Part shown: in pieces, positions 1-64,000 of the stretch
How positions within the stretch are numbered: position 1 is the stretch's first letter
How the letters are laid out: each line of letters starts with the position of its first letter
Source of the DNA: an uncultured bacterium
GTDB taxonomy: Bacteria > Patescibacteriota > Patescibacteriia > CAIQCM01
NCBI GenBank assembly: GCA_963708045.1
Contig: OY970181.1
Location: 579,740 to 643,739, forward strand
Length of the DNA: 64,000 nucleotides
Direction of reading: 5' to 3'
Notes under the pieces: model-generated
What the model saw: the letters and a program-made list of their open reading frames with translations, nothing else
Databases searched by the model: none
What the model was told of the DNA's origin: nothing
Translations under genes and position numbers: made by a program

Positions 1-475
1 TGCAATAACGCTTGAGCGATTCGGAAACCGTGATCGTTCGGTCGGCATTACCACAGGCCGACCATTCGCCAAGGCGAAGCATTATGCGCGCAAAGTTTCC
101 CCATTTGTCGTGGGTGCGGTCAATGCAATGGAAAGTCACGACCACGCGCGTCTTAGGCGAAAGCAAACGCGGCAGCCACGCGAGAAGCGCCGGCCCAACG
201 CCGTGATAGTGGATAATGTCCGGTTTTAAAATAAAGATGGCGTGTAATGTGGAAGTGAAAGTGTGAATAATCGCGTCCAGATTTTTGGTATGCAAAGTCG
301 GCGTGAAAATTTGTTTCACCTTGGTGTTTTCGTTTTCGGGCGCATACCAGCGGCGGCAATAAACCGAAACATCCGTGCCGTTTTGGGCAAGGCGATCGGA
401 AAGCTCAGCGACGTGACGTTCAACGCCACCAAACTTAGCCGGAATCCCTTTTTGTCCGATCATTGCGACTTTCAT
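1..475 (-). CDS. Glycosyltransferase family 4 (group 1), N-terminal part. The gene continues beyond the window start.
   Basis: Reverse-strand translation from the ATG (complement of 473-475) gives MKVAMIGQKGIPAKFGGVERHVAELSDRLAQNGTDVSVYCRRWY. This is the classic GT4 N-terminal 'GG(V/I)ERHV' glycosyltransferase fold signature. The ORF runs off the window edge. Confidence 0.6.
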   Translation of the reverse strand, partial: MKVAMIGQKGIPAKFGGVERHVAELSDRLAQNGTDVSVYCRRWYAPENENTKVKQIFTPTLHTKNLDAIIHTFTSTLHAIFILKPDIIHYHGVGPALLAWLPRLLSPKTRVVVTFHCIDRTHDKWGNFARIMLRLGEWSACGNADRTITVSESLKRYC

Positions 476-543
476 AGTAACGAAGCACCTTAGCAAAAAA
501 CGTACTTTTTGTCAATGTCATAATTAGCGAAAAAATACATCTA

Positions 544-571
544 AAAAACGGCCTTATTAGGCCGTTTTTTA
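544..571. terminator. Bidirectional rho-independent terminator hairpin
   Basis: aaaaacggcc-ttatta-ggccgtttttt. It is a GC stem flanked by A-run and T-run, downstream of the minus-strand gene ending at 595. Confidence 0.6.
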
Positions 572-594
572 TCGTTTGTTAACTAAAGAATAAT

Positions 595-2436
595 TTATCG
601 CACCGGACCCGTTGCGGCGGCTTTGGTGTCGTCTATGAGTTTAGTGTTGAGGTCGGCGGCGTTGGCGTTTAGTTCAAGAGCGGTAAAAGAATCGCTGCCG
701 TTAATTTTTATGTTTGAAAGCAGGGCCGGGTAAGTGCCTGTTTGGTTAGCGGTCGGTGTTAACGCGACTTCAAAACCCGCACCAACAGCGTCCGTTGCCG
801 AGCCGGGGAAGGGCGCGACGGAGCCGGCGTTCCAAGTTACGGTTCTTGTTCCTGGGTCAAAGATAATTGGGTCGCCCGCGGAAACCGTCGCTTTGCCGGT
901 ATAACTAATATTTGCGGGGAGCGTTCCAGTAACACTGACGTTATCAACATTATTGGTGGTGTTTGTCACGTTAAAAAATACCCAGTATTTGGTTGTTTTG
1001 CCAACCAAAGGCGGCAGTGGTCCGCGGCCAAGTTGGTCGCCTTCGGCCGAATAGTAACGCGCAGTGGCACTGATCCCGAGCGTGGAAGCAATCTTGACGC
1101 TCCATTTTGGCGAAGAAATTGTTACATTGTCCGTACCAAGTTTTCCTTTGATAACGAAACCAAAGCCGAGTGCTGGGTTATTTTTTGTCGCAAGCGCGCC
1201 TGGCAAAGTTTGCGGCAAGCGAACATTGGCCGTGCTGGTAAATTTATCGCCGGGCGCGAGGGTTGTTTCTGAAAGATTTATTTTTTCGGCGACAATTCCA
1301 TCTTCGGAAATAAGGGCAAACGAAACGTTTGTGAGCGTTAAGTCGCCGTCGTTTTTATATTCAAGCGAATAGGGGATAAGTTCGCCGGGCCGACCGACGT
1401 TTTTACCAGAAACAGACAAGGTTATTTTTGGATCAAGAACATTAGTTCCGCCGCTCGTTGTGGCTTGCTCCACGTATTCGCCGCCCGACTTAGCGTCAAG
1501 TTCGGCTGAAAAATTTGTCCCGGAAACTGTGTTCGTAAGCGTTCCGTTCCAACCAAAAGTTCCCTCGGAATTGGCTTTAATCGTGCCGAGCGCTAAGCGT
1601 CCGTCTTTTGTGGCTATGTCCGCAGAATTTAGGATAAAGCCATCTGGCCAGTTAACGGTGAGATAAAGATTTTCCGCGTCCTTGTTTCCTTTGTTGGTAT
1701 AGCGAATTTTTCCCGAAAAATTTTGGCCGACAATCATTTGGCTGGGGAGTTCAAAGGCGATCGTGAGGAGCGAACGGGAAATGTTAAAATTTCCCGAAGC
1801 TGAGGTTTTTCCTTTGTCGTTTGTTGCGGTGTTTGTGTAACTTAAAACACCGGAAATTTTTTGTTTTTGTCCGACGGCGCCAGAAAGGTCGGCGTGGAGG
1901 AGAGCAAGCGCAGCGCCGCCCGGGTCAATGGAATCAAAATGAAGAATGTTTGTTTGGTGGTCAAATGGAACACTGGAACTTTTTATGGAAATTGATTTTG
2001 GTAAATGCAACGAGAGATCGGCCGAAATCATGTCCGCAAGATTATTTTGTACGCTCGCTTTAATGATTATTTCGCCACCGGAAACCGGTTCGTTTGGAAG
2101 GATCGTAAACGTAAGTTTAGTCGGCTCAAAAGTTTTATAGAAAAAAACAAAATAAATCGCCGCGGTTGCCGCAAGCGCGCCAAGCAGAACCAGTCCGGCG
2201 TCAATTAAAAAGATGGTGAGAGGCTTTTTAAATTTTTTTTCGTAGCGGGTTTTGTAGACGTTCGTAATCGGTTCGGTAAGAAAGGTTTTTGCCGGTTCGG
2301 CCATAATATTGAGCGTGCCGATAAAAACACCGCCGCGGCGCGCCGCTTCGGCAATCGGGCTTTTGTTTTCTTCAATCACTTCGCCCTCTATTGGTTTTGT
2401 TTCATTGTCAGGCATATTTTTTGTGTCATAGACCAT
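595..2436 (-). CDS. Membrane-anchored cell-surface protein with T/N/S/G-rich beta repeats (CARDB/DUF11-like)
   Basis: 613-aa ORF. It has an N-terminal cytoplasmic stretch, then one TM helix (TIFLIDAGLVLLGALAATAAIYFVFFY), then a long low-complexity Thr/Asn/Gly-rich extracellular region with DUF11/CARDB-like motifs (LSEYKNDGDLTLTNVSFAL). Confidence 0.5.
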   Translation of the reverse strand: MVYDTKNMPDNETKPIEGEVIEENKSPIAEAARRGGVFIGTLNIMAEPAKTFLTEPITNVYKTRYEKKFKKPLTIFLIDAGLVLLGALAATAAIYFVFFYKTFEPTKLTFTILPNEPVSGGEIIIKASVQNNLADMISADLSLHLPKSISIKSSSVPFDHQTNILHFDSIDPGGAALALLHADLSGAVGQKQKISGVLSYTNTATNDKGKTSASGNFNISRSLLTIAFELPSQMIVGQNFSGKIRYTNKGNKDAENLYLTVNWPDGFILNSADIATKDGRLALGTIKANSEGTFGWNGTLTNTVSGTNFSAELDAKSGGEYVEQATTSGGTNVLDPKITLSVSGKNVGRPGELIPYSLEYKNDGDLTLTNVSFALISEDGIVAEKINLSETTLAPGDKFTSTANVRLPQTLPGALATKNNPALGFGFVIKGKLGTDNVTISSPKWSVKIASTLGISATARYYSAEGDQLGRGPLPPLVGKTTKYWVFFNVTNTTNNVDNVSVTGTLPANISYTGKATVSAGDPIIFDPGTRTVTWNAGSVAPFPGSATDAVGAGFEVALTPTANQTGTYPALLSNIKINGSDSFTALELNANAADLNTKLIDDTKAAATGPVR

Positions 2437-2477
2437 GTACCATCAAATATGGTGGTTCATGGTTCATGGTTTATGGT

Positions 2478-4664
2478 TTATGGAATCATACCCAAGAATA
2501 ATGGTCGCTCGGGAGTTTGGAGTAGTTCCGGTAAAACCTCGGCTGGAACACGAGGTAAGACCTCGGAGATCTGAGGACTCGCCTCAGGAATAGGAAGGGG
2601 CGGCGCGCCGAGCGTGGCGGCGGCAAAAACGTCACTGCTTTGAGTAATAATTTCTATTTTTCCGTCGCCTTGAACATCGCCTGCGGAAACCTTAACGCCC
2701 TTTTTTGAACTTTGCGCAAAGGCGAAAAATTGAACAACTACTTTGTTTTTATTTGTCGGGTCAAAAACGCGCACGTGCGGCCCGCCACCCGCGCCGGCGC
2801 CGGTAATAATCTGTCCGTGTTTAAGGCCGATAATGTCGCCAACGGCCACATAAACGCCGCCTTTAAAGGTTTGTGCGTAAGCGAAGAACTGATATTTAAT
2901 AATACCGCTTCCGCTCCAAGCACGCACGTGCGGCCCGCCACCCGCGCCGGCGCCAGTCACAATTTCAGCGGCCGAATCATTGTCAACATTGCCGACGGCC
3001 AAATGCACGCCGCCTTTAAAATTTTTCGCGTAAGCTAGGAACGATTTAATTTCGTGTCCAGACACATCAAAGATTTTAACTTCTGGTGTTCCACCCGCGC
3101 CAGCGCCTAAAATGATCTCGTTTTTGCCGTCGTTATTCACGTCGCCCACGCCAAATTCCATTCCGTTTTTCCATTTCACGCCAAAAGGTTGCCACGAAGC
3201 AATAGCATTTTTTGCGGAATTATAAATCGTGACGCTGGTTTTGTCGGCGGAAATCGTTTCAATATTTCCATCGGCGTTGATGTCGGTTTCTAAAATTTGG
3301 ACGCCGCCTTTAAAACGATCGTCATAGGCAAAAAAACCGTCGCGTGTTTGTATGGCATTGCTTCCCCAAATACGGACAAATGATCCGTTAAAATAGGCGG
3401 CGCTCGCGATTTTGGCGAGCGGCCGAAGCATAATAAGTCCATCACGCGCCGGAATCGTTACGCTTGAAATAATGGATCCATCGTTGGTTATGCTGTCTTC
3501 GGTGCCGCGGATTTTTTCAAATTCAGAATCAAAAGTAATTGTTTGCGCTTGGTTAGTTGGGTTTACCAAAGCAATGCCTTTTTCAAAATTTCGTTGCCAA
3601 ACGCCGGAAGTAAATTTAATGGCTGTTCCTGTGCCGACGCTCGCGCCGGTAATGGCGTTTTTGGCGAGACCAGTTGGTTTGCCTAAATAAACTTCATATT
3701 CGTCATAGCGCCAGGTTTGTCCGTGATCTTGGTCGCCAAAGTCAAAGCTAAAATAGCCGTCGCCCATAAGCGCGCTTGCAAGCGCGAAGCGCATTTTTTG
3801 ATAATCCTCGCGATTGCCGGTGTTGGCCGTGTTGGCGTTTATAATAAACGCTTCGGGCGCGGCGACGACGGTTAGGTTGGCAACATAGCGGCGCATTATT
3901 TCGTACCAATCACCGTTCGCTTCCCAAGTTGCGGGAAACGATTCAAACATTCGGCCGTTCGTGAGTGGCTGAAACTCGGGCGTTGAAGTTCCGTTGATGA
4001 CGAAAATTTTTTGCGGGTCTAGGCTGCGCGCCGTCTTTAACATTGTAATCATTCCATTTTTCCAAGCCGCATCGGCTGTCTGCGCACCATCATTAATTCC
4101 GTCGCGGTTCAAGTCAACATTGCTGTTATTTACCCAAGAGATGCTATCCGACACCTCGTCGTAAAAAATTCCATCCCATTTTCCGGTGTTTAAAATATTG
4201 TCGTGAACGTAATTGGGCAGGTAAGTATTCCAGCTTGAAGTTGCCGAAAGTGCTTGTGTGCCCGGCCAAACGGAAATTGCGCCGCCGTATGAATCGCGAA
4301 GCCACATTTCGTCGCTAATGCCGCTTTTAAGATTAACGTGCAATGAATCGCCCCAGCCAGTAATGTAACTTTTGGTCGGGACGTAAGCAATTATAATGAT
4401 GTTTGGATTACGGCTTCTTAGTTCGCCAAAAACTTCGGGTTGTGATTCCTGAAGTTCGGCTGGTAAAATTATTAAATCAAACTTAGCGAGCGCCTCGTAG
4501 TCTTCTTGGTACACCAGTTTCATATATGGCACCGCCGTGCGCACAAATTTATCCGTCGGCGTGGCGGCTGATATTTTGGTGATTGGAAATAAATTTAAAA
4601 CAAAAATTATCGCGATAACGCTTTTAAATATTTTAAGGAAATTTTTTATGGGCAGGTTTTTCAT
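2478..4664 (-). CDS. Secreted glycoside-hydrolase-like (TIM-barrel GHL/GH114-type) domain fused to C-terminal FG-GAP/VCBS repeats
   Basis: 728 aa with an N-terminal signal peptide. The central region resembles putative glycosyl hydrolase-like families. The C-terminus has at least 4 repeats of the pattern VGDVNNDGKNEIILGAGAGGTPEVKIFD / AVGNVDNDSAAEIVTGAGAGGGPHVRAW, which is typical FG-GAP. Confidence 0.5.
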   Translation of the reverse strand: MKNLPIKNFLKIFKSVIAIIFVLNLFPITKISAATPTDKFVRTAVPYMKLVYQEDYEALAKFDLIILPAELQESQPEVFGELRSRNPNIIIIAYVPTKSYITGWGDSLHVNLKSGISDEMWLRDSYGGAISVWPGTQALSATSSWNTYLPNYVHDNILNTGKWDGIFYDEVSDSISWVNNSNVDLNRDGINDGAQTADAAWKNGMITMLKTARSLDPQKIFVINGTSTPEFQPLTNGRMFESFPATWEANGDWYEIMRRYVANLTVVAAPEAFIINANTANTGNREDYQKMRFALASALMGDGYFSFDFGDQDHGQTWRYDEYEVYLGKPTGLAKNAITGASVGTGTAIKFTSGVWQRNFEKGIALVNPTNQAQTITFDSEFEKIRGTEDSITNDGSIISSVTIPARDGLIMLRPLAKIASAAYFNGSFVRIWGSNAIQTRDGFFAYDDRFKGGVQILETDINADGNIETISADKTSVTIYNSAKNAIASWQPFGVKWKNGMEFGVGDVNNDGKNEIILGAGAGGTPEVKIFDVSGHEIKSFLAYAKNFKGGVHLAVGNVDNDSAAEIVTGAGAGGGPHVRAWSGSGIIKYQFFAYAQTFKGGVYVAVGDIIGLKHGQIITGAGAGGGPHVRVFDPTNKNKVVVQFFAFAQSSKKGVKVSAGDVQGDGKIEIITQSSDVFAAATLGAPPLPIPEASPQISEVLPRVPAEVLPELLQTPERPLFLGMIP

Positions 4665-4732
4665 ACGTCCAATGTCTAGTGCCTAACAAAGCGGTGTGCC
4701 GCGAAGCGGCGATTCGGATTAGATATTAGAAA

Positions 4733-5038
4733 TTAGATATTAGGTATTTTTTCCTTACTCTCTTCCTTCTTCAACACCGCCGGATTTGGCGAGAATTTTT
4801 TGTTGCTAATCTTCCAACTGCCGACAAATTGGCCAATCCCTTTTGCTTCGGATTTGTTTCTAACGTGCGCCGAAGCCTGCGACCATTTTACGAGCGACTC
4901 AAAAGAGATCTTATACCTATTTTGGACAACAACATAATTAAGCAGACCACTTGAAATAGCCCTACGGACGGTGAGGGCGCTAACGCCAAATAGTTTGGCG
5001 GCTTCGGATACGGATAGTCTAATGATGTTGTCGGACAT
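4733..5038 (-). CDS. Excisionase/MerR-type helix-turn-helix DNA-binding protein
   Basis: LSVSEAAKLFGVSALTVRRAISSGLL is an Xis-family HTH motif. The start is placed at the internal Met (MSDNIIRL), because the upstream 15 codons overlap a REP-like 'tggttcatgg' repeat. The ORF-track start is 5083. Confidence 0.5.
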   Translation of the reverse strand: MSDNIIRLSVSEAAKLFGVSALTVRRAISSGLLNYVVVQNRYKISFESLVKWSQASAHVRNKSEAKGIGQFVGSWKISNKKFSPNPAVLKKEESKEKIPNI

Positions 5039-5099
5039 TGTCGTTAGGGGATAGGGGCTAGATATGAACCATGAACCATCCATATACGCTCCGCGCTAG

Positions 5100-5280
5100 A
5101 TGCTATTTGTGTACGCTAGCGTACACAAATAGGCGGTTTTTGACTGCCTTGACCTTATCAGTTTTTGACCTAAATGTCAACCGTCAAGGGTCAAGGGTAT
5201 AGGGGATAGGGTTTAGTATCTTTCTGCAAACTCTATACACTAAACTATACCCTAACCCCTAAACCACGCGCTTGCCCAAA
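5100..5280. repeat. REP-like palindromic intergenic repeats: a perfect 30-nt palindrome plus inverted 'gggtataggg' arms
   Basis: ctatttgtgtacgctagcgtacacaaatag is a perfect palindrome. gggtataggggatagggtttag ... ctaaactataccctaacccctaaacc are imperfect inverted arms. The same 'accctataccc' family recurs at 21085-21195, 48380-48465 and 49690-49745. Confidence 0.5.
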
Positions 5281-5394
5281 AACCCTATTTGTTGTACTTT
5301 AGAACCACTTCGTTGGAGTCGAAGTCAGCAGAATGTTTGATGTTAGTTGGCAAAATACAATTTTAAAGCTAAATAAAGCGAGAAAAAATCGCTT

Positions 5395-5500
5395 AATTTA
5401 GTTATTTAGAGATAGAGATTAGATGTTAGATATTAGACGTTATGAAGACGAATAACAAACTTCTACATTCCAATCTCTAATCTCCAATCTCTATAGAAAG
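5395..5500. repeat. MITE/REP-like ~90-nt imperfect palindromic element, copy 1 ('agagattagag' arms, core gaagacgaataacaaacttc)
   Basis: Arms tagagatagagattagatgttagatattagacg / ctacattccaatctctaatctccaatctctat flank a conserved core. It is homologous to copies at 6062-6150 and, inverted, at 7222-7312. Confidence 0.55.
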
Positions 5501-5534
5501 GTGTAACATTATCCTCCAGTAAACGATTAACTAT

Positions 5535-6062
5535 ATGAGCAACCCGCTCACTGAGCGGCTTTGGGTGTATAGAATCAAAATGGGTCGGGACCAGAAATCA
5601 TTTGCCGCCATTTATGATCGTTATCTTACCCAAATCTACCGCTTCGTGTTCTTCAAAGTAGGATCAGAAGAAGATGCCAAGGAAATATCCACGGATGTTT
5701 TTATGCGCGCTTGGGAGCATATTTCTTCTGGCAAAGAAGTGACTCATTTAACGGGTCTCCTATATATGATTGCGCGCAGCGCGGTTGTGGATCACTTGCG
5801 CAAAAAAAAGTTTGAATTGGTTTCAATAGAAGACGCGCCAGAGACCGTTGATCAAAGAATGAATTCGGCGATGTCGTCCGAGCTTGGCGACACGCTCGCG
5901 GCGATCAAACTTTTGAAAGAAGAATATCGCGAAGCGCTCCTAATGCGGCACGTTGATGGACTTGGGGTGGGGGAGATTGCGAGCGCACTTGGAAAGACAA
6001 ATGGCAACACGCGCGTTCTTCTACACCGCGCCACGGAAGCGTTAAAAGAAATAATGAAATAG
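5535..6062 (+). CDS. RNA polymerase sigma-70 family, ECF-type sigma factor
   Basis: 175 aa. Region 2 is YRFVFFKVGSEEDAKEISTDVFMRAWE and region 4 is REALLMRHVDGLGVGEIASALGKTNGNTRVLLHRA. Size and motifs are typical of the ECF subfamily. Confidence 0.85.
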   Translation: MSNPLTERLWVYRIKMGRDQKSFAAIYDRYLTQIYRFVFFKVGSEEDAKEISTDVFMRAWEHISSGKEVTHLTGLLYMIARSAVVDHLRKKKFELVSIEDAPETVDQRMNSAMSSELGDTLAAIKLLKEEYREALLMRHVDGLGVGEIASALGKTNGNTRVLLHRATEALKEIMK

Positions 6063-6150
6063 AATTAGTAATAGAGATTAGAGATTGGAAATTAGATTTT
6101 GGAAGACGGATAACAAACTTCTAACATCCAATTTCTAATCTCAAATCTCT
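6062..6150. repeat. MITE/REP-like palindromic element, copy 2
   Basis: tagagattagagattggaaattagattttggaagacggataacaaacttctaacatccaatttctaatctcaaatctctaatc. The reverse complement of copy 3 is near-identical across the ~45-nt core. Confidence 0.55.
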
Positions 6151-6162
6151 AATCAAGTAAAA

Positions 6163-7221
6163 ATGACCAACAAGGAAATAAAAAATAAACTCTCCGCTCT
6201 TGCCGCCCTAAAGGCGACAGGGGAGCCGAACGCGCTCTGGGTAACCGAGACGCGCGCTTTGCTTATGGAAAAAATTTCCTCGTCCAAGGCGGCTCCAGTA
6301 ACGGCGGCACAAGAAATCATCAAACTGCCGCGCGTTGGATTTTTTCCAAAACTAATGTTTGCAATGCGTCCGCTTATGGTTGTTGTTTTGGTTTTTGGTT
6401 TTGGTGCTTTTGGATATTTTGGAAGCATTGGCGCGATCGCTTCGTCGCTTCCAGGAAACAAGCTTTATGGATTTAAAACAATGGCCGAACGTGCTGAGCT
6501 GACTTTCGCGGCGTCCGATGATGCGCGCGCACTTTTGCATGCCGACTTTGCCTCACGCCGCGCTTCCGAAGTAGCGGCTTTGGCCGAAGCCGGTTCTGGT
6601 GCATCAGAAAAAAATGTTGCTGCGGCAATGGCCAATCTTACTCATGAAATGAAAAATGTAAGTGAAACAATGAAGGCGGTTACAACGGATTACGGCGCTG
6701 GTGCGGTCGCAATTGCTAAGGCTGTTGATCGTAAGGCCGCCGAAGTACGGACGATTATTGGCAAGACAAAGTCAATGCTTTCTTTGGCTTCAAAAGATCA
6801 GGTTCAGTCGGTGGAAGATATGGCTGACGATCTTTCGCTTCAAGCCGTGGCCGTGCTTGCCGCCGCACCTGCTGACAAAAATGACGACGTTAAAAATCGC
6901 GTTCAGGAAAATATAAACAGCGTTCAGAAAAAATTAGAAATCGCGACGCCAGAAGGTGCCGAAGAACTTAAGGATGCCAAGGCGGCCAAAGCCGCGCTTA
7001 CCGCGGCGCAAAAAGCCGCTGATAGCGCGGACTATATTGGTGCAGTAACCAAGGTTCAGGAAGCGGTTTTGCTAGCGACGCCCGACAAGGCGACAGTGGT
7101 TGACACAACAACCGTAAACGTAAATGCCAACACGCCAAAAGTTGAAACGAATGTTAATGCAAACACCAACACCAACACAAATACTAATCAGCCTGCCAAA
7201 ATTAAAGCCATTGATTTGTAA
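6163..7221 (+). CDS. DUF5667-like membrane protein, putative anti-sigma factor partner of the upstream ECF sigma
   Basis: It sits immediately downstream of the ECF sigma. The N-terminal cytoplasmic segment (MTNKEIKNKLSALAALKA...) is followed by a single TM helix (LMVVVLVFGFGAFGYFGSIGAI) and an Ala-rich helical periplasmic domain. The tail is low-complexity NVNANTNTNTNTN. This architecture matches DUF5667 proteins paired with sigma factors. Confidence 0.55.
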   Translation: MTNKEIKNKLSALAALKATGEPNALWVTETRALLMEKISSSKAAPVTAAQEIIKLPRVGFFPKLMFAMRPLMVVVLVFGFGAFGYFGSIGAIASSLPGNKLYGFKTMAERAELTFAASDDARALLHADFASRRASEVAALAEAGSGASEKNVAAAMANLTHEMKNVSETMKAVTTDYGAGAVAIAKAVDRKAAEVRTIIGKTKSMLSLASKDQVQSVEDMADDLSLQAVAVLAAAPADKNDDVKNRVQENINSVQKKLEIATPEGAEELKDAKAAKAALTAAQKAADSADYIGAVTKVQEAVLLATPDKATVVDTTTVNVNANTPKVETNVNANTNTNTNTNQPAKIKAIDL

Positions 7222-7312
7222 ATTTAAAAAAAGAGATTAGACCTTAGAGATTAGATGTTAGAAGATTGTGTCCGTCTTCTAAAATCTAATTTCCAATCTC
7301 TAAGATCATTCC
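7222..7312. repeat. MITE/REP-like palindromic element, copy 3 (inverted orientation)
   Basis: Its reverse complement is ggaaattagattttagaagacggacacaatcttctaacatc..., which matches the copy 2 core. Confidence 0.55.
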
Positions 7313-7322
7313 TGATTCCGTC

Positions 7323-7500
7323 TTTCATTTTGTTTTTAAAACAAAATGAAAGACGGAATCGGGATAAATCCCGTTTTCTTTAAAAAATAATTCCGCCGTT
7401 CTGGCGCAGGACTCTTTACACGAAATTTTTGCGTAAAGAGTCCTGCGCACTAAAGAGCGGCGGGCTTGATTCGTCAAAGGTTGAATCCCGCTCGCCGGGA
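7323..7500. repeat. Cluster of three near-perfect long hairpins in the 5' region of the giant surface-protein gene
   Basis: Hairpin 1 is ccgtctttcattttgtt-tttaaa-aacaaaatgaaagacgg (17-bp perfect stem). Hairpin 2 is cgggat-aaa-tcccg. Hairpin 3 is gcgcaggactctttac...gtaaagagtcctgcgc (16-bp perfect stem) nested in ccgccg...cggcgg. Confidence 0.45.
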
Positions 7501-7553
7501 AGTCACTCAAGTAACTTAACTATTCTTAAATAAAAAGAAAAAATTTCATCAAT

Positions 7554-10500
7554 ATGACAGATGCATTAAAACTGTCGTACGGTGTAATGAAGCGCTCCTT
7601 CACGGTTGCCGTGGTGATTGCGACCATTCTTTGGTCCGTTGCCGCGACTTTTGCCGTTGCCCCTCGCGCCGCTCATGCGGCGACCTCGGGTGACCTCGTG
7701 AAGGGCTCGCTCTCGGCTGTCTACTATGTAGGCTCCGACAGCAAGCGCTACGTTTTCCCGAACGACAAAGTGTACTTTACTTGGTACACCGATTTCTCCA
7801 CGGTTAAGAAAATTTCCGACACTGACTTGGCTGCCCTTACAATCGGCGGCAACGTTACTTACAAGCCAGGTGTAAAAATGGTCAAAATCCAGTCTGATCC
7901 TAAGGTTTACGCCGTCGGTCACGGTGGCGTTCTCCGCCCGATCGCTTCGGAAGCCGCCGCCTCCGCCCTCTACGGCTCCACCTGGAACAAAAAGATTGAC
8001 GATATCTCCGACGCCTTCTTTGTGAACTACACTGTTGGTTCGCAAATTTCGTCCGCTTCGGACTTTGTTATCGCCACTGAACAAGCCAACTCCACCTCAA
8101 TCAATACCGACAAGGGTCTTTCCGGCGCTGGCGCGCTTAACATCTCGCTCGCCTCGGACAACCCAGCTGGTTCAACACTTACCTGCAATGCTTCTGGTGT
8201 TAACTTCCTAAAAGTTAATCTCTCGGGCACGGGTACAGTTACTGGCCTCACCTTCCACCGCATTGGTGCTGGTGTTGCCGCTGACTTTAGCAATGTCTAC
8301 CTTTACGATGGAGACACTCGCTTGACCGTTGGCCGCTCGGTGACTTCTTCCGACAACTCGGTTACGTTCTCTAACTTGAACGTTGCCGTTTCCGGTTCAA
8401 AAGAACTCACTTTGGTTGCTGACCTTGCCGCCCTCACCGCCTCCACCGCAACCCCCCCCTCCGCTTGTGTTGCTCTTGCTGGCGACTCCAACGCTTTTGC
8501 GATCAATGCCGCGACCGATGTTGTTACCAACACGACCGTCGGCGGTACCTTCCCAATTGCGGGCGGTTACTTCTCAATCGCTGCTTCTAAGAGCGGTACG
8601 CTTGCCGTTACTCCGGGTTCTGCTCCGTCCAACCCAAAGGTTGGTCAGCAGGCTGCTGAACTTGCCAGCTTTAAGGTTCAGGCTGGTTCATCCGAAGACG
8701 TGATTCTTCGCCGCATCATTGTGACCAACGCGGGTTCTGCCCAGTTGGCCAACCTTGCTAACCTAAAGATTACGGATGCCGGTACAATCATCGCGCAAAA
8801 CCCGATTATTTCGGGAACGACCGCGACCTTTGTGCTTGCTGTCCCATACACTTTGGGCAAAGGCATTCAACGCACGCTCTCGCTCGTTGGCGACGTCCTC
8901 GCGGCTAACCGCGCTGGCGTTGACACGATCAAGTTCTACATTGACCAGACCTACGACGTCTACGCCACTGGTTCCACTTACGGAATGGGCGTGAACGTGA
9001 CCAACACCTTCACTACGGGCAACTCGCTCAGTATTGATGGCGGTCAGATCACTTATGCGTTTAATGGTCCGACAACCGGCAATATCTCGGTTGGCGCTAA
9101 CGATGCTAATCTCCTCAAGTTCGCGATTACTTCGCAGAACAATATTGAAGTGAAAAGCACGACCGTTCGTCTCACTTTTAGTGCTGACGTTTCGGCCGAT
9201 ATCGCTAATGTCACTGATATTAAAATCAAGAACGCCGACACCGGCGTTGTTGTCGCTGGTCCGTTTGACCTTTCGTCCTGGACTGGTTACACCGATGCTA
9301 CTTTCGTAACCGTAGACGCCACGCCGTCACAATGGTATGCCAAGACGTTCACCGATCGCTACGACGTTTCGTCGGGCAAAACGGTTAACTATGTTGTCTC
9401 GGCTGACATTTTGACCACTGGCACGGGTCTCGCCGCCAAATCCGTTACGGCGACCCTCGCCGCTCGCGTTGGCACCAACATCCGCAATATGGATTCCAAC
9501 CTGGATGTTGCCACAACCGATATCGTCCCGGCCTCTGCCCTCGCTGGCAATCCGCAGACGGTTAGCGCTTCTGGTTTGACCGTTGGTCTTGCGAGCTCGC
9601 CTTCAACAGCGACCGTAACCAAGGGTTCTACCGTTAACGCGGTGGGCATCAACTTTACCGCCGGTTCTGCGTCGGACGTTAAAGTTTCTCAAGTTAAGCT
9701 CTATGCTTACATCAACCTTATTAATGGTGATGAAGTCTTGGGCGTTTCGGATGTTGACAGCACAAGCGCGACTCACTATTCCGCTGACTTGGTTCAATCC
9801 GTTTCCATCTGGGACGGTACGACCCAGCTTGGCACCACGCAGTCGCCTTCGGCTGGTCTTCTGACCTTCTCTAACCTTGCGTGGACTATTCCCGCCGGCA
9901 CCACCAAGACGCTTGTTGCCAAGGTAACTTCCTCCAACAACGCGCCTTATGGAGCTCAAACCAACCACATTGTTATTGACTTAGTTGGTACGGGCGATGA
10001 CAACACCACGTCAGACATCGCCGCGACTGACAAGGACACCAACACTGTCTCGGCGACTTCTACAGCTTGGTCTTCTACACAAAGCCACTTGAACACCACG
10101 GCCGCCAATGACACTGCTTGGGGTACCAACGGCGCTCCAGCTGTTTATGACGACATTGTTGCTTCGGGTTCGCTTACTATGAGCCTTGATGGCGACACAC
10201 CAGTTACTTCCATTGTTACGGCCAACACTAACGACAACTCGGTCACCCGCGTTAAGTTTAACTCGGTGAACGAAGCGTTCTTGGTTACCCGTTTGACTGT
10301 GGAAAACGTTGGTTCTATCGCTTCCAGCCGCTCCATTACTTCCGTCCGCGTCTATGACAAAGATGGAACCTTGGTCTGCTCGGGCGCGCTTGATTCCGCG
10401 AACCGCTTGCGTTGTGCAAACGACGCCGGTCTCTTCACGGTAAATGGTAACCACACGGTTACCATCAAGACCAACCTTGCTCAGGAAGGCTCTGGTACAA

Positions 10501-11621
10501 CCGGCGCCAATTCCGGCGATAAGCCGAAAATGGCCGTCGTTGTTCCACAAGCCGATGATGCCGCTGATGTTTACACCGACGACATTAAGGTCGTTGGCGT
10601 TTCCTCGGGCACGGCTTTGGTTGACACAGACGTTGGCGGCGGTTCTTTGACCGTCTCCGACAACTTGCTTGCAACCAAGATCACCGTCGCCACCACCGAT
10701 ATTTCTGGTGGATCATTCGTAGTCGGTGATACTGTTACTCAGGGTAGCGCTACTGGCCGGATCGTATCGGTCACGGTAGTTTCCACCAACACTGTAATCA
10801 CTGTTGTTGACACTGCCGGCGCCGCGTTCACCGCGAGCGGTACTGATCTTGTTAGCACCTCTTCACCTGTTGCGACGGCCGCCACTGTTGGCGCCGTTGA
10901 CACCACTGTTGTGCTTGTCGGCGCTCAGGGCAATAGCTCGGTTATTCGTAAGACTCAACCGACCGTTGCGACTGTTGCTACATCAACAAATCTTATCAAC
11001 GGCGAACAGACTGTTTACCAATTCTCGGTAACATCCTCTTCCAACGCCGATGTTGCGATTCACCAGTTCAACCTCAATATGTCCCGCTACAGCGTAGCTG
11101 TTAATTCGTACCGTGTCTTTGAAAACGGTGCGCCAATTGACGCTTCGCTTTATCGCGTCTGCTCCGGTACTTCTACCGCCGCCCCTGTCTTTGTGGCCGG
11201 CGTTATGACTACTTGTTCAACAGAAGTGAGCGGAAGCAATATTGATTTGACGACCGTTGCTGGTATCGCCACGGGTGATACAACTAAGATTATCTCGGTT
11301 GTCTTTGGCACTGAACGTACGATTGCCGCCGGTACCACCAAGACCTATGCCATCAAGGCTACGGTTTCTGGAGCTATCTCGGGCGATTCATTGAGCCACG
11401 TTATGTCGGATGATGCGACGGAAACCAGCATTTCGGGCGCCAATACCGGCAATCTTGTGAACGTTGTTGCTGCCGCTGCTCCGAACTTCGTTTGGTCCGA
11501 CACCTCGGCTGATTCCCACAACACTGGGACGGCTGCCACTTTTGCCTCCTCTTCAACCGACTGGACCAATGGTTACTTGGTTAAAACCTTGCCAACCTCG
11601 TCTCAAACGCTTTCTCTCTAA
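7554..11621 (+). CDS. Giant secreted surface protein (1355 aa) with an N-terminal conserved ~110-aa module and long T/S/V/A-rich beta-repeat region
   Basis: Signal peptide MKRSFTVAVVIATILWSVAATFAVAPRAAHA. Residues ~46-160 (GSLSAVYYVGSDSKRYVFPNDKVYFTWYTDF...MVKIQSDPKVYAV...DDISDAFFVNYTVGSQI) are homologous to the C-termini of the 12470, 19934 and 21242 proteins. The remainder is low-complexity Thr/Ser/Val-rich. An internal poly-C(8) tract lies at 8452-8459. Confidence 0.8.
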   Translation: MTDALKLSYGVMKRSFTVAVVIATILWSVAATFAVAPRAAHAATSGDLVKGSLSAVYYVGSDSKRYVFPNDKVYFTWYTDFSTVKKISDTDLAALTIGGNVTYKPGVKMVKIQSDPKVYAVGHGGVLRPIASEAAASALYGSTWNKKIDDISDAFFVNYTVGSQISSASDFVIATEQANSTSINTDKGLSGAGALNISLASDNPAGSTLTCNASGVNFLKVNLSGTGTVTGLTFHRIGAGVAADFSNVYLYDGDTRLTVGRSVTSSDNSVTFSNLNVAVSGSKELTLVADLAALTASTATPPSACVALAGDSNAFAINAATDVVTNTTVGGTFPIAGGYFSIAASKSGTLAVTPGSAPSNPKVGQQAAELASFKVQAGSSEDVILRRIIVTNAGSAQLANLANLKITDAGTIIAQNPIISGTTATFVLAVPYTLGKGIQRTLSLVGDVLAANRAGVDTIKFYIDQTYDVYATGSTYGMGVNVTNTFTTGNSLSIDGGQITYAFNGPTTGNISVGANDANLLKFAITSQNNIEVKSTTVRLTFSADVSADIANVTDIKIKNADTGVVVAGPFDLSSWTGYTDATFVTVDATPSQWYAKTFTDRYDVSSGKTVNYVVSADILTTGTGLAAKSVTATLAARVGTNIRNMDSNLDVATTDIVPASALAGNPQTVSASGLTVGLASSPSTATVTKGSTVNAVGINFTAGSASDVKVSQVKLYAYINLINGDEVLGVSDVDSTSATHYSADLVQSVSIWDGTTQLGTTQSPSAGLLTFSNLAWTIPAGTTKTLVAKVTSSNNAPYGAQTNHIVIDLVGTGDDNTTSDIAATDKDTNTVSATSTAWSSTQSHLNTTAANDTAWGTNGAPAVYDDIVASGSLTMSLDGDTPVTSIVTANTNDNSVTRVKFNSVNEAFLVTRLTVENVGSIASSRSITSVRVYDKDGTLVCSGALDSANRLRCANDAGLFTVNGNHTVTIKTNLAQEGSGTTGANSGDKPKMAVVVPQADDAADVYTDDIKVVGVSSGTALVDTDVGGGSLTVSDNLLATKITVATTDISGGSFVVGDTVTQGSATGRIVSVTVVSTNTVITVVDTAGAAFTASGTDLVSTSSPVATAATVGAVDTTVVLVGAQGNSSVIRKTQPTVATVATSTNLINGEQTVYQFSVTSSSNADVAIHQFNLNMSRYSVAVNSYRVFENGAPIDASLYRVCSGTSTAAPVFVAGVMTTCSTEVSGSNIDLTTVAGIATGDTTKIISVVFGTERTIAAGTTKTYAIKATVSGAISGDSLSHVMSDDATETSISGANTGNLVNVVAAAAPNFVWSDTSADSHNTGTAATFASSSTDWTNGYLVKTLPTSSQTLSL

Positions 11622-11718
11622 TCATTTGATTAGCTAAGTTAAAAGCGTAATTAACTTTTGACTTAAGAAAGCGAAGTTTGACGCGATGACCTAAAAAGCA
11701 TCGTTACCAAACGGCAAA

Positions 11719-11748
11719 CCCCTCCGATGATACATCGGAGGGGTTTTG
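11719..11748 (+). terminator. Rho-independent terminator
   Basis: cccctccgatg-atac-atcggagggg followed by tttt. Confidence 0.7.
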
Positions 11749-11753
11749 CGTTA

Positions 11754-11797
11754 TTTACACCCTCCCCCGAGTGCGGGGGAGGGGTTGGGGGAGAGGG
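11754..11797. repeat. GC-rich hairpin repeat (ccctcccccgagtgcgggggaggg family), left direct repeat flanking the DUF559 cassette
   Basis: ttacaccctcccccgagtgcgggggaggggttgggggagaggg. It is almost identical to 12262-12306. Related copies occur at 14953-14982 and, inverted and degenerate, at 12212-12250. Confidence 0.7.
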
Positions 11798-11808
11798 CAA
11801 CTCGTCTA

Positions 11809-12186
11809 ATGGATGTTATAATAATTTCTATGGCACCGATAATAAATACCAATAAATTATTGTCTCGTCGTCGTGATTTGCGCAAAAATCAAACAGAAGC
11901 TGAAAGATTATTTTGGGAAAAAGTAAGATGCGAAAGGTTTTTTGGTCTAAAGTTTAAACGTCAATACAGCGTCGGGTCGTATATTTTAGATTTTTATTGC
12001 CGTGAAAAAAATTTGGCGATTGAAATTGATGGTTCCCAACATATTAAAAATGCTGACTATGATAAAGAGCGAACTTTGTATTTAGAAAATTTTGGGCTTA
12101 CCGTTTTACGTTTTTGGAATAATGAAGTTATGAATAATATGGATGGAGTTTTGGAGGCGATACGGATTAAACTAGAAATTGAATAA
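11809..12186 (+). CDS. DUF559 / Vsr-like (very-short-patch-repair-type) endonuclease domain protein
   Basis: The RRDLRKNQTEAERLFWEKVR...YILDFYCREKNLAIEIDGSQH...LENFGLTVLRFWNNEV motif set is diagnostic of DUF559. The gene is AT-rich relative to its neighbours. The ORF-track start (11746) would include the REP hairpin, so ATG 11809 is chosen, with an alternative at 11830. Confidence 0.8.
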   Translation: MDVIIISMAPIINTNKLLSRRRDLRKNQTEAERLFWEKVRCERFFGLKFKRQYSVGSYILDFYCREKNLAIEIDGSQHIKNADYDKERTLYLENFGLTVLRFWNNEVMNNMDGVLEAIRIKLEIE

Positions 12187-12261
12187 AGTAAACATACTCC
12201 GCCACGCAACCCTCACCCGGCCTTCGGCCACCCTCTCCCACACTTGGGCGAGGGTTTTACG

Positions 12262-12306
12262 TTTACACCCTCCCCCGAGTGCGGGGGAGGGGCTGGGGGA
12301 GAGGGT
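12262..12306. repeat. GC-rich hairpin repeat, right direct repeat flanking the DUF559 cassette
   Basis: tttacaccctcccccgagtgcgggggaggggctgggggagaggg. It is a near-identical direct copy of 11754-11797. Confidence 0.7.
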
Positions 12307-12469
12307 GTCGTTGGTGGTGTATACCCAAAATAATTGTGGATAACTAGAAAAATATTTAATTCTTAAAAAGGAGTATAATAATAATCGGACAAGTTGAAGT
12401 CCGTAAAAATTTATATTTTATCCGCGGGATTAACCGCGATCAATTTTAAATCTTAAATAAAAAAGATTT

Positions 12470-14893
12470 ATGAATGTTCTTCTAAATAATACGGCAAAGG
12501 TAACCTCGCGGGTTGCTTTTTCTGTAATGGCCATTGCGTTGGCTGTTTTATTTCTCTCCGGCATTAAGCCGGCATTAGCCCTATCTGGCGAAGGCGCGGC
12601 GACCATTGCCGACACTACCGGAACTCCGGGTGTTGAACCGGCAGCCGCGGGCGTTACTGCCGAACGTGCGGTATCCGACGTATTCACAATCGTCTTAACG
12701 GTCGGTGCAAGTGGAATTGCCATAGATGCCGCTAATCCGATTTTTACCATCCCGACCGGTTTTACCGCTCCACAGGCGGCGCCGGAAGCTGCTCTTTTAG
12801 ACGTTGATGTTGATGGTGAGTGGTTTGTTGTCGGTGCTGGCGACTCTTGTTCGGTCAATCTGGCGGGGACCACAAACGCTACTGGACAGATGCTTTCGCT
12901 TGATGTTGACGGGGCGTGTGTTACGACCAATACCATCACCGTTACTTACAAAGGGACATCGTCCACTGTAATGACTGCTGCGCCGGTCGTAATAATTACC
13001 GATGATACATCTGGCCCACCTGATCCAGTGGCAATCACTGCACCGCCAACAATCACGGTAAGCGACACGGTTGCTCCAACTGCAACCGATGCCCCAACCG
13101 CCGCCGCTGGTGCGGTTATTAACGATGCCGAAGAAGCTGCCGGTGTTGCCGTTGTTGTCCCACTTGGTACAAGTGGTGCGATTGCGGGCGATACGCTGGC
13201 TTTGTATCTTGGTGGCTCGGCTTTCCCAACACCTTTAACCCACGTTCTTACGGGTGGTGAAATTACGGCAACTGAATATACATTTACCGTTGCATCTGGT
13301 CAACTTGGCGCTGACGGCGCCGGAAAGAGTATCACCGCGTTGGTAACTGATGCCGCCGGTAATCCGGGTACAGCGAGCGCCGCCCTTGTCCTTTCTTTGG
13401 ACACGGTTGCGCCGGTTATTTCCGCGGTTACTCCTTTAACTGGAACATCTAACAACGCCGCACGAACGGTTGGTTATACTTTTGGCGAAGCGGCAGTTGC
13501 CGATGCTGGCACAAAAATATCCTTTATCCGCACTGGTGGCACGGCTGACACGCAAGGAACACATATCTATCTCTTAACTGGCGCTGAATTAACCGCGGCG
13601 GCACATACGATCGCGATTTCGGTTTTAAACGCCGATGCCGTTTCTTTTGCCTTAACTAACGCTTTGGTTGATGGTGCAATTTATACAACTACGATTGACG
13701 CCAAAGATGCCGCCGGTAACGCTTCCACAACAATAACAACATTGCTTGTTACCTATGACACTACGCCGCCAGCAACACCGGTTTCGAGTATTGCTGCGGG
13801 TACTTATCCAAGGTCTCAAAACGTTGCTCTGACCTCAACCGGTTCCAGCTCTATTCGTTACACGGTAAACGGCGATGCGATTGCTGATTGTTCTGCCGGC
13901 ACTCTTTTCGCCGATTACGTCGTTGTTTCTTCATCGCAAACGGTTAAAGCCCGCGGTTGCGATAGCGCCGGAAATATTTCCGTCGCAACAATGTCCACTG
14001 CCTATGTCATTACTAATGGTACAAGCGGCGGTAGTGGTGGATCAACCTATGTTCCGCCTCCAGTAGTTAACGTAATCTCGCCAAACGGCGGCGCGAGTTA
14101 CGCGCCAGGTTCCGTAGTCAGTGTTTCTTGGACTTCTGGCGATGGTGCTTTCGCTAAATATAATGTTTCTTACTCAGACAACAACGGCGCCACCTGGACG
14201 GTGATCGCGAGCAATGTAATCTCCACTAACGCGAGCTGGATAATGCCAAATACCGCCACAACTACGGCCAAGGTTAAAGTTGATGGTTACAATTCAACCG
14301 GTTCGCTTCTTGCTTCTGATTCTTCCAATAGCGTCTTTACAATTACCGGCACTGGCGCTCCGGCCGAAACTCCGGTTGTGCCGGAAACTCCAGCAACTCC
14401 CGCGCCAGTCGTTGACCCGACAGTTAGCGGCTCGTATAACGCCGCCGATGCCAAAAACAACAACCCGACAATCAAGGACGATAAGGGTATTGTCGCCGTT
14501 CCTGCCGGGACAACGGTTTATTGCACCGCCGGAACGCTCATTAAAGGCTCGCTCTCATCGGTTTACTACTGCGGCGCCGATGGCAAGCGTTATGTCTTCG
14601 TGAACGACAAGGCATACTTTACCTGGTACAGCGACTTTACCACGGTTAAAACCATTTCCGACGCCGATATGGCGATGATCCCGCTTGGTGGCAACATCAC
14701 TTATCGCCCAGGCACGAGAATGGTCAAAATTCAATCGGACCCCAAAGTTTATGCCATCTCACGTGGTGGAACTTTGCGCTGGGTTAGCTCCGAAGCAATT
14801 GCCGTGCAACTCTTTGGCGCCGACTGGGCCAAGATGATTGATGATGTTTCTGACGCTTTCTTTGTGAACTACAAAATTGGCGCTCAGATCTAA
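12470..14893 (+). CDS. Secreted surface protein (807 aa) with bacterial Ig-like domains and a C-terminal conserved ~110-aa module
   Basis: Signal peptide plus TM-like segment VAFSVMAIALAVLFLSG. Big-like motifs include TALVTDAAGNPGTASAALVLSLDTVAPVISAVTP. The C-terminus GSLSSVYYCGADGKRYVFVNDKAYFTWYSDFTTVKTISD...MVKIQSDPKVYAI...DDVSDAFFVNYKIGAQI is about 60% identical to the N-terminal module of the 7554 protein. Confidence 0.8.
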   Translation: MNVLLNNTAKVTSRVAFSVMAIALAVLFLSGIKPALALSGEGAATIADTTGTPGVEPAAAGVTAERAVSDVFTIVLTVGASGIAIDAANPIFTIPTGFTAPQAAPEAALLDVDVDGEWFVVGAGDSCSVNLAGTTNATGQMLSLDVDGACVTTNTITVTYKGTSSTVMTAAPVVIITDDTSGPPDPVAITAPPTITVSDTVAPTATDAPTAAAGAVINDAEEAAGVAVVVPLGTSGAIAGDTLALYLGGSAFPTPLTHVLTGGEITATEYTFTVASGQLGADGAGKSITALVTDAAGNPGTASAALVLSLDTVAPVISAVTPLTGTSNNAARTVGYTFGEAAVADAGTKISFIRTGGTADTQGTHIYLLTGAELTAAAHTIAISVLNADAVSFALTNALVDGAIYTTTIDAKDAAGNASTTITTLLVTYDTTPPATPVSSIAAGTYPRSQNVALTSTGSSSIRYTVNGDAIADCSAGTLFADYVVVSSSQTVKARGCDSAGNISVATMSTAYVITNGTSGGSGGSTYVPPPVVNVISPNGGASYAPGSVVSVSWTSGDGAFAKYNVSYSDNNGATWTVIASNVISTNASWIMPNTATTTAKVKVDGYNSTGSLLASDSSNSVFTITGTGAPAETPVVPETPATPAPVVDPTVSGSYNAADAKNNNPTIKDDKGIVAVPAGTTVYCTAGTLIKGSLSSVYYCGADGKRYVFVNDKAYFTWYSDFTTVKTISDADMAMIPLGGNITYRPGTRMVKIQSDPKVYAISRGGTLRWVSSEAIAVQLFGADWAKMIDDVSDAFFVNYKIGAQI

Positions 14894-14916
14894 GTAGAAG
14901 ACAGAAAATAAAAAAT

Positions 14917-14950
14917 TAAAAACACCTCCGATTAATTTCGGGGGTGTTTT
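14917..14950 (+). terminator. Rho-independent terminator
   Basis: acacctccg-attaatt-tcgggggtgt followed by tttgttttt. Confidence 0.65.
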
Positions 14951-14981
14951 GTTTTTACCCTCGCCCGAGTGCGGGAGAGGG

Positions 14982-15063
14982 GAGTTCGTTTCGCCGTAAA
15001 TAACTTTAACGTAATAATACAGAACTCTCCCCACCCTCCCTTTTACCAAAGGGAGGACTAAGA
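14982..15063. repeat. 83-nt structured intergenic repeat, copy 1
   Basis: gagttcgtttcgccgtaaataactttaacgtaataatacagaactctccccaccctcccttttaccaaagggaggactaaga. It contains the ggagttc/gaactcc stem and the ctccctttt-acc-aaagggag hairpin. It is identical to 15197-15279. Confidence 0.7.
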
Positions 15064-15196
15064 CTTTTTGCGCTTTGTCACTTTCTTTGTAAAAAAGATT
15101 TAATTTGAGAATTTTGTATTTGCCCCTTCTTTGCATAATAGCAGGGTTTTATCTGTAACCAGTCTTAGTCCACTCTTTGCAAAAGAGGGGGTAGGG

Positions 15197-15279
15197 GGAG
15201 TTCGTTTCGCCGTAAATAACTTTAACGTAATAATACAGAACTCTCCCCACCCTCCCTTTTACCAAAGGGAGGACTAAGA
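15197..15279. repeat. 83-nt structured intergenic repeat, copy 2
   Basis: Direct repeat of 14982-15063, separated by ~130 nt of unrelated sequence. Confidence 0.7.
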
Positions 15280-15414
15280 TTGTTGTTGAATATTTGTTAA
15301 TAACAATTGTGTTCTAAAAGTGGTATAATAAAAAACCGGACAAAAAGTCCGTGAAATTAAATTTAAAACAGGGGATAAATCCCTGAATGATTTTAAATCT
15401 TAAGAAAAAGATTT

Positions 15415-18400
15415 ATGAACGCAGTTTCAAAATTAAAATTTTTTAGCGCTAACCACAAGGGGTTGGTTTTTGCTTTTTGTTTTGTTGTGGCCGTGCTTGC
15501 CTTTGTTGCCCTGCCGACGCATAAGGCAATGGCGGCGAACGGCGACATCGTTGTCAATGTTAAAGAAGAGCTGGGAAGCAATCTTGCTGGCGCGACAGTT
15601 GAAATTAATTGTAGCGGCGGCAGTTTTGTGGCCAACGTCGCCCCGACTGACGCTTCAGGTAATGTGACTTTTTTGGTGGCTGACCTTGGTGATTCTGGCG
15701 GCGCGACTCTTTATCACACGGCCGATTGCGACACTAATGCCGAGAGTATCACTTATCGTGTGTCCAAAGATGGATACGTTACTCAAACTACCGGTGGTGC
15801 TGACACATATTTAACGGGAGCCGAAACCGACAAAAATATCACCGGTGTTCAGTTCGCCTACAAACTCACAGCTGTCACAACCGAAGGACCGGGGACAAAT
15901 ATCACAGCGACACTTTCTTCGCTGGCGGTTGGCGCTTCTGGTGCAACCGACGCCTGTACTTTAAATGGCGGCGCTTGGTATTGTCCGGTAACACTCGCCC
16001 ATAGCGTGGGGCCGCTCATTGGCGTGCCAACGCAAGATGGTTATGTACAAGCCAATTACAATTTAGTTACTGGCACAACGCGTAGCGCTAACGCCGACGC
16101 GCAAGTTTCGGACACAATCAGCACGGTTCGTTTTTCCTATAAAATAACATCGGCGACGAGCGAAATCGGCACTAACATCACGGCAATTTTGACAACACTG
16201 AGAGTTGGCGACGATACGGCCACGAACGCTTGCACTTTCTCGGTTGACGCTTGGTATTGTCCAGTCATTCTCGCCAATAGCAACGGTACGCTTAAGGCCG
16301 ACCCAGTTAAAGAAGGTTATGTTCAAGCTGACCACAATTTGGTTCTGGGCACAACGCGCGTCGCGAGCTCTGACGCTCAAATAACTGATTCTTTCACTGG
16401 TGTTCAATATGCATACAAAATAACCTCTGCAACTTCTGAAGCTTTAGCAGTCAATCTTATTTCTACATTAAGCGCGCTTGCCGTTGGTGACGCGACCGCG
16501 ACCAACGCTTGTGAAACCTCGGGTGGCGCTTGGTACTGTCCGGTTGTTCTCGCAAATAGCGACGGCACGCTTCTTGGAGTTCCTACTCAAGACGGCTATG
16601 TGCAAACAAATTACAATTTGGTAATCGGTACAACTCGTGTTGCTAATAATGCATTGCAGATATCGGACACGATCGTTAATGTTCAATACGCTTACAAAAT
16701 TACTTCCGTTACAACCGAAGGCCCAGGCACCGAGCTCCGAGCCACCTTGTCTTCGCTCACGGTTGGCGATGATACCGCCAAAACCGCCTGTGCATTAAAC
16801 GGCACGACTTGGTATTGCCCGGTTATCCTTGCGAACAGCAATGGCACACTTGTCGGCGTGCCAACGCAAGACGGGTACGTATCGGGTGATGATAATTTGG
16901 TAATTGGTACAACGCGCGTTCTTAATACGGCGGCGCAAGTTTCGGACACAATTAGCACCGTTCGGTTTGCTTATAAAATAACCGCGGTTACGGCTGAGGG
17001 TCCGGGAACAAATATTACTGCGACACTGGTTTCGCTTGCAGTTGGCGACGATACAGCTACGACACTTTGTACTTTCAATGTTGCGACTTGGTATTGTCCG
17101 GTTATTCTTGCAAATAGCGATGGTACATTAATTAGTATCCCGATCAAAGACGGTTATGTGCAGGCTAATTATAATTTGGTTCTAGGCACGACGCGTCTTA
17201 CGGCCGCTGCGGCGCAAGTTTCAGATACAGTAACTGGTGTTAGATTTTCTTATAAAATCACTTCGGCGACGAGCGAAATCGGCACCAATATTACCGCAAT
17301 TCTTACGACGCTCGCGGTTGGCGACGATACGACAACAAACGCCTGTGCATTCTCGGTTGATGCTTGGTATTGTCCAGTCGTACTCGCGAACAGCAATGGC
17401 ACGCTAAAAGCCGATCCGGTTAAAGAAGGCTATGTTCAAGCCGACCATAATTTAGTTCTAGGCACAACGCGTCTTGCTAATCTAGACGCTCAAATTGTTG
17501 ATTCGTTTACTGGTGTTCAGTTTGCTTACAAAATCACTTCCGTAACTGCCGAAGGTCCTGGCACCAACCTTACCGCCACCCTCGCTGGTTTAGTTGTTGG
17601 TGATGTTACGGGAACCGATACCTGTATTTTAAACGGCGGCGCTTGGTACTGCCCAGTTGTTCTCGCAAATAGCGACGGCACACTTCTCGGCGTGCCAACG
17701 CAAGATGGTTATGTGGCGGCAAATAATAATTTAGTGATTGGTACGACTCGTGGCACAAATGCTGCCGCCCAAGTTTCTGACACAATTACTGGTGTTGATT
17801 TCGCTTACAAAATCACCGCCGTTACCACCGAAGGGCCTGGTACCAACCTTACAGCGACACTTTCTTCGCTCGTGGTTGGTGACGATACTGGTACAACGGC
17901 CTGTGCTCTTAACGGTGGTGCTTGGTATTGTCCGGTTTTGCTTGCAAATAGCGACGGCACGCTTATCGGCGTGCCAACGCAAGATGGTTACGTCGCGGCT
18001 AATAACAATTTAGTGATTGGCACGACGCGTATTACTAACGCTGCGGCGCAAGTTTCTGACACGATTAGCACGGTTAAATTCTCATACAAACTTACAGCCA
18101 TTACCACCGAAGGGCCTGGTACCAACCTTACAGCGACACTTTCTTCGCTCGTGGTTGGTGACGTGACGGGAACCAACGCTTGTATTTTAAATGGTGGCGC
18201 TTGGTATTGTCCGGTTTTGCTCGCGAATAGCGACGGTACGCTTATCGGCAATTTGGTTGAAGACGGTTATGTGCAGGCAAACTATAATTTGGTTAATGGC
18301 ACAACGCGCGCCGCGGCCGGCGATCCACAGCGCACTGAAACTATTAACACGGTTCAATTCGCTTATAAAATTACAGGAGCGACGACAGAAATTAGCACCG

Positions 18401-19929
18401 ACATTACCGCAATTTTAACAACGCTCGCGGTTGGCGATGATTCCGCAACCAATGCTTGTACCTTTTCGGTTGATGCTTGGTACTGTCCAGTTATTCTCGC
18501 GAACAGTAATGGCACGCTAAAAGCTGATCCAGTTAAAGAAGGTTATGTTCGGGCTGACCATAATTTGGTTCTAGGGACGACGCGCCTAACAAATACTGCT
18601 GCTCAAATTTCCGACACATTTACCGGTGTTCAATTTGCTTACAAAATCACTTCCGTAACCGCCGAAGCTATTGGCACTAACCTAACAAGCACATTAACGG
18701 GACTGCTTGTCGGAGATGCGACCGCAACCAATACCTGTGTTCTTAATACCGGCGCTTGGTACTGTCCAGTTGTTCTCGCAAATAGCGATGGCACACTTCT
18801 TGGTGTACCAACGCAGGATGGCTATGTTCAAGCAAATCATAATTTAGTTACTGGCACGACGCGCGTTGCAAATACTGATGCTCAGCGTTCAGATACAATC
18901 ACTAACGTTTTATTTGCTCTTAAAGTTACAATCCAGCGCGAAGGCGACAACGCGGCTGTGACCGGTTCTACGGTTACCGCTGACGGTCCGACGCTTTACG
19001 ACGTGACTTGCGCCGAAAATGGAACAACCGGCATTCATTATTGCGTTATTCCCGTGGCACAAACAGGAACGATTACGCGAATTGTTAATCCTTCGTTTAT
19101 TACAAAAACACTAAGCTATACCGACCGCACAACGCAAATCGGCGGCCAAGGTACGATGACCGCGGTTTTGAGCACTTCGGGCGATATCACTCCGCCGACG
19201 ATTACCGGCCAGACTCCGGCCGATGGCGCGACCGGCGTTTCAATTATTGTTTCGCCAACCATAACCTTTAACGAAGCAATGGATGCGGCGACGTTAAACG
19301 GTGGCACGATTCAAATTCGCAAATATTCCGACGATACTGCGGTTTCCGCTAGTCTTCTCTATAATCCTTCAACCTTCGTCGTGACGCTAACCCCGGTTGC
19401 AAGTCTTGTCTACAACACGCAATATTATCTCTATGTTGTTGGTGCAAAAGATGCCGCGGGCAATTCGGTAAGCACCGACTACGCAGCTGGCACAAAGAGC
19501 AGTCACGAATTTACAACGGTTGCCGAAGCCAACGGTTCGCTCGCGGTCACGGGCATTGATCGTATTAGCACCTATGCCGTTACTGGTGGCGATTATGCCA
19601 ATGGTTGGAAATGGACTTTCCACGTCACCGTTCCGACCACCGAAACATCATTTAAAATGAAATTCACTGACCTTGTGAGCGGAACTCATTCTATTGCGGC
19701 GGCAGCGAATATGCGTTTCTTTTCTTCGCAATCATCTAACGCGTACGATGAAAGCACGGCAATTAGCATTACTGTTGCCGAAGCTTATAGCTCAACAATG
19801 ACACTCAACGCTGATCTTAGTGCTGGCACAGCCGGTCGGCAAATAGACGTTACGATTGAGGCGCGCGTACCAACAGGAACGGCGGCTGGGTCATACTCAA
19901 CCAGTTACGGGATTCAAACGACGATTTAA
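15415..19929 (+). CDS. Giant secreted tandem-repeat surface protein (1504 aa): ~11 x 93-94-aa Cys-containing repeats plus a C-terminal SbsA-type Ig-like domain
   Basis: Signal peptide VFAFCFVVAVLAFVALPTHKAMA. The repeat consensus is YKIT..T.E..GTN.TA.L..L.VGD.T.T.AC.....AWYCPV.LANS.GTL...P..(D/E)GYV....NLV.GTTR......Q.SDT...V.FA. The C-terminus TPPTITGQTPADGATGVSIIVSPTITFNEAMD...YYLYVVGAKDAAGN is typical of an S-layer Ig-like domain. Confidence 0.8.
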   Translation: MNAVSKLKFFSANHKGLVFAFCFVVAVLAFVALPTHKAMAANGDIVVNVKEELGSNLAGATVEINCSGGSFVANVAPTDASGNVTFLVADLGDSGGATLYHTADCDTNAESITYRVSKDGYVTQTTGGADTYLTGAETDKNITGVQFAYKLTAVTTEGPGTNITATLSSLAVGASGATDACTLNGGAWYCPVTLAHSVGPLIGVPTQDGYVQANYNLVTGTTRSANADAQVSDTISTVRFSYKITSATSEIGTNITAILTTLRVGDDTATNACTFSVDAWYCPVILANSNGTLKADPVKEGYVQADHNLVLGTTRVASSDAQITDSFTGVQYAYKITSATSEALAVNLISTLSALAVGDATATNACETSGGAWYCPVVLANSDGTLLGVPTQDGYVQTNYNLVIGTTRVANNALQISDTIVNVQYAYKITSVTTEGPGTELRATLSSLTVGDDTAKTACALNGTTWYCPVILANSNGTLVGVPTQDGYVSGDDNLVIGTTRVLNTAAQVSDTISTVRFAYKITAVTAEGPGTNITATLVSLAVGDDTATTLCTFNVATWYCPVILANSDGTLISIPIKDGYVQANYNLVLGTTRLTAAAAQVSDTVTGVRFSYKITSATSEIGTNITAILTTLAVGDDTTTNACAFSVDAWYCPVVLANSNGTLKADPVKEGYVQADHNLVLGTTRLANLDAQIVDSFTGVQFAYKITSVTAEGPGTNLTATLAGLVVGDVTGTDTCILNGGAWYCPVVLANSDGTLLGVPTQDGYVAANNNLVIGTTRGTNAAAQVSDTITGVDFAYKITAVTTEGPGTNLTATLSSLVVGDDTGTTACALNGGAWYCPVLLANSDGTLIGVPTQDGYVAANNNLVIGTTRITNAAAQVSDTISTVKFSYKLTAITTEGPGTNLTATLSSLVVGDVTGTNACILNGGAWYCPVLLANSDGTLIGNLVEDGYVQANYNLVNGTTRAAAGDPQRTETINTVQFAYKITGATTEISTDITAILTTLAVGDDSATNACTFSVDAWYCPVILANSNGTLKADPVKEGYVRADHNLVLGTTRLTNTAAQISDTFTGVQFAYKITSVTAEAIGTNLTSTLTGLLVGDATATNTCVLNTGAWYCPVVLANSDGTLLGVPTQDGYVQANHNLVTGTTRVANTDAQRSDTITNVLFALKVTIQREGDNAAVTGSTVTADGPTLYDVTCAENGTTGIHYCVIPVAQTGTITRIVNPSFITKTLSYTDRTTQIGGQGTMTAVLSTSGDITPPTITGQTPADGATGVSIIVSPTITFNEAMDAATLNGGTIQIRKYSDDTAVSASLLYNPSTFVVTLTPVASLVYNTQYYLYVVGAKDAAGNSVSTDYAAGTKSSHEFTTVAEANGSLAVTGIDRISTYAVTGGDYANGWKWTFHVTVPTTETSFKMKFTDLVSGTHSIAAAANMRFFSSQSSNAYDESTAISITVAEAYSSTMTLNADLSAGTAGRQIDVTIEARVPTGTAAGSYSTSYGIQTTI
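15853..18925 (+). repeat. Intragenic tandem repeat array, unit 279-282 bp, with a 4-unit (~1116 bp) higher-order period
   Basis: Unit starts fall at about 15853, 16135, 16417, 16693, 16972, 17251, 17530, 17809, 18088, 18367 and 18646. Units 2, 6 and 10 (TSATSEIGTNITAILTTL...FSVDAWYCPVILANSNGTLKADPVKEGYVQADHNLVLGTTR) are near-identical. Units 3, 7 and 11 are likewise similar. DNA stretches 17825-17885 and 18100-18160 are nearly identical. Confidence 0.8.
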
Positions 19930-19933
19930 ATAA

Positions 19934-21079
19934 TTGCTTAAGCGCAAAAAAATGAACAAATATATAAAAATTTTGTTCGGTTTCGCAGTGGTGTTTCTTG
20001 GTCTTGTTGCGGGTGGTGTGGTTTTGGCCTCAGAAACAACTGGCGATTTAAATACAGGATTAGATACGGGCGTTGATGGAATTGTCGTGGCACCGCCGAG
20101 CGCCGCGCCCATTGCTGGCACTTATAGTTCCGCGCTCGCGATCACGCTTACGGCAACCGGTGCGACCAGTATGCGCTATTCAATCAATGGAACTGATCCG
20201 ACTTGTTCCACGGGGATAGTTTATGTTGAAGAAATTGCTGTTGCATCATCAAGAATAATTAAAGCAATTTCTTGTTATCCAGGCGGTATTGCTTCGTCGG
20301 TTGCCACGTTTATTTATACGATCTCGTCCTCGTCGGGCGGTGGCGGGGGTGGGGGAGGCGGGGGAAATTTTATACCCGCACCAACGCCGGTTACTGGAAA
20401 ATTTAGCCGCACCGAAGCTAACGCCAAACTTCCGCCAAATTTTCCGGTTGATTCGCTTGTAAAATTAGCTGATGACAAAAATCCTAAAACCGATGTTGAT
20501 AGTGCTGTTTATTACATCGGGCTTGATGCCAAGCGTCATTCGTTCATTAATAATCATATTTTCTCTAGCTGGTATAGTAATTTTGATGATATAAAAATCA
20601 TAGACGCAACCACACTTGCTTCTATTACGCTTGGTACGCCAATTCTTTCGCGTCCAGGCACGTGGTGGGTAAAAATCGCTTCCGACCCAAAGACATATTA
20701 TGTTGAACCGGGGAGCTACAAGCTTCGTTGGATTAAAGACGAAGCCACAGCGCTTGCTTTGGGTGGGTCGGATTGGAACAAAAATATTCTTGACGTTGGC
20801 GTAAGTTACTTTGCTAACTATTCAAGCGGTGATCCGATTGATATGACATATTTGGCCAAACTTTGGCCAGCTGGCGCTTTGCTAAAACTCGCAAGCGATA
20901 CCACGATTTGGTACGCGACTGGTACAGAACGCCGGCGGTTTGCGTCAAAAAGCGCTTTTTCCGCGAATGGTTTTCAAGATCGCTTTATTGAATTAAATAA
21001 TAAACCAGGCTGGCAATATCTTCCGACAGGCGCGGACATTACCGGTTTTGAAGACGCGCTCTTTAGCCTTCAACACTAA
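19934..21079 (+). CDS. Secreted protein (381 aa) with an Fn3-associated-like domain, a poly-Gly linker and the conserved ~110-aa module
   Basis: Signal/TM FGFAVVFLGLVAGGVVLA. The Fn3_assoc-like segment is APIAGTYSSALAITLTATGATSMRYSINGTDPTCS. A G12 linker follows. The shared module is DSAVYYIGLDAKRHSFINNHIFSSWYSNFDDIKIID...WVKIASDPKTYYV...ILDVGVSYFANY, plus a partial second copy. Confidence 0.75.
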   Translation: MLKRKKMNKYIKILFGFAVVFLGLVAGGVVLASETTGDLNTGLDTGVDGIVVAPPSAAPIAGTYSSALAITLTATGATSMRYSINGTDPTCSTGIVYVEEIAVASSRIIKAISCYPGGIASSVATFIYTISSSSGGGGGGGGGGNFIPAPTPVTGKFSRTEANAKLPPNFPVDSLVKLADDKNPKTDVDSAVYYIGLDAKRHSFINNHIFSSWYSNFDDIKIIDATTLASITLGTPILSRPGTWWVKIASDPKTYYVEPGSYKLRWIKDEATALALGGSDWNKNILDVGVSYFANYSSGDPIDMTYLAKLWPAGALLKLASDTTIWYATGTERRRFASKSAFSANGFQDRFIELNNKPGWQYLPTGADITGFEDALFSLQH

Positions 21080-21120
21080 CGTAGCGTATAGGGGTTAGGG
21101 TATAGAGTATAGAAAAAAGA

Positions 21121-21151
21121 AAAAACCTCCGATTTTTATCGGAGGTTTTTT
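21121..21151 (+). terminator. Rho-independent terminator embedded in REP-like inverted repeat
   Basis: aaaaacctccg-atttttat-cggaggtttttt. It is flanked by the inverted arms tataggggttagggtatag / ctagcccctaaaccctataccctag. Confidence 0.7.
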
Positions 21152-21241
21152 ATTCTAGCCCCTAAACCCTATACCCTAGACGCTAATAGTAAGTTGAAAT
21201 AATCTTCTTTACGGAGTATTCTTATTAAACAATGCTATCCT

Positions 21242-23512
21242 ATGAAAAATAAAATCCTCCCCATTTTTTTATTTGTTTTCACGGCTTTTTTGTTTGGTCA
21301 TCAAGCCAAGGCCGCAACCAAAGAATGGCTTGCTAATGCGCCGGGCGATCTGGCTTCGGTTGCGACAAATTGGGCAAGCGGCGTTTTGCCGTCTTCGGGC
21401 GATGATCTTGTTTTTCCTTCAGGCGCAACAGTTGTATGGGACATTAGCGGCGTGATGCCGAGAAATGTCACGACCCAAGCCAATGTCTCGCTCAAAGCTC
21501 CTTTGGCTTTGATGGGCGACTTTAAAGTAAGCGGAGGGAAGTTACTTTCAAACAGTAATGCTATTTCGGTTGGCGGAGCGGTTATTCTTTCGGGTGGCGC
21601 GGCGGATTTTGGCGCCTCGTCAATTAACGTGAGTGGCGATTGGAAATTTTCTGGCGGCACTGCCGTCCTTTCATCGGCCACGGTAAGTTTTACCGGAAGC
21701 GGGGATAAATTAATTTATTCATCGGGAAATAGTTTTGGTAAATTATCAATCAATGCGCCGGGCGTGACCGTAAAATTAGCAGATGATTTTGAAAGCAATG
21801 ATAAAATAACCGTTTCTGATGGAATTTTTTCGTTAGCCGGAAAAACAATGACTTTGACGGGTGGTCTTGATCTTATAGGTGGAACAGTGACGCTCTCTGG
21901 AGGAAAAATAAATTTTGTCGGCACCAAAGGGAAACCGTTTTCAATTTCCGGCGGAAGTTTTAACGTTGATGCTGGCGGTACGGTTGTTTATGCGCCGACC
22001 GCTGGAAGTATCACCGTCGCGGCGGCCGATTATTATGATTTAGAACTTTCTGGAAATGCGGTTTTTTCTCTTTCGGGAGGAACAACAGTAAACGGAAAAT
22101 TAATAATTGGCGTGGGCGCAACGCTTTCGCCTAGCTCATTTACGATTTCGGCGAAAGGACAGGTAGAAAACAGTGGAAAGATTTTGGGGGATAAGGGAAT
22201 AGACACGGCCGTCGGCTCGATAAAATTTATTAACGACAATTTCGCGGAAATTTTTTCGTTTACGAAAAGCTCAGGCGTTGTTCGGGTAAGTATTGAAAAT
22301 ATCGGTAAAAATTTTATTGGCAGTGTGGCAGAAACGCTTGCTGGGCTAACTTTAACGACAATGTCAGGTGACAAAGAGATAATTAACGCCGTGGAAACCA
22401 GCAATTCAACCGGCGTTTTTGTAACGCCGGCGATTGTTGTTCACGAGGCGGCAGTGGAACAAGGAAACGGTCAGCTCGAGGTATCGCAGAATGATATAAT
22501 TTTTGCGACTTACGTTGACCCACAAAACTCGGCGCGTAAAAAAAGCGCCGAAATTACCGTGAGCGCGACGACCTCTTCAAATACCGGCATTCCGCAAATT
22601 GTCGCTAAGCCAATTCTTACCAACTGGAGCTCGGTAACGTCGTCCTCAGGAACAACTTATTCGGCACATATTATCTGGGAAACTGATATTGTGAGTTCTT
22701 CGGCAATAACGGTTTCTGGTGGCAGTTTTAGTTTGCCGGTTTCTGCTGGCAGCCTAACACCAACTTTAACCCACGATGTTTTGGTTTCCGGTTTGTCGCG
22801 CGGCTACGTGTATTCTTATAAAGTAAGTTCAATGTCGGCTGATGGCAAAAGCGTTACGAGCGATTCGGCAAAGTTTACGGTTATTGTTGCTGGCGATCGG
22901 ATTAAAACGGCTAATTCGTCGGCGGTGTATTGGTACCTAAACGGCAAGCGAAACGTATTTTCTAATTTTTTCGTTTATGATTCTTGGTTTCCCGATTTTA
23001 AAAATGTTGTAACGATTCCAGCCGAACAAATGTCCGATATTCTAATTGGTCGGGGTATTCCCGTGCGTGCTGGCACATATCTTGTAAAAATTCAGTCCGA
23101 CCCGCGGGTTTATGCGGTTTTGCCGTTTGGAAAATTAAGCTGGGTGCAAACCGAAACGCAAGCGATCGCTCTTTACGGAGAAAATTGGTCAAAGCGGGTA
23201 ATTGATATGGATGTGGCTTTCTTTGGTTCCTATTCATATGCCGATCCGATGGTAGACGGAAAAATGCCCGACGGGTTTGTTTATTCCGCCGGTGGGGAAA
23301 ACGGAATTTATTTGGAAAATAGTTTGCATCGCTTAAACGACGCCGCGCTTCCGGTAAATGGTATAGATAAACGTTTTATTTCCCCGGTTGTTTTAAGTAT
23401 GATTACGAACGCGACAAATGGCGGTATTTATTATGGTTACGCACCTGCAGCAAATACAGTTTTTAAAGACGGAAATTCCGAAGTTGTCGCGCCAGCGCGC
23501 ATAGAAAAATAA
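21242..23512 (+). CDS. Secreted surface protein (756 aa) with Gly/Ser-rich beta-helix-like region, an Fn3-like domain and the conserved ~110-aa module near the C-terminus
   Basis: Signal peptide ILPIFLFVFTAFLFGHQAKA. The Fn3/purple-acid-phosphatase-N-like segment is TSSSGTTYSAHIIWETDIVSSSAITVSG. The shared module is NSSAVYWYLNGKRNVFSNFFVYDSWFPDFKNVVTIP...LVKIQSDPRVYAV...IDMDVAFFGSYSYADP. Confidence 0.75.
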   Translation: MKNKILPIFLFVFTAFLFGHQAKAATKEWLANAPGDLASVATNWASGVLPSSGDDLVFPSGATVVWDISGVMPRNVTTQANVSLKAPLALMGDFKVSGGKLLSNSNAISVGGAVILSGGAADFGASSINVSGDWKFSGGTAVLSSATVSFTGSGDKLIYSSGNSFGKLSINAPGVTVKLADDFESNDKITVSDGIFSLAGKTMTLTGGLDLIGGTVTLSGGKINFVGTKGKPFSISGGSFNVDAGGTVVYAPTAGSITVAAADYYDLELSGNAVFSLSGGTTVNGKLIIGVGATLSPSSFTISAKGQVENSGKILGDKGIDTAVGSIKFINDNFAEIFSFTKSSGVVRVSIENIGKNFIGSVAETLAGLTLTTMSGDKEIINAVETSNSTGVFVTPAIVVHEAAVEQGNGQLEVSQNDIIFATYVDPQNSARKKSAEITVSATTSSNTGIPQIVAKPILTNWSSVTSSSGTTYSAHIIWETDIVSSSAITVSGGSFSLPVSAGSLTPTLTHDVLVSGLSRGYVYSYKVSSMSADGKSVTSDSAKFTVIVAGDRIKTANSSAVYWYLNGKRNVFSNFFVYDSWFPDFKNVVTIPAEQMSDILIGRGIPVRAGTYLVKIQSDPRVYAVLPFGKLSWVQTETQAIALYGENWSKRVIDMDVAFFGSYSYADPMVDGKMPDGFVYSAGGENGIYLENSLHRLNDAALPVNGIDKRFISPVVLSMITNATNGGIYYGYAPAANTVFKDGNSEVVAPARIEK

Positions 23513-23513
23513 T

Positions 23514-24677
23514 GTGGAAGAAGAAATAAAAACTAAAAAATTTCCTCGGCGTTCTATTTTTGTCTTAGCGGTTGCGTTGCTTATTTTGGGCGCGGCGGTT
23601 TATTGCTATCCGCGCGCCGTTGCCGATCGCGCCGTTCCACCTTTGGTTGTAGAAAAAGCGCCGCGCACTAATCATCTCGCTGTCCCGTCCGAAGTCAGAG
23701 CAATTTATATCACGGCGGAAATGGCAGGAAATGAAAAAAGATTTTCGGAAGTTGTTAATTTGGGCAAAAGCCGCGGGATTAATTCTTTGGTGGTTGATCT
23801 AAAAAATGAAAACGGTTCGCTCGCATTTTTGCCCAAAAACGAAACGTTAAAAGCCGAGATTGGGAAAAATGTTCCGCTCGGCGACCTTGGTGTTTTTGCC
23901 GATAAAGTTCATGGCCTCGGTTTGTACCTTATCGCGCGAATGCCGGTTTTTGAAGATCCGAATTATGCAATTGGACATCCGGCCTTTGCCTTAAAACGTT
24001 CCGGCGGCAAACTATGGACTGACGCGAATGGTTTGGCTTGGCTTGACCCGGCTTCGGAAGACGTTTGGAAATATAATTCCGCCGTGGCGACGGAAGCGTA
24101 TACGCTTGGTTTTGATGAAATTCAGTTTGACTATATCCGTTTTGCGACCGACGGCGTAACCTCGGCGATCGTTTTTCCGGTCTATGACAAAAAGAAAGAA
24201 ACATACCGACAAGTTATTTCTCGTTTCTTTTCATTTCTTGATTCCGAACTTCGCGCCAAAGGAATTCCAATCTCGGCCGATGTTTTTGGTTTTGTTACTT
24301 GGCACCAGTCGGACTTGGGCATTGGCCAGTGGTACGACGACGCCATAAGAACGATGGATTATGTTTCGCCGATGGTTTATCCGTCGCATTATCCATCGGG
24401 CGTGTTACAATTTAAAAATCCGGCCGCTCACCCGTACGAAATAATCGCTGACTCTTTAAAAAAGGGGAACGAAGTTATTTCTTTGGCCGCGAAAGATCCG
24501 GATCTTAAACTTGCGACGCAACGTCCGTGGCTGCAAGCCTTTGATATGGGCGCCAAATACACGCCCGAGTTGATTCTGGCCGAAGTAAAAGCCAGCCGCG
24601 ACAATAACGCCTCCGGTTTTATGTTCTGGAACGCCAGAAACGATTACTCTAATCTGCCGGTACTTACTAATCTCTAA
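23514..24677 (+). CDS. Putative glycoside hydrolase-like protein (DUF4015/GHL TIM-barrel type), membrane-anchored
   Basis: 387 aa. An N-terminal TM helix (IFVLAVALLILGAAVYCY) is followed by motifs RAIYITAEMAG...GINSLVVDLKNENG...FDEIQFDYIRF, which resemble the putative glycosyl-hydrolase DUF4015 family. Confidence 0.45.
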   Translation: MEEEIKTKKFPRRSIFVLAVALLILGAAVYCYPRAVADRAVPPLVVEKAPRTNHLAVPSEVRAIYITAEMAGNEKRFSEVVNLGKSRGINSLVVDLKNENGSLAFLPKNETLKAEIGKNVPLGDLGVFADKVHGLGLYLIARMPVFEDPNYAIGHPAFALKRSGGKLWTDANGLAWLDPASEDVWKYNSAVATEAYTLGFDEIQFDYIRFATDGVTSAIVFPVYDKKKETYRQVISRFFSFLDSELRAKGIPISADVFGFVTWHQSDLGIGQWYDDAIRTMDYVSPMVYPSHYPSGVLQFKNPAAHPYEIIADSLKKGNEVISLAAKDPDLKLATQRPWLQAFDMGAKYTPELILAEVKASRDNNASGFMFWNARNDYSNLPVLTNL

Positions 24678-24708
24678 TTTCAAATCTCTAATCTCTAATT
24701 CCAAAAAT

Positions 24709-25278
24709 ATGAAATTTGCCGGTTTTTGGCGACGACTCGTCGCGAGCGTTATTGATCAATTTTTAATCGGTTTGCTTGCCTATTTTATTGGTAACGCCGC
24801 GCTGCTTGTCTCACTTTATGTTGCGCCAATTTCGCAAGCAAAATACAGCGGTTTTTTTAACATTGCCACCTTGCTGAGCTATGCCCTTGGGGGGTTTCTT
24901 TATTTTTCCCTTTTTGAGGGAAAAACTGGTGAGACAATGGGAAAGCGATTGTTAAAGCTTAAACTCGTACGGATTGATCAGCCTAATCGTGATGGGATCG
25001 GCGTTGTGCGCGCCGGTTTTCGTTCGGTTTTTTCTTTTATTGTCCAGATTTTTGCCGGCGTAAATTATATTCTGATGTTGCTTAACTCCGAACGGCGAAC
25101 ACTCCATGATAATCTTTTTAAGACCGCGGTCGTATATGACCCTAAGGGTGATTTCCCATCGTTTGACCCCGACAAGTTGCCGCTGGCCTCAAAAAAGCCG
25201 GTTCTTTTTGCGCTTGCGCTTATTATCTCGCTACTTGCCGCAATCGGGCAAATAATGTATTTTTCGGGTTTAGTATAA
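24709..25278 (+). CDS. RDD family membrane protein
   Basis: The N-terminal FAGFWRRLVASVIDQFLIGLL is the RDD-domain signature. Three predicted TM helices. Confidence 0.75.
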   Translation: MKFAGFWRRLVASVIDQFLIGLLAYFIGNAALLVSLYVAPISQAKYSGFFNIATLLSYALGGFLYFSLFEGKTGETMGKRLLKLKLVRIDQPNRDGIGVVRAGFRSVFSFIVQIFAGVNYILMLLNSERRTLHDNLFKTAVVYDPKGDFPSFDPDKLPLASKKPVLFALALIISLLAAIGQIMYFSGLV

Positions 25279-26757
25279 ATGATGAAAAAACTGACTGACA
25301 AAATGTTTTACAAATACCTGCGCTGCCCGCATTGGGTGTATTGGGATATTTACGGCAAGAAAAACGATGTTGAGGAGGTAGATGAAATTTTGGAAAAAAT
25401 TCACGAGCATACGGTTTTTAACAAAGAAGAATATCTTGGGGCTTTTGGCAAAGTTGAAATTATTCCCGCGGGCGGCGACGAGGACGAACGCTTTGTTAAA
25501 ACGCTAGAACTTATGAAAGCGGGGAGCGCGGCAATTTTGGGCGGTCGTTTGGTTGATGGAAATTGGATCGGCACGCCCGATCTTTTGGTAAAGACGCCGC
25601 CACCCCAGGGAGCCGTTTCGCGTTTTGGCGACTGGCTTTATGAACCGTATGTCATTAAAAGCGCGATCGTTGCCGAAGAAAAAGACATTAAAGACGAATA
25701 TCGTTTTGAACTGGCTTTTTACGCGCTTATTTTGGAAAAACTCCAGGGTTTTCGTCCGGAAAACGGTTGGCTCGTCGCCGCCGACAAAAAAATTCATCGC
25801 GTCAAAATAAATAATGTTTTAGAAAATTTTCATTTAACCCTTCGCGAGATTGAAAATATTTTAAACGGTCGCAAGCCAGCCCCGTTTCTTTCTTCTTCGT
25901 GTAAAGAATCGCCGTGGTTTTCTAATTGCGTTCGCGAAGCCGAAACCGACGATGACATTTGTTTGATTTATAAAATCCGCCGAACTGATCACGCCAAACT
26001 TTATGAGGCAGGCATAAAAACCGTGAGCGAGCTGGCAGCAACCGATCTTCAAACGCTGGAAAACGCCGTCCCCGATATGAGCCGACGTAAATTGGAAATG
26101 CTTCGGCGTCAAGCAATTGCACTTCACGAACGAAAGATTATCACCATTCAAAACCCGATTTTTCCGTCGGCAATGCCGGAATATTATTTTGACATAGAAG
26201 GCGATCCGCTTCGGAACCTGCATTATCTTTTTGGTTTGCTGTGTGTAAAAAGCCCGCGTGCCAAAGGCGTTTACGATTATGTTTTAGCCGAAAAACCAGA
26301 GGACGAAAAAACCGCTTGGCTTGGTTTTTTGGAAATGGTCAAAAAAATTCCAACTGGCGCCTCAATCTATCATTATGGAACTTACGAAAAAACGGTCGTG
26401 GCGCTTTTTTCGGAAAAATACGGCGGCGAAAGACGGACACTGGAAAAGCTGGAGAAGTGTTTGGTTAATTTACTGCCGACCGTTTGCGAGTCGGTGGCGC
26501 TTCCGGTTTATTTTTATTCGCTTAAGGATATTGCCAAGGAATTTGGATTCAAGTGGCGGCATAAGTCGGCGAGCGGCGTTAATTCTATTATTTGGTACGA
26601 AGATTTCTTGCGCCTTAAGGCGAGCGGAAAAAAGCGCGATCTTGTTAAAGCAAAAAAAATCCTTGCCGACATTGTCGCTTACAACGAAGACGACGTTAGG
26701 GCGACGCTTTTTCTTAAACGACAACTCGGTAAATTGCCCGAACCGGAAGCAGTATGA
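25279..26757 (+). CDS. RecB-family nuclease, TM0106-type (N-terminal PD-(D/E)xK nuclease plus C-terminal RNase H-like exonuclease fold)
   Basis: YKYLRCPHWVYWD is a Cas4/RecB-like N-terminal Cys motif. DLLVK...YEPYVIKSA is a D..E.K nuclease motif. The C-terminal YFDIEGDP...IYHYGTYE resembles the RNase H-like DEDD region of the TM0106 family. The gene is adjacent to RDD and overlaps the next gene start (ATGA). Confidence 0.6.
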   Translation: MMKKLTDKMFYKYLRCPHWVYWDIYGKKNDVEEVDEILEKIHEHTVFNKEEYLGAFGKVEIIPAGGDEDERFVKTLELMKAGSAAILGGRLVDGNWIGTPDLLVKTPPPQGAVSRFGDWLYEPYVIKSAIVAEEKDIKDEYRFELAFYALILEKLQGFRPENGWLVAADKKIHRVKINNVLENFHLTLREIENILNGRKPAPFLSSSCKESPWFSNCVREAETDDDICLIYKIRRTDHAKLYEAGIKTVSELAATDLQTLENAVPDMSRRKLEMLRRQAIALHERKIITIQNPIFPSAMPEYYFDIEGDPLRNLHYLFGLLCVKSPRAKGVYDYVLAEKPEDEKTAWLGFLEMVKKIPTGASIYHYGTYEKTVVALFSEKYGGERRTLEKLEKCLVNLLPTVCESVALPVYFYSLKDIAKEFGFKWRHKSASGVNSIIWYEDFLRLKASGKKRDLVKAKKILADIVAYNEDDVRATLFLKRQLGKLPEPEAV

Positions 26758-27599
26758 AAGAAATAATTATTACTCTTTTTACCTCACTCATAATTTGCGG
26801 CGCCATTGTTTGGGAAGCTAGACTGCTTGATACGCAAGCCAGTGTTGTTATTGCCGAAACCTTGTCCGCCCCGCCGCCAATTTTTATAAAGTATCCGAGT
26901 AAAACCGATGTGTCATCCGCCTTGGTTGAAAAAGCTTTAAAACCGGCTAAAAAAATTATTAAGCCTGTCTTCATAAACACAAACGTGCCAGACGTGACCG
27001 CGCCGGACACTGCAAAAACACCGTCACAAACAAGTGTTAATCTTGCGGTGCCGTTTGTTTCCCAAGCCCCGTTTAAGGTTTGGGACGCGATTCATGAGGA
27101 GACCTGCGAAGAGGCGGATATGATTATGGTTGATAAATATTTTAAAAAAGAAAAAACTATCAATCTCGCTGAGGCCGACCAGCTAATGAATAAAATAATT
27201 GAATGGGAAAAGGTCAACTTAGGCCGCTATGAAGACACGAACGCCGATGAAATCGCGCGAACGCTCCGCGAATTTTTTGGCTACAAGAATGTTCGCTTGG
27301 TTTACGACCCGACCGTCGCCGATCTTAAAGAAATTCTCGCTAAAGGCTTTCCGATTTTAGTTCCGGCCGACGGCAAGCAATTATTAAATCCAAATTTTAA
27401 ACACGGCGGTCCGCCGTATCACGTCGTCGTGCTTCACGGCTACGACGCCAAGGGTAACTGGATAACCAACGATCCTGGCACGCGTCTTGGCAATGGCTTT
27501 CTTTATCCGGAAAAAAATTTAATGACAGCAATGCACGACTATGTCCCCGGCGACACAGCGCACGGGCAAAAAGTGGTGGTTGTTGTTGAACCGAATTAG
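26754..27599 (+). CDS. C39-like peptidase family protein (Peptidase_C39_2-type), membrane-anchored
   Basis: N-terminal TM helix. VPFVSQAPFKVWDAIHEETCEEADMIM carries the putative catalytic Cys. HVVVLHGYDAKGNWITNDPG carries the His. Overlaps the upstream gene by 4 nt. Confidence 0.6.
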   Translation: MKEIIITLFTSLIICGAIVWEARLLDTQASVVIAETLSAPPPIFIKYPSKTDVSSALVEKALKPAKKIIKPVFINTNVPDVTAPDTAKTPSQTSVNLAVPFVSQAPFKVWDAIHEETCEEADMIMVDKYFKKEKTINLAEADQLMNKIIEWEKVNLGRYEDTNADEIARTLREFFGYKNVRLVYDPTVADLKEILAKGFPILVPADGKQLLNPNFKHGGPPYHVVVLHGYDAKGNWITNDPGTRLGNGFLYPEKNLMTAMHDYVPGDTAHGQKVVVVVEPN

Positions 27600-27709
27600 A
27601 TAATTATTTTCTTAATAATTAAGTCAAAGGACAGCGATTGACGCGCTGGCTTTTTTGTTATAGGGTTTTACTTCGGACAAAATGGAAACAAACAGATCGG
27701 AGGGATCAA

Positions 27710-28705
27710 ATGCTCGTTAATACTCCAACACGCCTTGGTTCGTTTGATATCGCTGTGGCACCCGTTCCAGCCTCGCCGCTCCAAATCGTCACGCTTGGCG
27801 CGGTCTTATTAAGAGGTCGGGAAAAGCTTGAAGCGCCAACCGGCGCCGTTCTGTATCCGTGTGGCTTGGGACCGAAAAGGAAGAAAAGAGGTATGGCAGT
27901 TTGCAAGAACGCCTTCTTGTTTTTGCGCGGTCGCGAGGGTGTTACGGCTTATTACGGCGGCGAGGGGAGGGGAAAACTTTACAAAACGGCCGAGCTCGCG
28001 AGGAAGTTTGTCAAAGATGCCGAAACATGCGACGATCCGCGCGAAAAAAAGCGCCTCTCGGCACTTGCCAAAATTTTCGCGGGACGCCTTTACCAAACCG
28101 GCCGTATGGTTTCGCGTCTGGAACTTTGGCAGATTGCTTTGCGCTTGGAGTTTGATGAAAACAAGCGCTGTCTCGTTGCTCTAGAACACTTGCTCACGAG
28201 GGTTGCAACTGGTGTAACGACAAGCTATGCCAGAATCCGGAATCTTTCCGAAGCAATTCGTTTGGCTCCCTTTGTGTGCATCCACGACGGAATCAACATA
28301 CTGCTCGTAGAAGCCGTTAGCAAAACAATACCAAACGGCGCTTTGAATCTCGCAAGAGAACTGATTCAAGAAATTCATTCATACCGGCGTCAGATCGCCT
28401 TTGAGGAAATCATCATCGGACTTAAGGAACCAGAGCGAATGATGTTTGACAAACGCCGTCAATTTATTTTCGGCGATGCTGAAAGGGGCTGGTTGCGTTG
28501 GGTCTTAAGCCAAGCTTTGGAAAAGATGGATGCCTTCCTTGTAATTCCGGACGCGAGGACGGAGGCTTTGGAGGAAAGGTATTTGGCTATGCGTGGTAAC
28601 ATTGAGCGCGCGGGCGGGTTGGTGACAAAAGGTGATTGGGTAGGCGCGCGCGAACTGGTTCAGAAAACCCGTGAAGAGATGAAGCTCGTTAGCGAATCCG
28701 TCTAG
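27710..28705 (+). CDS. Hypothetical protein (no recognisable domain)
   Basis: Long ORF with an SD-like ggaggg 5 nt upstream of ATG 27710. The ORF track begins at 27638. Codon usage and GC are somewhat atypical versus neighbours. A strong terminator follows it. Confidence 0.5.
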   Translation: MLVNTPTRLGSFDIAVAPVPASPLQIVTLGAVLLRGREKLEAPTGAVLYPCGLGPKRKKRGMAVCKNAFLFLRGREGVTAYYGGEGRGKLYKTAELARKFVKDAETCDDPREKKRLSALAKIFAGRLYQTGRMVSRLELWQIALRLEFDENKRCLVALEHLLTRVATGVTTSYARIRNLSEAIRLAPFVCIHDGINILLVEAVSKTIPNGALNLARELIQEIHSYRRQIAFEEIIIGLKEPERMMFDKRRQFIFGDAERGWLRWVLSQALEKMDAFLVIPDARTEALEERYLAMRGNIERAGGLVTKGDWVGARELVQKTREEMKLVSESV

Positions 28706-28722
28706 ACGCACATCGGATTTTT

Positions 28723-28768
28723 GCTCCGGCGATTGTTCTTCTAAAAGAACTTTAGCCGGAGCTTTTTT
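28723..28768 (+). terminator. Rho-independent terminator
   Basis: gctccggc ... gccggagc followed by tttttt. Confidence 0.65.
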
Positions 28769-28882
28769 ATTTCGCATTAGGGGGTTGAAACAAACAGTGC
28801 AATGTGATAAACAGACCTACCGCCTTACAGTAGTTGTATTGCGGCGTTTGTTTGAAAATTTATATCACCAAGGAGGTGAATT

Positions 28883-30238
28883 ATGTGCGGAATCGTTGGT
28901 TTTTATAACGTAAGTAATGCCGCTGGCAGAGCCATTCTCGCCTTACAAGCACTTCAGCATCGCGGCGATGCTGGCGCTGGCGTCGTCACCACCGACGGGA
29001 AAAGCATTTTTGACGTTCGCGAGCTTGGTACAGTTCAATTGGTTTTTTCCGAAATAGATATCGGTAAGCGTCTTCCAGGAAGGTCGGCGCTTGGCCACAA
29101 TCGTTATCCGACTTCTGGCGCAGCGCAAAATAAAAGATGTCTTCAGCCACTTATTGACGATTCGGCGACTTTGCCGATGGTCATCGCTCATAACGGCAAC
29201 ATTCCTGACGCCGCCGATTTGCGAATGGAATTGGAAAAAGATGGCGCGGTCTTTGATTCACCTTCGGACACGGCTTTGTTTCTTCATTTGGCCAAACGCG
29301 CACAAAGCGATGATATGATCACGCGCCTAAAGTATTGTTTTGAAAAGGTGCAAGGCGCGTACTCGCTTTTGGTGATGACGCCGAATGGTATGTATGCCGC
29401 GGTAGATCCGAACGGTATTCATCCACTCCTTATGGCACCGTTTGAAGACGGTATGATGCTGGCTTCTGAAACGGTTGCCTTTGATCTGTTTCAGATTGAT
29501 CCGCGAGTAATTAGAGTAGTTGAACCGGGTACGATCGTTGATGTTGGAAATGGTGTAACGCATAAGTTCGCGGAAGCAATTCATCGTCATTGTCCGTTTG
29601 AGTTTGGATATTTTATGCGTCCCGACAGCGATTGGGGGATGAGCGTGAGTGCCGTTCGCGAAAGAATGGGCATCCTTCTTGCAAAAAGTTATCCAGCAAA
29701 TGCCGACGTTGTTATTTCTGTGCCCGACTCGTCAAACACGCAAGCCTCGGCGTATGCAAGAGAAATGGGAATACCTTTTGGTCATGGCTTGGTGCGTAGT
29801 CACTATTTTGCACGAACTTTTACCGCTGGCGAAGAGGGGCGGATCATAAAAGTCAGATTGAAATACAATCCCGACAGAAGCGTGGTTTGTGGGAAGAGGG
29901 TTGTGATCGTAGATGACTCCATTGTACGGGGGCATACGATGAAAAGGGTTGTCGCCCTTGTGCGGGGAGCTGGCGCGACCGAAGTCCACGTTCGGAGCGC
30001 GATGCCGCCGATTGTTCATCCTTGTTGGCTTGGAATGGATATGCAAACGTTTGAAGAATTGGTGGCGGTCGGAAAATCGGTTGAGCAAATTCGGCAAGAG
30101 ATTGACGCTGATTCGCTTGGGTATCTTTCGGTTGGCGATCTCGGGAAAGCGCTTAATGATGAAGGTTTGGTAAGACACTGCCAAATGTGTTTCACGGGCT
30201 TGAGTCCGTATGCAAACATAAGGAGGGTGAAGAAGTAA
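28883..30238 (+). CDS. purF: Amidophosphoribosyltransferase (glutamine PRPP amidotransferase)
   Basis: MCGIVG is the N-terminal class-II GATase nucleophile. HNRYPTSG, IAHNGN and GAYSLLVM are also present. The PRTase motif is VVIVDDSIVRGHTMKRVV...GATEVHVRSAMPP. The C-terminal Cys residues match the PurF 4Fe-4S type. A canonical SD aaggaggtg lies 6 nt upstream. Confidence 0.85.
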   Translation: MCGIVGFYNVSNAAGRAILALQALQHRGDAGAGVVTTDGKSIFDVRELGTVQLVFSEIDIGKRLPGRSALGHNRYPTSGAAQNKRCLQPLIDDSATLPMVIAHNGNIPDAADLRMELEKDGAVFDSPSDTALFLHLAKRAQSDDMITRLKYCFEKVQGAYSLLVMTPNGMYAAVDPNGIHPLLMAPFEDGMMLASETVAFDLFQIDPRVIRVVEPGTIVDVGNGVTHKFAEAIHRHCPFEFGYFMRPDSDWGMSVSAVRERMGILLAKSYPANADVVISVPDSSNTQASAYAREMGIPFGHGLVRSHYFARTFTAGEEGRIIKVRLKYNPDRSVVCGKRVVIVDDSIVRGHTMKRVVALVRGAGATEVHVRSAMPPIVHPCWLGMDMQTFEELVAVGKSVEQIRQEIDADSLGYLSVGDLGKALNDEGLVRHCQMCFTGLSPYANIRRVKK

Positions 30239-30245
30239 TTCTCGC

Positions 30246-30285
30246 GCCGGCTGATTGTCTAAGGACAATCAGCCGGTTTTTCGTA
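30246..30285 (+). terminator. Rho-independent terminator
   Basis: ccggctgattgtc-taag-gacaatcagccgg followed by ttttt. Confidence 0.7.
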
Positions 30286-30330
30286 TTAAGGGGTTGTTTA
30301 TAAACGGCTAAAACGGTAATCTGTCTTAAC

Positions 30331-32427
30331 ATGCCAAAAGATTTTATTTTACCTTCAAACGAGTCGCTCGCGCCGATTGATTTTTCGGCCGCGCTTAATG
30401 CGGAACAGCTCGCGGTTGTTAAAGGCGCCGACGGCGCGAGTTTGGTTATTTCTGGCGCTGGATCGGGCAAAACGCGGACAATTATTTATCGGGTGGCATA
30501 TTTGCTGAGCCTTGGCGTGCCGGCCGAAGAAATTTTACTGCTAACTTTTACGAACAAAGCGGCGCGGGAAATGCTTTCGCGCGTTCAAGAATTGCTGGGC
30601 GGCGTCTCGGGCAAACTCACGGGCGGCACTTTCCACCACGTCTGCAATTTGTTGCTTCGCCGCTATGCGCCGCTTATTGGTTTTAAAAATAATTTTTCTA
30701 TTTTAGATCAAGAAGATTCGCGCGACCTGCTTAATGCTTGTATTAAAGACGAGGGGATAGACACTAAGCAAAAGCGTTTTCCCTCGGCTGGCGTTCTCCA
30801 GTCTTTTTGGAGTTTTTGCCGGAACGCGCGGCTGCCGTTTTCGGAAGTTGTTGAATTAAAAGCGCCGCGACTTCAAGCTGAAGTTTCTAAAATGGAAGCG
30901 GTTATTAGTGCTTACGAAAAGCGCAAGCAAGACGCGAACGCGATGGATTTTGACGATTTGCTTTGCCGCGCGACCGATCTTCTGCGCCAGAATCCGTCGG
31001 TGCGCGAGCACGTCGCAGGTGGTTATCGCTATGTGCTTGTAGACGAATATCAAGACACCAACCGCGTGCAAGCCGAATTTTTATCGCTCATCTCTTCGGT
31101 TCACAATAATTTGTTAGTCGTTGGCGATGACGCGCAGTCAATTTATTCGTTTCGCGCCGCGGACATAAAAAATATTTTATCCTTCCCCGAACGCTATCCG
31201 GACGCGAAGGTTTTTAAATTGGAAACCAATTATCGTTCCGTACCGCCGATTTTAGATTTTGCGAACGAATCAATAAAAAATAACGCCAAGCAATTCGCAA
31301 AAGTTTTACGGCCAGCCAACTTGCAACCTGAAACCTGCAACCTGCAACCAAATATAATAACCGCGGCGAGCGCCGAAGAAGAAGCGGAGTTTATCTGCGG
31401 AATGATTGAAAAAATGGTTAAAGAAGGAACGCCGCTAAGCGAAATCAGCGTTCTATTTCGCGCCACCTTTCATTCACAGGCGCTGGAATTTGCCTTAACA
31501 AAACGCGGTCTGGCCTATGATTATCGCGGTGGCATTCGTTTTTTTGAACGCGCTCACATTAAGGATGTAATTTCTTTTTTACGAATTCGTGAAAATCTTG
31601 ATGACGAAATTGCTTGGCTTCGTGTTTTGCGTTTGCAAACCGGCATTGGCACCGAAACAGCCTCAAAAATTTTTTCCGCCTGCCGCGGTTTTGAAAAATT
31701 TGAAGAAGCGCTCGCGGCCGGCGCCGCGGGAATGGGGGATCGCGCTAAGGGCGGTTGGAATGATTTTGCCAATTCGGCGACTTCAATGATCGCTGCTGGC
31801 GGAAGCCCGTCCGACGCAATTAGGGCGATTATCAAATCGGCCTATGGCGATTATTTGGATAACGAATTTCCCAACGCCGATGAGCGGCGCGAAGATCTTG
31901 AACAGTTGGCCGTGTTCGCGGAAAAGTACGCCTCGGTTGGCGCTTTTCTTTCCGACAGTGCTCTTACTGAAGGATTTAATATTGATGCTAGTGCTAGTAC
32001 AAATGAAGATCGGCTGGTTCTTTCCACGATTCATCAGGCCAAAGGTTTGGAATGGGACGCGGTTTTTGTAATGCATCTTTATAACGGCGCTTTCCCGCAC
32101 GCCCGCGCTTACGAAGAGGATGATGGGCTAGAAGAAGAACGCCGGCTGTTTTATGTAGCTGCGACGCGCGCCAGAAAAAATCTTTTTCTTTCCTATCCGC
32201 TTACGGGCGGCCGCGGCGAAGATTATTTGCACGAGATGTCACCATTTTTACGTGAACTGCCCGCAACCGTTTACGAAGAAATTGTTCTTCGCCGCGCGAG
32301 TGCCTCGGGAAGCACGGTATTTAAAGATGATTTTTTTGAAGAGGAAGAAATTGACGTTCTTGATCAGCAGTCTCCAGAGAACAAAGACAAAGATTGGAAA
32401 AAGAAGTCTTTTCTCGGTAATTATTGA
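30331..32427 (+). CDS. uvrD: ATP-dependent DNA helicase, UvrD/PcrA/Rep family (SF1)
   Basis: LNAEQLAVV...LVISGAGSGKTRTIIYRVAYLL has helicase motifs I/Ia. VLVDEYQDTN is motif II. VGDDAQSIYSFRAA is motif III. The C-terminal LVLSTIHQAKGLEWDAVFV and LFYVAATRARKNLFLSY are motifs V/VI. An internal mini-repeat is LQPETCNLQPN. Confidence 0.9.
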   Translation: MPKDFILPSNESLAPIDFSAALNAEQLAVVKGADGASLVISGAGSGKTRTIIYRVAYLLSLGVPAEEILLLTFTNKAAREMLSRVQELLGGVSGKLTGGTFHHVCNLLLRRYAPLIGFKNNFSILDQEDSRDLLNACIKDEGIDTKQKRFPSAGVLQSFWSFCRNARLPFSEVVELKAPRLQAEVSKMEAVISAYEKRKQDANAMDFDDLLCRATDLLRQNPSVREHVAGGYRYVLVDEYQDTNRVQAEFLSLISSVHNNLLVVGDDAQSIYSFRAADIKNILSFPERYPDAKVFKLETNYRSVPPILDFANESIKNNAKQFAKVLRPANLQPETCNLQPNIITAASAEEEAEFICGMIEKMVKEGTPLSEISVLFRATFHSQALEFALTKRGLAYDYRGGIRFFERAHIKDVISFLRIRENLDDEIAWLRVLRLQTGIGTETASKIFSACRGFEKFEEALAAGAAGMGDRAKGGWNDFANSATSMIAAGGSPSDAIRAIIKSAYGDYLDNEFPNADERREDLEQLAVFAEKYASVGAFLSDSALTEGFNIDASASTNEDRLVLSTIHQAKGLEWDAVFVMHLYNGAFPHARAYEEDDGLEEERRLFYVAATRARKNLFLSYPLTGGRGEDYLHEMSPFLRELPATVYEEIVLRRASASGSTVFKDDFFEEEEIDVLDQQSPENKDKDWKKKSFLGNY

Positions 32428-32501
32428 TAAAAAAACGGCTTTAACCGTACTTAATTTTGGTGTATAATATACAAGTCTTTTTAATTTATTAAAAATTCAA
32501 T

Positions 32502-33233
32502 ATGTACACGAAAAAAGGATTGTTTTTTATCGCGATTGCGGCGATCACGGCTGGGGTTGGTTTAGCGGCGGTTGTTGTTAGTGCTGAGTCGGCGTCGTCT
32601 GCAGGATCAACAGGCTCTGGGAATGGCGTCAGTGGCTCAGTTCGGATGATGCCGCCAATTGCGCCGGCGATCACCGATGCGATTGCTAACTTAAAAATTA
32701 ATCTGCCCAATCGGAACTTGAGCGGTAAAATTGCTTCTATTGATGGAGGAATAGTTACGATCAAAATTGACACCACTGATATAGCTAAAGAATTGGCGGT
32801 TGGTGATTCGGTAATGATTATAAATATGCCAAAAACCGCGAACGCCGGCGGCACGAGTGAAGGAAGTAAACCGGGCTTGGAAAATACCAACAAACCCAAG
32901 GATGGCCAAGATATTTTAAACGGCACGATAACGGTGGCGAGCGACACCTCGCTAACGGTTAAGGATAGCAAGGGAACGGAATATATTGTAGATGTAACGC
33001 AGGCAAAATTTTATAAAGTTGGCAATAAAAATGTTACGGCCGCCGATCTCAAGGTTGGTGATCGGGTAATGATCCGCGGAAACGTTAATGGAACCGCGGT
33101 TACAGCGACAATGGTGACCGATATTGGAACGCTAACTCAAAAACTACCACTGGATATTAAAACAGATGTTAAGCAGTCGGTGGTGAACCGAATTGGTAGT
33201 TTCTTTAAAAATATTTTTAATAAAAATAAATAA
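32502..33233 (+). CDS. Secreted protein with two tandem beta-rich ~70-aa repeats (DUF5666-like)
   Basis: Signal/TM FFIAIAAITAGVGLAAVVVSA. The repeats are GKIASIDGGIVTIKIDTTDIAKELAVGDSVMI and GTITVASDTSLTVKDSKGTEYIVDVTQAKFYKVG...LKVGDRVMIRG. Confidence 0.4.
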   Translation: MYTKKGLFFIAIAAITAGVGLAAVVVSAESASSAGSTGSGNGVSGSVRMMPPIAPAITDAIANLKINLPNRNLSGKIASIDGGIVTIKIDTTDIAKELAVGDSVMIINMPKTANAGGTSEGSKPGLENTNKPKDGQDILNGTITVASDTSLTVKDSKGTEYIVDVTQAKFYKVGNKNVTAADLKVGDRVMIRGNVNGTAVTATMVTDIGTLTQKLPLDIKTDVKQSVVNRIGSFFKNIFNKNK

Positions 33234-33268
33234 TTACCGGCGGATAAGTTTTTTGTGCGTTTAGCAAT

Positions 33269-33577
33269 ATGGAAAAATTTGATTTCAACGAAAATATCAT
33301 CACAAAACTCGGTCTTCAAAAGTTACCCGAAGAAAAACGGATAAAATTTTTGGAGCAAATGACAGAGATTGTTCTCCAAAGAGTGATGTTGCGGCTAATG
33401 GAAAACTTGCCCGTCGCCGAGGTTGCCAAAGCAAATGCGTTAGCCGACAAACCCGAAGAGTTAATTGCTTTTCTTTCGGGAAAAGTAGAAGATTTTTACG
33501 GTCTGCTTTCATCAGAAGTAAATGCCGTTAAAAATGAGTTTGTCTTAAATACAGCGCTTCCGGAAAACGAAAAATAA
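33269..33577 (+). CDS. Hypothetical small helical protein
   Basis: 102-aa ORF with no recognisable motif. It is the first gene of a tightly spaced plus-strand block. Confidence 0.4.
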   Translation: MEKFDFNENIITKLGLQKLPEEKRIKFLEQMTEIVLQRVMLRLMENLPVAEVAKANALADKPEELIAFLSGKVEDFYGLLSSEVNAVKNEFVLNTALPENEK

Positions 33578-33582
33578 TTTTT

Positions 33583-33774
33583 ATGACCGACGCTCAAAAA
33601 ATAGAGCGGATTAAGGAACTAACGTCGGAACTCAAAAAAATCCATAGCAATTATATGGATAAGTTTTCCAAATTGCATAAAATGCAATTAGCGCTCTTAA
33701 AACAAGTACGAACGCGCGTTGAAACGCTTAAAATTAGCGAACTAAGGGGAGTAATCAATAAGAAAAGCAAATAA
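33583..33774 (+). CDS. Hypothetical small coiled-coil protein
   Basis: 63 aa, Lys/Glu-rich helical (IERIKELTSELKKIHSNYMDKFSKLHKMQLALLKQVRTRVETLK). It lies 6 nt after the previous gene. Confidence 0.35.
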   Translation: MTDAQKIERIKELTSELKKIHSNYMDKFSKLHKMQLALLKQVRTRVETLKISELRGVINKKSK

Positions 33775-33784
33775 TATATTTTCT

Positions 33785-36553
33785 ATGGCCAAAAGAGCCG
33801 CCGCTGAAAAAATAAATCCAAACGAAGAATTAAAAGGCCCCGAAGCGCGTGGCGAACTTCGTCTTCTTGATACGGAAGAAATGTTTGTTGATGAAAAGGC
33901 GCTAGCTGAAGAAGAAACGGCGCGAGCGGCAGATGAGGCCGAAGCAACGGCGCAAGAAATCTCCGGCGCAGGCGAGCTAACCACTGATGAGCACATGGAA
34001 AATTTAAGACTCGCGACCGAAGCCCGTGATTTGCGCACCGAAGAATTAGGTGAAATTGAAATTCTGGGCGATGATCTTTCGTCAGTTGTAAGTGGTGAGA
34101 AGCGGGCGCCTGCGTCCAAAGTGGAAACAGCTAAAGTTTCTTTAGAAAATGAAATGCGCGCGGCGGGACGTAATTTAGCTTTGCTTGAAGCAAAATTAAG
34201 AAGCGGCAAGGCAACGCCCGAAGACGAAGCAGCTTTTGCCGAAGCGCAACAGGTATATGAAGACAAACGTTTGGAATACGTCGGCGACAGTTTTGAAAGA
34301 TTTGCCGCAACGCAAAAACAGCAAATAGAAGCGCGTCGCGAAGCTTTAACAATAGAAAAGGGTTTCCTCAAAAAGGTTTGTGACGGTTATAAAAAATTAG
34401 GCGAAATGAATTTAGAAAAAGCCGGTTGGAAACCTGACAGCAAGGTCGGGAAAATCGTGGCTAAAATGGCCTCGGTTAGAACGGCGATTACCGTCGGTTT
34501 GCTCGCGGGTTCGGCTATTGTTGGCGCGGGCACGGCTGTTGGTCTTGGCGCGATTGCCGCGCGGCGGATGCTTTCCGGTCTTGGTACAAGTATTTCTGTT
34601 TATGGTCTTTCAAAGCGTTTTAGTGAAGCTCGTCTAGACGCAAATTATTCCACCGAAAAAGTTGCCACAATGAACGGAGGCGAAGTGGTTGAGGGGTTGG
34701 ATAAATTTGAAGCCGAAGCGCTTACGGGCGGACGAAGCTTGGAAGGTAATGCGGCTTATGACGCGCTTCAAAAACGTTTTATTGAAGTAACTAACGATAG
34801 GCAATTAGGACAGAAAGAAGATGTGAGGATGATGATGAGAAATACCGACATGTCGGTTGAAAAGAGGCGGCAACAAGCGGCAGTAAGCAATATAAAAAAA
34901 GGAATTGTTGCCGGTTTGGCCGGGATTTTTGTCGGTTCGGGCGCGCTTGCAAAAATTTTTGGACACGGGACACATTTTGTTGGAGAAAAAATGGGAATTG
35001 TTAAAAAAGCTGGCAAAGCGGTTGTCGCGGCCAGGGAAACAACTGTTGTTCCAAACGCTGGCGTTGTACACGAAGTTGCAAGCGCCAAGGTTGAACATAT
35101 CTCAAATGTAACCCTACCAAACGAACCGGGCGCTGATGTTTTAGATGATCGTCAGTTTAATGTTTTGGGAAAGAGCGAGGTTCAGGTTGCAGGTGGAGTT
35201 GCTTTACCACAAGAGTTGCCAAATACCGAAGTAACGGCTGGTGTGCAAGTAACGCCCGAAGGTGAGATAAAAATAATCAAACCGGTCGCGGGCGAAGCAG
35301 TGCCCAGTGCGGAAGAGATCAAAGCCTCGGAAATCGTAAAAGGCGACAGCTATGCCAAGGTTGTTGAACGTAATCTTACGGCAAATCCGGAAAAATTCGG
35401 TTATAATCCGGCAGAAGACGGAAGTGTCACGGCATGGGCAAGAAAAATGCGCGGAACGATTTTGCGCGAAAACGGTTTGGTCTCGGCTGATCGCGAAATG
35501 CGTTTGCGTTTTGACCCCAAGCACCCTGGCCATGTTTCTTTGACTGTTCAGGGCGGACACATTAGCGTTGAAAAAACCGGCGTTCGGGATTATGTTTTTG
35601 GGAAACAAATTCCTCACCTTGCCGAAACGTCGGCGCCAGCCGAACCGTCCATTCCAAAAATTGTTGAAACCTCTAAATTTGACGCGCCGGTTACGCTTGA
35701 AACGCCGTCAATTAAAGTTACGGGAATTCCCGAACTTACCGGCGAACACGTAAGCGGTCACGTTGGCGCGCCCGAGCGTCAGCTGGGGTCGGTTGTTTAT
35801 GAATATAAGGCCAGCGCTGGCGCGCATTCTGTCGCGATGAATGGCGGAGAAAATCTTGGCAAGGGTACGCTAAAAAGCCAAGAAACAATCAACACGATTT
35901 TTAAAGATCGCAGCAAGCAGCTTCAAGGGTTACGCGAAGGTTACGAAGAAGCGCACCGCCAAGGCCAAAAACAGATGGAGACGCGCTTGTTCACTGGTTA
36001 TAATGCTGTCGTTCGCGAGGCTAACGGAAAATTAGGAAATATTTTTAAGGAAATTCAACCAATTAAGGGCGAGGCAATAATGCCGACACTTGTTAAGGCA
36101 AAAGCAACACTCGCCGAACACTTAACTTCGTCCGCGTCTGATTCCTCAAAATTAGCCCCGCCTCCTTTTGAAGCAAAATTTCCGGCTGCGGTTGTTGATC
36201 TCAAAAGCGGCGGGCAAGTGGAATTTTTACGCGACGCCTCTGGCAAATTAATTGGCGTCAATATTAACGAAAAGTTGAGCGAAGCCGCTCGCGCCAAGGC
36301 CGACAAAATGCTTCAGGGTGACTGGCTAAAAAGAGCAACGGAAAATTACACGGGCAAAGAAACTGATATTTCAAAGTTTAAAACCAGCATTCTAGAAAAA
36401 GTCCGACGACTCGTTGCTTACGAAAAAGTGGCCAATGATTTGGTCAAAATGAATGCGCCCGAAGACCAAGTTGATTTGGTAAAACGCAAAACCTTGGCAC
36501 TGGCTCGTACTATTAAGAAAACATACGGCGACGATATTTTTAAGAAAGCCTAA
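33785..36553 (+). CDS. Large (922 aa) hypothetical membrane protein with an acidic N-terminal coiled-coil region and internal TM segments
   Basis: The N-terminal ~200 aa is Glu/Ala-rich coiled coil. The TM-like segments are ITVGLLAGSAIVGAGTAVGLGAIAA and IVAGLAGIFVGSGALAKIF. The C-terminal ~550 aa is globular. No recognisable catalytic motif. Confidence 0.6.
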   Translation: MAKRAAAEKINPNEELKGPEARGELRLLDTEEMFVDEKALAEEETARAADEAEATAQEISGAGELTTDEHMENLRLATEARDLRTEELGEIEILGDDLSSVVSGEKRAPASKVETAKVSLENEMRAAGRNLALLEAKLRSGKATPEDEAAFAEAQQVYEDKRLEYVGDSFERFAATQKQQIEARREALTIEKGFLKKVCDGYKKLGEMNLEKAGWKPDSKVGKIVAKMASVRTAITVGLLAGSAIVGAGTAVGLGAIAARRMLSGLGTSISVYGLSKRFSEARLDANYSTEKVATMNGGEVVEGLDKFEAEALTGGRSLEGNAAYDALQKRFIEVTNDRQLGQKEDVRMMMRNTDMSVEKRRQQAAVSNIKKGIVAGLAGIFVGSGALAKIFGHGTHFVGEKMGIVKKAGKAVVAARETTVVPNAGVVHEVASAKVEHISNVTLPNEPGADVLDDRQFNVLGKSEVQVAGGVALPQELPNTEVTAGVQVTPEGEIKIIKPVAGEAVPSAEEIKASEIVKGDSYAKVVERNLTANPEKFGYNPAEDGSVTAWARKMRGTILRENGLVSADREMRLRFDPKHPGHVSLTVQGGHISVEKTGVRDYVFGKQIPHLAETSAPAEPSIPKIVETSKFDAPVTLETPSIKVTGIPELTGEHVSGHVGAPERQLGSVVYEYKASAGAHSVAMNGGENLGKGTLKSQETINTIFKDRSKQLQGLREGYEEAHRQGQKQMETRLFTGYNAVVREANGKLGNIFKEIQPIKGEAIMPTLVKAKATLAEHLTSSASDSSKLAPPPFEAKFPAAVVDLKSGGQVEFLRDASGKLIGVNINEKLSEAARAKADKMLQGDWLKRATENYTGKETDISKFKTSILEKVRRLVAYEKVANDLVKMNAPEDQVDLVKRKTLALARTIKKTYGDDIFKKA

Positions 36554-36563
36554 TCATTGTCTT

Positions 36564-37316
36564 GTGTCTGAATATTATACGGCCCAGCGTACTAAGGGAT
36601 TGTTTGATCCAAAAGCAACCGAACCGTTTAAATTGTCGCGTTCAAAAATAGATTTATTTTTGGAGTGCCCGCGCTGTTTTTATTTGGATCGCCGTCTTGG
36701 TGTCGGTCGCCCGCCGGGTTTTCCCTTTGCTCTAAATTCGGCCGTTGATCATTTGCTTAAAAAAGAATTTGATATTTACCGCGCCAAAAACGCGGCGCAT
36801 CCGCTCATAGAAAAATATGGCATAGAGGCACGTCCGGTTGCACATAATGACTTGGAAAAATGGCGGCATAATTTTACTGGCGTTCAATGTTTGCATAAGC
36901 CGACCAATTTTCTTGTCTTTGGCGCGATTGACGACCTTTGGATAAATCCAGCGGGGGAGTATATCGTGGTTGACTATAAAGCAACGGCAAAGGAAGAGGC
37001 GATAACCGAACTTAACAAAGATTGGCACCGTGGTTATAAGCGCCAGATGGAAATTTACGAATGGCTGCTTCGGCAAAATGGCTACCAAGTTTCCGATACC
37101 GGTTATTTTGTTTATTGCAATGGCAAGACCGACCGCGCGGCCTTTGACGCCAAATTGGAATTTGACGTCACCCTTATTCCATACAAAGGCGATGCTTCGT
37201 GGGTGGACGATGTACTATCCCGCGCCCGCGCGTGTCTCGTTGCCGATAAAATTCCTTTTGCTTCCTTTTCTTGCGATTACTGCGCGTATATTAAAGCGAT
37301 AAACAATAATAATTAA
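36564..37316 (+). CDS. PD-(D/E)xK nuclease, Cas4-like (DUF83-type, putative Fe-S cluster)
   Basis: The N-terminal Cys motif is LFLECPRCFYLD. The nuclease core is GAIDDLWINPAGEYIVVDYKAT (D...EYK variant). The C-terminal Cys triad is SFSCDYCAY. Cys spacing (one N-terminal plus CxxC..C C-terminal) matches Cas4/AddB-type nucleases. No CRISPR array is nearby. Confidence 0.6.
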   Translation: MSEYYTAQRTKGLFDPKATEPFKLSRSKIDLFLECPRCFYLDRRLGVGRPPGFPFALNSAVDHLLKKEFDIYRAKNAAHPLIEKYGIEARPVAHNDLEKWRHNFTGVQCLHKPTNFLVFGAIDDLWINPAGEYIVVDYKATAKEEAITELNKDWHRGYKRQMEIYEWLLRQNGYQVSDTGYFVYCNGKTDRAAFDAKLEFDVTLIPYKGDASWVDDVLSRARACLVADKIPFASFSCDYCAYIKAINNNN

Positions 37317-37324
37317 AATTTTTT

Positions 37325-37870
37325 ATGAAACAACAAAAAAGCGCGTTTAATTTGATCGTGCTCGCCGCGACCGTTCTCGCCGTTGTAATAATTTTTATTG
37401 CCGCCAAAAAACCAGCTTTGTCACCCGAACAAAGCAAGTTTGCCGAGCTAGTTCTGCCGTTTTCGTCAGAAAAAAAAGTCACGCTTTACTATTCGTCGGT
37501 TGATCAAATAAAATATTGCAACGGCGACGATATGGATAGCGTCGGTTACGGAAAAACATTGGATAAAAAAATTTCTTTTCCTTTGCCAGAATCGCTTAAG
37601 ACCCCTGAAGAAAAATTTTCGTATTTGATGGACGTCGGCGCGAGTTATGTTGGTGGGGCGTCTTCTTGTCCAAGTGCGTTTCTAAAAGATTTGCAGCTGA
37701 AGGTGAAAAATAATGTCGCGTATTTATATAACCCCGGCGGCGGTTGGGCTGGTTTTTCTATCGCGATGTGCGCCTGTGAACCGTTTCTCAACAAAAATCT
37801 TAGCGGTTTGTTTGGCGTTACAAAAACGTCTTGGGATGCTTCGCAAGCCGAATGGGACGCGATTAAATAA
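37325..37870 (+). CDS. Hypothetical membrane-anchored Cys-containing protein
   Basis: 181 aa. An N-terminal TM helix (LIVLAATVLAVVIIFIAA) is followed by an extracytoplasmic domain with 6 Cys. Confidence 0.45.
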   Translation: MKQQKSAFNLIVLAATVLAVVIIFIAAKKPALSPEQSKFAELVLPFSSEKKVTLYYSSVDQIKYCNGDDMDSVGYGKTLDKKISFPLPESLKTPEEKFSYLMDVGASYVGGASSCPSAFLKDLQLKVKNNVAYLYNPGGGWAGFSIAMCACEPFLNKNLSGLFGVTKTSWDASQAEWDAIK

Positions 37871-37902
37871 TTTCTAATCAACAAAAAATAATTAAAATAA
37901 AT

Positions 37903-38631
37903 ATGAAGTTCATTCGCCCAGGTCTAATTATTTTAGCGGCATTTATTTTAACGTATTTAATACCGTCGTTTGCGCCGCTCGCGCTATTTTCCGGTTTTGA
38001 TTTTGCCGCGTCTGTTCTTTTTGCGGCGATTTTCGGCGCCTTTTCAATATTGGCCATTTCGCGCCGCGAACGGCTTAAGGAGACGATTGCAATGGAACTT
38101 AACAAGATTCGCCGCATTTACCATCTTGGAAAAAATTTGTCGGGCGGCGAATATATACGCGCTTGGTTTACTCAGCTCCACGGTTTTGTCTATGAATATC
38201 TTGGTTCGTTTGAAAAAAACTCCATCATAAAATACGACCAAAACAACGCTGCGTTTAGAAAATTGGCATACCACATATATGCCATTCCTGAAATTCGTGA
38301 AGTAAAAGAAGAAGCGTTATATAATGGCTTGCTTAAAGCGGCTGGCGAAGTTTCCGAGGCGCGGCAAAAAGTTAGCAGTCTCCTAAAGGCGCGATTTTAT
38401 TCCAATCACTGGTTTGAACTGCTGATTGCGTTAATTCTTTTTGTCGTCACGATTTTGTCGTCGGCAAGCGATAACACTGGCGCTCGCTTTGTGACCTTTG
38501 CGACTTTATCACTTGGTCTTTTGCTTGCAGAATTTTATTTTGAGCACGATTTTTTGTCCGAAGAAACAGCACGTCATTTAGCCGATGAATACGTTGATAA
38601 TATTGGCCGACTGGAGTTAAAAAGAGAGTAG
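37903..38631 (+). CDS. Hypothetical integral membrane protein (2+2 TM topology, DUF4239-like)
   Basis: Two N-terminal TM helices, a soluble helical middle, and two C-terminal TM helices (LLIALILFVVTILSS / FATLSLGLLLAEFYF). Confidence 0.45.
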   Translation: MKFIRPGLIILAAFILTYLIPSFAPLALFSGFDFAASVLFAAIFGAFSILAISRRERLKETIAMELNKIRRIYHLGKNLSGGEYIRAWFTQLHGFVYEYLGSFEKNSIIKYDQNNAAFRKLAYHIYAIPEIREVKEEALYNGLLKAAGEVSEARQKVSSLLKARFYSNHWFELLIALILFVVTILSSASDNTGARFVTFATLSLGLLLAEFYFEHDFLSEETARHLADEYVDNIGRLELKRE

Positions 38632-38647
38632 TTATTAAAGCGATTAA

Positions 38648-38680
38648 AACTCCTCCGCCTCTGGCGGGGGAGTTTTGTTT
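38648..38680 (+). terminator. Rho-independent terminator
   Basis: actcctccgcc-tct-ggcgggggagt followed by tttgttt. Confidence 0.6.
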
Positions 38681-38812
38681 ATTGTCACCTTGACAGAAAG
38701 GCTGGGAAATGAGAAAAATAGTGATGCTCTTTTTATTGGACAAATTGCTAAACGCTGCATAGTGCGGTGTTTTGATCTATGTTCGTTCGGAAAGAAAGGA
38801 TCGGGTAGCCAT

Positions 38813-39421
38813 ATGGGTAGCCTGTTCAAACCAAGAATTCGCAAGCTCCGCAGATTTTTTTCAGCCCTGCTTAAAGCTGGGCTTACTTATTCCTTGTTTG
38901 ATGAGATAATCGCGAACCATTCGCTTGCGCTTGCAATGGTTGCGAAGGGTAATGATATTTTCTGGAAGGCGGCTGATGCCTTCACGGTGGTTTTGGTTGG
39001 AATGTTACAACCAGCGTTCGCTGAATTAGAAAATTTATTTGCCTGGGTCAATCCCGCTTATCGCGAAATTCGGTTTTTGCCGACGGTTGAGTTAAAACGC
39101 GCTAAACGAAACAAGCGGTCGGTTACATTCTACTACTTTCGGATGAAGCGGCTCGCGACGACCGCCGAGATCATCGCGGCCATTGAAGCCGCCGGTTTTC
39201 GCCCAGTGCTTTACGAAGAGTTTCTCGCCTTTGTTGGGGCACATCCAAACGAACAGAATAAGTTTCCGATCGCCGCGCTTGGTTCGTTTGCATGGCTTGA
39301 AGGAAAGGTTTGTTACGCTTTTGCCGACGCGCTTGGCAAAGCACGCGGCCTTAACCTTGTCCGCGATTTTGATGGCCGCAAGTGGCTAAGCGATTTCGTC
39401 TTCTTGGTCGCCGAGAAGTAG
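38813..39421 (+). CDS. Hypothetical protein
   Basis: The ORF-track start (38675) overlaps the upstream terminator. The in-frame ATG at 38813 is preceded by an aaaggatcg SD-like site. No recognisable domain. GC and codon usage are slightly atypical. Confidence 0.4.
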   Translation: MGSLFKPRIRKLRRFFSALLKAGLTYSLFDEIIANHSLALAMVAKGNDIFWKAADAFTVVLVGMLQPAFAELENLFAWVNPAYREIRFLPTVELKRAKRNKRSVTFYYFRMKRLATTAEIIAAIEAAGFRPVLYEEFLAFVGAHPNEQNKFPIAALGSFAWLEGKVCYAFADALGKARGLNLVRDFDGRKWLSDFVFLVAEK

Positions 39422-39426
39422 CCAAC

Positions 39427-39466
39427 GCCCCCACCAAGCACTCGTGCTTAGGTGGGGGTTTTCATT
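39427..39466 (+). terminator. Rho-independent terminator
   Basis: cccccacc-aagcactcgtgcttag-gtggggg followed by ttttcattt. Confidence 0.7.
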
Positions 39467-39487
39467 TAACAAAAAGTTGGTACTGTC

Positions 39488-39516
39488 TTGACCAAACAAC
39501 GAAGATTGGTTAGTAT
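39488..39516 (+). promoter_or_regulatory. Sigma70-type promoter for rplJ-rplL
   Basis: TTGACC (39488-39493), then a 17-nt spacer, then TAGTAT (39511-39516). Confidence 0.55.
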
Positions 39517-39672
39517 TCAAGCACAAGGGTTTAAGCCCTTGCCACAGACCGCAGGAAGGCTATATTAAGCCGTTAATTCCGCAAGGATCCTGCCGAGGCA
39601 AAAGGTCGAATCTCCACTTTCAGGTGGAGAATTTGTCTGTGGTGTCTCTAAAAGAGAACCACATATTTTTTT
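39517..39672 (+). ncRNA. Ribosomal protein L10 (rplJ) leader, putative autoregulatory L10(L12)4-binding 5'UTR
   Basis: ~155-nt structured untranslated leader between promoter and rplJ. It contains gcacaagggtttaagcccttgc and ctccactttcaggtggag hairpins. Its position and length match the conserved L10 leader of bacteria. Confidence 0.45.
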
Positions 39673-40197
39673 ATGGCAAAAACTAGATTACAAAAAGAAC
39701 AAACGCTTGCCGACTTAACGGCGGCTTTTGTGTCTTCAAAATCGGCCGTGATCGTGAACTACCAAGGGCTTAAAGTTAAGGAAGCCGAAGAGCTCCGTCG
39801 CAAGGCCGAAAAAGAAGGTATTGGTTACGTTGTCGCTAAAAAGACTTTGATCACCAAAGCGCTTAAGGCGGCCGGAACCGAATACGACGTGACCGCGCTT
39901 GGCGGTATGATCGGCGTCGCAACGTCCAAAGACGAAGTTGCCGCCGCTCGTTTGCTTGCGGAATTTAGCAAGGCACACGAGTCAATGAAGATTTTAAGCG
40001 CGGTTGTTGATGGCAAAATCATTAACGCCATCGGTGTTCAGGCGCTTGCGTCACTCCCGTCGCGTGAAGTTCTTCTTGCCCAGGTTGTTGGCACGATCAA
40101 CGCTCCAGTTTCTGGATTCGTTAATGTTCTTGCCGGCAATCTTCGCGGCCTTATGAACGTTCTTAATTCAATTAAGGACGCTAAAGTCGCCGCCTAA
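39673..40197 (+). CDS. rplJ: 50S ribosomal protein L10
   Basis: MAKTRLQKEQTLADLTAAFVSSKSAVIVNYQGLKVKEAEELRRKA... is the canonical L10 N-terminus and length (174 aa). Confidence 0.95.
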   Translation: MAKTRLQKEQTLADLTAAFVSSKSAVIVNYQGLKVKEAEELRRKAEKEGIGYVVAKKTLITKALKAAGTEYDVTALGGMIGVATSKDEVAAARLLAEFSKAHESMKILSAVVDGKIINAIGVQALASLPSREVLLAQVVGTINAPVSGFVNVLAGNLRGLMNVLNSIKDAKVAA

Positions 40198-40242
40198 TTC
40201 CTTATTCTAACCTCTAACCTCTAACCTCTAATCTCTATAAAT

Positions 40243-40647
40243 ATGTCAGACGAAAAGAAAGAAGTGATCGTTCCTGAAAAGTTCACGTCGATCGTCAAAT
40301 CGATCGAAGAGCTTTCGGTACTCGATCTCTCGGAGCTCGTTAAAACGCTTGAAGAAAAGTTCGGCGTTTCCGCCGCCGCCCCAGCCATGATGATGGCCGC
40401 CGCTCCGGCTGCTGCCGCCGCCGCGGTTGAAGAAAAGTCCGAATTCACCGTTGAACTCACCGACGCTGGCGCGAACAAGATCAACGTGATCAAGGCGATT
40501 CGCGAAGTTACTCAACTTGGTCTTAAAGAAGCCAAGGACATCGTTGACAGCGCACCTAAGGTTGTAAAGGAAGGCGTACCGAAGGCCGATGCCGAAGTCT
40601 GGAAGAAAAAGATGGAAGAAGCAGGCGGCAAGGTAACCTTGAAATAA
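40243..40647 (+). CDS. rplL: 50S ribosomal protein L7/L12
   Basis: It has an Ala/Pro hinge ([22 protein letters not shown]) and the C-terminal domain [67 protein letters not shown]. Confidence 0.95.
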
Positions 40648-40663
40648 TTTTAAGGAAACCACA

Positions 40664-40698
40664 TAAAAAAATTCTCCGTGAAAACGGAGAATTTTTTT
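40664..40698. terminator. Bidirectional rho-independent terminator
   Basis: aaaaaaa-ttctccgtg-aaa-acggagaa-tttttttt. It serves rplL on + and the convergent gene ending at 40713 on -. Confidence 0.75.
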
Positions 40699-40712
40699 TG
40701 AAAACTTTCAGC

Positions 40713-42686
40713 CTATTTGGCAATTGAAAACACAAACGTTTTGCCTTTGTCGGTAGCGAGGTAAATATTTTTTGCGGCTTCATCAACGGTAAAGGCAGTT
40801 GGTTTTCCGTTTTCTTCAGGCACAGAATACTGGGCGCTAAGTTTGCCGCTACTAGTCCATTCGGCAATTGTTCCGTCGCCGCCCAAAAGGTAAAGATTGT
40901 TTCCAATGAAAAGCGTTTTTGGGTCAAGGTTGGCCGTGGCGCCCGAGGCGCTAAAAGACGAGCGATTTCCTTTTACAAAATCATAAATCGCGTCGCCGGG
41001 AATGGCGGAAAAGATTGATCCGTCAACGGCGATCGTGGCAATGCCTTTGCCGGTAACTGCGGTTTTAAGCCATGGCGTGCCGCTTCCAAAACCGTTTCCA
41101 CTGGGGTTAATCTTAAGAATTTGTGTGCCATCGGACGTGACAACATACATTCGTCCATTCCAAAAACCGCCCGCGCGCGAGTTGTCTGGGCCGCTATATG
41201 GTAGGGAGGAGGGAATGGGATTTTTAGGATCAAAGGCAAGTAATGTTTTGTTTGATAGCATGAAATAAAGTTTATCGCCGTTTATCGCCGACCAAACCGT
41301 CGTTGCGGGAAAGGTGGCAAGGCTTTTTGCTTTGCCGTCGTTGATCGCGAAAAGATCATTGCCCGACGTGACGTAAAAAGTTCCGCCTAAAGCGAGCATC
41401 GTGGACGGTGTTCCACCAAGGTCGGCAAGAGCGGCGGTTTTGGCGGTGTAAATATGTTTAAGACGGCGAGTCAAATCGTCAAGCCGTGCTTTTAGTGATT
41501 CGCGGTCGGTTTTTTCTTGTTTGGTTTTGTCGGGGAGTTTAGCAAATTCTGTTTCTGCCGAAGCAATAAGATTGGCCGATCTAATCTCGTCGTAAATAAT
41601 ACTGCTTTCGGCTTCGTCGGCGAGGTCGTTTACTTTTTTTATTGAGGCAGTGTAAAGCGCAGCGTCGTTTATCGCGTGCTTTTTTAAGGAAATAACCTCG
41701 GCGCTTAAGAAAAAGATGCCACAGAGTGTGATCGCGACAAGCAGAGAAATTTTTGCCCGACGTGGCAGTTGGTTGACCTTGTCTAAAAATACGCTTGAAG
41801 AGAATTTTTTTGCGAGACGGGGGAATGGTTGCTTATTGTTTTTTTCTTTTGAAGCGATTATTTTGCTAATGACGTTCTGCAATTTTGGAATGCTGGATGG
41901 TTCAAGAACGCGGGCGACTTCTTCTTCGCGCGAAAGCATAGCTTTTACCGAAGGGTTTTCCTGTTTGATTTCTTGCACGCGGGAGGCGCTTAAACGGATA
42001 ATGAGACCAAGCGCTGGATTTGTCGGGCGGTTTTGGAGCGTCATATTCCGCAGGTGTGAACCAAGTGCGGCGGGATCGGCTTCGGTCGTCGTTTGGACAA
42101 AGTCGGCAATCGGGACGGTTTTTGACATCGTCTCGTTCGTAACAAGAATAACATCATCGGGATCCATTTTTCCGGAAACAACCGAAGAAAGCAGACGATC
42201 GTTTGGTTCAATTTCGTCATTAAGACCGCTCAAAATATCAATGACTTTGACGGGTTTACCTTTTCCTCTCCGCATAAAGTAGGCAAAGACGTTGCCATGC
42301 GCCGCAAGGTGAATATTTTCACCCGCAATAACACCAAAAACAAGCTGAACATTTTCTTTGTCCAGTCTGATTCTGTTTTCGGAGGCAACTTCAAAAATTC
42401 GTCTTTCTATTCGGCGCAGAGCATTTTCAAAATATTCCTCTTGGTTTTCTCCGGGGCGAAGCGCGCCCTGTCCGTAGATTGCAATAAGTTCATGGTCAAT
42501 TGCCGCGAGAATTTTATCTACTTGCGGCGTGCGCAGCATATTTAGCTCTACAAAACCAAAAACGCGCCCCAAGGCGGCTTCGCGCTCGCTAGTTAGGGCG
42601 GGGAGGTAAGTGCGGGCGCGAACGGTTGTTTGCTCGCGGCCAAGAGCAACTTCGTCTACCCGTGCGTTGTAGGAAAAAATTGCCAT
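40713..42686 (-). CDS. Hypothetical bitopic membrane protein: N-terminal cytoplasmic domain, one TM helix, coiled coil, C-terminal extracytoplasmic beta-propeller-like domain
   Basis: 657 aa. The TM helix is ISLLVAITLCGIFFLSAEVISL at ~aa 320. The C-terminal 250 aa is Gly/Thr/Ser-rich with repeated beta-strand motifs (LYFMLSNKTLLAFD, MYVVTSDGTQILKIN, LYLLGGDGTIAEW). Confidence 0.5.
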   Translation of the reverse strand: MAIFSYNARVDEVALGREQTTVRARTYLPALTSEREAALGRVFGFVELNMLRTPQVDKILAAIDHELIAIYGQGALRPGENQEEYFENALRRIERRIFEVASENRIRLDKENVQLVFGVIAGENIHLAAHGNVFAYFMRRGKGKPVKVIDILSGLNDEIEPNDRLLSSVVSGKMDPDDVILVTNETMSKTVPIADFVQTTTEADPAALGSHLRNMTLQNRPTNPALGLIIRLSASRVQEIKQENPSVKAMLSREEEVARVLEPSSIPKLQNVISKIIASKEKNNKQPFPRLAKKFSSSVFLDKVNQLPRRAKISLLVAITLCGIFFLSAEVISLKKHAINDAALYTASIKKVNDLADEAESSIIYDEIRSANLIASAETEFAKLPDKTKQEKTDRESLKARLDDLTRRLKHIYTAKTAALADLGGTPSTMLALGGTFYVTSGNDLFAINDGKAKSLATFPATTVWSAINGDKLYFMLSNKTLLAFDPKNPIPSSLPYSGPDNSRAGGFWNGRMYVVTSDGTQILKINPSGNGFGSGTPWLKTAVTGKGIATIAVDGSIFSAIPGDAIYDFVKGNRSSFSASGATANLDPKTLFIGNNLYLLGGDGTIAEWTSSGKLSAQYSVPEENGKPTAFTVDEAAKNIYLATDKGKTFVFSIAK

Positions 42687-42729
42687 AATTGATTATTTAT
42701 TATACCTTGATATAAGCAAATCATCAACA

Positions 42730-43317
42730 ATGCTTGAACACCTTTTTGGTTCAAAAACGCGAGTTCGTCTGCTCCGGCTTTTTCTTCATCATCCTGATGA
42801 CGCTTTTTTTGTACGCGAACTTGCGCGGCGCACCAATATTCAAATGCATGCCGTGCGTCGGGAAATTGATAACCTAATTAAGTTTGGCTTGCTTCTGGAA
42901 GATGTTAAAGCGGTTCCCGCTGAAGGATCTGGCCCCGTCGGCCAGCGTCGTTATTTGCGGCTGAATAAAAATTTTATTTTGTACAAAGAGCTTTACGCTT
43001 TGCTCATAAAATCACAAGTTCTTTTGGAAGAAAATTTTGTAAAAAAGATCCGTGACATTGGCACGATAAAATATTTGGCGCTGACTGGGCGTTTTGTGAA
43101 CGAGCCGGAAATGCCGACCGACTTACTTATCGTCGGACGGGTGAACCGCGATCGGCTGGAGCGGCTAACGCGCGATTTTGAACGCGAGTTTGGCGCGGAA
43201 GTTCGTTTCACAATGTTAACACCTCAAGAATACCAATATCGCCGTCAAGTTGGCGACAAGTTCCTTTACCAGATTTTGGACGGCAAAAAAATTGACGTGG
43301 TCGCTGACGAAATATGA
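42730..43317 (+). CDS. Winged-helix transcriptional regulator-like protein with degenerate nucleotidyltransferase-like C-terminal region
   Basis: The N-terminal TRVRLLRLFLHHPDDAFFVRELARRTNIQMHAVRREIDNLIKFGLL is a wHTH (ArsR/PadR-like). The C-terminal LTGRF...DLLIVG resembles a minimal NTase fold but lacks a full DxD. Confidence 0.4.
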   Translation: MLEHLFGSKTRVRLLRLFLHHPDDAFFVRELARRTNIQMHAVRREIDNLIKFGLLLEDVKAVPAEGSGPVGQRRYLRLNKNFILYKELYALLIKSQVLLEENFVKKIRDIGTIKYLALTGRFVNEPEMPTDLLIVGRVNRDRLERLTRDFEREFGAEVRFTMLTPQEYQYRRQVGDKFLYQILDGKKIDVVADEI

Positions 43318-43673
43318 TGATTGCTTTTGATACAACGGAGCGCGGCGTCGTTCGCGTTCGCCTTGACGATAATGGTAAAATTGTTCGCCGAACACGAAAG
43401 ATGTTCGCTGACGACCTGCTTAATTTTATAGACGCACTCATTAAAAAAAATCGTCCCGTCGCGCTCGCGGTCGTTAATGGACCAGGTGCTTTTAGCGCGA
43501 CTAGGAACGGTGTTGCGATTGGGAATGCTTTAGCGTATGGTTGGGGTCTTCCGATTTCCGCGCTTACCAAAGAACAGTTTGAATCTCCGGCCGAACTTCC
43601 CAAAAAGGGGAGAGCGAGTGTCGCTGTTTACTACGGCGCTTTGCCGAACATTACCGCTAAAAAGAGTAAATGA
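43314..43673 (+). CDS. tsaB: Short TsaB/YeaZ-like protein (tRNA t6A biosynthesis partner), truncated form
   Basis: IAFDTTERGVVRV...LLNFIDALIKKNRPVALAVVNGPGAFSATRNGVAIGNALAYGWGLPISAL matches the N-terminal half of TsaB (IAIDTS...GPGSFTGLRIG...A.GLA). It is only 119 aa and overlaps the upstream gene by 4 nt. Confidence 0.5.
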   Translation: MMIAFDTTERGVVRVRLDDNGKIVRRTRKMFADDLLNFIDALIKKNRPVALAVVNGPGAFSATRNGVAIGNALAYGWGLPISALTKEQFESPAELPKKGRASVAVYYGALPNITAKKSK

Positions 43674-43759
43674 AACACACGTCATGAACCTTGTACCATG
43701 TACCACGTACCATACGGATGGTTCATGGTTCATTGTCCATGGTTCATGTTCCATAAAAT

Positions 43760-45292
43760 ATGAAACTCACCGACCATCAAAAAATTCGTATCCTAGAAAT
43801 TATCCCCGGCGCGCTTATTTGGGCAACACTCATCGCCGCGGTTGTCCTTTCGTTTATCCGCCCGCTTTGGGTTATTTATTTTATCGTTATTTTTGACGTC
43901 TATTGGCTAATCCGCATCGCTTATTTTGCGATCTTTCTTATTTCATCTTGGCGCATTTATCGGCGAAATTTAAAAATTGATTGGGGAAAAAAGGCGAGCG
44001 AATGCGCGGCGTCGGCCAATCTCAATCATTTAATTTTTTTGCCGACGGTCAAAGAGCCTTATGAAGTTTTAAAAACGACTTTTGAAGCCATTGCCGCTTC
44101 AAAATATCCGCTTGATAAAATAATGATTGTTTTGGGTGGTGAAGAGCGTGTCAAGGATCTTTTTTTGCCAAAAGCCGAACGTTTAGTGCAAGAATATGGC
44201 GATGTTTTTAAAAAAGTTTTCATTACTTTGCATAAAGTAATGCCCGGCGAAATGGTCGGGAAAAGCGCTAATTTAAATTCCGCCGCACGCGAAGTTAAGC
44301 CGCAACTTGAGGCAATGGGGATTAAACCTGAAGATATTTTGGTTTCTTCTTTTGACTGCGACACCATTGTTCACCCGCAATATTTGGCACACCTTACTTA
44401 TGTTTACTGCCAAACACCCGATCCGACCCATAGTTCGTATCAACCGATGGTTGTTTACAATAATAATATTTGGGATGCGCCAGCGGCTTTGCGCGTGGCC
44501 GCTTTTGGCACGACATTTTGGCTAATGACCGAACTTGCGCGACCCGAATTTATGGCGACTTTTTCTTCACACGCAATGCCGTGGAAAATGTTGGTTGACG
44601 TTGGTTATTGGCAAGCTGACATCGTGTCCGAAGATTCGCGAATTTTTCTCCAAGCCTTTGTTCATTATAACGGCAACTATCGCGTAACGCCGCTCTATAT
44701 TCCCGTTTCAATGGATACCGTCGGATCGGATAGTTACTGGGGTTATTTTAAAGGACTTTATAAACAACAGCGTCGTTGGGCGTGGGGTGTTGAAAATTTT
44801 CCTTATCTGGCTTGGGAAATGCGAAAAAAAACGCGGCCTAATTTTCCCAAGGGGAAAAAGTGGTTTATGATTTTTCGCACGCTAGAAGGAATGTATTCGT
44901 GGGCAACGGCGCCGATTTTGATGTTTGTTTTGGGACGCCTGCCGCTATATTTAACGCGCGGCGTTGATCGCGAAGCCGCTTTTGTTCAAAACACGCCATT
45001 TACGCTCCAATATGTGATGACAATCGCGATGGTCGGGACGATAATTGCGATGACGCTGGCAACGAGAATGCTTCCGCGCCGTCCAGAAACGAAAAAACGT
45101 TGGAATTGGATCGTGATGATTTTGCAGTGGGCGCTTACGCCGATTACTTTTGTTGTTTTTGGTTCTTTCCCGGCGATTGATGCGCAAACGCGGTTGATGC
45201 TTGGCGGTCGTTTCCGTTTAGGTTTTAACGTTAGCGAAAAAGCCAAACGCCCCGTTGGAACAATCGCCGCCTTTTCCGAAATTAAAAAATAA
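43760..45292 (+). CDS. Processive family-2 glycosyltransferase (cellulose/chitin/hyaluronan-synthase-like), integral membrane
   Basis: Two N-terminal TM helices. The GT2 motifs are LIFLPTVKEPYEVLKTTFEAIAASKYP, SFDCDTIVHP (DxD region) and the processive Q(Q/R)xRW motif YKQQRRWAWG. Multiple C-terminal TM helices. Confidence 0.75.
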   Translation: MKLTDHQKIRILEIIPGALIWATLIAAVVLSFIRPLWVIYFIVIFDVYWLIRIAYFAIFLISSWRIYRRNLKIDWGKKASECAASANLNHLIFLPTVKEPYEVLKTTFEAIAASKYPLDKIMIVLGGEERVKDLFLPKAERLVQEYGDVFKKVFITLHKVMPGEMVGKSANLNSAAREVKPQLEAMGIKPEDILVSSFDCDTIVHPQYLAHLTYVYCQTPDPTHSSYQPMVVYNNNIWDAPAALRVAAFGTTFWLMTELARPEFMATFSSHAMPWKMLVDVGYWQADIVSEDSRIFLQAFVHYNGNYRVTPLYIPVSMDTVGSDSYWGYFKGLYKQQRRWAWGVENFPYLAWEMRKKTRPNFPKGKKWFMIFRTLEGMYSWATAPILMFVLGRLPLYLTRGVDREAAFVQNTPFTLQYVMTIAMVGTIIAMTLATRMLPRRPETKKRWNWIVMILQWALTPITFVVFGSFPAIDAQTRLMLGGRFRLGFNVSEKAKRPVGTIAAFSEIKK

Positions 45293-45298
45293 TTAGGT

Positions 45299-47269
45299 AT
45301 GGAATCACCGTCTTTTCATCATTTAGGGTCGCCGCCCCCAGCGCGCAAACACAATAATGTTTTAACAGTTATTGTTATCGTTGCCGCAATTTTTGTTTTA
45401 GCAGGCGGCGTTTTTTCCTTCGCCGGTTATCGCGGATACCGCGAAGCAATGGTCGGCCGCGTCGCCGTGCTCGCCGCCGTTGACGAAGCTAAAGGTTATA
45501 ATTTTTCAGCGGCCGCAATTCATTTGCGTGACGCTTCAAAACATTTAGCTGCGGCAAAAAATTATCTTCAACCGCTCGCGCCACTTAGCGTTTTGCCGAT
45601 AGTGGGGAATGACATAAAAGCCGCGCGGCAGATTGTCAGTTCAAGTTATGACGCGGTGCTTGCCTTCTCAAGAATCGCCGACGTCGGCGATAATTTGGTT
45701 AAAGCCTTAAGTGTGGCGCAAGATTTTTCAGCTTCCAATTTAACCATAAAAAATGGCGTTGAAGCATTTTTCCGTTTGCCTGTTTCTGATCGGCAAAAAG
45801 TTTTAGCAACGCTGGACGGACTTAGTGAAAAATTAGATTCGTCTACTAGCCTCATTGGCAAAGCGCTGAGTGGTTTTGAAAATTTGCCGCCGACAAAATT
45901 TCTTTCCTCGCTTTCGGCCTCGCTTAACCCGCTCATTAGCGAACTAAAAAGCGCTCGCGCCGAACTGGATACGGTAAAAAGCGCGGCCGAACTTTTGCCG
46001 GCGCTTTCAGGCTATCCTGTGCCAATAACTTATTTGGTCGTTTTGGAAAACAACACCGAACTCCGTCCAAGCGGCGGCTTTATTGGCCTTCTCGCGAGCG
46101 TTCAAATTAATGCCGGCGGCATTGGCAATATAAAAGCCGAGGATGTTTATGCCGTTGACGGGGCAAACGGCGACAAGCTTAAGACTGTGCCGCCTGCGCC
46201 GCTTGCAAAATATTTGAACGTAAAAAAATGGTTTTTGCGCGACGCTAATTGGTCGCCCGATTTTCCGACGAGCGCCAAAAAAATCGTTGAGTTTTATAAA
46301 ATTGAAAGTGGTCCTGCGCCAATCGCCGGCGTAATTTCCGTTGATATAAATTTTGCCGAGGATCTTTTAAAAATCGTCGGGCCGACCAAAATCGGGGAGT
46401 CGCTTTTTACGGCGGAAAACGCCGCTGATGAAATTGAGTATCAAGTGGAAAAAGGTTTTGATAAAAAAGGCTTGCCGATCGCCCAGCGTAAAGACGTGGT
46501 CATTGGTCTGATTTACGAAATTTTTAAAAAAGCCGTGGCCTTGCCGCCTCAAGATTGGCAAAAAGTTGTTGACGCCCTTCTAAATAATTTAAACGAAAAA
46601 CACGTTCAGATTGCGCCCTTTCTAAATCCCGCCGCCGCTTTTGCCGCGGCACGCGGTTATGACGGCGCGCTTAAGCCGTATGCCGGTGATACGCTGATGC
46701 TGGTTGACGCCAACCTCGCCGCTTTTAAAACCGACGAAGTAATGGATCGCAAAATTGATTACAAAATTGTTCCCTCGGAACGCGGCCTTATTGCGACGGT
46801 AACAATGACGTATAAAAATAACGGGAAATTTAGTTGGAAGACAACGCGCTATCGCGACTACCTGCGTCTTTATGTTCCTTTGGGGAGTTCTCTTATTAGC
46901 TCAACCGGCGCGATGGAGAACGATAAAATTCTTGATCCCAAAAAAACACCTGGCAAAATTGATATTAGCGACGAGCTCGGACGCACGGTTTTCGGCGCTT
47001 TTCTTAGTGTTGAACCGGGCGAAACAAAACAAATTTCTTTCTCTTATCTTTTGCCGGTTTCAATCTTCAATTCGGCAGTGAACGGCGCTTATCAGCTTAA
47101 CGTTATAAAACAAGCCGGAACTTTTGCCGTGCCTTTGACGCTTAGCCTAAATTTTGGTAAGAACATAGCGCAAGCCAACCCCCCCGAAGCGCGGCAAAAC
47201 TGGGGCGACCGTCTTTATTCGTTTGTGACTGACCTTCGTATTAACAGGGAGTTTGTTGTTGGATTTTAA
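45299..47269 (+). CDS. Membrane-anchored extracytoplasmic protein, possibly DUF4012 family, likely partner of the upstream GT2 synthase
   Basis: 656 aa. An N-terminal TM helix (VLTVIVIVAAIFVLAGGVFSFA) is followed by a large soluble domain (LVVLENNTELRPSGGFIGLLASVQINAGGIG...). It starts 7 nt after the GT2 stop. An internal poly-C(7) tract lies at 47177-47183. Confidence 0.45.
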   Translation: MESPSFHHLGSPPPARKHNNVLTVIVIVAAIFVLAGGVFSFAGYRGYREAMVGRVAVLAAVDEAKGYNFSAAAIHLRDASKHLAAAKNYLQPLAPLSVLPIVGNDIKAARQIVSSSYDAVLAFSRIADVGDNLVKALSVAQDFSASNLTIKNGVEAFFRLPVSDRQKVLATLDGLSEKLDSSTSLIGKALSGFENLPPTKFLSSLSASLNPLISELKSARAELDTVKSAAELLPALSGYPVPITYLVVLENNTELRPSGGFIGLLASVQINAGGIGNIKAEDVYAVDGANGDKLKTVPPAPLAKYLNVKKWFLRDANWSPDFPTSAKKIVEFYKIESGPAPIAGVISVDINFAEDLLKIVGPTKIGESLFTAENAADEIEYQVEKGFDKKGLPIAQRKDVVIGLIYEIFKKAVALPPQDWQKVVDALLNNLNEKHVQIAPFLNPAAAFAAARGYDGALKPYAGDTLMLVDANLAAFKTDEVMDRKIDYKIVPSERGLIATVTMTYKNNGKFSWKTTRYRDYLRLYVPLGSSLISSTGAMENDKILDPKKTPGKIDISDELGRTVFGAFLSVEPGETKQISFSYLLPVSIFNSAVNGAYQLNVIKQAGTFAVPLTLSLNFGKNIAQANPPEARQNWGDRLYSFVTDLRINREFVVGF

Positions 47270-47371
47270 TATGAAGCATGAAACATAAAGCATGAAACAC
47301 TTTGGTCGCCCCGATGGTCATCGGGTGGTATTAATGCTTCATGTTGCGTGCTTCGTGTTTCATTCATAAAT

Positions 47372-48379
47372 ATGTTCATAAAAAAGATTGCCATTGATCT
47401 CGGAACAACCAGCGTTTTGGTCTACGTGCCAAAGCGCGGTGTTGTTATAAACGAACCGTCGGTCGTGGCGATTTCCACAATTGATAAAAAAATAATGGCC
47501 GTTGGCAAAGAAGCTAAAGAAATGCTCGGCCGCACGCCGGACACGATTGTTGCCGTGCGTCCGCTAAAGGACGGCGTTATTGCCGACTACAAAACGACCG
47601 AGGCAATGCTTAGATATTTTATCAACAAGGCTGTTGGCGGTTTTCGTTTGTTTCGTCCCGAAGTAATGGTCGCCGTTCCGGGCGGGATCACTTCCACTGA
47701 ACGTCGCGCCGTTATTGACGCAACGATCGCCGCAGGCGCGCGCGCCGCTTATATCATCAAAGAACCAATTGTGGCTGCCATTGGTGCCGATATTCCGATC
47801 GGTTCGGCTTCCGGCCATATGATTATTGACATTGGCGGCGGCACAGCCGAAATCGCGGTCATCTCCTTGGGCGGCATTGTCGCATCCGACTCGGTCAGAA
47901 TCGGCGGCAATAAATTTGATCTGGCGATTGCCGAACATATTCGCCGCAAGTACGGACTCGCGATTGGCGAACGTACGGCCGAAGACATTAAAATCAACAT
48001 CGGCTCGGCGCTTTACTTGGACGACAAGCTCACAATGGAAATAAAAGGCCGCGATATGGTTTCTGGTCTGCCAAAAAATATCACCGTTACTTCCGAAGAC
48101 GTGACTGATGCGATCTCGGACGAGCTTCAGGGAATTGTCGCCGCGATTAAAGAAGTAATGCACCGAACGCCGCCCGAACTTTGCGCCGACGTGATGGAAA
48201 AGGGGATGATGATGTCTGGCGGTTCGTCTTTGCTCCGAAATATTGACCAGCTTTTTGGCCAAGCCATCGGCGTTCCGTGCTACGTTGCCGACGATTCGCT
48301 CTACTGCGTCGTTAAAGGCACAGGCATTGCGCTGGAAAATCTTGAAAGCTACAAGCGCTCAATTTTGGCTACAAGATAG
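47372..48379 (+). CDS. mreB: Rod-shape determining actin-like protein MreB
   Basis: The phosphate-1 loop is IAIDLGTTSVLVYV...GVVINEPSVVAI. Also present are DIGGGTAEIAVISLGGIV, SGGSSLLRNIDQL and VADDSLYCVVKGTG. The start is adjusted to MFIKK (47372). Confidence 0.9.
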   Translation: MFIKKIAIDLGTTSVLVYVPKRGVVINEPSVVAISTIDKKIMAVGKEAKEMLGRTPDTIVAVRPLKDGVIADYKTTEAMLRYFINKAVGGFRLFRPEVMVAVPGGITSTERRAVIDATIAAGARAAYIIKEPIVAAIGADIPIGSASGHMIIDIGGGTAEIAVISLGGIVASDSVRIGGNKFDLAIAEHIRRKYGLAIGERTAEDIKINIGSALYLDDKLTMEIKGRDMVSGLPKNITVTSEDVTDAISDELQGIVAAIKEVMHRTPPELCADVMEKGMMMSGGSSLLRNIDQLFGQAIGVPCYVADDSLYCVVKGTGIALENLESYKRSILATR

Positions 48380-48480
48380 GGTTTAGCGTATAGCGTATAG
48401 GGGATAGAGTTTTTTCTACACCCCTAAACCCTATACCCTTGACCCTATACCCTAAAGCTCGTCGTTATTTTTTTAATTTT

Positions 48481-49668
48481 ATGTACTCAGAAAATCGGCC
48501 GCCGGAGTTAGCTGAAAATACTGTTCCCAAAAAAGAAATACGGGAACTTTCGGGGGAACGTAAAAAAGCCCTTGCCGACCTTTGGACCGAGGTTGCAATT
48601 GATAACGCGATTCCGCCGCAGGAAATTGAAGCGATGTCGTCGGCGGAGATAAAAAAATGGCTTTTTGAATCACTGATGTCTGATGTGGATATTTTGGCCG
48701 AAGAATGGGGGATGGATTTAGACGTCGCTTTGATTGAAAAAATTCAGCAGACTGAGTCTGGTTTTGAACGTGAAAAATTGGAAATTGAATACTTCCTCGC
48801 CGCACACGCAAAAATAGACGAGCGGGTTAAAAAATTTTCCCGTTCGCCAGAAAAAAGCGCCAAATGGGATTCGTGGCCAAAAAAGATGCGCGAAACCGGC
48901 GAATTTAATTGTGTCGGCGCAACTCTTCTCGGAATCCGCGCCTTAGGCGCGGCGGGAATTGAAAATTATCTTGGCAATCCGTATGGCCACGCCGTTAATA
49001 TAGTCAAAACTTCGGCCGGCAATTGGTTTTATGTTGATTTTCGGAACGGAAAAAGGAATGTGTTTAATTTAGAACCGGAAATTGTCAAAATTAACGAAGT
49101 GACCGTTTTAAAGGTAAAAAGTCCGAGAACAGATTATCGTTTAATTCCCATCGACGACGTTGAAGATATTTCAAGTTCAATTATTGCAAATTTTTCTTCG
49201 CTCGCGCGGGAGGCTGTTGATCCGTCCGTTCCCGACCAAAGCCCAGAAAAAAAGGACGCCAAAGAAATTATGGATCGCTACGGAGCCAAGCTTAACTGCG
49301 AGGAGTTGGATGATTTTGACGAAGCGCTTTTCCCTGGGATAATTCATTTTGACGAGACTCCGGAAACACAAGAAGAGAAGCGTCGCCTAAAAAGCCAGAG
49401 AAATTTTGAAGATGAGATTGCTGTTTATCTTCGCGCGTTTCCGGATGGAACTGAAGAGCGAGAGCGTATTAACGCAGAAATTAAAAAAAATTGGGAAAAG
49501 ATGATAGCTTTTATTCTCCGCGACGATCGGACAATCTTTGAAGGCGCGAGCGATAATTTTAAGGCGTTTTTAAAAGTTTTGGATGGCGCGCTCAGTCGTT
49601 TAAAAAGCCAGCCGCCGGAAATTCGCGACGAAGTCATCGCGACGCTCATTGGCAGAATAAAAAGCTAG
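48481..49668 (+). CDS. Hypothetical protein with transglutaminase-like Cys-His-Asp core
   Basis: GEFNCVGATLLGIRALGAAGIENYLGNPYGHAVNIVKTSAGNWFYVDFRNG follows the transglutaminase-like cysteine-protease pattern (C ... H ... D with the G.C..A.L sheet). The start is adjusted to MYSENRPPE (48481). Confidence 0.4.
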   Translation: MYSENRPPELAENTVPKKEIRELSGERKKALADLWTEVAIDNAIPPQEIEAMSSAEIKKWLFESLMSDVDILAEEWGMDLDVALIEKIQQTESGFEREKLEIEYFLAAHAKIDERVKKFSRSPEKSAKWDSWPKKMRETGEFNCVGATLLGIRALGAAGIENYLGNPYGHAVNIVKTSAGNWFYVDFRNGKRNVFNLEPEIVKINEVTVLKVKSPRTDYRLIPIDDVEDISSSIIANFSSLAREAVDPSVPDQSPEKKDAKEIMDRYGAKLNCEELDDFDEALFPGIIHFDETPETQEEKRRLKSQRNFEDEIAVYLRAFPDGTEERERINAEIKKNWEKMIAFILRDDRTIFEGASDNFKAFLKVLDGALSRLKSQPPEIRDEVIATLIGRIKS

Positions 49669-49729
49669 GTACCTAGGATAAAGTATTTAATCCAAATTCC
49701 TAAAACTCTATACCCTATACCCAAAACCC

Positions 49730-50815
49730 TTGACCCTAAACCCTATGCTCATCGGAATAGACGCCTCGCGCGCCGAGGCAAAAATTAAAACTGGCGTTGA
49801 GCGGTATTCGTTTGAACTAATCCGCGCGCTGCGCGCTTCTCTTCCGATGAACACGGAGGTTGTTTTGTATTCGCGCGTGCCGCTAAGTTCCGAGCTCGGA
49901 CCGTTTAACGAAAATTGGAAAAACGTCGTTTTGAGCTGGCCGCCCAAGCGGCTTTGGACGCAGTTTCGTTTAAGCTGGGAAATGTTTCGCCGCCCGCCGG
50001 ACGTCTTGTTTATTCCAAGCCACGAATTGCCGCGGATTATCGCGAAAAAAACAGTGAAGACAGTACACGACGCGTTTTTTATGGATAATCCGAAAATGTT
50101 TCCGTGGCACGAGCGAATATTTTTAAAGGCAAGCCTTTTTGATTCTTGCCGCCGCGCGAACACAATTATTGTTCCGTCAAATTTTGTAGCGCAGCAAATC
50201 AATAAATGGCGAAAGGAAAATGTTACAGTTATACCTCATGGCGTCAGAGTTTCTCGTATGTCAGATCCACAAGCCACAAGCTACAAGCCACAAGCCTACT
50301 TTATTGTCCTAGGGCGGATTGAAAAAAAGAAAAATTTGGACGTTGTGATTGATGCCTTTAATGAATTTGTAAAAAATCACCCCGACTACAAATTATATTT
50401 TGTCGGACGCTTTGCAAACGGCGCGGAAGAAATTGTAAAACGTGCACAAAAAACCGCCGCCATAAAGAATATTGAATTTTTGGGCGCGCTACCTGACGCC
50501 GAGATGTTTTCTTTAATGAAGGGTGCAGTCGCCTTGCTTCACCCTTGTCCGTATGAGGGGTTTGGTCTGCCAGCGATTGAAGCAATGTCTTTAGGCGTGC
50601 CCGTCATTGTCGCTGCTGAAGGCGCAATTGCCGAAGCCGTGGGCGACGCCGGCCTTAGCGCCCCGCCCTTTGATGCGGCTAAATGGGCCGAAGCGATGAA
50701 CCAGATCACTTTTGATATTTTTAGAAAAAATTTAATAGAAAAAGGTTTAGCTCGCGCAAAAGATTTCACCTGGCCAAAATCCGCCGCCCAAACTTGGCGT
50801 GCACTTATTGGTTAG
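49730..50815 (+). CDS. Glycosyltransferase family 4 (group 1)
   Basis: The C-terminal GT-B motifs are GRIEKKKNLDVVIDAF, LLHPCPYEGFGLPAIEAMSLGVPVIV and E..G. An internal tandem nucleotide repeat (ccacaagccacaagctacaagccacaagcc) encodes PQATSYKPQA. Confidence 0.85.
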   Translation: MTLNPMLIGIDASRAEAKIKTGVERYSFELIRALRASLPMNTEVVLYSRVPLSSELGPFNENWKNVVLSWPPKRLWTQFRLSWEMFRRPPDVLFIPSHELPRIIAKKTVKTVHDAFFMDNPKMFPWHERIFLKASLFDSCRRANTIIVPSNFVAQQINKWRKENVTVIPHGVRVSRMSDPQATSYKPQAYFIVLGRIEKKKNLDVVIDAFNEFVKNHPDYKLYFVGRFANGAEEIVKRAQKTAAIKNIEFLGALPDAEMFSLMKGAVALLHPCPYEGFGLPAIEAMSLGVPVIVAAEGAIAEAVGDAGLSAPPFDAAKWAEAMNQITFDIFRKNLIEKGLARAKDFTWPKSAAQTWRALIG

Positions 50816-50890
50816 CTTTTAGTTTTTAGAAGGGGTATAATATTTAAAAGCTGTTACTGAGCGTTCATTCTTTGTTATTTTGATCTTTCA

Positions 50891-52663
50891 ATGGAAAAAG
50901 AAAAAACCATAAAAATTTTAAATTTAAAAACGCTTCTGGCGGTTTTGTTTTTTGGTATTTTTGGATTTCTTTTTAGCGCACATTCGGCTTTGGCTGCATC
51001 ATTATATATTTCGCCGTCTTCAGCCTCGGTTGCTCCTGGGAAAAGTGTAACTGTGTCTATCGGCGTCGTAAGTTCCGACCAAGCAATGAACGCGGCTTCT
51101 GGCGTTTTAACTTTCCCCGCCGATAAGTTAGAAGTTGTTTCTGTCTCCAAAACCGGTTCCATTATCAGTTTGTGGGTACAAGAACCGTCGTCAACCGCAA
51201 GCACGGTTAATTTTGAAGGAATTGTTTTAAACCCGGGTTACACTGGTTCGGCTGGAAAAATTCTTTCTGTTACTTTTAAAGCTAAAGCCGCCGGCGCCGC
51301 TAATCTTTCTTTTTCTTCGGGCTCGGTTTTAGCGAACGATGGTGAGGGAACGAATATTCTTTCGGGAATGGGCAAAGCCACAATAACAATTACTGGTGCT
51401 ACGGAAAAACCCGAAACGCCTGTTTCGCCAGTTGTTCCACCAACCGAAAACCAGCCAACCACAGCCAACCTTCCGCCGACACCGGTTGTGGCTTCGGTTA
51501 GTCATCAAAATCCAAACATTTGGTATCAAAACACCACGGTTGATTTTCACTGGACGCTTCCTAAGGGCGTGACGGCGGTGAGTTATCTTGTGAACGATAA
51601 ACCGGAATCAAATCCGGGAACGGTTTCCGATGGTCTTGTTTCTTCATATTCCTTAAAAAACGCGAGCGACGGGATTGGTTATTTCCATCTTCGGTATAAA
51701 AATTCCGCCGGTTGGGGACCGATTGCGGACTTCCGTTTTCAAGTTGATACAACCACACCTGCGCCCTTTGGCATAAAACAAATTGAACGATCAGGCGCGA
51801 ACGTTTCGGAGCCAGCGTTTGTCTGGGGTGCGACCGATACAATTTCGGACATTGATCGCTACGAAGTAAAAATTGACGACGGTGCGGCAATCAAAATCGC
51901 CGCCAATCAAATAACATCAGAAAATCCGTACCTACTTCCATCTGGGCTTTCTGGTAATCATCGTCTTTTGGTTACGGCTTTTGATAAAGCTGGTAATCAT
52001 AGTTCGGCAAATGCTGATTTTACCGTGAGCGCGCTTGAAAAACCGATAATAACGAGATATTCGCAACGTCTGAATGCTGGCGAACAAATGGTTGTAGAAG
52101 GAAAAACGGGTTATCCGGAAATGCCAATCTTAATTTTTGTTGAAGTTAATGGCGATAATCCAAAAATCACTACGGTACGTACCGATGCGCAGGGCAGCTT
52201 CTATTATATTGATTCCGAGCGCGTGAGCGCTGGCATATACAAAATTTGGGCGCAAACGGTTAATGAAAAAGGTATTAAGAGTCCGGCTAGCGACCAAGTA
52301 ACAATAATCGTTGAAGCAGCTGCGTTTGATGGTTCTTGGAAATATCTCATCGTTCTTATTGCGCTGCTGTTAGTTGTTATTCATATCTATATATTTTTAC
52401 GCCGCCGCCGAGAATTATTTCTGCGAAAAGAGAACATTAGAAACGGTTCGGGTGAATTGCAAGAAGCGCTGCATCAAGCTTTTACCCTCCTAAAAGAACG
52501 TCTTTATGCGCAAGTCAGAAACTTGGAGCACGCGAGCGAAAAGCGTCGTCTTACCATTTTGGAAGAAAGAATGATTAAAGAAATTAAAAAAGATTTGGCC
52601 GACGCGGAAAAAATGTTAAGCGATAAAATTAGCAAGTTAAAACGCGGTAAAAACCGGGTATAA
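50891..52663 (+). CDS. Cohesin-domain-containing surface protein with Fn3/Ig-like domains and a C-terminal TM anchor plus cytoplasmic coiled-coil tail
   Basis: Signal/TM LAVLFFGIFGFLFSAHSALA. The cohesin-like N-terminal segment is SLYISPSSASVAPGKSVTVSIGVVSSDQAMNAASGVLTFPADKLEVVSV. The C-terminal TM helix is YLIVLIALLLVVIHIYIFL, followed by RRRRE and a Lys/Glu-rich tail. Confidence 0.55.
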   Translation: MEKEKTIKILNLKTLLAVLFFGIFGFLFSAHSALAASLYISPSSASVAPGKSVTVSIGVVSSDQAMNAASGVLTFPADKLEVVSVSKTGSIISLWVQEPSSTASTVNFEGIVLNPGYTGSAGKILSVTFKAKAAGAANLSFSSGSVLANDGEGTNILSGMGKATITITGATEKPETPVSPVVPPTENQPTTANLPPTPVVASVSHQNPNIWYQNTTVDFHWTLPKGVTAVSYLVNDKPESNPGTVSDGLVSSYSLKNASDGIGYFHLRYKNSAGWGPIADFRFQVDTTTPAPFGIKQIERSGANVSEPAFVWGATDTISDIDRYEVKIDDGAAIKIAANQITSENPYLLPSGLSGNHRLLVTAFDKAGNHSSANADFTVSALEKPIITRYSQRLNAGEQMVVEGKTGYPEMPILIFVEVNGDNPKITTVRTDAQGSFYYIDSERVSAGIYKIWAQTVNEKGIKSPASDQVTIIVEAAAFDGSWKYLIVLIALLLVVIHIYIFLRRRRELFLRKENIRNGSGELQEALHQAFTLLKERLYAQVRNLEHASEKRRLTILEERMIKEIKKDLADAEKMLSDKISKLKRGKNRV

Positions 52664-52704
52664 AAAGCGTTGCCTCGGCCGCTTAATAAAGCTATACTCT
52701 AGGT

Positions 52705-53661
52705 ATGGATTATTTATTAAACGACGAGATTGTTGGCCACGACGCTTTGCGCGGCTTTTTGTCGCGTTCGCTCAAAGATTTGCATCATCATGCCTATCTT
52801 TTGGCTGGGCCGGAAGGGGCGGGCAAAGATACAGTGGCGCGCGCGTTTGTGGGCGGGCTGGTTGGAAAAAAGATTAATGATTGGTCAGAAATTGTTTCAA
52901 ACGTTGATATTCACGTATTAAGACGCGATGAAGAAAAAAAATTAATCGGCGTTGCTGAACTGCGTAATTTTCAAAGTCATTTTATGGTTAGCGGTTTTGG
53001 TAATGGGTATAAAATCGGGGTTATTCTTGGAGCACACGAACTGAGTATTGAAGCGGCAAATGCTTTTCTTAAAACACTGGAAGAGCCGCCAGGACGCTCG
53101 GTTTTTATTTTGCTTGCCGACGATATTTCGGCAATACCCGCAACGATTGCCTCGCGAAGCGCAGTTTTGCGTTTTTTGCCGGTTGCCGAAAACGTAATTG
53201 TGGCGGCACTTACCAAGCGTGGCGTGGACACCGCCGAAGCACGTCTGCTTGCCCGCGAGGCAAATGGCCTCCCTGGTCTCGCGATTTCTTTGCTTAACGA
53301 CAAAAAAGGAACGCTGGTTCGCCGTGGTAAGGTTAACGATTTTTTGGATTTTGCCGTGCGTCCGCTTGCGGGACGAATTGCTATGGCTGCTGATTTGGCC
53401 GAGGCGAAAAAACCAGCCGCCGATCTTGGGGCGCAATTTGATCTCTGGCTTTCGGTTCTCCGTGACGCACTTTTAATAAAATCCGGCAACCGCGAACTAG
53501 TCGCAAACGCTGTTCACGAAGAAAAGATCGTCGCTCTTACCAAACCATTTACGATGGATAAAATTCGCGCCGTTATTAAAGCGATTGTTTTGGGAAAGAA
53601 AATGCTGGGAGCAAATGTTAACCCGCGTTTAATAATTGAAAATATCGCCCTATCCCTCTAA
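52705..53661 (+). CDS. holB: DNA polymerase III subunit delta'
   Basis: The Walker-A-like motif is HHAYLLAGPEGAGKDTVARAF. EAANAFLKTLEEPPGRSVFILLADD...IASRS matches the delta' clamp-loader signature. Confidence 0.85.
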   Translation: MDYLLNDEIVGHDALRGFLSRSLKDLHHHAYLLAGPEGAGKDTVARAFVGGLVGKKINDWSEIVSNVDIHVLRRDEEKKLIGVAELRNFQSHFMVSGFGNGYKIGVILGAHELSIEAANAFLKTLEEPPGRSVFILLADDISAIPATIASRSAVLRFLPVAENVIVAALTKRGVDTAEARLLAREANGLPGLAISLLNDKKGTLVRRGKVNDFLDFAVRPLAGRIAMAADLAEAKKPAADLGAQFDLWLSVLRDALLIKSGNRELVANAVHEEKIVALTKPFTMDKIRAVIKAIVLGKKMLGANVNPRLIIENIALSL

Positions 53662-53680
53662 CAAATTAGTAAATATTATT

Positions 53681-54736
53681 ATGAAAAAATTTTTAAAAAT
53701 CGCCCCCGTTCTGCTTACGCTTTTCTTTTTCGGCCAATCTTGTCCGTTTCAACTTGCTGGTAGTGGCGCGCCCGATGGGGGGATTATCAAGACGGCGGAT
53801 GGCGGCGCAAATTGGGCGTTAAAGGGCGCAGTTCTTTCCACGGCCGGCGGACGAACACTTTCGCAAACCGACGTCTTAAGTTTGGTCGCCGATCCGGCTG
53901 AACCCGCGACCATATATATCGGGACGGCGGCAAATGGCCTTTTTTATACGGTAGACAATGGTGAGTCTTGGTTTCAGCCGTCAATGCTCGCTTCGGCAAA
54001 AATTAACGCCATTGCTGTTCATCCAAAAAATAAATGTGTCGTTTACGCCGTCTCTGGCAATGTCGTTGTAAAGACAGTTGACTGCGCTCGCACCTGGGCG
54101 AAAGTTTTTGAGGATACGCGCGGCGACGTCGCGATAAACACGATCGGCGTAGACGCTTTTAATCCGGCGATTATTTATCTTGGTACTTCAAAAGGCGACG
54201 TTATTAAATCAACGAACGATGGCGCGAGCTGGGGTACGTTAAAAGTTCTTTCAAGCTCAATTGTGGCGATGCCGATTGACCCGTTTGATTCGCGAATCCT
54301 TTATGCGGCGACTCGCTCAAATGGCGTTTGGAAAAGTACTGACGCTGGCGCAAATTGGATGGACGTAAGCGGAGAGATGAACAATCGCGACGGCGCCAAG
54401 GAAATTTTTGGCCTTTACCCCGATCGTTCCAAACGTGATTCTTATGTTGTAGTGTCAACCTTTGGGTTAATGCGCACGGTGGACGCTGGTAGTCACTGGG
54501 ATATTATTCGTTTGCTTACGCCATCGGGTCAGGCGCGGATTTACGGTTTTGCAATGAACCCCGGAAACGGCTTGGAAATGTACTATGCAACGGCGACGAT
54601 TTTTTACAAATCAACCGACGGCGGCGCGCACTGGACGACCAAGCGACTGCCGACGACGCGCGTTGGAAATGTTCTCCTCGTTGACGCAAAGAGCCCGAAT
54701 GTAATATATTTAGGAACGCTTAAATTAAAAAAGTAA
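53681..54736 (+). CDS. BNR/Asp-box repeat beta-propeller protein (Ycf48/sortilin-like), secreted
   Basis: Signal peptide MKKFLKIAPVLLTLFFFG. Multiple S/T-x-D-x-G-x-x-W BNR motifs are present (KTADGGANWA, TVDNGESWF, KSTNDGASWG, KSTDAGANWM, KSTDGGAHWT). The start is adjusted to 53681. It overlaps the holB end. Confidence 0.7.
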   Translation: MKKFLKIAPVLLTLFFFGQSCPFQLAGSGAPDGGIIKTADGGANWALKGAVLSTAGGRTLSQTDVLSLVADPAEPATIYIGTAANGLFYTVDNGESWFQPSMLASAKINAIAVHPKNKCVVYAVSGNVVVKTVDCARTWAKVFEDTRGDVAINTIGVDAFNPAIIYLGTSKGDVIKSTNDGASWGTLKVLSSSIVAMPIDPFDSRILYAATRSNGVWKSTDAGANWMDVSGEMNNRDGAKEIFGLYPDRSKRDSYVVVSTFGLMRTVDAGSHWDIIRLLTPSGQARIYGFAMNPGNGLEMYYATATIFYKSTDGGAHWTTKRLPTTRVGNVLLVDAKSPNVIYLGTLKLKK

Positions 54737-54765
54737 CCAATTGGCAAGTTTTAGCCCATATAAAT

Positions 54766-55320
54766 ATGCATGATCTTATTGCGATGTTTAAGCCGGATTT
54801 TCAAAAATCCATTGACCATCTTAAGTTGGGATTAACCTCAATCCGTACGGGACGCGCAACCTCGGCCTTGGTTGAGAATATTCAGGTGGAAGCCTATGGC
54901 GGGTCAATGCCGGTTAAGGGCGTGGCCGGGATCGGCGTTCCCGACGCAAAAACGATTACCATTGATCCTTGGGACAAGTCGCTCATAAAAAATATTGAAA
55001 AAGGTATTCGCGACGCTGGTGTCGGACTAAATCCCGTAAATGAAGGGACGATGCTTCGTATTGTTATTCCGCAGCTTTCCGAAGAAAATCGCCGCGAACT
55101 TACTCGCGTTGTCGGTGAAAAAATTGAAGAAGCGCGCGAGCGGCTAAGAAGCACGCGCGAGGAGTGTAAAGAAACGATTATTACGGCGGAACGCGAAAAA
55201 GAAATCGCCGAAGACGAGCGCTATCAGCTAACCGACGAATTGGAAAAGCTGGTAGGACAATTTAACGACGATGTTAAAAAGATTGGTGAGGATAAGGAAA
55301 AGGAAATTATGACTATTTAG
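54766..55320 (+). CDS. frr: Ribosome recycling factor
   Basis: LKLGLTSIRTGRATSALVENIQVEAYGGSMPVKGVAGIGVPDAKTITIDPWDKSL...NPVNEGTMLRIVIPQLSEENRRELTRVVGEKIEEARERLRSTR aligns with RRF along its full length. Confidence 0.95.
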   Translation: MHDLIAMFKPDFQKSIDHLKLGLTSIRTGRATSALVENIQVEAYGGSMPVKGVAGIGVPDAKTITIDPWDKSLIKNIEKGIRDAGVGLNPVNEGTMLRIVIPQLSEENRRELTRVVGEKIEEARERLRSTREECKETIITAEREKEIAEDERYQLTDELEKLVGQFNDDVKKIGEDKEKEIMTI

Positions 55321-55322
55321 TG

Positions 55323-55449
55323 ATCTCTGCGAAATAATTATTTATTTCGCCTCAAAAATTAGAACTGATTACCTTCATAATTATTTTCTGTATAATCGTA
55401 CTATCACCTTGGCCGTTTCGGCGAAATAAATAATTATTTCGCAGAGATC
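55323..55449. repeat. Perfect 29-bp inverted repeat pair (stem-loop 1) in the frr-glyQS intergenic region
   Basis: atctctgcgaaataattatttatttcgcc (55323-55351) and its exact reverse complement ggcgaaataaataattatttcgcagagat (55421-55449). The ~70-nt loop contains tataat. Confidence 0.8.
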
Positions 55450-55462
55450 GCAGGGGGGGGTG

Positions 55463-55588
55463 GGCGCGGCGGAAAATATTATTTCTTCGCCGAAACGGTT
55501 TTGGTCGGAAGTAGATTAATAAAATAATTTAGCAGGCGTGATGTTGAGGCTAATTTTTGAGGCGAAGAAATAATATTTTCCGCCGCGC
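55463..55588. repeat. Perfect 29-bp inverted repeat pair (stem-loop 2) overlapping the glyQS 5' leader
   Basis: ggcgcggcggaaaatattatttcttcgcc (55463-55491) and its exact reverse complement at 55560-55588. It is preceded by a G8 run and a GGGTGGG motif. Confidence 0.8.
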
Positions 55589-55607
55589 CATAAAACATAA
55601 AATCTCT

Positions 55608-56939
55608 ATGACAGAAAACATAATGGAAAAAATTGTGTCGCTCGCGAAACGCCGCGGCTTTGTTTTTCAAGGCAGCGAACTCTATGGCGGGCTTCAGGGC
55701 ACTTGGGACTATGGTCCGCTTGGTGTGTTAATGAAAAATAATATCAAAGCCGCGTGGTGGAAAAAGAATATTCAAGAGCGTGGCGATATGGTCGGGTTGG
55801 ACGCCGCGATTTTAATGAATCGCAAAGTTTGGGAAGCTTCGGGGCACACCAAATTTATGTTTGACGATTTGGTTGAGTGTAAGGCTTGTCATCACCGTTT
55901 TCGTAAAGATAAAGTCGGTCCAAAGTGTCCAGACTGCGGCGGCGAATTTTCCGAAGCCAAACCATTTAATTTAATGCTTGAAACGACGGTTGGTCCGGCG
56001 GCAACCGATGACGCAAAAATATTTTTGCGTCCCGAAACAGCGCAGGGAATTTTTGTTGACTATCAACTGATTCAAGAAACTTCGCGCCGTCGCCTGCCTT
56101 TTGGCGTCGGTCAAATTGGCAAGTCGTTCCGAAACGAAATCACGCCGGGAAATTTTGTTTTTCGCGTGCGCGAGTTTGAACAAATGGAAATTGAATATTT
56201 CTGCCGTCCCGAAGAGGGTATGGCGAAATACGAAGAGTGGCGCGAGGCGCGTTTGTCTTGGTGGCTAGAGCTTGGTATTAAAAAAGAAAACATTCGTTTT
56301 TACGAATATAAAAAAGAAGAACTCGCACACTATAGCGCCGGCACGACCGATGTGGAATTTGCTTTTCCGTTCGGCAAGAATGGCTGGGACGAACTTGAAG
56401 GTATTGCTTACCGCACTGACTTTGACCTTAAGGCGCACATCGCCGCTTCGGGCGAGGATCTTGGTTATTTTGACGAAGAAACCAAAACAAAAATCGTGCC
56501 GCATGTGGTAGAGCCGTCGGCTGGCGTTGATCGCGCTTTCCTTGCTTTTATGTTGAACGGCTACGAAGAAATTTCCGGCGGTCGCTCCACCACGACCGAA
56601 GCCAACAAAGAAGTTGAAGTTGTTTTGCATTTGCACCCAGCTATTGCGCCTTACAAGGTCGCGGTTTTGCCGCTGTCTAAAAAAGCGGAGATTAGCGCTC
56701 CGGCCAAAGAACTCGCGGCAACCCTGCGCAAACGCTGGAGCGTAGATTATGATGAAGTCGCCTCAATTGGCCGTCGTTATCGCCGCGAAGACGAAATTGG
56801 CACGCCGTATTGCATTACTTTTGATTTTGATTCACTTGATGACAAAAAAGTTACGGTTCGCGATCGCGACACGATGAAACAAGACCGCGTGGCAATAGAA
56901 GAATTGGAAGCCTACCTTGAAGAAAAACTTCGTTACTAA
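55608..56939 (+). CDS. glyQS: Glycine--tRNA ligase, class II homodimeric (alpha2) type
   Basis: MEKIVSLAKRRGFVFQGSELYGGLQGTWDYGPLGVLMKNNIKAAWW is the canonical GlyRS alpha2 N-terminus. The C-terminal anticodon-binding domain is present. The start is adjusted from 55557 to 55608, because the upstream 17 codons fall in the inverted repeat. Confidence 0.9.
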   Translation: MTENIMEKIVSLAKRRGFVFQGSELYGGLQGTWDYGPLGVLMKNNIKAAWWKKNIQERGDMVGLDAAILMNRKVWEASGHTKFMFDDLVECKACHHRFRKDKVGPKCPDCGGEFSEAKPFNLMLETTVGPAATDDAKIFLRPETAQGIFVDYQLIQETSRRRLPFGVGQIGKSFRNEITPGNFVFRVREFEQMEIEYFCRPEEGMAKYEEWREARLSWWLELGIKKENIRFYEYKKEELAHYSAGTTDVEFAFPFGKNGWDELEGIAYRTDFDLKAHIAASGEDLGYFDEETKTKIVPHVVEPSAGVDRAFLAFMLNGYEEISGGRSTTTEANKEVEVVLHLHPAIAPYKVAVLPLSKKAEISAPAKELAATLRKRWSVDYDEVASIGRRYRREDEIGTPYCITFDFDSLDDKKVTVRDRDTMKQDRVAIEELEAYLEEKLRY

Positions 56940-56951
56940 ACCCCAAAAAAA

Positions 56952-58217
56952 ATGTACCAACGAACTGTTTTAAAAAACGGCACGCGCTTGATTCTTGTTC
57001 CCGACGACCATACATCCTCGGCAACGCTTTTTGTCCTTTTTCGCGTCGGCTCGCGCTACGAGTCGCAAAAAATAAACGGCGTTTCCCACTTTATTGAACA
57101 TATGATGTTTAAGGGAACCAAGCGCCGCCCGCGCACCGTTGATATTTCCCGCGAACTTGATGCTGTTGGCGCCGAGTTTAACGCTTTCACCGGCAAAGAT
57201 GTTACTGGTTACTATGTAAAAATAGAAAGCAAACACTTTGACCTGGCTTTGGATATCTTGAACGATATGATTCATAATTCCAAGTTTGAAGAACGCGAAC
57301 TTCAACAGGAACGGAAAGTGATTATGGAAGAAATCCATATGTACGCGGATAATCCGATGATGCATATTGAAGATATGATAGAAGGCGAAATTTTTCGCGG
57401 CGCTAGTCTTGGGATGAATATTGCTGGTGATGAAAAAAGTATGCATTCAATTACGCGACAATCAATGCTCGCGTACCGCGACGCTTACTATACGCCGTCT
57501 CGGACGGTCGTGATTGCCGCCGGAAATTTTGGCGACAACGCTTTCGCCCAAATCGGGAAAATGTTCGGCTCGGGACGTCCAAAAAAATCCGGCCGCGACT
57601 TTGCCGTTTATCGGAAAAAGCAAACCACGCCGCGCGTCGCCTTAGAATTTAAAGAAACCGAACAAGCGCAACTGGCGCTCGGTTTTCCCGCTTTTTCTTA
57701 CGACGACAAACGACTTTCGGCGCTTTCGGTGCTTGGCAATATTTTGGGTGGCACGATGAGTTCGCGATTGTTTATTACTGTCCGTGAACGGAAGGGTTTG
57801 GCTTATTTTGTCCGCGCCGGCGTAGATGTTTATGAAGATACTGGTTCGTTCGTTGTCCGCGCGGGACTTACTAAATCAAGGATCATTGAAGCGATAAAAA
57901 CCATTTGCGACGAACTTTCTCGTGTTAAAAAAAATGGCGTTTCAGCTTCGGAACTTAAACGGGCGAAAGATAATATCGGCGGCCGGTTGGCGTTGGAACT
58001 GGAAGATTCGTCGGATCTCGCGTCATTTTATGGCAAACAGGAATTATACCAAGGCAAAATAAAATCGCCGGCTGAAAAGCTAGCGCTCATAAACGCGGTT
58101 ACAGCCGCCGAGGTTAAAGCCGTCGCGCGCGAAATCATCAGAAACGAAGCGGCGTCGCTTGCGGTAATCGGCCCCTTTAAGGACGAGAAAAAATTATTAC
58201 AAGCGGTAAAATTATAA
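56952..58217 (+). CDS. M16 family zinc metallopeptidase (insulinase/pitrilysin-like)
   Basis: The inverted zincin motif HFIEHMMFKGT (HxxEH) is present, with a downstream E in EEIHMY. Typical length ~420 aa. Confidence 0.85.
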   Translation: MYQRTVLKNGTRLILVPDDHTSSATLFVLFRVGSRYESQKINGVSHFIEHMMFKGTKRRPRTVDISRELDAVGAEFNAFTGKDVTGYYVKIESKHFDLALDILNDMIHNSKFEERELQQERKVIMEEIHMYADNPMMHIEDMIEGEIFRGASLGMNIAGDEKSMHSITRQSMLAYRDAYYTPSRTVVIAAGNFGDNAFAQIGKMFGSGRPKKSGRDFAVYRKKQTTPRVALEFKETEQAQLALGFPAFSYDDKRLSALSVLGNILGGTMSSRLFITVRERKGLAYFVRAGVDVYEDTGSFVVRAGLTKSRIIEAIKTICDELSRVKKNGVSASELKRAKDNIGGRLALELEDSSDLASFYGKQELYQGKIKSPAEKLALINAVTAAEVKAVAREIIRNEAASLAVIGPFKDEKKLLQAVKL

Positions 58218-58219
58218 AT

Positions 58220-58981
58220 ATGAATGGCGAAAAATTACTTTTTGGCAATTGGAAAATGAATGTCGCGCCGGAGCCGGGGAGTGTTCTTGCAAAAGCGCTT
58301 ATAAAAGTTAAGACCGCGTCCACGGTTAAGGTCGCAGTTTTCCCGTCGTTTCTTTCGCTCCCGACGATTTGCGAAGAACTTAAGGATAGCGTTGTCGGTG
58401 TTGGCGGCCAAGACTGTTTTTGGGAAGCGCGCGGCGCTTATACAGGAGAAATTTCTCCAAACGAGATTGCTGCTTGTGGTGCAAAGTATGTTCTTATTGG
58501 GCACTCGGAACGGCGCGGAAGTCTTGGTGAAACTTCGGCAATGGTCAATAAAAAAATAAAAGCCGCCCTTGCCGCCGGCTTAACGCCCGTCCTTTGTATT
58601 GGCGAACGCGCATCCGATCGCGCTTCTGGAACGTGGCCGGTTTTTTTGGAGCGCGAACTTAAAGATGGTTTGGACGGAGTGGATATTTCTGGAACAACGC
58701 AAATTATTATTGCCTATGAGCCGATCTGGGCGGTCGGCACGGGTAATGCTTGTGAACCTAACGATGCTGTGAGCGCTCATCTACTGATCGGTAATTACCT
58801 TTATGAACTTTTCGGCGAAGAGCGGAAGCAAAATAATTTTTCCGTCATCTATGGCGGAAGCGTTGACGCCGAAAATATTAAATCTTATTTTGAGCGCGAC
58901 GAAATTCAAGGCGCGCTCGTTGGCGGCGCGTCGCAAAAGTGGCCGACGTTTTGGGCGATGCTAAAAGCGATAAGCGAATAA
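58220..58981 (+). CDS. tpiA: Triosephosphate isomerase
   Basis: Motifs FGNWKMN, IGHSERR, AYEPIWAVGTG and YGGSV are present. Confidence 0.95.
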   Translation: MNGEKLLFGNWKMNVAPEPGSVLAKALIKVKTASTVKVAVFPSFLSLPTICEELKDSVVGVGGQDCFWEARGAYTGEISPNEIAACGAKYVLIGHSERRGSLGETSAMVNKKIKAALAAGLTPVLCIGERASDRASGTWPVFLERELKDGLDGVDISGTTQIIIAYEPIWAVGTGNACEPNDAVSAHLLIGNYLYELFGEERKQNNFSVIYGGSVDAENIKSYFERDEIQGALVGGASQKWPTFWAMLKAISE

Positions 58982-58983
58982 AA

Positions 58984-59778
58984 ATGAATTTTTTTTCATT
59001 AGCACTTTACTTGGTTGGTATACTTTTTGTTCTGGCCGGAATTATAATTCTGGCCGCGATTTTTTGGTCGCGTCGCCGCACGATCGCGCTCATTGACGTT
59101 AAAACCGTTCCCGTTGATAAGACCGAGCGAATGAAAGAGCAAATCGTGGCTGAACGCATTTTGCGAAAGATCGCCTTAATGACAAAGCCGGTCAAAGAAA
59201 AAATTAATCCCGTCTGGGAATTTTTTCAGAACCGGTTTCGTCGTCTCGCAAAAGTTGCTTTTGATATGGAAAAAAGAAGCGAACGGTTGGCGCGGGGAAG
59301 TTGGGACGCGCTCACGGCCGGAACCAGGATGCACGCGACGCTGACTGAGGCCGATAAACTTGCCAAGGAAGGAGAGTATGTCGCGGCTGAGAAGAAATAT
59401 ATGGATGCGCTCTCTTTAGACATTAAAAACCCCAAACTTTATGAGCGGCTCGGTGCGATGTACATTCGTGCCAAGTCGTACCCAGAAGCGCGCGAAACTC
59501 TGCGCTATGCCTCGCGGTTGTCGCCGAACGACGCCTCGGTCGTGGCCGCGCTCGGCGAAGTCGCAATCGCACAAGGGGAGTATGCCGACGCGATTACCTA
59601 TTTTGAGCACGCCGCCCAAATTCGCCCACGCTCGCCAAAGTATTTAAACTTCCTTATTCAAGCCTGTATCTTAGGGAAAAACAAAGTTTTGGCCGAGGAT
59701 GCGCTTAATCGTTTAGCCGAAGTAAACCCCGAAAACGCCAAACTTCAGGAACTTGATAAAAAGATAGGGGAGATGTAA
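58984..59778 (+). CDS. Membrane-anchored TPR-repeat protein
   Basis: An N-terminal TM helix (LALYLVGILFVLAGIIILAAIFW) is followed by 3-4 TPR-like helical repeats (AEKKYMDALSLD...YERLGAMYIRAKSYPEARETLRYASRLSPNDA...). The start is adjusted to MNFFS (58984). Confidence 0.65.
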   Translation: MNFFSLALYLVGILFVLAGIIILAAIFWSRRRTIALIDVKTVPVDKTERMKEQIVAERILRKIALMTKPVKEKINPVWEFFQNRFRRLAKVAFDMEKRSERLARGSWDALTAGTRMHATLTEADKLAKEGEYVAAEKKYMDALSLDIKNPKLYERLGAMYIRAKSYPEARETLRYASRLSPNDASVVAALGEVAIAQGEYADAITYFEHAAQIRPRSPKYLNFLIQACILGKNKVLAEDALNRLAEVNPENAKLQELDKKIGEM

Positions 59779-59844
59779 TATGGCCAAATAGCCAATAGCT
59801 AATTGCTAATGGTTATTATGTTTATTGAAAATCTAAGAAACAAT

Positions 59845-59917
59845 GCCGACGTAGCTCAGTTGGTAGAGCGCGTCCATGGTAAGGACGAGGTCATCGGTTC
59901 GATCCCGATCGTCGGCT
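59845..59917 (+). tRNA. tRNA-Thr (anticodon GGU)
   Basis: Manual cloverleaf. Acceptor is gccgacg/cgtcggc. D arm is gctc-agttggta-gagc. Anticodon stem is cgtcc/ggacg with loop atGGTaa. T arm is atcgg-ttcgatc-ccgat. CCA is encoded. Confidence 0.85.
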
Positions 59918-59951
59918 CCAGAAAAAAATCAACCCCGCGTAGTGGGGATTT

Positions 59952-60036
59952 TGGGCAGGTACCGAAGCGGTCAAACGGGGCAGACTGTAAATCTGCTGGC
60001 CTTGTGCCTTCATAGGTTCGATCCCTATCCTGCCCA
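59952..60036 (+). tRNA. tRNA-Tyr (anticodon GUA), type II with long variable arm
   Basis: Acceptor is gggcagg/cctgccc. Anticodon stem is gcaga/tctgc with loop ctGTAaa. A long variable arm is present. The T loop is ttcgatc. Confidence 0.8.
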
Positions 60037-60040
60037 GTGC

Positions 60041-60113
60041 GCCGCCTTAGCTCAGTTGGCAGAGCAACGGTTTTGTAAACCGTAGGTCCGCGGTTCGAGC
60101 CCGCGAGGCGGCT
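60041..60113 (+). tRNA. tRNA-Thr (anticodon UGU)
   Basis: Acceptor is gccgcct/aggcggc. D arm is gctc-agttggca-gagc. Anticodon stem is acggt/accgt with loop ttTGTaa. T arm is cgcgg-ttcgagc-ccgcg. Confidence 0.85.
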
Positions 60114-60154
60114 ATTGCCAAATATTACGAATTACGCTATTATTCCGATTCCCT

Positions 60155-60307
60155 ATGTCACAAGAAAATTTGATTAAAATGGAATGTACCGAATGCAAAC
60201 GCGTCGGTTATTATTCCACAAAAAACAAGAAGCTTAAGACCCGCATTGAACTGGCTAAATATTGCCGTTGGTGCAAAAAGCATACTCCGCATAAAGAGAC
60301 GAAATAG
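60155..60307 (+). CDS. rpmG: 50S ribosomal protein L33
   Basis: The 50-aa [53 protein letters not shown] is not in the ORF track because it is short. It has the L33 zinc-ribbon pattern (CxxC...CxxC) and a conserved HKETK end. Confidence 0.85.
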
Positions 60308-60795
60308 CACGTGGCGCGTGGCACGTTGCTCGTCGCATCGGGTCCTAATTCATAAAATATCGCCCGCCTAAAGCGGGCGGTTGAGTTTAAGCAATGTTTA
60401 GATTTGAAGAGTTGGACATTTGGAAAATGGGCGTTGAATATACAAAGAGGTGTTATTATGTCGCCAATAATTTTCCAATAAATGAACGCTTTGCCTTAGC
60501 CGATCAATTAAGAAGAGCCGCTGTGTCAATACCGACAAACATCGCCGAGGGGAGCATCGGCTCCAACAAGGAGTTTTGTAGTTTTTTGAATATCGCTTCT
60601 AGATCTGGTATTGAAACGGTAAGTTTACTTATAGTTGCAGAGAAACTAGGATACATTACAATGGAAGAGCGAATGAGGTTTTATAATGAAGCCGAAATAT
60701 TGATTCGTAAAATACGGTCATTAAGGCGCGTATGTCTTAACGGCACGTAGCTCGTAGTGCGTGGCACATGGTACGACGTGCAACGCGCCACGTGC
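60308..60795. mobile_element. ~490-bp inserted element with terminal inverted/direct repeats, carrying a four-helix-bundle ('23S rRNA IVS protein') gene between rpmG and tRNA-Trp
   Basis: The left end cacgtggcgcgtggcacgttgctcgtcgca and the right end gcacgtagctcgtagtgcgtggcac...acgcgccacgtg share a 12-nt perfect inverted repeat (cacgtggcgcgt/acgcgccacgtg) plus direct similarity. The element sits exactly where rpmG and tRNA-Trp are usually adjacent. Confidence 0.55.
60394..60750 (+). CDS. Four-helix-bundle protein (TIGR02436 / 23S rRNA-intervening-sequence protein family)
   Basis: FEELDIWKMGVEYTKRCYYVANNFPINERFALADQLRRAAVSIPTNIAEGSIGSNKEFCSFLNIASRSGIETVSLLIVAEKLGYI matches the family signature (FE.L.VW......Y.....FP..E.Y.L..Q.RRAA.SI..NIAEG). 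Confidence 0.85.
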   Translation: MFRFEELDIWKMGVEYTKRCYYVANNFPINERFALADQLRRAAVSIPTNIAEGSIGSNKEFCSFLNIASRSGIETVSLLIVAEKLGYITMEERMRFYNEAEILIRKIRSLRRVCLNGT

Positions 60796-60809
60796 AACAT
60801 GCAAAATAC

Positions 60810-60880
60810 GGGGGCTTGGTGAAGTGGTATCACAAAGGTCTCCAAAACCTTCGTCGGAGGTTCAATCCCTCCAGCCCCTG
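60810..60880 (+). tRNA. tRNA-Trp (anticodon CCA)
   Basis: Acceptor is gggggct/agcccct (one G-U pair). D arm is gtga-agtggta-tcac. Anticodon stem is aaggt/acctt with loop ctCCAaa. T arm is ggagg-ttcaatc-cctcc. Confidence 0.8.
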
Positions 60881-60883
60881 CCC

Positions 60884-60918
60884 AAACAACCATCCTTAAT
60901 CGGATGGTTGTTTGTTTT
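60884..60918 (+). terminator. Rho-independent terminator after tRNA-Trp
   Basis: aaacaaccatcc-ttaat-cggatggttgttt followed by gtttt. Confidence 0.7.
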
Positions 60919-60934
60919 GTGATAATTTTTTAAA

Positions 60935-60962
60935 TTGAAAAACCCCGCTTGCTAGGCAGGGT
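60935..60962. terminator. Weak bidirectional terminator hairpin
   Basis: aaaaa-ccccgc-ttgctag-gcaggg-tttt. It serves the minus-strand gene ending at 61003. Confidence 0.4.
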
Positions 60963-61002
60963 TTTAAGGGGCGAGGAGGTTGGGCGTGTCTTCTTTATCT
61001 GG

Positions 61003-61872
61003 CTAAAAGCCTTTGCATGCGCTGTACTCTGCGTCACAGCTATTCCAACACGCATATTTGCGGTCGGCGTTTGCTTGAATGCCGTAAGTTGGCGCGTCGC
61101 ACGCCCGGCGACAATTTATTTTTTTAATAGAGCAGTCGGCGGAACTGCGCCCTCCGCTATTTCCAAACGACGGCGTTGGGGTGCTGGAAAAATCAAACGG
61201 TGTCGGCGCAGAAGGTACGAACATTGGCGCAGAAGGTACGAACATCGGAGGGGGTGGCAGAAAGTCAAATCCGCCATATGCAGGAAGCGATGGAAAAGTG
61301 GGTGCGATTGGCGGGGCGACATAGGTTGGTTGGGGTCGGTATGTGCTCTTTGGTGGGATGACCGAACTAGATGTCTTAACCAAAGAGATTGTGCCACTGC
61401 CGGCAAATGTCGGTTGGGGCGGGGGCATTGGCACGCCCATGATGGCGCCGAGATTTGCGGAGATATCGCTCGTCATAAGAGACTGCAGTTGGTACGAACC
61501 ACTGGCTGATTTGCTTCCGCGAGGAAGGTTGATCGTGTAATAGGTGGTCGTTTTTATGAAAGCGTCGGTCGGGCTTGGTGGCGGCGCGCTCGCAACATAC
61601 AGCACGCCTTCTTTGTACGACACGCCAACGATGAGGTTGAACCCGCTAATTATTGACCCGCTTTGACAGCTGAGGTAGGACTCAACGGTCACCTGGTTTG
61701 CCGTTTCTTTGATTATCCAAAACGGCGAATTGCCAAGTTGGGCATTTGTCATGGTTTCGGGGTCAATGCCAGTTCTGGTAATCTGCCATGTTCCGGTGAT
61801 GGTTTGGGCTTGGGCCGAGTAGCAGAAACACGCGGCCAGCAGCAATAAGGCGGGGACGATTAACTTCTTCAC
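61003..61872 (-). CDS. Secreted proline-rich protein, probable lipoprotein, with Cys-rich C-terminal module
   Basis: The signal peptide has a lipobox-like LAAC (MKKLIVPALLLLAACFCYS). The central segment is Pro-rich (PPPSPTD, PMPPPQPTF, tandem PMFVPSAP x2). The C-terminus has 8 Cys (CSIKKINCRRACD...YACWNSCDAEYSAC). GC content is higher than the surrounding sequence. Confidence 0.6.
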   Translation of the reverse strand: MKKLIVPALLLLAACFCYSAQAQTITGTWQITRTGIDPETMTNAQLGNSPFWIIKETANQVTVESYLSCQSGSIISGFNLIVGVSYKEGVLYVASAPPPSPTDAFIKTTTYYTINLPRGSKSASGSYQLQSLMTSDISANLGAIMGVPMPPPQPTFAGSGTISLVKTSSSVIPPKSTYRPQPTYVAPPIAPTFPSLPAYGGFDFLPPPPMFVPSAPMFVPSAPTPFDFSSTPTPSFGNSGGRSSADCSIKKINCRRACDAPTYGIQANADRKYACWNSCDAEYSACKGF

Positions 61873-62087
61873 GAGGTGCTCCTTTTCTGGGTTTTTTACG
61901 GCAGTAGGCCGTTTGTCAAACTACAAAACTTTACATCCTTTGCATAACAATATAATCAGGCGTTCGTATTTTGTCAATCATCGCGCGCACTGCATAATGG
62001 ATAAGAGAAAATTATAAAAGCGCCGTTTTGTGGCGGCGCCTTTTGGGTTGTGCGAGGACGTCGTTTGTAAATGGCGTCCTCCGGCGT

Positions 62088-62477
62088 TCAGTTGCCTACT
62101 TCGGTGACGAATTGCCAGACGGATGATTTGTTCCACCAATGAGACAGTAGCAAGCGAAACATATGCGGACTGCGACGTTTGAGTAGCGCGATATCTGTTT
62201 GTGGCATCTCGTTCCATGCCCAGTCAATTGTCTTCAACACTTCTTGTTTTGGAATGAGCGCAGGGTCAATGGCAGCTGGTTGCTTTGCGCGATAGTGCAA
62301 GGCAAGAATAATGGCGATGCGCACCGTTTCGGCAGGTTTACCCGGGCTTAGCGCGTCGTGGCGATTTTCGCCGAACGAATTTTCTCTAACAAACGCGCTT
62401 AACTGGTATTGAATGCGCTTTAAGAGAGTGGTGTTGATTGTGTGATTTGATTTTGTTTTTTTGGGTTTGCGTTGCAT
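62088..62477 (-). CDS. Hypothetical protein with basic N-terminus
   Basis: 129-aa ORF (MQRKPKKTKSNHT...) in the same GC-richer segment. No recognisable domain. Confidence 0.35.
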   Translation of the reverse strand: MQRKPKKTKSNHTINTTLLKRIQYQLSAFVRENSFGENRHDALSPGKPAETVRIAIILALHYRAKQPAAIDPALIPKQEVLKTIDWAWNEMPQTDIALLKRRSPHMFRLLLSHWWNKSSVWQFVTEVGN

Positions 62478-62693
62478 TTTTCCCCCCTGTCTAAGGCTCG
62501 TTGCGAAATTCTGGGTTGTGGTCTTGTCTAAATGTTCTTTACTAGCTATTTAATACATTGTCAATGGCCCCAATCTCTCACTCTCATATTTATCATTTTA
62601 CCCACACATATACTTCCGTAAAAGCAGAAAAAGTCATATACTAGATAACTGGTTTTGTTATAAAATTTGCTAAGTTGCGCTTAGGCGTCGTCT

Positions 62694-64000
62694 ATGTTGC
62701 TTACTAAAAAAATAAAAAAGTCTTTTCCTGCCATAAAAGCCGGTCGGCTTGTTTCAAACAATGCCGCGAGCACTCAAGTGCCGGTTCAATTACTAGATCT
62801 GCTCAAAAAGTTGGTCGTGCAGTATGACAATGTTCATCGCGGCCAATCGCGGTCTTCACTTTTAACAACGCACGAGTTTGAAGCTTCTTACGACACAATT
62901 GCACAGTTTATCGGCGCCTTGTCGCGAAAAAATATTGTCTTATATCGTAATACGAGCGAGGCAATAAATTCGGTAATGTACTCGCTTCTTACCGAATTTA
63001 AAGACGGCGACAATGTCGTTACTACTTTTATGGAACATAATTCCAATTATGTTCCGTGGTACGGCCTTTGTCGTGAAATTTTGCCAAAGTTTGGAATAAA
63101 GGTTGAATATCGGCTGGTTAAATACGACAAAAAAACCGGCGAACTGGATTTGGATCATTTGCGATCGCTTGTGGACAACAAAACGAAACTTGTTTGCTGT
63201 TCCGGTGCTTCCAATTTTTTGGGCACGATCAATCCGATTAAAAAAGTAAAAGAAATCGCCGACCAAAGCGGCTATGTCCAGCCAGACGGTGAAACTAGGT
63301 CTTACTTATTGATTGACGGCGCTCAGCTTGTTCCAAACGTATTTATTGATGTAGAAGATTTGGGGATTGATTTTCTCGCGTGGTCTTTTCATAAAATGCT
63401 TTCGCCTTTTGGCGTTGGTGCTTTATATGCAAAAGAAAATTTACTCACGCGACTCAGGCCGTTTCTCTATGGCGGCGATATGATTGCCGAGGGTAAAGTT
63501 AGTCCAGAAAAAGTTGAATATAATTCTTTGCCGTGGAAATTTGCGGCCGGCACGCCAAATATATTGGGCACGATTTTATCGGCGCAAGCTCTTCGTTTAA
63601 TGATTGACTTTGCGCTTAATCCGGGAAAGCGCAAATATTTTTCTACCAACGACAAACTTAACCGCGCCGACGTAAAGCAGGCGATGGAAAATATTCACTT
63701 GCACGAACAGACTTTGGTCGCAGAAGCTTTAAAAATTTTGGGAGAAATCCCAACGCTCACAATTTATGGGCCAAAGGATCCCGCCAAAAGAACCTGCCTT
63801 GTGGCTTTTAATGATAAAAATAAAAATCCGCTTACTTTAGCCGAAGAGTTGAGTCGTCGGGGGGTTGAGTCGCGCGGCGGCTGTCATTGCGCCACCTTGG
63901 CACACCACTTTGAAGGACTTAATCCGCCGGCTAGCTGCCGTCTTAGTTTTTATATTTATAATGATATTAATGACGTGCAAAAGGCTTGCCGCGTTGTTAA
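62694..64000 (+). CDS. sufS: Cysteine desulfurase (class V aminotransferase, SufS/NifS-like). The gene is 3'-truncated by the window end.
   Basis: The open frame from ATG 62694 runs to the window end. The PLP-lysine motif is SFHKMLSPFGVGALY and the active-site Cys loop is RGGCHCATLAHH. It is not in the ORF track because no stop codon falls within the window. Confidence 0.8.
   Translation, partial: MLLTKKIKKSFPAIKAGRLVSNNAASTQVPVQLLDLLKKLVVQYDNVHRGQSRSSLLTTHEFEASYDTIAQFIGALSRKNIVLYRNTSEAINSVMYSLLTEFKDGDNVVTTFMEHNSNYVPWYGLCREILPKFGIKVEYRLVKYDKKTGELDLDHLRSLVDNKTKLVCCSGASNFLGTINPIKKVKEIADQSGYVQPDGETRSYLLIDGAQLVPNVFIDVEDLGIDFLAWSFHKMLSPFGVGALYAKENLLTRLRPFLYGGDMIAEGKVSPEKVEYNSLPWKFAAGTPNILGTILSAQALRLMIDFALNPGKRKYFSTNDKLNRADVKQAMENIHLHEQTLVAEALKILGEIPTLTIYGPKDPAKRTCLVAFNDKNKNPLTLAEELSRRGVESRGGCHCATLAHHFEGLNPPASCRLSFYIYNDINDVQKACRVV

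Follow-up and report, generated by a model that had tools for sequence, protein, structure and literature searches.

Heptanucleotide repeats have long been known as the most over-represented class of long simple sequence repeats (SSRs) in bacteria, without an accepted explanation. In a 64-kb stretch of DNA from an uncultured Patescibacteria lineage (the window), a gene pair encoding an ECF-type sigma factor and a DUF5667 membrane protein is surrounded by three short palindromes. What are these elements, and how do they bear on the genes at whose boundaries they lie? A preliminary description presented them as MITE- or REP-like repeats that may act as bidirectional terminators or may have helped to move the sigma module. 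We suggest instead, with a probability of about one half, that they are one dialect of a lineage-wide set of heptad-repeat hairpins found at gene boundaries, STRR-like in composition and REP-like in placement.

Three related palindromes at the sigma locus

The locus contains three homologous imperfect palindromes, here termed copies A, B and C, at about the coordinates first given for them. One is found upstream of the two genes, one between them and one downstream, the last being inverted, as originally described. The features of the locus are:

5407..5493, + strand: copy A, heptad-armed hairpin, predicted stem
5444..5463, + strand: core/loop of copy A, GAAGACGAATAACAAACTTC
5501..5531, + strand: ECF-type promoter, GTGTAAC-N16-CGATTAAC
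5535..6062, + strand: gene for the ECF-type sigma factor, Sigma70_r2 and r4_2
6072..6151, + strand: copy B, hairpin filling the sigma/anti-sigma spacer, predicted stem
6102..6121, + strand: core/loop of copy B, GAAGACGGATAACAAACTTC
6163..7221, + strand: gene for the DUF5667 membrane protein, a putative anti-sigma factor
7233..7307, - strand: copy C, an inverted version of the element (from loop asymmetry), predicted stem
7261..7279, - strand: core of copy C, reverse complement GAAGACGGACACAATCTTC
7360..7381, + strand: intrinsic-terminator-like hairpin CGGGATAAATCCCG plus TTTTCTTT, downstream of copy C and conserved in the related locus L030

All three copies are predicted to fold into stem-loops, with minimum free energies of -24.4 (A), -33.8 (B) and -26.5 (C) kcal/mol and z-scores against dinucleotide shuffles of -2.2, -6.9 and -5.0, respectively. 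Their cores are alignable, with a mean column identity of 81% when C is taken as its reverse complement. B and C have an arm plus the loop in common, in opposite orientation, such that positions 6078-6110 are 97% complementary to 7271-7303 over 33 nt. The sequence GAAGACGGATAACAAACTTC is found exactly at 6102-6121 and with one mismatch at 5444-5463, against a chance expectation of zero, and the core of copy C matches it in inverted form with one indel and a few substitutions. The arm motif AGAGATTAGAG has 11 matches with at most one mismatch, where 0.31 are expected. Stem covariation amounts to two compensatory pairs among only three sequences, too few to be informative. A, B and C are real paralogous copies of one heptanucleotide-repeat palindrome.

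The heptanucleotide character of the arms was missing from the preliminary description. Tandem repeat finding (TRF) reports period-7 rows at 5419-5442, 5472-5493, 6072-6096 and 7232-7267. Each copy comprises a small core hairpin, GAAG-12 nt-CTTC, whose stem is lengthened by tandem 7-nt units, which resemble TAGAGAT on the 5' arm and its complement on the 3' arm. In copy A, the 5' arm is made of TAGAGAT/TAGATGT-type units and the 3' arm of CAATCTC/TAATCTC units.

The position of the copies relative to the transcript can be read from the promoter. The ECF-type promoter ends 3 nt before the sigma ATG, suggesting that the sigma mRNA would be leaderless or nearly so, and the pattern TGTAAC-N16-CG(T/A) is kept upstream of the sigma genes of L001, L002, L004-L007, L009, L010 and L012. 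Since copy A ends 8 nt before the -35 element of this conserved promoter, it lies outside the sigma transcript, upstream of the promoter, whilst B and C are within the putative operon transcript. The sigma stop codon TAG (6060-6062) keeps to the 7-nt register set by the TAGs in copy B's 5' arm, and the anti-sigma ATG is found 11 nt past the copy B stem. Copy C falls within the 3'UTR, which runs from the DUF5667 stop codon to the conserved hairpin at 7360..7381, likely the terminator of the sigma operon.

Heptad arrays across the window

An autocorrelation scan of the window detects 23 period-7 arrays, compared with 0-3 at any other period between 4 and 12; at a stricter threshold, none appears in 50 mononucleotide shuffles. 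Intergenic DNA, 8.7% of the total, holds 20 of the 23 (p about 1e-18), and a sizeable part of this scarce DNA consists of heptad hairpins. The arrays are usually paired as hairpins, and many spacers carry units other than those of A, B and C. Outside the three copies they include the following, with the strand given where one was assigned:

4715..4752, - strand: single-arm array of the A/B/C dialect, TAGATAT x4 on the + strand, overlapping the 3' end of the HTH_17 gene
5171..5270: heptad hairpin with units of a different dialect, TAGGGGA/TAGGGTT // CTATACC/CTAACCC, sharing its intergenic region with copy A
21086..21187: heptad arms TAGGGGT.. // CCCTAAA.., enclosing a canonical bidirectional terminator
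24666..24705, + strand: single-arm array CTAATCT/CTAATTT, reaching the ATG of the RDD-family gene at 24709
31315..31354, + strand: in-frame heptad array CAACCTG, within the gene for a UvrD-family helicase
40197..40241, + strand: single-arm array (CTCTAAC)x4, filling the rplJ-rplL spacer
43682..43750: CATGG-type heptad hairpin, filling the spacer upstream of the GT2 gene
47271..47365: ATGAAGC//ATGCTTC heptad hairpin, in the DUF4012-mreB spacer
48375..48456: TAGGGTT/TAGCGTA // CCCTAAA heptad hairpin, downstream of mreB
49702..49744, + strand: single C-rich arm, abutting the GT4 ATG
50263..50299, + strand: in-frame heptad array CCACAAG x4, encoding the GT4 interdomain linker
60305..60337: CACGTGG-type arm, paired in inverted orientation with 60776-60807
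60776..60807: partner arm of 60305-60337, directly before tRNA-Trp

The single-arm sites proposed earlier are borne out, the arm motif AGAGATTAGAG being present at 24686 and at 40212-40236 (rplJ-rplL), with a TTAGA cluster at 4719-4733. The CATGG-type dialect of 43682..43750 is also found at the orthologous site in L020, L021 and L022. The mreB stop codon TAG is the first unit of the array at 48375..48456, one arm of which (48413-48456) recurs as a direct repeat at 49702..49744, the pair flanking ORF395. The arms at 60305-60337 and 60776-60807 bracket a gene for a 23S-rRNA-IVS-family protein. Coding regions also contain heptad arrays, as in the GT4 linker and the UvrD-family helicase gene.

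The same gene boundaries in related genomes

Exact look-ups placed the sigma protein on two Logan contigs and gave no record of RplL or of MreB with its GTG start. A scan of GTDB with the sigma protein returned no match above 42% identity, and a metagenome scan with the DUF4012 protein contributed one locus. Comparison of orthologous sites, called for at the outset, shows that those of the sigma locus are occupied in close relatives, though by non-homologous heptad hairpins and not by the same element: hairpins built from other units are found in L001 (sites A and B), L003 (B and C) and L030 (C). Within each sample, the sigma-locus sites share one unit type. The DUF4012-mreB spacer holds different units in four related genomes, and in the rplJ-rplL spacer the position is kept and the unit changed, as at the sigma locus. 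Distant relatives in which the array is absent have overlapping or abutting genes, as in L002 (ATGA) and L025 (TAGATG).

L003 and L030 have a common loop and common flanks, and their arms differ by exactly +21 and -21 nt; this change in heptad steps was measured on the L003/L030 pair and not on A, B and C themselves. In L022, the array in the GT4 linker resembles that genome's own array upstream of mreB, 1.7 kb away, and replaces approximately 48 nt of unrelated sequence in L021, the two loci being ~95% identical overall. These comparisons show that the unit sequence turns over far faster than the flanking genes whilst the position persists, that arms gain and lose whole heptads, and that copying of arrays reaches over about 1-2 kb, in both orientations. 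The lineage is thereby an unusually clean natural experiment, with dozens of short heptad arrays at defined gene boundaries, positions kept across genomes, units replaced even between loci that are ~95% identical, and a TAG core that can be set against four free positions.

For the heptad hairpins, we infer that the arms change by replication slippage in a 7-nt register and by template switching or ectopic conversion between arms and neighbouring arrays, in which case a transposase would be unnecessary. Such an origin sits well with the lack of an RNA-strand signature (the antisense strand folds better in 9 of 14 hairpins) and with the complementary loop of copy C. It is less easily squared with nearly identical arms at the non-orthologous loci L001 2557-2595 and L023 5434-5470, which look like dispersed families, or with the constrained TAG, the invariant TAA and the TAG/CTA enrichment considered below, which neutral slippage leaves unexplained.

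Could the copies nonetheless be a non-autonomous transposable element, a MITE or a REP/REPIN moved by a RAYT-type transposase, inserted three times around the sigma module? REP-family elements have been described as miniature mobile DNA with a similar overall shape (PMC3116915). Three paralogous copies exist, one inverted with the common loop; like dialects recur at non-orthologous loci of different genomes; the presence of ORF395/ORF401 varies between ~95% identical loci; and ORF395 in the window is flanked by direct copies of an arm. The hallmarks of transposition were, however, not found in the sequence available. No target-site duplication is present in the flanks of A (TTATT / AGAAA), B (AGTAA / CAAGT) or C (AAAAA / ATCAT), and the termini are neither defined nor conserved. 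A, B and C start TAGAGAT / AGAGATT and have no conserved GTAG/CTAC head. No transposase was found among the 27 window proteins scanned. A search for the core confirmed the three clustered copies as real and found none in the other 61 kb of the window or in 26 related loci; three matches in viral contigs are attributed to chance, as all lie in coding DNA without heptad arms. Arms change in heptad steps, and no close relative has an empty orthologous site with clean boundaries; L002, a distant relative whose genes overlap, is the only 'empty' case. As the three sites are also filled in relatives, by hairpins whose units and loops are unrelated, an insertion model would need three independent events per genome, which is unparsimonious. 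Insertion of a mobile element is thus very doubtful. What survives of the MITE/REP-like label is that the elements are repeated, palindromic and extragenic, with REP-like placement. The proposal that they helped to move the sigma module does not survive, given that synteny of HTH_17 - sigma - DUF5667 - large protein is maintained across relatives, including L002, which is devoid of the elements and in which the sigma and DUF5667 genes overlap (ATGA).

Transcription signals

It would be attractive to regard A, B and C as bidirectional intrinsic terminators or insulators of the sigma operon. They form stable hairpins, copy A before the promoter and copy C after the operon are suitably placed for insulation, and the heptad arms at 21086-21187 surround a canonical terminator. 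Yet their stems are AT-rich and no T-run follows any of them. A terminator scan of 4400-7700 returned nine terminator-like sites, among them 7360-7373 plus TTTTCTTT, and none of the nine is A, B or C. Copy C is followed by that separate terminator, and canonical terminators with a GC stem plus T-run are used elsewhere in the genome. The genes on either side of copy B overlap in the distant relative L002 and are presumably co-expressed for that reason. Termination, in either direction, is therefore an extremely improbable role for these elements.

Other signals were sought at the locus. A sigma-70 promoter scan placed nothing inside the elements, with one site against 5.3 expected in the region, and a promoter role was discarded. 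Read as its reverse complement, CCGTCTTC, the element core matches the -10 region CGTCTTCTA of related ECF promoters; this is probably coincidental because a correctly spaced -35 element is lacking and the window's sigma promoter uses CGAT. Rfam at its gathering threshold identified only tRNAs in the window, and in E-value mode yielded only sub-threshold matches to generic hairpins (miRNA precursors) in 4600-7600.

Hairpins within the putative operon transcript

The hairpins are located where translational coupling, mRNA processing and promoter insulation occur, as in the ECF sigma operon and the rplJ-rplL spacer. Taken as heptad-repeat hairpins that have accumulated at gene boundaries, the three copies would have different fates. 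Copy A, just upstream of the sigma promoter, would not be transcribed with sigma. Copy B would be transcribed as a stem of ~35 bp, with the sigma stop codon and the anti-sigma start codon at the two sides of its base, and copy C would form a 3'UTR stem preceding the true terminator. By virtue of their position in the transcript, B and C probably affect how the operon mRNA is processed, how stable it is or how its translation is coupled. Such an effect may be a by-product of where tolerated hairpins persist, rather than the work of a dedicated switch.

A stronger version of this idea is that the elements are dedicated cis-regulatory RNA hairpins, serving as sites of processing by RNase III or another double-stranded RNA activity or as coupling devices, with the number of heptads tuning the expression of the flanking genes and, for copy B, the ratio of sigma to anti-sigma. 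The geometry is suggestive. In most intercistronic cases a stop codon lies 0-11 nt before the stem and a start codon 0-12 nt after it, and the same arrangement is seen in the L001c, L020 and L023 hairpins. The proposed check of positions relative to gene ends gave stop and start spacings to the stem of 9/11 for copy B and again 9/11 for the hairpin at 43680, and where relatives lack the hairpin, the genes overlap or abut. With 25-35 bp, the stems have a size that RNase III cleaves. Intervening sequences in rRNA are excised by RNase III at such stems, and the gene of the 23S-rRNA-IVS family is bracketed by inverted heptad arms. Experimental precedent exists in the hmw1A hairpin (PMC12721329). 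Against this, copy A is outside the sigma transcript, the inversion of copy C makes loop presentation inconsistent, and arrays are also found inside coding regions. In addition, no folding advantage of the sense strand, such as selection on the transcript would leave through G-U pairs, is evident, the sense RNA folding worse than the antisense in 9 of 14 hairpins. A dedicated RNA device may exist at these boundaries, although on balance it is unlikely.

A periodic TAG core

Within the units, a TAG/CTA (TTAG/CTAA) core is conserved at 7-nt spacing, while the other four positions (N4) drift. Inside arrays, 7.8% of units deviate at TAG compared with 19.8% at the other four positions (p = 6e-7), and variation of the core is 2-4 times lower than that of the remaining positions. 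Three genomes compared at the rplJ-rplL spacer all keep TAA every 7 nt, with the N4 positions wholly changed. Of 41 arrays, 26 have TAG or CTA in the unit, compared with a frequency of 11% in random heptads; the remaining arrays, about a third, are without it and belong to the CATG, CACGTGG and CCACAAG types. T occupies the fourth position after TAG in only 1 of 120 cases. In the two-arm hairpins of TAG type that were examined, the TAG arm is always 5' on the gene-sense strand, as read from the folds, and this invariant orientation points to selection or a directional mechanism. The periodic core is under some constraint, and the results for deviation, for the rplJ-rplL TAA and for the 26 of 41 arrays are not predicted by pure neutral slippage.

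One way to account for this would be to treat the periodic TTAG/CTAA (and CATG) pattern as the functional unit, either an array of sites for an oligomeric nucleic-acid-binding protein or a six-frame stop barrier or reinitiation platform at gene boundaries. As TTAG supplies TAG and its complement CTAA supplies TAA, three period-7 units close all reading frames on both strands. By inspection, most genes here have no obvious Shine-Dalgarno sequence. The constraint on TAG relative to N4, the invariant TAA of rplJ-rplL, the enrichment of TAG/CTA and the near absence of T at position 4 would all be in keeping with such a code, and there is a parallel in HutP, each surface of which recognises three XAG motifs (PMC2425495). 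Nevertheless, about a third of the arrays have neither TAG nor CTA, UAG is present in sense RNA on the 5' arm only, and no candidate reader protein was found. Extra stops would be of little obvious benefit, since in-frame ribosomes already halt at the genuine stop codon. The constraint could also reflect the way in which arrays are seeded, the stop codon being the first in-register unit at sigma and mreB. A periodic functional unit is consequently unlikely, and the more specific proposal that gene boundaries in this clade carry a selected 7-nt TTAG/CTAA (or CATG) code on complementary arms, read by a factor or by the translation machinery, is distinctly improbable. Were it true, the three copies at the sigma locus would represent a new class of cis-element and not junk SSRs, with the four intervening positions free to drift and homogenise.

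Comparison with known repeat families

The heptad hairpins recall several known repeats. Orthologous spacers of related species often hold species-specific versions of REP elements. Like REP, BIME and REPIN sequences, those described here are short imperfect palindromes situated outside genes, at gene ends and between cistrons, and form families present in both orientations. They differ in having no GTAG head, no doublet organisation and, in the part of the window proteins scanned, no associated RAYT gene; moreover, their arms are 7-nt periodic and change by whole units. MITEs are likewise small, non-coding inverted repeats in several copies, whereas the present elements, in the available sequence, have no target-site duplications, defined termini, dispersed identical copies or autonomous partner. 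The small dispersed repeats (SDRs) of Nostoc punctiforme, reportedly described by Elhai and colleagues in 2008, are said to be very small mobile repeats linked to hairpins and tandem heptameric repeats; these are reportedly defined 21-27-nt sequences, unlike the variable heptad arms of the window.

According to Mrazek 2007, as cited in PMC4679880, heptamers are the most abundant long SSR class in most surveyed genomes, and polymerase slippage is put forward to explain this. Cyanobacterial STRRs are for the most part flanked by the same genes in related species, with highly variable length and sequence (PMC4692102), and heptad examples have been described in the Nostoc hyp operon (PMC2408588). 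These STRRs and the heptamer SSRs of Nostoc and Xanthomonas (GGGGA(T/C)T, GGGAATC) resemble the present arrays in their tandem 7-nt units, strongly intergenic location, several unit types per genome and occasional inverted pairs capable of forming stem-loops. Here, in contrast, most arrays are arranged as complementary arms enclosing a loop, the units are AT-rich and centred on TAG instead of G-rich (G4-forming), the arrays are short (3-6 units), and the host is a Patescibacteria lineage, for which our literature search found no paper describing such heptad repeats.

The TAACTGA repeats of marine Beggiatoaceae (MacGregor 2015, PMC4679880) are also heptamer arrays a few nt upstream of start codons, in ribosomal-protein operons among others, in spacers without canonical ribosome-binding sites, and their unit contains stop codons, as do the units here. 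They consist of essentially one unit in mostly direct repeats, whereas the window has many units with a shared TAG or CATG core, usually in hairpins.

The hmw1A repeat of Haemophilus influenzae, (ATCTTTC)n, is a heptanucleotide SSR transcribed in a UTR as one arm of a long hairpin; its repeat number changes by slippage, and RNase III processing, with expression inverse to repeat number, has been demonstrated experimentally (PMC12721329). Its unit is similar to the ATCTCTA arm found in the three copies. The right arm of hmw1A, however, is a non-repeat G-rich segment, whereas both arms are heptad here, and its function is established by experiment, whereas A, B and C are known from sequence and copy A is outside the sigma transcript.

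In the HutP system, a U4 spacer separates the XAG motifs in the model RNA, and two HutP sites flank the terminator stem of hut RNA (PMC2425495). XAG triplets plus a 4-nt spacer give a 7-nt period, as in the heptad units, and a ring-shaped protein reads three triplets together, though this HutP/TRAP-type likeness is one of resemblance only: both XAG series are on the same RNA strand in HutP sites, whereas the second arm here is the complement (CUA), and no HutP-like protein was found.

Heptad arrays can pass for MITEs, CRISPR-like repeats or terminators, and can cause start codons to be miscalled. A start codon in register with ATG-type heptads holds for the GT2 gene of the window; it fails in L020 and for mreB, and such a register is accordingly not general. 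At 48439 and 49730, TTG 'starts' inside arrays are called mechanically.

Palindromic copies around the sigma factor gene

The genes for an ECF-type sigma factor (5535-6062) and a DUF5667 protein (6163-7221) are accompanied by three palindromic hairpins, A, B and C, lying upstream of, between and downstream of the pair. The preliminary description had placed three such copies at 5395-7312, and folding, alignment and core matches confirm them, each copy forming a long stem-loop.

Copy A, stem 5407-5493: predicted fold -24.4 kcal/mol, z = -2.2
Copy B, stem 6072-6151: predicted fold -33.8 kcal/mol, z = -6.9
Copy C, stem 7233-7307, inverted relative to A and B: predicted fold -26.5 kcal/mol, z = -5.0

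An alignment that takes C in reverse complement has a mean column identity of 81%. A 33-nt stretch of B (6078-6110), part of the loop included, is 97% complementary to 7271-7303 in C; C is accordingly a true inverted paralogue and not just another palindrome. The 20-nt core common to the loop regions occurs exactly at 6102-6121 and with one mismatch at 5444-5463, against a chance expectation of zero. The arm motif AGAGATTAGAG (at most one mismatch) has 11 matches in the window where 0.31 are expected, among them the single arms in the rplJ-rplL spacer and ahead of the 24709 gene; together with an additional TTAGA cluster at 4719-4733, these bear out the single-arm relatives earlier reported at both sites and near 4715-4745.

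A general class of heptad arrays

The arms of A, B and C are tandem repeats of period 7 (TRF), that is, arrays of a 7-nt unit or heptad. An autocorrelation scan of the window, requiring at least 16 of 21 matches at a given lag, found 23 regions at lag 7 and 0-3 at each of the other lags from 4 to 12; shuffled sequence yielded zero period-7 arrays at a stricter threshold. Twenty of the 23 arrays are mostly intergenic, though intergenic DNA makes up 8.7% of the window (p about 1e-18). Their units vary (TAGAGAT, TAGGGTA, CATGGTT, CATGAAG, CACGTGG, CCACAAG and others), and the usual layout is a pair of complementary arms enclosing a loop. As period-7 arrays with many different units occur throughout the window, A, B and C represent a single dialect within a more general class, and are heptanucleotide simple sequence repeat (SSR) palindromes.

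Heptad arrays beyond A, B and C
5171-5270: paired-arm hairpin
21086-21187: paired-arm hairpin, arms bracketing a canonical terminator
43682-43750: paired-arm hairpin
47271-47365: paired-arm hairpin, arms bracketing a small GC hairpin (47309-47325)
48375-48456: paired-arm hairpin
60305-60337 / 60776-60807: inverted CACGTGG-type arms bracketing a whole gene (60394-60750)
24666-24705: single arm adjoining a start codon
40197-40241: single arm adjoining a start codon
49702-49744: single arm adjoining a start codon

The bracketed gene at 60394-60750, between rpmG and tRNA-Trp, has a product assigned to PF05635 (E = 1e-28), the family of 23S-rRNA-intervening-sequence proteins; gene and arms together look like an IVS-like insertion in which the two flanks could base-pair. 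The small GC hairpin, CCCCGATG(G/T)TCATCGGG(G), is found inside the heptad-hairpin loop at 47309-47325 and, at a different locus, at about 9043-9062 of L022; it may represent another dispersed repeat family. Mechanically called TTG starts at 48439 and 49730 fall within heptad arrays and are probably wrong; the true starts are likely to be ATG 48481 and ATG 49745, the latter (MLIGIDASRA...) in agreement with homologues. Likewise, mreB probably starts at ATG 47372 and not at GTG 47348, since MreB homologues have 335 aa.

Turnover in related genomes

Relatives of the sigma factor in GTDB are all from Patescibacteria MAGs, at no more than 42% identity, and MreB relatives have 'Patescibacteria group bacterium' as their source; the window thus belongs to a candidate-phyla-radiation lineage that lacks a close reference genome. 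The exact sigma protein is recorded solely in two short Logan contigs, and the locus is present in runs ERR15459707 and ERR12035931. Heptad arrays are seen in related genomes from independent JGI, ENA and NCBI assemblies, and are therefore not an assembly artefact. Orthologous loci had been proposed as a place to look for presence or absence of the elements. Absence is indeed seen in L002 (43% identical), where the sigma and DUF5667 genes overlap as ATGA, but in two closer relatives the same gene boundaries hold heptad hairpins with other units. L001 (DUF5667 63% identical) has hairpins at both the A-site and the B-site, the former directly 5' of a conserved GGTGTAAC...CGATT block, with units TAGGGGA/TAGGGTA and GCGTATA/GGGTATA. 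In L003 (67% identical) the B-site units are GGTTGTA/GCTGGTA, and the C-site holds (GCTTGTA)x6. L030, an orthologue of the L003 C-site, shares its loop and flanks, with arm-length differences of exactly +21 and -21 nt, or three heptads each. Neighbouring sites of the sigma locus within one sample have a common unit type. Thus element position and architecture are conserved at this locus, and unit sequence is not.

Further syntenic loci were found through DUF4012 and MreB homologues (L020 and L021 are 99.99% identical, L021 and L022 about 95%). In the DUF4012-mreB spacer, the window, L021, L022 and L023 each carry a heptad hairpin, and the four hairpins all differ in their unit; the two genes abut as TAGATG in L025 (MreB 84% identical, 66% GC), which has zero arrays. 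A single-arm array occupies the rplJ-rplL spacer in three genomes, and the sole invariant of their alignment is TAA at 7-nt spacing, the four intervening positions being wholly different (CCTC, CCCC/TCCC, AAGT/TAGT). In-frame heptads encode the interdomain linker of a GT4 protein both in the window, where the unit is CCACAAG, and in L022, where it is CAATGAA/CAATGGA. The L022 linker array resembles that genome's own mreB-upstream array 1.7 kb away, while L021, with almost identical flanks, carries an unrelated segment of about 48 nt, a pattern which indicates short-range copy-paste. ORF395/ORF401, of unassigned function, is present in the window (48481-49665) and L021 (11054-12259) and missing from L022 and L023, so that its presence differs between loci about 95% identical. 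The window gene has a C-rich heptad arm on either side, in direct repeat (48413-48456 and 49697-49740, 77% identical).

Across these loci, elements stay in place as their units and copy number turn over. Arm length alters in steps of 7 nt, and arrays are copied locally in either orientation. Such turnover would proceed by replication slippage together with template switching or ectopic conversion. A, B and C had earlier been read as a MITE/REP-like element that might have helped to move the sigma module. That reading is supported only in part: B and C, with arm and loop shared in opposite orientation, point to copying, but the 64 kb show no target-site duplications, GTAG head or dispersed identical copies, and to that extent MITE/REPIN membership is not supported.

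In-frame coding arrays at interdomain linkers occur at 50263-50299 (GT4) and 31315-31354 (UvrD-family helicase) of the window and at 9628-9672 of L022, and the GT4 linker is hypervariable among relatives. As a change of one unit shifts the reading frame, these are candidate contingency (phase-variable) sites. Low-density heptad arrays are also present in more distant Patescibacteria MAGs (L002 290-323, including (CCTAACC)x3 directly ahead of tsf; L007 13655-13703, (ACACGAT)x5; L015 759-807; L014 3323-3355; L016 9199-9233), and the phenomenon may be wider than this clade.

A constrained TAG core

The consensus unit contains TAG/CTA in 26 of the 41 arrays of the clade set, compared with 11% of random heptads (p = 3e-15), and ATG/CAT in nine more. 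Measured against the consensus of their own array, units of TAG-type arrays differ at 9% (T), 9% (A) and 5% (G) of the core positions and at 14-26% of the other four; pooled, this is 28/360 against 95/480, with an approximate p = 6e-7, the units being not fully independent. By inspection, the TAG arm comes first, on the 5' side, in all TAG-type two-arm hairpins examined when they are read on the gene-sense strand, and the arm adjoining the downstream start codon is the CTA(A) one. A genuine TAG stop codon forms the first array unit, in register, in two cases (sigma, mreB). Enrichment, low variation, arm orientation and stop-codon register are not predicted by neutral slippage alone: the periodic TAG (or CATG) core is constrained. 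The cause could be seeding at stop codons, a stop-codon barrier or a binding factor. Recognition of XAG-N4 by HutP is a precedent, by resemblance only, for a triplet read every 7 nt (PMC2425495).

Operon context and possible activity

A conserved TGTAAC-N16-CG(T/A)(C/T) motif ends a few nucleotides ahead of the sigma ATG in the window (5501-5531), in L001, in L002 and in seven more distant Patescibacteria loci (L004-L007, L009, L010, L012). By its sequence this is an ECF-type autoregulated promoter, and its closeness to the ATG suggests that the sigma mRNA is leaderless or near-leaderless across these Patescibacteria. A ends 8 nt upstream of the -35 element and therefore lies outside the transcript from this promoter. 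B occupies its whole spacer, with 9 nt separating the stop codon from the stem and 11 nt separating the stem from the ATG. C follows the DUF5667 stop codon and precedes a terminator-like hairpin (7360-7381) that is kept in L030.

The suggestion that the copies act as bidirectional terminators is not upheld: none has a T-run, a terminator scan calls none of them, their stems are AT-rich, and the separate terminator-like hairpin lies past C. A promoter scan found no sigma-70-like promoter within A, B or C, and no Rfam family matches them. Among 14 hairpins folded on both strands there was no sense-strand advantage, the antisense strand being more stable in nine, and as C is inverted the loop is not consistently presented on mRNA. 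If B and C are active at all, it would be in the form of RNA stem-loops, with an effect on coupling, processing or stability.

Two more near-perfect long hairpins, not heptad-periodic, lie between C and the next gene (7310-7364, 27-nt arms, 96%, z = -11.3; 7404-7448, 22-nt arms, 91%, z = -7.5), in a region with a counterpart in L030. The region upstream of the divergent HTH_17 gene contains a perfect palindrome of 30 nt, CTATTTGTGTACGCTAGCGTACACAAATAG (5103-5132), which is likely to be an operator for the HTH_17 protein; a similar GTATAC-centred palindrome occupies the same place in L001 (about 2412-2441) and L002 (about 9187-9214).

Relation to described repeats

The closest described systems are the heptamer SSRs of cyanobacteria, Xanthomonas and Nostoc (PMC4692102; PMC2408588), the TAACTGA repeats of Beggiatoaceae, located upstream of start codons (PMC4679880), and the H. 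influenzae hmw1A (ATCTTTC)n UTR hairpin, which is cut by RNase III in that system (PMC12721329). REP elements are alike in placement (PMC3116915). The class to which A, B and C belong is best described as a new form of the known heptanucleotide-SSR phenomenon, one organised in hairpins and centred on TAG. A literature search found no published description of such repeats in Patescibacteria, and heptad hairpins appear to be undescribed so far in this lineage.

Other repeats and signals

A G/C-rich repeat class (...GAGGGGGTAGGGGGAGTTC...) with CTCCC...GGGAG hairpins is found at 14979-15070, 15195-15285 and 12187-12320, and among its members is a direct repeat, about 90 nt long, that precedes the gene for a large surface protein at 15415; the HTH_17 gene of L001 is flanked by similar sequences (1870-2010, 2320-2420). 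The spacer ahead of the gene at 55557 contains a perfect 27-nt inverted repeat, CTCTGCGAAATAATTATTTATTTCGCC (55325-55351 / 55420-55446), enclosing about 70 nt. A 279-nt tandem repeat (17507-18376; 2.7 copies, about 80% identical) within the gene for a 1504-aa Big_5-domain protein probably encodes repeated protein domains. By inspection of the 60 nt upstream of each gene in the window, a Shine-Dalgarno sequence is not recognisable for most; A/T-rich stretches such as AAAAT-ATG precede most genes, and a clear GGAGG precedes few (e.g. 28883). The window does contain extended -10 promoters of canonical form (TGGTATAAT), as well as terminators with a GC stem and a T-run.

Follow-up and report, generated by a model that had tools for sequence, protein, structure and literature searches.

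A small DUF559 nuclease gene bracketed by BoxC/PIT/TM repeats, and its possible role as a partner enzyme of the repeats

The intergenic repeats called BoxC, PIT or TM elements, known from the early 1990s onward, are present in hundreds of genomes, where they mark unstable sites. Each unit has three blocks in succession: a pyrimidine arm, the purine arm that pairs with it, and a third block, also of purines, mirroring the second with G.G, A.A or T.A triads. The consensus of the E. coli units (TMECO) is CCCTCNCCC-N3-6-GGGNGAGGG-N3-GGGNGAGGG (Holder 2015, PMC4666352). Often two subtypes are paired in inverted orientation; within each genome the units are near-identical, and they are found across phyla (Bergler 1992; Hoyne & Maher 2000; Holder 2015, PMC4666352). 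Triplex formation has been shown in vitro for E. coli units, with no stable triplex in vivo, and local variation concentrates at TM sites (Holder 2015, PMC4666352). Neither promoter nor terminator activity was found for the PIT elements of E. coli (earlier work cited by Holder 2015, PMC4666352). The repeats have no associated gene in that study, and its authors state that a mobility function beside them was never found.

The second system that has to be considered is REP/REPIN-RAYT (Nunvar 2010; Bertels & Rainey 2011, PMC3116915; Bertels 2017, PMC5581495), i.e., a single-copy, vertically inherited nuclease gene with inverted GC-rich palindromic flanks, whose repeat is dispersed genome-wide, often as inverted pairs and in a genome-specific variant. 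The locus described here, found in a stretch of 64 kb (the window, meaning the whole of the DNA analysed), resembles both. Its repeats fit the three-block unit of the BoxC/PIT/TM family but bracket a nuclease gene. It shares the RAYT features, with few dispersed copies in the window, but its protein is a DUF559 protein with a predicted hydrolytic Vsr-type fold, not an HUH/Y1 (IS200/IS605-like) transposase, and its repeats have no GTAG/CGTC tag and do have a third block; that the nuclease acts on them is presumed. Integron cassettes, too, are small genes, with imperfect palindromes (attC) between them that come back in direct orientation. Units of the type found in the window, by contrast, are inverted around the gene and also dispersed singly across the genome, which argues against an integron cassette, and no hallmark of an integrase or of attC was noticed in passing.

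The repeat units and the nuclease gene in the window

The gene lies between two giant genes (Table 1). The repeat block begins 8 nt past the terminator hairpin of the upstream one and is laid out, over 11754-12305, as Y1(+)-DUF559 gene-X(-) followed by an extra Y2(+). The two 44-nt direct repeats, TTTACACCCTCCCCCGAGTGCGGGGGAGGGG(T/C)TGGGGGAGAGGG, are identical at 43 of 44 positions and start 508 nt apart; a shuffled sequence control gave 0 matches. Both Y units read CCCTCCCCC-N6-GGGGGAGGG-N5-GGGAGAGGG with one mismatched triad, and fit the TMECO consensus except for a loop 2 of 5 nt. X has the same three-block design on the opposite strand, with a single T:C mismatch in the stem and a loop 2 of 12 nt holding a mini-hairpin (loop 2 has 3 nt in E. 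coli). By this likeness in sequence the repeats are BoxC/PIT/"TM" motifs, i.e., putative intrastrand-triplex units, and no private REP; what is predicted for them is the Watson-Crick hairpin, the triplex being putative.

Table 1. Position of genes, repeat units and signals at the locus (coordinates of the window).
Feature	Position	Strand	Sequence or size	Basis or remark
Upstream giant gene	7554-11621		1355 aa	No Pfam match
Intrinsic-terminator hairpin of upstream giant gene	11716-11746	+	14-bp stem, T-rich tail TGCGTTATTT	Fold
Direct-repeat copy 1	11754-11797	+	TTTACA + unit Y1 (11760-11797)	Sequence, triplex-motif detector
Y1 pyrimidine arm	11760-11768	+	CCCTCCCCC	
Y1 loop between the arms			GAGTGC	
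Y1 purine arm	11775-11783	+	GGGGGAGGG	
Y1 loop 2, between purine arm and third block			GTTGG	
Y1 third purine block	11789-11797	+	GGGAGAGGG	
Extended -10-like box	11814-11822	+	TGTTATAAT	7 nt before ATG, read from sequence
DUF559 nuclease gene (predicted Vsr fold, PD-(D/E)XK type)	11830-12186	+	118 aa	Pfam, AF2 model, Foldseek
Inverted triplex-motif unit X	12210-12254	-		Sequence, fold, triplex-motif detector
X third block	12210-12218		+ strand CCCTCACCC	
X mini-hairpin within loop 2	12219-12229		GGCCTTCGGCC	
X pyrimidine arm	12231-12239		+ strand CCCTCTCCC	
X loop between the arms			ACACTT	
X purine arm	12246-12254		+ strand GGGCGAGGG	Followed by TTTT
Direct-repeat copy 2	12262-12305	+	TTTACA + unit Y2 (12268-12305)	Sequence, triplex-motif detector
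Downstream giant gene	12470-14893		807 aa	No Pfam match
Hairpin-only relative, no third block	14958-14981	+	CCCTCGCCCGAGTGCGGGAGAGGG	Just past terminator of gene 12470-14893
Two further triplex-motif units, of another sequence variant	15024-15057, 15240-15273	-		Remaining detector matches in the window

X and Y2 jointly form one long imperfect palindrome (-82 kcal/mol, z -5.9), and the direct repeat of the window exists because a second Y comes after X. The same Y-gene-X-Y layout was found in loci L001 and L169/L293 and in the Nomurabacteria locus L432, and the mini-hairpin within loop 2 recurs 3' of the gene in L146, L170, L442 and L432. The hairpin of X (12231-12254) is 92% complementary to the hairpin at 14957-14981, the hairpin-only relative. 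The whole 64-kb window contains five TM units, as called with a triplex-motif detector of our own making; the two outlying ones each fall inside a 101-nt repeat that is present twice (14968-15068 and 15184-15284). At gathering thresholds the only Rfam matches of the window were tRNAs, and the repeats had none. The bare hairpin CCCTCCCCC-N6-GGGGGAGGG occurs in at least 120 viral contigs, with no DUF559 gene within 600 nt of it among the contigs listed, and was rejected as a probe for being too generic.

The protein matches Pfam PF04480 (DUF559; E 1e-38) along positions 3-108 of the 109 in the profile, with 131.9 bits where the gathering cut-off is 20.6. DUF559 and MTES_1575 are the only Pfam families matched; a match to NCBIfam PRK09767 (E 3e-31) falls below the cut-off of that model, and the PHROGs match (E 4e-9) is named "homing endonuclease". 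Gene callers start the ORF at TTG 11746, running through repeat copy 1, but homologues share the start at ATG 11830, which gives 118 aa. The -10-like box before this ATG suggests a leaderless transcript; in L001, L169, L146 and L442, too, the motif TGnTAYAAT precedes the start codon by 6-7 nt, and a promoter consensus scan that requires a -35 box did not call the box of the window. The AF2 model (pLDDT 89) was matched by Foldseek to 3HRL (E 2e-8; TM-score 0.72/0.90), the homing endonuclease I-Bth0305I (E 1e-4) and Vsr (E 0.03), and D54, E65, D67 and H71 are, with others, invariant among 31 sequences. As modelled, this is a Vsr-like alpha/beta nuclease fold with conserved acidic and histidine residues that are putatively catalytic.

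The closest known proteins include YcjD of E. coli and NGO0050 of N. gonorrhoeae (3HRL; profile E 2e-37), small stand-alone members of the same family and size, 41-51% identical to the window protein, with TM-type units beside both genes. The nearest solved fold after 3HRL, that of the EDxHD enzyme I-Bth0305I (3R3P; TM-score 0.63/0.74, 26% identity), belongs to a larger protein whose gene lies in a phage group I intron, whereas the window gene is free-standing, with no intron, intein or extra DNA-binding domain. Vsr (1VSR/1CW0) is of the same fold superfamily, and some data sources call the homologues "very-short-patch-repair endonuclease"; we rejected Vsr in the strict sense on the lack of a match to Pfam Vsr (PF03852), the lack of an adjoining Dcm-type cytosine methyltransferase and the weak Foldseek similarity to 1VSR. 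A role in defence was also rejected (PADLOC gave a single marginal DpdF match, E 1e-3), as was read-through of cassette arrays as the origin of the multi-domain DUF559 proteins from a search of representatives, which are true tandem-domain proteins. The gene has 32.5% GC (GC3 0.26), ca. 15 points below its host, and the 36 other genes of the window range from 42.5 to 53.4%.

A preliminary description of this DNA, made from the sequence alone, had proposed a DUF559/Vsr-like endonuclease gene of contrasting composition between near-identical, REP-like hairpin repeats. All of this is borne out, down to the Vsr-like predicted fold and the folding of the CCCTCCCCC/GGGGGAGGG stem (flanks at z = -5.6 to -7.2). 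The degenerate inverted copy that it mentioned is X, and the further copy near 14953-14982 is the hairpin-only relative.

Conservation of the locus among relatives

Three relatives keep the gene in synteny. In L001 and L169 (72% amino acid identity) it likewise follows the orthologous giant gene at this position, L001 keeping the 508-nt repeat spacing, and in two separate lineages the synteny persists at 63-72% identity. In L001 and L169 the repeats come after orthologous terminators. In the distant relative L415 (37% identity) the terminator stands alone, followed by neither gene nor repeats. On the 3' side of the gene the relatives differ, with a sulfatase, HicAB or giant genes. The repeat copies are ca. 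98% identical within each genome (window, L001, L169), yet different between genomes, which points to concerted evolution rather than fresh duplication. The dN/dS of the gene was between 0.08 and 0.23, indicating purifying selection, and identical proteins had one genomic context each in the four cases available (4/4).

The longest word shared beyond the units was 4.4 nt, the control value being 3.95 nt, so that no target-site duplication stood out in this comparison. A search for empty sites through the C-terminus of the giant gene returned distant relatives on short contigs only, and a clean empty allele of a TM pair was found at no locus. A classical IS or transposon was rejected: the ends are TIR-like, but there is neither target duplication nor copies in several contexts. 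In the lineage of the window the DUF559 unit is old, confined to a single locus and under purifying selection.

Association of DUF559 genes and TM units

We examined 80 metagenomic DUF559 loci (43-72% identity, GC 0.29-0.69), a phylogenetically non-independent sample. A TM unit was found within 250 nt upstream in 54 of 77 loci, downstream in 53 of 71 and on both sides in 44 of 68, and the density over the 80 loci was 3.9 units per kb near the gene versus 0.16 far away. TM units were present in 72% of the intergenic gaps next to the gene (39/54) versus 10% of the others (8/78; Fisher p = 1e-13). The nearest upstream unit was in the "+" orientation in 50 of the 55 loci having one, and the nearest downstream unit in "-" in 46 of 53, i.e., the gene is bracketed by inverted units with the third blocks toward it; the complete (+,-) arrangement was seen in 36 of 68 loci. 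The usual layout is Y-gene-X, inverted and with the third blocks abutting the gene (median distances of 3 nt before the domain and 8 nt after it), and the ORF extends into the downstream unit in 40 of 53 loci. DUF559 genes had lower GC than their own contig in 37 of 40 loci.

The two ends of a locus are also matched to each other. The identity of Y to the reverse complement of X was 0.82 when both came from one locus and 0.69 when they came from different loci (p = 5e-16); in 16 of 42 loci the true partner ranked first, and the loops are identical at both ends in L442 and L170. Dispersed units resemble the gene-flanking units of their own contig (0.79 vs 0.68, p = 3e-7); the commonest dispersed pairs of L001 belong to a TM subfamily other than that of its gene-flanking units. 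Among named isolates of four phyla, TM-like units adjoined the DUF559 gene in 5 of 5. The pairing recurs across many bacterial phyla, E. coli included, and our literature search found no paper linking DUF559 to BoxC/PIT/TM repeats.

Seen from the repeats the picture differs. Loci seeded with a repeat had a DUF559 gene nearby in 1 of 123 and 2 of 44 cases, a low rate that would be expected of a single-copy partner and equally of mere co-location. Distant DUF559 genes on viral contigs had TM flanks in just 3 of 12 and 2 of 11. TM pairs without a gene showed no bias of orientation (46 "+-" vs 40 "-+"), and are therefore not simply readable as internally deleted cassettes. Among the ORFs listed between TM units of repeat-rich contigs, many on GC-rich contigs are spurious. 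The preliminary description would have been contradicted by a repeat that is ubiquitous and bears no relation to DUF559 genes: this holds in part, the repeat being indeed ubiquitous and mostly far from any DUF559 gene, but from the side of the gene the link is strong and beyond chance. The description's nuclease, REP-like flanks, composition and non-chance link stand, while direct repeats as the defining architecture give way to inverted units across the 80 loci, and a recent mobile insertion is unlikely in view of the synteny, the purifying selection, the single contexts and the lack of a target duplication.

In E. coli, site TMECO #9 lies 168 nt from ycjD. The gene has this one unit downstream and a degenerate hairpin at the stop codon, which differs from the tight Y/X bracket of the window. 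E. coli chromosomes with ycjD have a median of 16 TM sites and those without it 3 (MWU p = 7e-8), a difference confounded by phylogeny, and genomes without ycjD can hold 11-23 sites. The lineages ST69 and ST182, inside phylogroups D and E, carry ycjD; K-12 has 18 TM loci. Published counts are 13-30 in phylogroups A/B1/C, 1-2 in B2 and 10-11 in E (Table S7 of Holder 2015, PMC4666352; phylogroups assigned by us). The correlation represents only one or two phylogenetically independent events. The sapF-fabI locus is polymorphic, 3378 of 5426 genomes having ycjD and the TM unit, and others the eef operon instead; an eef-positive O157:H7 strain had neither ycjD nor any TM unit in the 18 kb around fabI. 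At least two independent events of this alternation have been reported (PMC12817139).

A possible repeat-nuclease partnership

Our preferred reading, which we consider about as probable as all others together, is that the gene codes for a resident repeat-associated nuclease, comparable to RAYT and its REPs, that probably acts on TM repeats, an action that we infer. The enzyme would recognise TM units that are prone to form hairpins or triplexes, in its own flanks as well as at dispersed sites, and would nick or cleave them. Copied during repair from another TM unit, the repeats would become homogeneous and spread, and the gene would travel with them whenever the gene-bearing copy served as template. 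The outcome would be an analogue of the RAYT/REPIN partnership based on a hydrolytic nuclease, with a homing-like component, and cleavage at TM units would explain why genomes are reported to be unstable around TM sites. The identity of the units, the association seen from the gene, the fixed geometry, the matched ends, the likeness of the dispersed units, the named isolates, E. coli, the residues and fold of the protein and a RAYT-like population behaviour all speak for such a partnership. Against it are the rarity of DUF559 genes in repeat-seeded loci, the viral contigs, the subfamily mismatch of L001, the E. coli exceptions and the mere five units in 64 kb. Strand transfer, moreover, is beyond a hydrolytic nuclease alone.

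Gene and repeats could also share a location without interacting, TM units making or marking fragile, junk-tolerant sites behind terminators where a small dispensable or selfish gene survives, the nuclease having some other substrate. We hold this unlikely, though far from negligible. It would agree with the local variation at TM sites (Holder 2015, PMC4666352), with units that begin right after terminators in the window, L001 and L169, with the variable region 3' of the gene, with the many TM units that have no DUF559 gene nearby and with the viral DUF559 genes, mostly devoid of units. It leaves unexplained the fixed inverted orientation with third blocks toward the gene, the abutment at 3-8 nt, the matched ends within a locus and the contrast between intergenic gaps of the same contigs. 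In passing, we noticed no other gene family with such a pattern. The abutment has another possible explanation, that the units serve the gene in cis, with the upstream third block (GGGAGAGGG / GGGTGAGGG), which resembles a Shine-Dalgarno sequence and ends so close to the domain, as RBS or promoter, the downstream hairpin as terminator or mRNA stabiliser (a T run follows the X hairpin in the window and L442) and the dispersed copies unrelated. This appears improbable: in the clade of the window it is the -10-like box, rather than the unit, that precedes the start codon, the ORF often enters the downstream unit, the corresponding activities were not found for PIT elements in E. coli (work cited by Holder 2015, PMC4666352), and regulation needs neither mirror-image, locus-matched ends nor tandem arrays of units.

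Less probable again is a host-protective repair enzyme that clears or processes hairpin, triplex or mismatch lesions arising from TM repeats, selection keeping the remedy beside the problem. Vsr, whose fold the protein resembles, is a mismatch-nicking enzyme, in some X-type stems the variable N position holds one T:C or G:A mismatch, and the gene is vertically inherited under purifying selection; but an enzyme acting in trans needs no tight physical linkage, TM sites are more, rather than less, numerous in the E. coli lineages that carry the gene, and both the Pfam Vsr match and the methyltransferase neighbour are missing. Least probable of all is the model of the preliminary description, a recently inserted mobile endonuclease cassette whose 44-nt direct repeat is a duplicated REP-like target. 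The near identity of the two copies, the low GC of the gene here and in other loci, the replacement of the eef operon by ycjD and its TM unit in at least two independent events (PMC12817139) and the absence of gene and repeats from L415 would suit it, but the gene has kept its position in L001 and L169 (in L001 also the spacing), the copies evolve in concert, selection is purifying with one context per protein, and the canonical layout is inverted, with no short target duplication outside the units.

In a broader and more tentative form, which we consider possible but doubtful, the small stand-alone DUF559 nucleases would be the missing partner enzymes of the BoxC/PIT/TM repeats in general, a second REP-RAYT-like system across phyla built on a hydrolytic Vsr-fold nuclease, whose cleavage spreads and homogenises the repeats and causes the instability nearby. 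The origin of these repeats, their near-identity within genomes and their spread have lacked an explanation, and the nuclease is a candidate for the partner enzyme. The DUF559 family is very large (ca. 45,000 clusters at 50% identity, including YcjD and the protein of structure 3HRL), and its physical and statistical link to TM units provides a testable hypothesis for family and repeats alike, for which YcjD and the 23 TMECO sites of E. coli are a ready experimental system. If the hypothesis is true, repeat-nuclease partnerships of the REPIN/RAYT kind would have arisen more than once, from unrelated enzymes.

A DUF559 gene bracketed by triplex motif units

The window feature is a DUF559 gene bracketed by units of the TM/BoxC family. 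The near-identical direct repeats claimed in the preliminary description, TTTACACCCTCCCCCGAGTGCGGGGGAGGGG(T/C)TGGGGGAGAGGG, were recovered at 11754-11797 and 12262-12305, 508 nt apart, with 43/44 identical positions and no match in dinucleotide-preserving shuffles of the sequence, and the ORF between them has, as proposed, a full-length Pfam DUF559 match (E 1e-38). Homologues start at the position of the ATG at 11830, giving 118 aa; the longer ORF of public gene callers (TTG 11746) was rejected, being merely the repeat translated. The upstream repeat starts 8 nt past the intrinsic terminator belonging to a 1355-aa gene.

The unit is made of a pyrimidine arm CCCTCCCCC, a complementary purine arm GGGGGAGGG, a short second loop and a third purine block GGGAGAGGG. 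We have referred to arm-loop-arm-third block on the + strand as Y, and to a unit on the - strand as X. The window layout is Y1, gene, X, Y2, found also in L001 and L169 (the window relatives) and in L432, and the direct repeat exists because a second Y comes after X. The inverted degenerate copy described on the 3' side of the gene was confirmed as X, and the further relative placed near 14953-14982 was found as a hairpin only (Table). In unit X the second loop contains a further mini-hairpin, GGCCTTCGGCC, and X folds with Y2 into one long imperfect palindrome.

A full-text literature search with the block sequences led to the intrastrand triplex motif "TM" or TMECO, formerly BoxC and PIT elements, which has the same three-block design and the consensus CCCTCNCCC-N3-6-GGGNGAGGG-N3-GGGNGAGGG (Holder et al., 2015; PMC4666352). 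The window repeat is a member of this known, widespread and unexplained family; a REP private to the window genome was rejected because the blocks match the TM design. There are 23 copies in E. coli K-12, and the motif is known from more than 260 genomes, intergenic without exception and frequently arranged as inverted pairs of two subtypes (PMC4666352). The main text of that paper contains none of the words endonuclease, Vsr and DUF559. The unit comes in several sequence variants, e.g., the AGAGGGGG and GGGGGAAGG types.

The next intergenic region contains a 101-nt repeat (93% identical), each copy holding a TM unit of a different variant, CCCCACCCTCCC-TTTTACCAAA-GGGAGG. The giant genes starting at 12470 and 15415 have near-identical upstream elements, a GTATAAT-containing box ca. 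85 nt upstream (element 1) and ATTTTAAATCTTAA..AAAAAGATTTATGAA reaching into the start codon (element 2), which suggests that their promoter and leader regions were duplicated. Rfam at gathering threshold gave no matches in the whole window beyond four clustered tRNA genes.

The AF2 model of the protein is confident (pLDDT 89) and came closest to 3HRL (E 2e-8), an uncharacterised N. gonorrhoeae DUF559 protein; the other top matches were I-Bth0305I, an EDxHD homing endonuclease, in its catalytic domain (E 1e-4), the PvuRts1I/AbaSI nuclease domains and Vsr (E 0.03). The PHROGs match was "homing endonuclease". Residues D54, E65, D67 and H71 are invariant, and the family comprises 45,038 clusters at 50% identity. 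Some members (P0129, P0131, P0132, P0136) have two or three tandem DUF559 domains with degenerate N-terminal copies.

Table. Positions and unit layouts at the window locus and at the loci compared.
Feature	Locus	Position	Strand	Remarks
Unit Y1	window	11760-11797	+	before DUF559 gene
DUF559 gene	window	11830-12186		Pfam, homologue starts; low GC
Unit X	window	12210-12254	-	after gene; inverted relative of repeat
Unit Y2	window	12268-12305	+	after X
Repeat relative	window	14958-14981		hairpin only
101-nt repeat	window	14968-15068, 15184-15284
Inverted relative	window	15160-15197		between 101-nt copies
Upstream element 1	window	12366-12384, 15316-15334
Upstream element 2	window	12443-12474, 15390-15419
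tRNA genes	window	59845-60884		Thr-GGT, Tyr-GTA, Thr-TGT, Trp-CCA
Sigma-70/DUF5667/giant-gene block	window	5535-11621
Same block	L001	1544-7567
Same block	L169	570-6753
DUF559 gene	L001	8001-8357		low GC; X X X Y - gene - X Y
DUF559 gene	L169	7123-7479		low GC; X X Y - gene - X Y
DUF559 gene	L170	2441-2797		low GC; Y Y Y Y - gene - X X X, as tandem repeats of 67 nt and 56 nt; genomic context unrelated
DUF559 gene	L146			X Y - gene - X Y
DUF559 gene	L171			X - gene - Y X
DUF559 gene	L131			cyanobacterium; units on both sides by eye
Second-subfamily X-Y pairs	L001 genome	778-880, 2086-2166, 3291-3429, 9013-9107		four further sites within 16 kb
Three TM-unit pairs	L417 (NZ_CP119142.1)	1996-2691		281-nt period
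ycjD	E. coli K-12	1351407-1351760
Region with ycjD 3'-end duplicate	NC_000913.3	1351204-1351420

Association of DUF559 genes with TM units

Within this clade, a DUF559 gene largely implies TM repeats. At every related locus inspected by eye, units flanked the gene on either side. We ran our own three-block detector (8-nt pyrimidine arm, loop of 2-9 nt, purine arm with ≤1 mismatch, second loop of 0-16 nt, third block by the purine-motif triad rule with ≤1 mismatch) on 80 DUF559 loci from a repeat-blind metagenome scan (43-72% identity, GC 0.29-0.69). The share of loci with a unit ≤250 nt from the gene was 54/77 for the upstream side, 53/71 for the downstream side and 44/68 for both. Unit density was 3.9 per kb near the gene vs. 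0.16 per kb in the rest of the same contigs, and 39/54 DUF559-adjacent intergenic gaps contained a unit vs. 8/78 others (Fisher p = 1.4e-13). These fractions are lower bounds, since variants whose blocks are shorter or whose loops are longer escape the detector, e.g., at L432 (Nomurabacteria) and on pAQ6 of PCC 7002, both of which have units. TM-like units adjoined the gene in all five named isolates (N. gonorrhoeae, Picosynechococcus, Deinococcus, Azospirillum, Synechocystis). Among more distant DUF559 genes of viral contigs, units were the exception (upstream in 3/12, downstream in 2/11), and the link is therefore clade-dependent.

The N. gonorrhoeae pairs lie downstream of an NGO0050-type DUF559 gene, on a replicon listed in PLSDB as a 2.17-Mb "plasmid" that is evidently the chromosome. 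One second-subfamily pair of the L001 genome sits within a called sulfatase gene (8567-10600).

The presence of repeats does not imply a DUF559 gene nearby. One adjoined the bare hairpin, common on viral contigs (≥120), in 0/120 cases, the pattern with the window's loop in 2/44 sites across many phyla, and hairpin plus third block in 1/123. By the preliminary description, repeats ubiquitous in intergenic DNA and not associated with DUF559 would have spoken against its model; the scans bear this out in part, most repeats lying away from DUF559 genes, and the association is strong from the gene side.

Upstream, the nearest unit was "+" in 50 loci and "-" in 5, with none in 22; downstream it was "-" in 46 and "+" in 7, with none in 18, and the (+,-) combination occurred in 36/68; both third blocks therefore point toward the gene. 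The canonical architecture is one of inverted units and not, as had been thought, of direct repeats. The median unit ended 3 nt before profile position 1 upstream and started 8 nt after position 116 downstream, where the ORF entered it in 40/53 loci. Identity between Y and the reverse complement of X was 0.82 within a locus and 0.69 across loci (p = 5e-16), the true partner ranking first in 16/42 loci, and in L170, L370 and L442 the loops too were identical between both ends. Dispersed units were similar to the gene-flanking units of their own contig (0.79 against 0.68, p = 3e-7). Unit similarity correlates with protein similarity (Spearman 0.42), although host relatedness could also be the source. 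The association is strong, geometrically fixed, locus-matched and present across phyla.

Inheritance of the locus

The gene is vertical, single-locus and under purifying selection. L001 and L169 (72% amino acid identity to the window protein) carry it at the same position. In all three genomes a conserved block made up of sigma-70, a DUF5667 protein and a giant gene (1250-1355 aa, no Pfam domain) stands before it, and after it comes a variable spot with a sulfatase, HicAB or giant genes. The two Y copies of L001, also 508 nt apart, are 45/46 identical to each other and differ from the window's in loop and third block; at a dS of ca. 0.75 between the two genes this indicates concerted evolution of the flanks, not fresh duplication. 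The dN/dS was 0.078 (L001 vs. L169) and 0.23 (window vs. L001). Four protein clusters, each on 4-24 contigs, had a single genomic context apiece, P0030 and P0047 (63% identical) shared synteny, and no target duplication was detectable outside the units. These data speak against a recent insertion of the proposed mobile cassette. So does P0006 (69% identity), a second DUF559 paralogue in the window genome: one of its close relatives comes with a matched Y/X pair of its own, in which the loop differs.

The compositional contrast held when GC was computed: 32.5% (GC3 0.26) vs. 42.5-53.4% in the other 36 window genes. All orthologues are similarly low, 31-37% (GC3 0.26-0.34) vs. 50-55% in their hosts, and DUF559 genes were below their contig in 37/40 loci. 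Low GC kept at such dS is not explained by one old transfer followed by simple amelioration.

E. coli ycjD and a possible partnership

The small DUF559 gene ycjD of E. coli K-12 has TMECO #9 168 nt downstream (Table 1 of PMC4666352). Its stop codon overlaps a degenerate hairpin, CCCTCTCCC...CGAGGGGG, and a degenerate duplicate (ca. 40 nt) of its 3' end lies between stop codon and TMECO #9; both may be remnants of an earlier cassette or recombination event. The gene is present in 3378/5426 complete genomes. In phylogroups A, B1 and C, plus ST69 and ST182, ycjD is reported to fill the sapF-fabI interval, which other lineages use for the eefRABCD operon (PMC12817139). An eef-positive O157:H7 strain had neither ycjD nor a detector-found TM unit in 18 kb around fabI; TM #9 therefore travels with ycjD. 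Published TMECO counts, with phylogroup labels assigned by us, are 13-30 in A/B1/C, 1-2 in B2, 10-11 in O157/O55 and 6-13 in D/F (Table S7 of PMC4666352). In 60 BLAST rows sampled across the ranking of a chimeric query (ycjD plus one TM unit), ycjD-positive chromosomes had a median of 16 TM places (range 10-27, n = 35) and negative ones 3 (range 1-23, n = 21), a difference (MWU p = 7e-8) that fits the prediction for a partner enzyme. It goes back, however, to one or two events that are evolutionarily independent, and 11-23 units are still present in some ycjD-negative genomes.

A partnership resembling RAYT/REPIN, with a homing-like component in addition, is a reading to which we give about even chances. 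The nuclease would act on TM units, and repair of the break templated by other copies would spread and homogenise them. That gene and units simply come together at fragile sites appears rather unlikely; TM has been linked to local genomic instability (PMC4666352). We consider it improbable that the units are cis-regulatory elements, and slightly more so that the nuclease is a protective repair enzyme. Least credible is recent insertion, against which stand the shared site in L001 and L169, the concerted evolution of the flanks and the lack of target duplication.

In the DUF559, triplex-motif and REPIN literature searchable outside subscription journals, the partnership of a DUF559 nuclease with TM units is not mentioned. 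DUF559 and TM repeats were each already known; the new element is their putative partnership.

Follow-up and report, generated by a model that had tools for sequence, protein, structure and literature searches.

A 64,000-nucleotide stretch of a bacterial contig (hereafter the window) contains a gene for a 1504-residue protein in which one small, cysteine-containing domain is repeated in tandem. The initial annotation had described a higher-order repeat of four units and attributed it to a recent block duplication. The question raised by this locus is whether the four-unit period is a fresh and unstable duplication or a conserved structural feature of the protein. The array probably forms the extended, disulfide-stapled stalk of a cell-surface protein that is exported by the Sec route in a small-genome, Patescibacteria-like bacterium, and derives from an old triplication of four modules that has since been held by purifying selection. 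The organism is placed by bacterial markers and by relatives of a neighbouring gene that bear Patescibacteria names.

Architecture of the gene and its protein

The eleven tandem cysteine-pair repeats originally reported are all present: the frame contains 11 WYCP[VI] motifs, each with a cysteine 9 residues upstream (C-x8-C). The HMM-defined units occupy amino acids 148-1167 (nucleotides 15856-18915); the array therefore lies where it had been placed (15853-18925), with somewhat different borders. The family profile finds 13 module stretches in the protein, the 11 canonical units and two divergent caps. The features of the locus are:

14919-14950: terminator of the preceding gene, 13-bp stem
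15300..15329, + strand: candidate promoter 5' of the array gene, ATAACA-18-TATAAT with a TG extension (consensus scan, 10/12 matches, a consensus match only)
15415..19929, + strand: ORF of the module-array protein, 1504 aa, protein identical to P0001
15415..15534, + strand: putative signal peptide, aa 1-40, as read from the translation
15535..15855, + strand: divergent N-terminal cap module, aa 41-147 (hhalign probability 71% against the module profile, C-terminal half)
15856..16968, + strand: block I, units 1-4 (15856-16134, 16135-16410, 16411-16689, 16690-16968; HMM boundaries)
16969..18081, + strand: block II, units 5-8 (16969-17247, 17248-17523, 17524-17802, 17803-18081; HMM boundaries)
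17822..17884, + strand: 63-nt stretch of unit 8 that recurs without change at 18101-18163 in unit 9
18082..18915, + strand: block III, three-quarters complete, units 9-11 (18082-18360, 18361-18636, 18637-18915; HMM boundaries)
18101..18163, + strand: partner copy of the 63-nt tract in unit 9, identical to 17822..17884
18916..19182, + strand: C-terminal cap, a divergent module, aa 1168-1256 (hhalign at 86% probability, E=5e-6)
19183..19518, + strand: Big_5 bacterial Ig-like domain, aa 1257-1368 (Pfam PF13205, E=6.4e-18, scoring 65.9 bits where 23.6 are required)
19519..19926, + strand: conserved C-terminal domain, aa 1369-1504, ending ...GSYSTSYGIQT, common to P0003-P0007, P0010 and P0011
19934..21079, + strand: downstream partner gene, starting 4 nt past the array-gene stop; secreted protein with CHB_HEX_C_1/Fn3_assoc (Pfam) and a 113-aa C-terminal domain
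21120..21151, no strand: palindromic terminator-like hairpin at the end of the two-gene unit, 14-bp stem with A and T runs on its flanks

The signal peptide, as read off the translation, comprises a basic n-region, a 19-residue hydrophobic core and the sequence A38-M39-A40/A41. The N-terminal cap is a weak match to CarboxypepD_reg (E=0.0015), and the C-terminal cap retains the cysteine pair as C-x10-C. The PF13205 gathering threshold is passed by the C-terminal region only and not by the repeats. The C-terminal domain has no match in Pfam, NCBIfam or the PDB, and a homologue search with it returned just 7 short fragments. The protein has neither an LPXTG-type anchor nor a recognisable N-terminal ligand-binding head. 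Its description as a surface protein agrees with the initial annotation and is supported, since the putative signal peptide, the Big_5 Ig-like domain and the neighbourhood of secreted proteins all point to a secreted, surface-type product.

Equal gene order is found beside homologue P0003 (locus L009), where the partner ends in PG_binding_1. The hairpin that closes the two-gene unit and the one at 14919-14950 have ACCTCCGAT in common.

Repeat units and the four-module period

The units are 93 residues (279 nt) long, except that a one-residue deletion shortens units 2, 6 and 10 to 92 residues (276 nt); the lengths of 93-94 residues (279-282 bp) given previously need to be corrected. The resulting pattern of 93-92-93-93 makes a super-repeat of 371 residues, or 1113 nt in place of the approximate 1116 bp first estimated, of which 2.75 are present. 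The period itself is real. Self-comparison of the DNA without gaps, akin to the dot-plot proposed at the outset, shows peaks of 72.8% identity at lag 1113 and 71.6% at lag 2226, against 55% at lag 279. Units that lie 4 or 8 positions apart share on average 76% of their residues, versus 60-69% at every other lag, and the periodicity is significant under permutation of the unit order (p=0.0007). TRF at default settings detects units 7-9 alone (17507-18376, period 279, 78-81% matches).

Most of the period-4 signal comes from a single distinct module type, the b class (units 2, 6 and 10), whose members share 83-90% of their residues and 76-82% of their nucleotides. For units 3, 7 and 11 the figures are 68-78% (protein) and 68-76% (DNA), scarcely above the background of 54-70%; 'near-identical', as both groups had been called, fits neither. 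Ten columns are specific to units 2, 6 and 10 (two of them edge artefacts of the unit boundary) as against 2 in the next-best of 165 triples, and the class-b-specific residues are found in loops and where the hairpin turns. Once this class is removed, the periodicity becomes marginal (p=0.04). Classes a, c and d are hard to tell apart, and the period may therefore be mere history kept by generic constraint, without a functional periodicity. Adjacent units are 55, 60, 63, 66, 64, 59, 85, 74, 52 and 61% identical in protein, in order along the array; their DNA identities are 59-78%, within an overall range of 59-82%.

In the A-band super-repeats of titin, modules at the same position of successive super-repeats are more alike than neighbours. 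Together with the G5-E alternation of SasG (PMC4458895), titin resembles the present array in having a higher-order repeat of beta-sandwich modules. What sets the window's protein apart is the combination of a prokaryotic, extracellular setting, fewer than three super-repeats and one of four positions that is clearly distinct.

Age of the duplication and integrity of the array

The most similar units have pS values of 0.54-0.69 (dS about 1-1.9), and their third positions are identical at a frequency of 0.48-0.59, compared with a random expectation of 0.28; across all unit pairs pS is 0.48-0.73. Among units 2, 6 and 10, pN is 0.06-0.09 and dN/dS 0.05-0.10. The array grew by duplication of a four-module block, as the initial annotation proposed, and this event is old and not recent, because synonymous sites are nearly saturated. 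A recent event of this kind is seen in homologue L004, where a four-module block duplication retains 98.3% DNA identity over 1062 nt with an exact run of 609 nt; the block copies in the window, by comparison, share 75% DNA identity and an exact run of 26 nt. Block duplications recur across the module family, and the one in L004 is recent.

At the block lag no exact match exceeds those 26 nt, and the longest anywhere in the array is the tract of 63 nt shared by units 8 and 9 (permutation p<2e-4 for a pair 75% identical overall). This tract is gene-conversion-like and shows that exchange has taken place in the array. The view of the array as prone to recombination gains weak support from it; outside the tract, the array offers homologous recombination next to nothing to act on. 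With exact repeats this short, both assembly collapse and frequent slippage are unlikely.

A chimeric array, or one collapsed or expanded by short-read assembly, is a real risk for repeats in general, and nothing direct points to it here. All 11 units are distinct from one another, no exact repeat exceeds the 63-nt tract, which is below typical read length, the frame is open over 4515 nt with strictly regular units of 93 or 92 residues, the codon-level divergence fits purifying selection, and the contig is 1.19 Mb long. We regard an assembly artefact as extremely improbable, and the earlier warning of collapse or mis-assembly as unlikely to apply to this array.

Fold of the module and the cysteine pair

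An AF2 model of a single module, the structural check suggested initially, is all-beta and of high confidence (pLDDT 96.9, pTM 0.88). The two cysteines flank a hairpin with a two-residue turn, and DSSP places C34 and C43 facing each other across the 35-37 / 40-43 hairpin, in what would be a non-hydrogen-bonded register. A Cys34-Cys43 disulfide is thus predicted to staple the beta-hairpin. None of the 56 aligned units lacks either cysteine, and the only other invariant columns are G26, G62 and R76, with W41, Y42 and Y63 also conserved. Over a wider set of 493 modules in 127 proteins both cysteines are kept in 425 and both missing in 28; about 10 modules score as having a single cysteine, and these are mostly one-column alignment shifts. 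The two behave as a pair, being retained or lost jointly. Within the 64-kb window, no gene for a thiol oxidase was seen.

The terminal strands of the single-module model lie at residues 2-9 and 84-91, leaving linkers of approximately 3 residues, so that the array may be pictured as a rod of seven-strand sandwiches joined by very short linkers. A model of three modules (units 6-8, sliding-window alignment) has a pLDDT of 41 and a pTM of 0.29.

Structural matches to the module are weak (best E=0.065, TM 0.41-0.51). The foremost, in the PDB and in a viral library, are transthyretin-like, carboxypeptidase-regulatory domains (CarboxypepD_reg, PF13620; PDB 1qmu, 5aq0), which resemble the module in being small beta-sandwiches of about seven strands with a (D/N)GY(V) strand motif. 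However, the PF13620 gathering threshold is missed throughout, the canonical units having no match and the N-terminal cap scoring 19.3 bits where 32.3 are required. To our knowledge, neither the C-x8-C hairpin staple nor the WYCPV motif is a feature of the CarboxypepD_reg/transthyretin-like family.

Long arrays of Ig-like modules with an internal covalent cross-link in each are also known from giant adhesins such as that of Mobiluncus mulieris, in which disulfides are among the reported cross-links (PMC10619420). Here the link would be the predicted disulfide, and the cysteine pair alone is conserved, unlike the Mobiluncus protein, with no invariant Lys/Asn or Thr/Gln/His set. Isopeptide and ester cross-links were considered and rejected: there are no invariant Lys + Asn/Asp + Glu or Thr + Gln + His triads, K3 is not invariant across the module family and no histidine is conserved.

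The modules might instead bind a ligand, for example glycans of a host envelope, with the b-type module providing a distinct specificity at regular spacing, and the array would then not be a passive spacer. Expansin, CBM31, CBM20 and CBM48 are among the best fold matches (similarly weak), the b class is very strongly constrained (dN/dS down to 0.05) with its specific residues in loops and the hairpin turn, the partner protein combines chitobiase-type CHB_HEX_C_1 with Fn3_assoc, and genes for glycoside hydrolases lie nearby. On the other hand, every structural match has E of at least 0.03 and a TM score of about 0.5 or less, and the invariant and conserved residues listed above resemble core or structural positions and not a binding site. 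We consider a multivalent adhesin of this kind unlikely, and a stalk remains the preferred reading of the modules.

Distribution of the module and variability of the locus

The module is rare, with 123 carriers among 1.84 billion representative proteins, in both bacteria and archaea. The canonical units have no Pfam match at E<=10 and no NCBIfam match. Neither the module profile nor the C-terminal region retrieved a meaningful sequence match from the PDB, and three units searched by tblastn had no counterpart in phage and plasmid collections. A genome scan with the full protein returned 3 loci, none close, and a metagenome scan 4 loci at 36-39% identity with no strain-level relatives; across both scans the closest relative of the gene is 50% identical. 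Homologues carry from 1 to about 20 modules. These co-occur with SLH domains in P0016 and with Big_1/Invasin_D3/FlgD_ig in L004, and in the archaeal proteins P0009 and P0015 with a C-terminal membrane anchor. The archaeal occurrence is based on L008 and on record labels, L001-L003 being labelled Undinarchaeota; for L002 an archaeal origin is not confirmable from the flanks, where the neighbours have no Pfam matches.

The array gene lies within a variable surface-protein island. It is surrounded by genes for secreted proteins, and in the two nearest relatives (about 70% identical in the DUF4015 neighbour) the downstream synteny is kept and the array gene is missing. At 90% identity the array protein forms a cluster of 1 member, while the GlyRS of the same genome has 28. 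A 1054-aa Big_5 protein beside the synteny block in L013 was considered as a shorter orthologue and rejected, as it has no modules and matches the upstream gene (12470-14893).

Alternatively, in line with the initial annotation, the array could be a stalk of the type formed by Periscope Proteins (the SasG G5-E, Rib and Sgo_0707 SHIRT arrays; PMC8201768), in which highly similar DNA repeats recombine often and the number of units varies between strains and sets the projection from the cell; the copy number assembled here might then be wrong. Like them, the window's protein is a secreted surface protein with tandem small beta domains and very short linkers, and array size differs among family members. 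The single-member cluster, the range of module numbers, the position in a variable island, the exchange recorded in units 8 and 9 and the family-wide block duplications, including the recent one in L004, are consistent with this explanation. Periscope candidates were defined as tandem repeats of more than 50 residues with at least 80% identity (PMC8201768). The 11 units of 92-93 residues are long enough, but neighbours are only 52-85% identical in protein, with one pair alone at 80% or above, and 59-78% in DNA, below the high DNA identity that permits intragenic recombination in those arrays. The duplication is old, with synonymous sites near saturation and short exact matches at the block lag, the module family is unrelated, and neither the genome scan nor the metagenome scan turned up a close strain. 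A length-variable stalk of this type is on balance quite unlikely, and we prefer a stalk that stems from an old block duplication.

The four-module period could also be a lattice spacing, were the protein to assemble into an S-layer-like lattice or fibril in which the b-modules make the lateral contacts. Big_5 domains, one of which is present here, are typical of SbsA-type S-layer proteins; the SLH domains of P0016 fit this proposal as well, and a position-specific module kept across super-repeats recalls the arrangement in titin. A core envelope component would, however, be expected at the syntenic locus in the nearest relatives too, where this gene is missing, and the rarity of the family, with its 123 representatives, also speaks against such a role. 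We judge this possibility to be very improbable.

Proposed origin and role of the array

According to the preferred explanation, the stalk would consist of 13 serial modules of about 93 residues (the canonical units and their caps), followed by Big_5 and the C-terminal domain, with the hairpin of each all-beta module stapled by its Cys34-Cys43 disulfide. The array would have arisen by triplication of a block a-b-c-d, in an event old enough for synonymous sites to have been nearly randomised since. Purifying selection has since preserved the protein sequence, most strongly in the b-type module at every fourth position, and the periodicity would accordingly represent a conserved structural feature and not a fresh, unstable duplication. 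Attachment to the surface may be through the C-terminal domain, the co-transcribed partner protein or both, and the protein may make contact with other cells or surfaces, with the b-modules as periodic contact sites.

CPR bacteria are already known to encode giant surface proteins (PMC8080830). Those of the type found in Vampirococcus lugosii, which are thought to mediate host contact, contain PKD, DUF11, integrin and fibronectin domains (PMC8080830). The present protein is similarly a very large predicted envelope protein from a genome of about 1.2 Mb, but it is built from an uncatalogued module where those contain known domains.

A broader proposal, which we advance tentatively and hold to be doubtful, is that this 'WYC' module is an undescribed extracellular building block that spans the divide between bacteria and archaea in ultra-small, host-dependent lineages (Patescibacteria here and in L009, DPANN archaea in L008, and L001-L003, which are labelled Undinarchaeota). 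It would have spread by horizontal exchange, and repeated duplication of multi-module blocks would have enlarged it into host-contact stalks, in which every fourth, b-type module may serve as a periodic binding or assembly site.

The array does not overturn current understanding. It does caution that a clear higher-order repeat is not in itself evidence of recent duplication, hypervariability or mis-assembly. With it, the known building blocks of prokaryotic surface proteins also gain a module family that is uncatalogued and can be modelled with confidence; since the module is found in giant proteins of bacteria and archaea with differing anchors, it may be a useful marker of surface and host-contact proteins in uncultured lineages with small genomes.

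Architecture of the array and its four-unit periodicity

Exactly 11 WYCP[V/I] motifs occur in the array protein at intervals of 92 or 93 residues, each with a second cysteine nine residues upstream. An HMM of the units places the array in essentially the same interval as the initial annotation.

15415–19929, + strand: ORF of the array protein, 1504 aa
15856–18915, + strand: the 11 array units, aa 148–1167
aa 1257–1368: Big_5 Ig-like domain, the sole domain of the protein recognised by Pfam

The units are 93 aa long, except that units 2, 6 and 10 have lost one residue after the conserved Glu and measure 92 aa. The unit size is therefore 279 or 276 nt and that of the four-module block 371 aa or 1113 nt, which replace the earlier values of 279–282 bp and ~1116 bp. 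The 11 units are flanked on the N- and C-terminal sides by divergent module copies (hhalign probability 71% and 86%, respectively), and the family profile recognises 13 module stretches in the protein.

The ungapped DNA self-identity of the array peaks at lags 1113 (72.8%) and 2226 (71.6%), and is 55% at lag 279. The mean protein identity between units is 76% at lags of four and eight units and 60–69% at all other lags (p=0.0007 against shuffled unit order). The four-unit periodicity described initially is thus present, which confirms the higher-order repeat. Most of the signal is due to a single class of module, the b-type (units 2, 6 and 10). This class has 10 class-specific alignment columns, two of them edge artefacts at unit boundaries; no other of the 165 possible unit triples has more than 2. 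Without units 2, 6 and 10 the periodicity is marginal (p=0.04). The description of units as near-identical was too strong, both for units 2, 6 and 10 (protein 83–90%, DNA 76–82% identity) and for units 3, 7 and 11 (protein 68–78%, DNA 68–76%, against a background of 54–70%).

Age and stability of the four-module block

The most similar units have a pS of 0.54–0.69 (dS about 1–1.9), a pN of 0.06–0.09 and a dN/dS of 0.05–0.10 (Nei-Gojobori); over all unit pairs, pS is 0.48–0.73. The third-codon-position identity of units 2, 6 and 10 is 0.48–0.59; composition alone would give 0.28. These values show that the block triplication is old, rather than recent as first proposed, and that purifying selection has since held the protein sequence, with the b-type module under the tightest constraint. 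The appearance of a recent block duplication is illustrated by L004, a locus encoding a homologous giant protein (ORF 3738–11963), where the two copies of a 1062-nt four-module block (L004 5361–7400) have 98.3% DNA identity and a 609-nt exact run; in the window, by contrast, exact matches at the block lag reach no more than 26 nt. The L004 block would be either a genuinely recent duplication or an assembly duplication.

The array's longest exact repeat at any lag measures 63 nt (17822–17884 in unit 8, 18101–18163 in unit 9), far longer than expected for two units that are 75% identical overall (p<2e-4). We read it as a gene-conversion tract, which would mean that exchange has happened in the array. 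The proposal of a recombination-prone array is weakly supported, since beyond this tract the array has hardly any sequence on which homologous recombination could act often. Collapse in short-read assembly, which had also been anticipated, appears unlikely, because no exact repeat exceeds 63 nt and every unit is unique.

Fold of the module and the cysteine pair

Single units match nothing in Pfam, even at E≤10, and searches with the module gave zero matches in NCBIfam and, by profile, among PDB sequences. In an alignment of 56 units from the array protein and its homologues, G26, C34, C43, G62 and R76 are invariant and E10, W41, Y42, V45, Y63, V64 and Q83 near-invariant. The AlphaFold2 model of a single module from this alignment is all-beta and very confident (pLDDT 96.9, pTM 0.88), with strands at residues 2–9, 22–27, 30–33/35–37, 40–43, 55–59, 68–70 and 84–91. 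Foldseek found nothing in the PDB at E<1e-3; its top hits were to transthyretin-like domains in carboxypeptidases D, N and M (1qmu, 5aq0, 2nsm, 1uwy; E 0.065–1.4, TM 0.41–0.51). A viral structure library gave weak matches only, one of them annotated carboxypeptidase regulatory-like, and the N-terminal cap module has a below-threshold match to CarboxypepD_reg (E=0.0015). We take these as leads, rather than a demonstration of membership, that the module may be a distant transthyretin-like sandwich.

In the model, C34 and C43 are opposed across the hairpin of strands 35–37 and 40–43, which has a two-residue turn. Standard hairpin geometry, rather than the coordinates, suggests that their register is non-hydrogen-bonded; such a pair is a favoured site for a cross-strand disulfide. 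Among 493 modules from 127 family proteins, both cysteines are present in 425 and both absent in 28. Only about 10 score as having a single cysteine, and most of these are one-column alignment shifts that still hold both. Bonded cysteines would be expected to be lost only together, and the co-variation lends independent support to the putative C34–C43 disulfide.

Distribution and growth of the family

The module is rare: among 1.84 billion representative proteins, its profile matched only 123 at E≤1e-3, and 82 at 1e-10. Family proteins hold a median of 3 modules each, with at least 10 in nine of them. The hosts are large proteins with differing anchors or partners:

P0016, a Peregrinibacteria protein: module with SLH domains
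P0009 and P0015: module with a C-terminal transmembrane helix
L004 protein: module with Big_1/Invasin_D3/FlgD_ig
P0003–P0007: module with Big_5 and the same C-terminal domain as in the array protein

The P0009 contig also encodes ribosomal proteins S6e, L24e, S28e and L7Ae, aIF2-gamma and Hjc, and these markers indicate that it is genuinely archaeal. The closest relatives of the array protein (50% identity, 17–19 strong modules) lie on contigs labelled Undinarchaeota, by label only, the flanks being uninformative. The P0003 contig is bacterial (MurJ, LepA, SecG, RNase J).

The units of the array are all nearer to one another than to any unit in other proteins, and in the arrays of L001–L003 identity falls off with distance, with no period of four. 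Expansion of the array thus took place within its own lineage. Multi-module block repeats of very different ages recur across the family: a five-module block (446–449 aa) is duplicated in P0006 (97% identity, aa about 276–1030), P0003 (72%), P0004 (61%) and P0005 (43%), four-module blocks are 72% identical in P0008 and 99% in L004, and L002 and L003 have repeat lags of two to five modules. Block duplication looks like the usual mode of growth in the family, and the P0003–P0006 block suggests independent re-duplication or concerted evolution across lineages.

Genomic neighbourhood

The window, drawn from a 1.19-Mb contig, encodes DNA polymerase III delta', MreB, GlyRS, ribosomal protein L10, RRF and TIM, and is therefore bacterial; the DUF4015 hydrolase next to the array has relatives with the names Patescibacteria, Uhrbacteria and Parcubacteria. 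The array gene is surrounded by the following features:

14919–14950: strong terminator, upstream of the promoter-like site
15300–15329: promoter-like site of the array gene, downstream of the terminator
19934–21079, + strand: partner gene, starting 4 nt past the array-gene stop
21120–21151: hairpin after the partner gene

The hairpins at 14919–14950 and 21120–21151 are long and terminator-like, share the core ACCTCCGAT and flank the pair of array and partner genes; all three occurrences of this 9-mer in the window lie inside them (0.22 expected).

The nearest relatives, whose DUF4015 is about 70% identical, keep the downstream synteny (757-aa protein, DUF4015, RDD, RNase_H_2, GATase, UvrD) and have no module protein at the syntenic locus (L011, L012 and L013). 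At the position of the array gene, L011 and L012 have housekeeping genes and L013 only a homologue of window gene 12470–14893. Since synteny is kept and the array gene is missing, the latter sits within a variable island (7554–23512) that encodes large secreted proteins. GC across the array gene is unremarkable (0.47–0.49). The window's only raised-GC stretch (0.53 vs about 0.47; GC skew -0.13) is 7554–11621, an ORF of 1355 aa with no Pfam match. Directly upstream of the island, 5535–7221 encodes an ECF-type sigma factor (Sigma70_r2/r4) and then a DUF5667 protein, which could be a dedicated regulator pair.

GlyRS (55557–56939) has 28 cluster-mates at ≥90% identity in public data; the array protein is alone in its 90% cluster. 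The housekeeping core is widely sampled, and the array gene is either lineage-specific or fast-evolving.

Three secreted proteins (genes 12470–14893, 19934–21079 and 21242–23512) have in common a C-terminal domain of ~113 aa, with the motif YYxGxDGKR(Y/H)xFxN...SWY...RPGT..VKIxSDPK.Y and copies 47% and 34% identical:

14555–14890, 20501–20839 and about 22900–23300: copies of the ~113-aa domain

The domain has no Pfam match. The P0003 gene is followed, as in the window, by a CHB_HEX_C_1/Fn3_assoc gene (L009 15065–16369), whose product ends in PG_binding_1 in place of the ~113-aa domain; by analogy, the latter may be an uncatalogued wall-binding domain. Elsewhere in the window are an envelope-related cluster (43760–52663: GT2-like glycosyltransferase, DUF4012, MreB, GT4 glycosyltransferase, 590-aa cohesin + Big_13 protein) and a tRNA cluster (59845–60884, + strand: Thr-GGT, Tyr-GTA, Thr-TGT, Trp-CCA).

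A putative surface stalk

The linkers of ~3 residues, and first and last strands at opposite sequence ends, suggest that the array is extended. The protein has the general architecture of the Periscope Proteins, but its repeats fall short of the identity of at least 80% that defines this class (PMC8201768). Giant surface proteins have already been noted as typical of CPR bacteria (PMC8080830). We conclude that the array is probably a stalk on a secreted surface protein, with a rare, disulfide-stapled beta-sandwich module as its building block, and that the four-module super-repeat is an old feature maintained by selection. The module family, and its presence in both bacteria and archaea, are worth recording.
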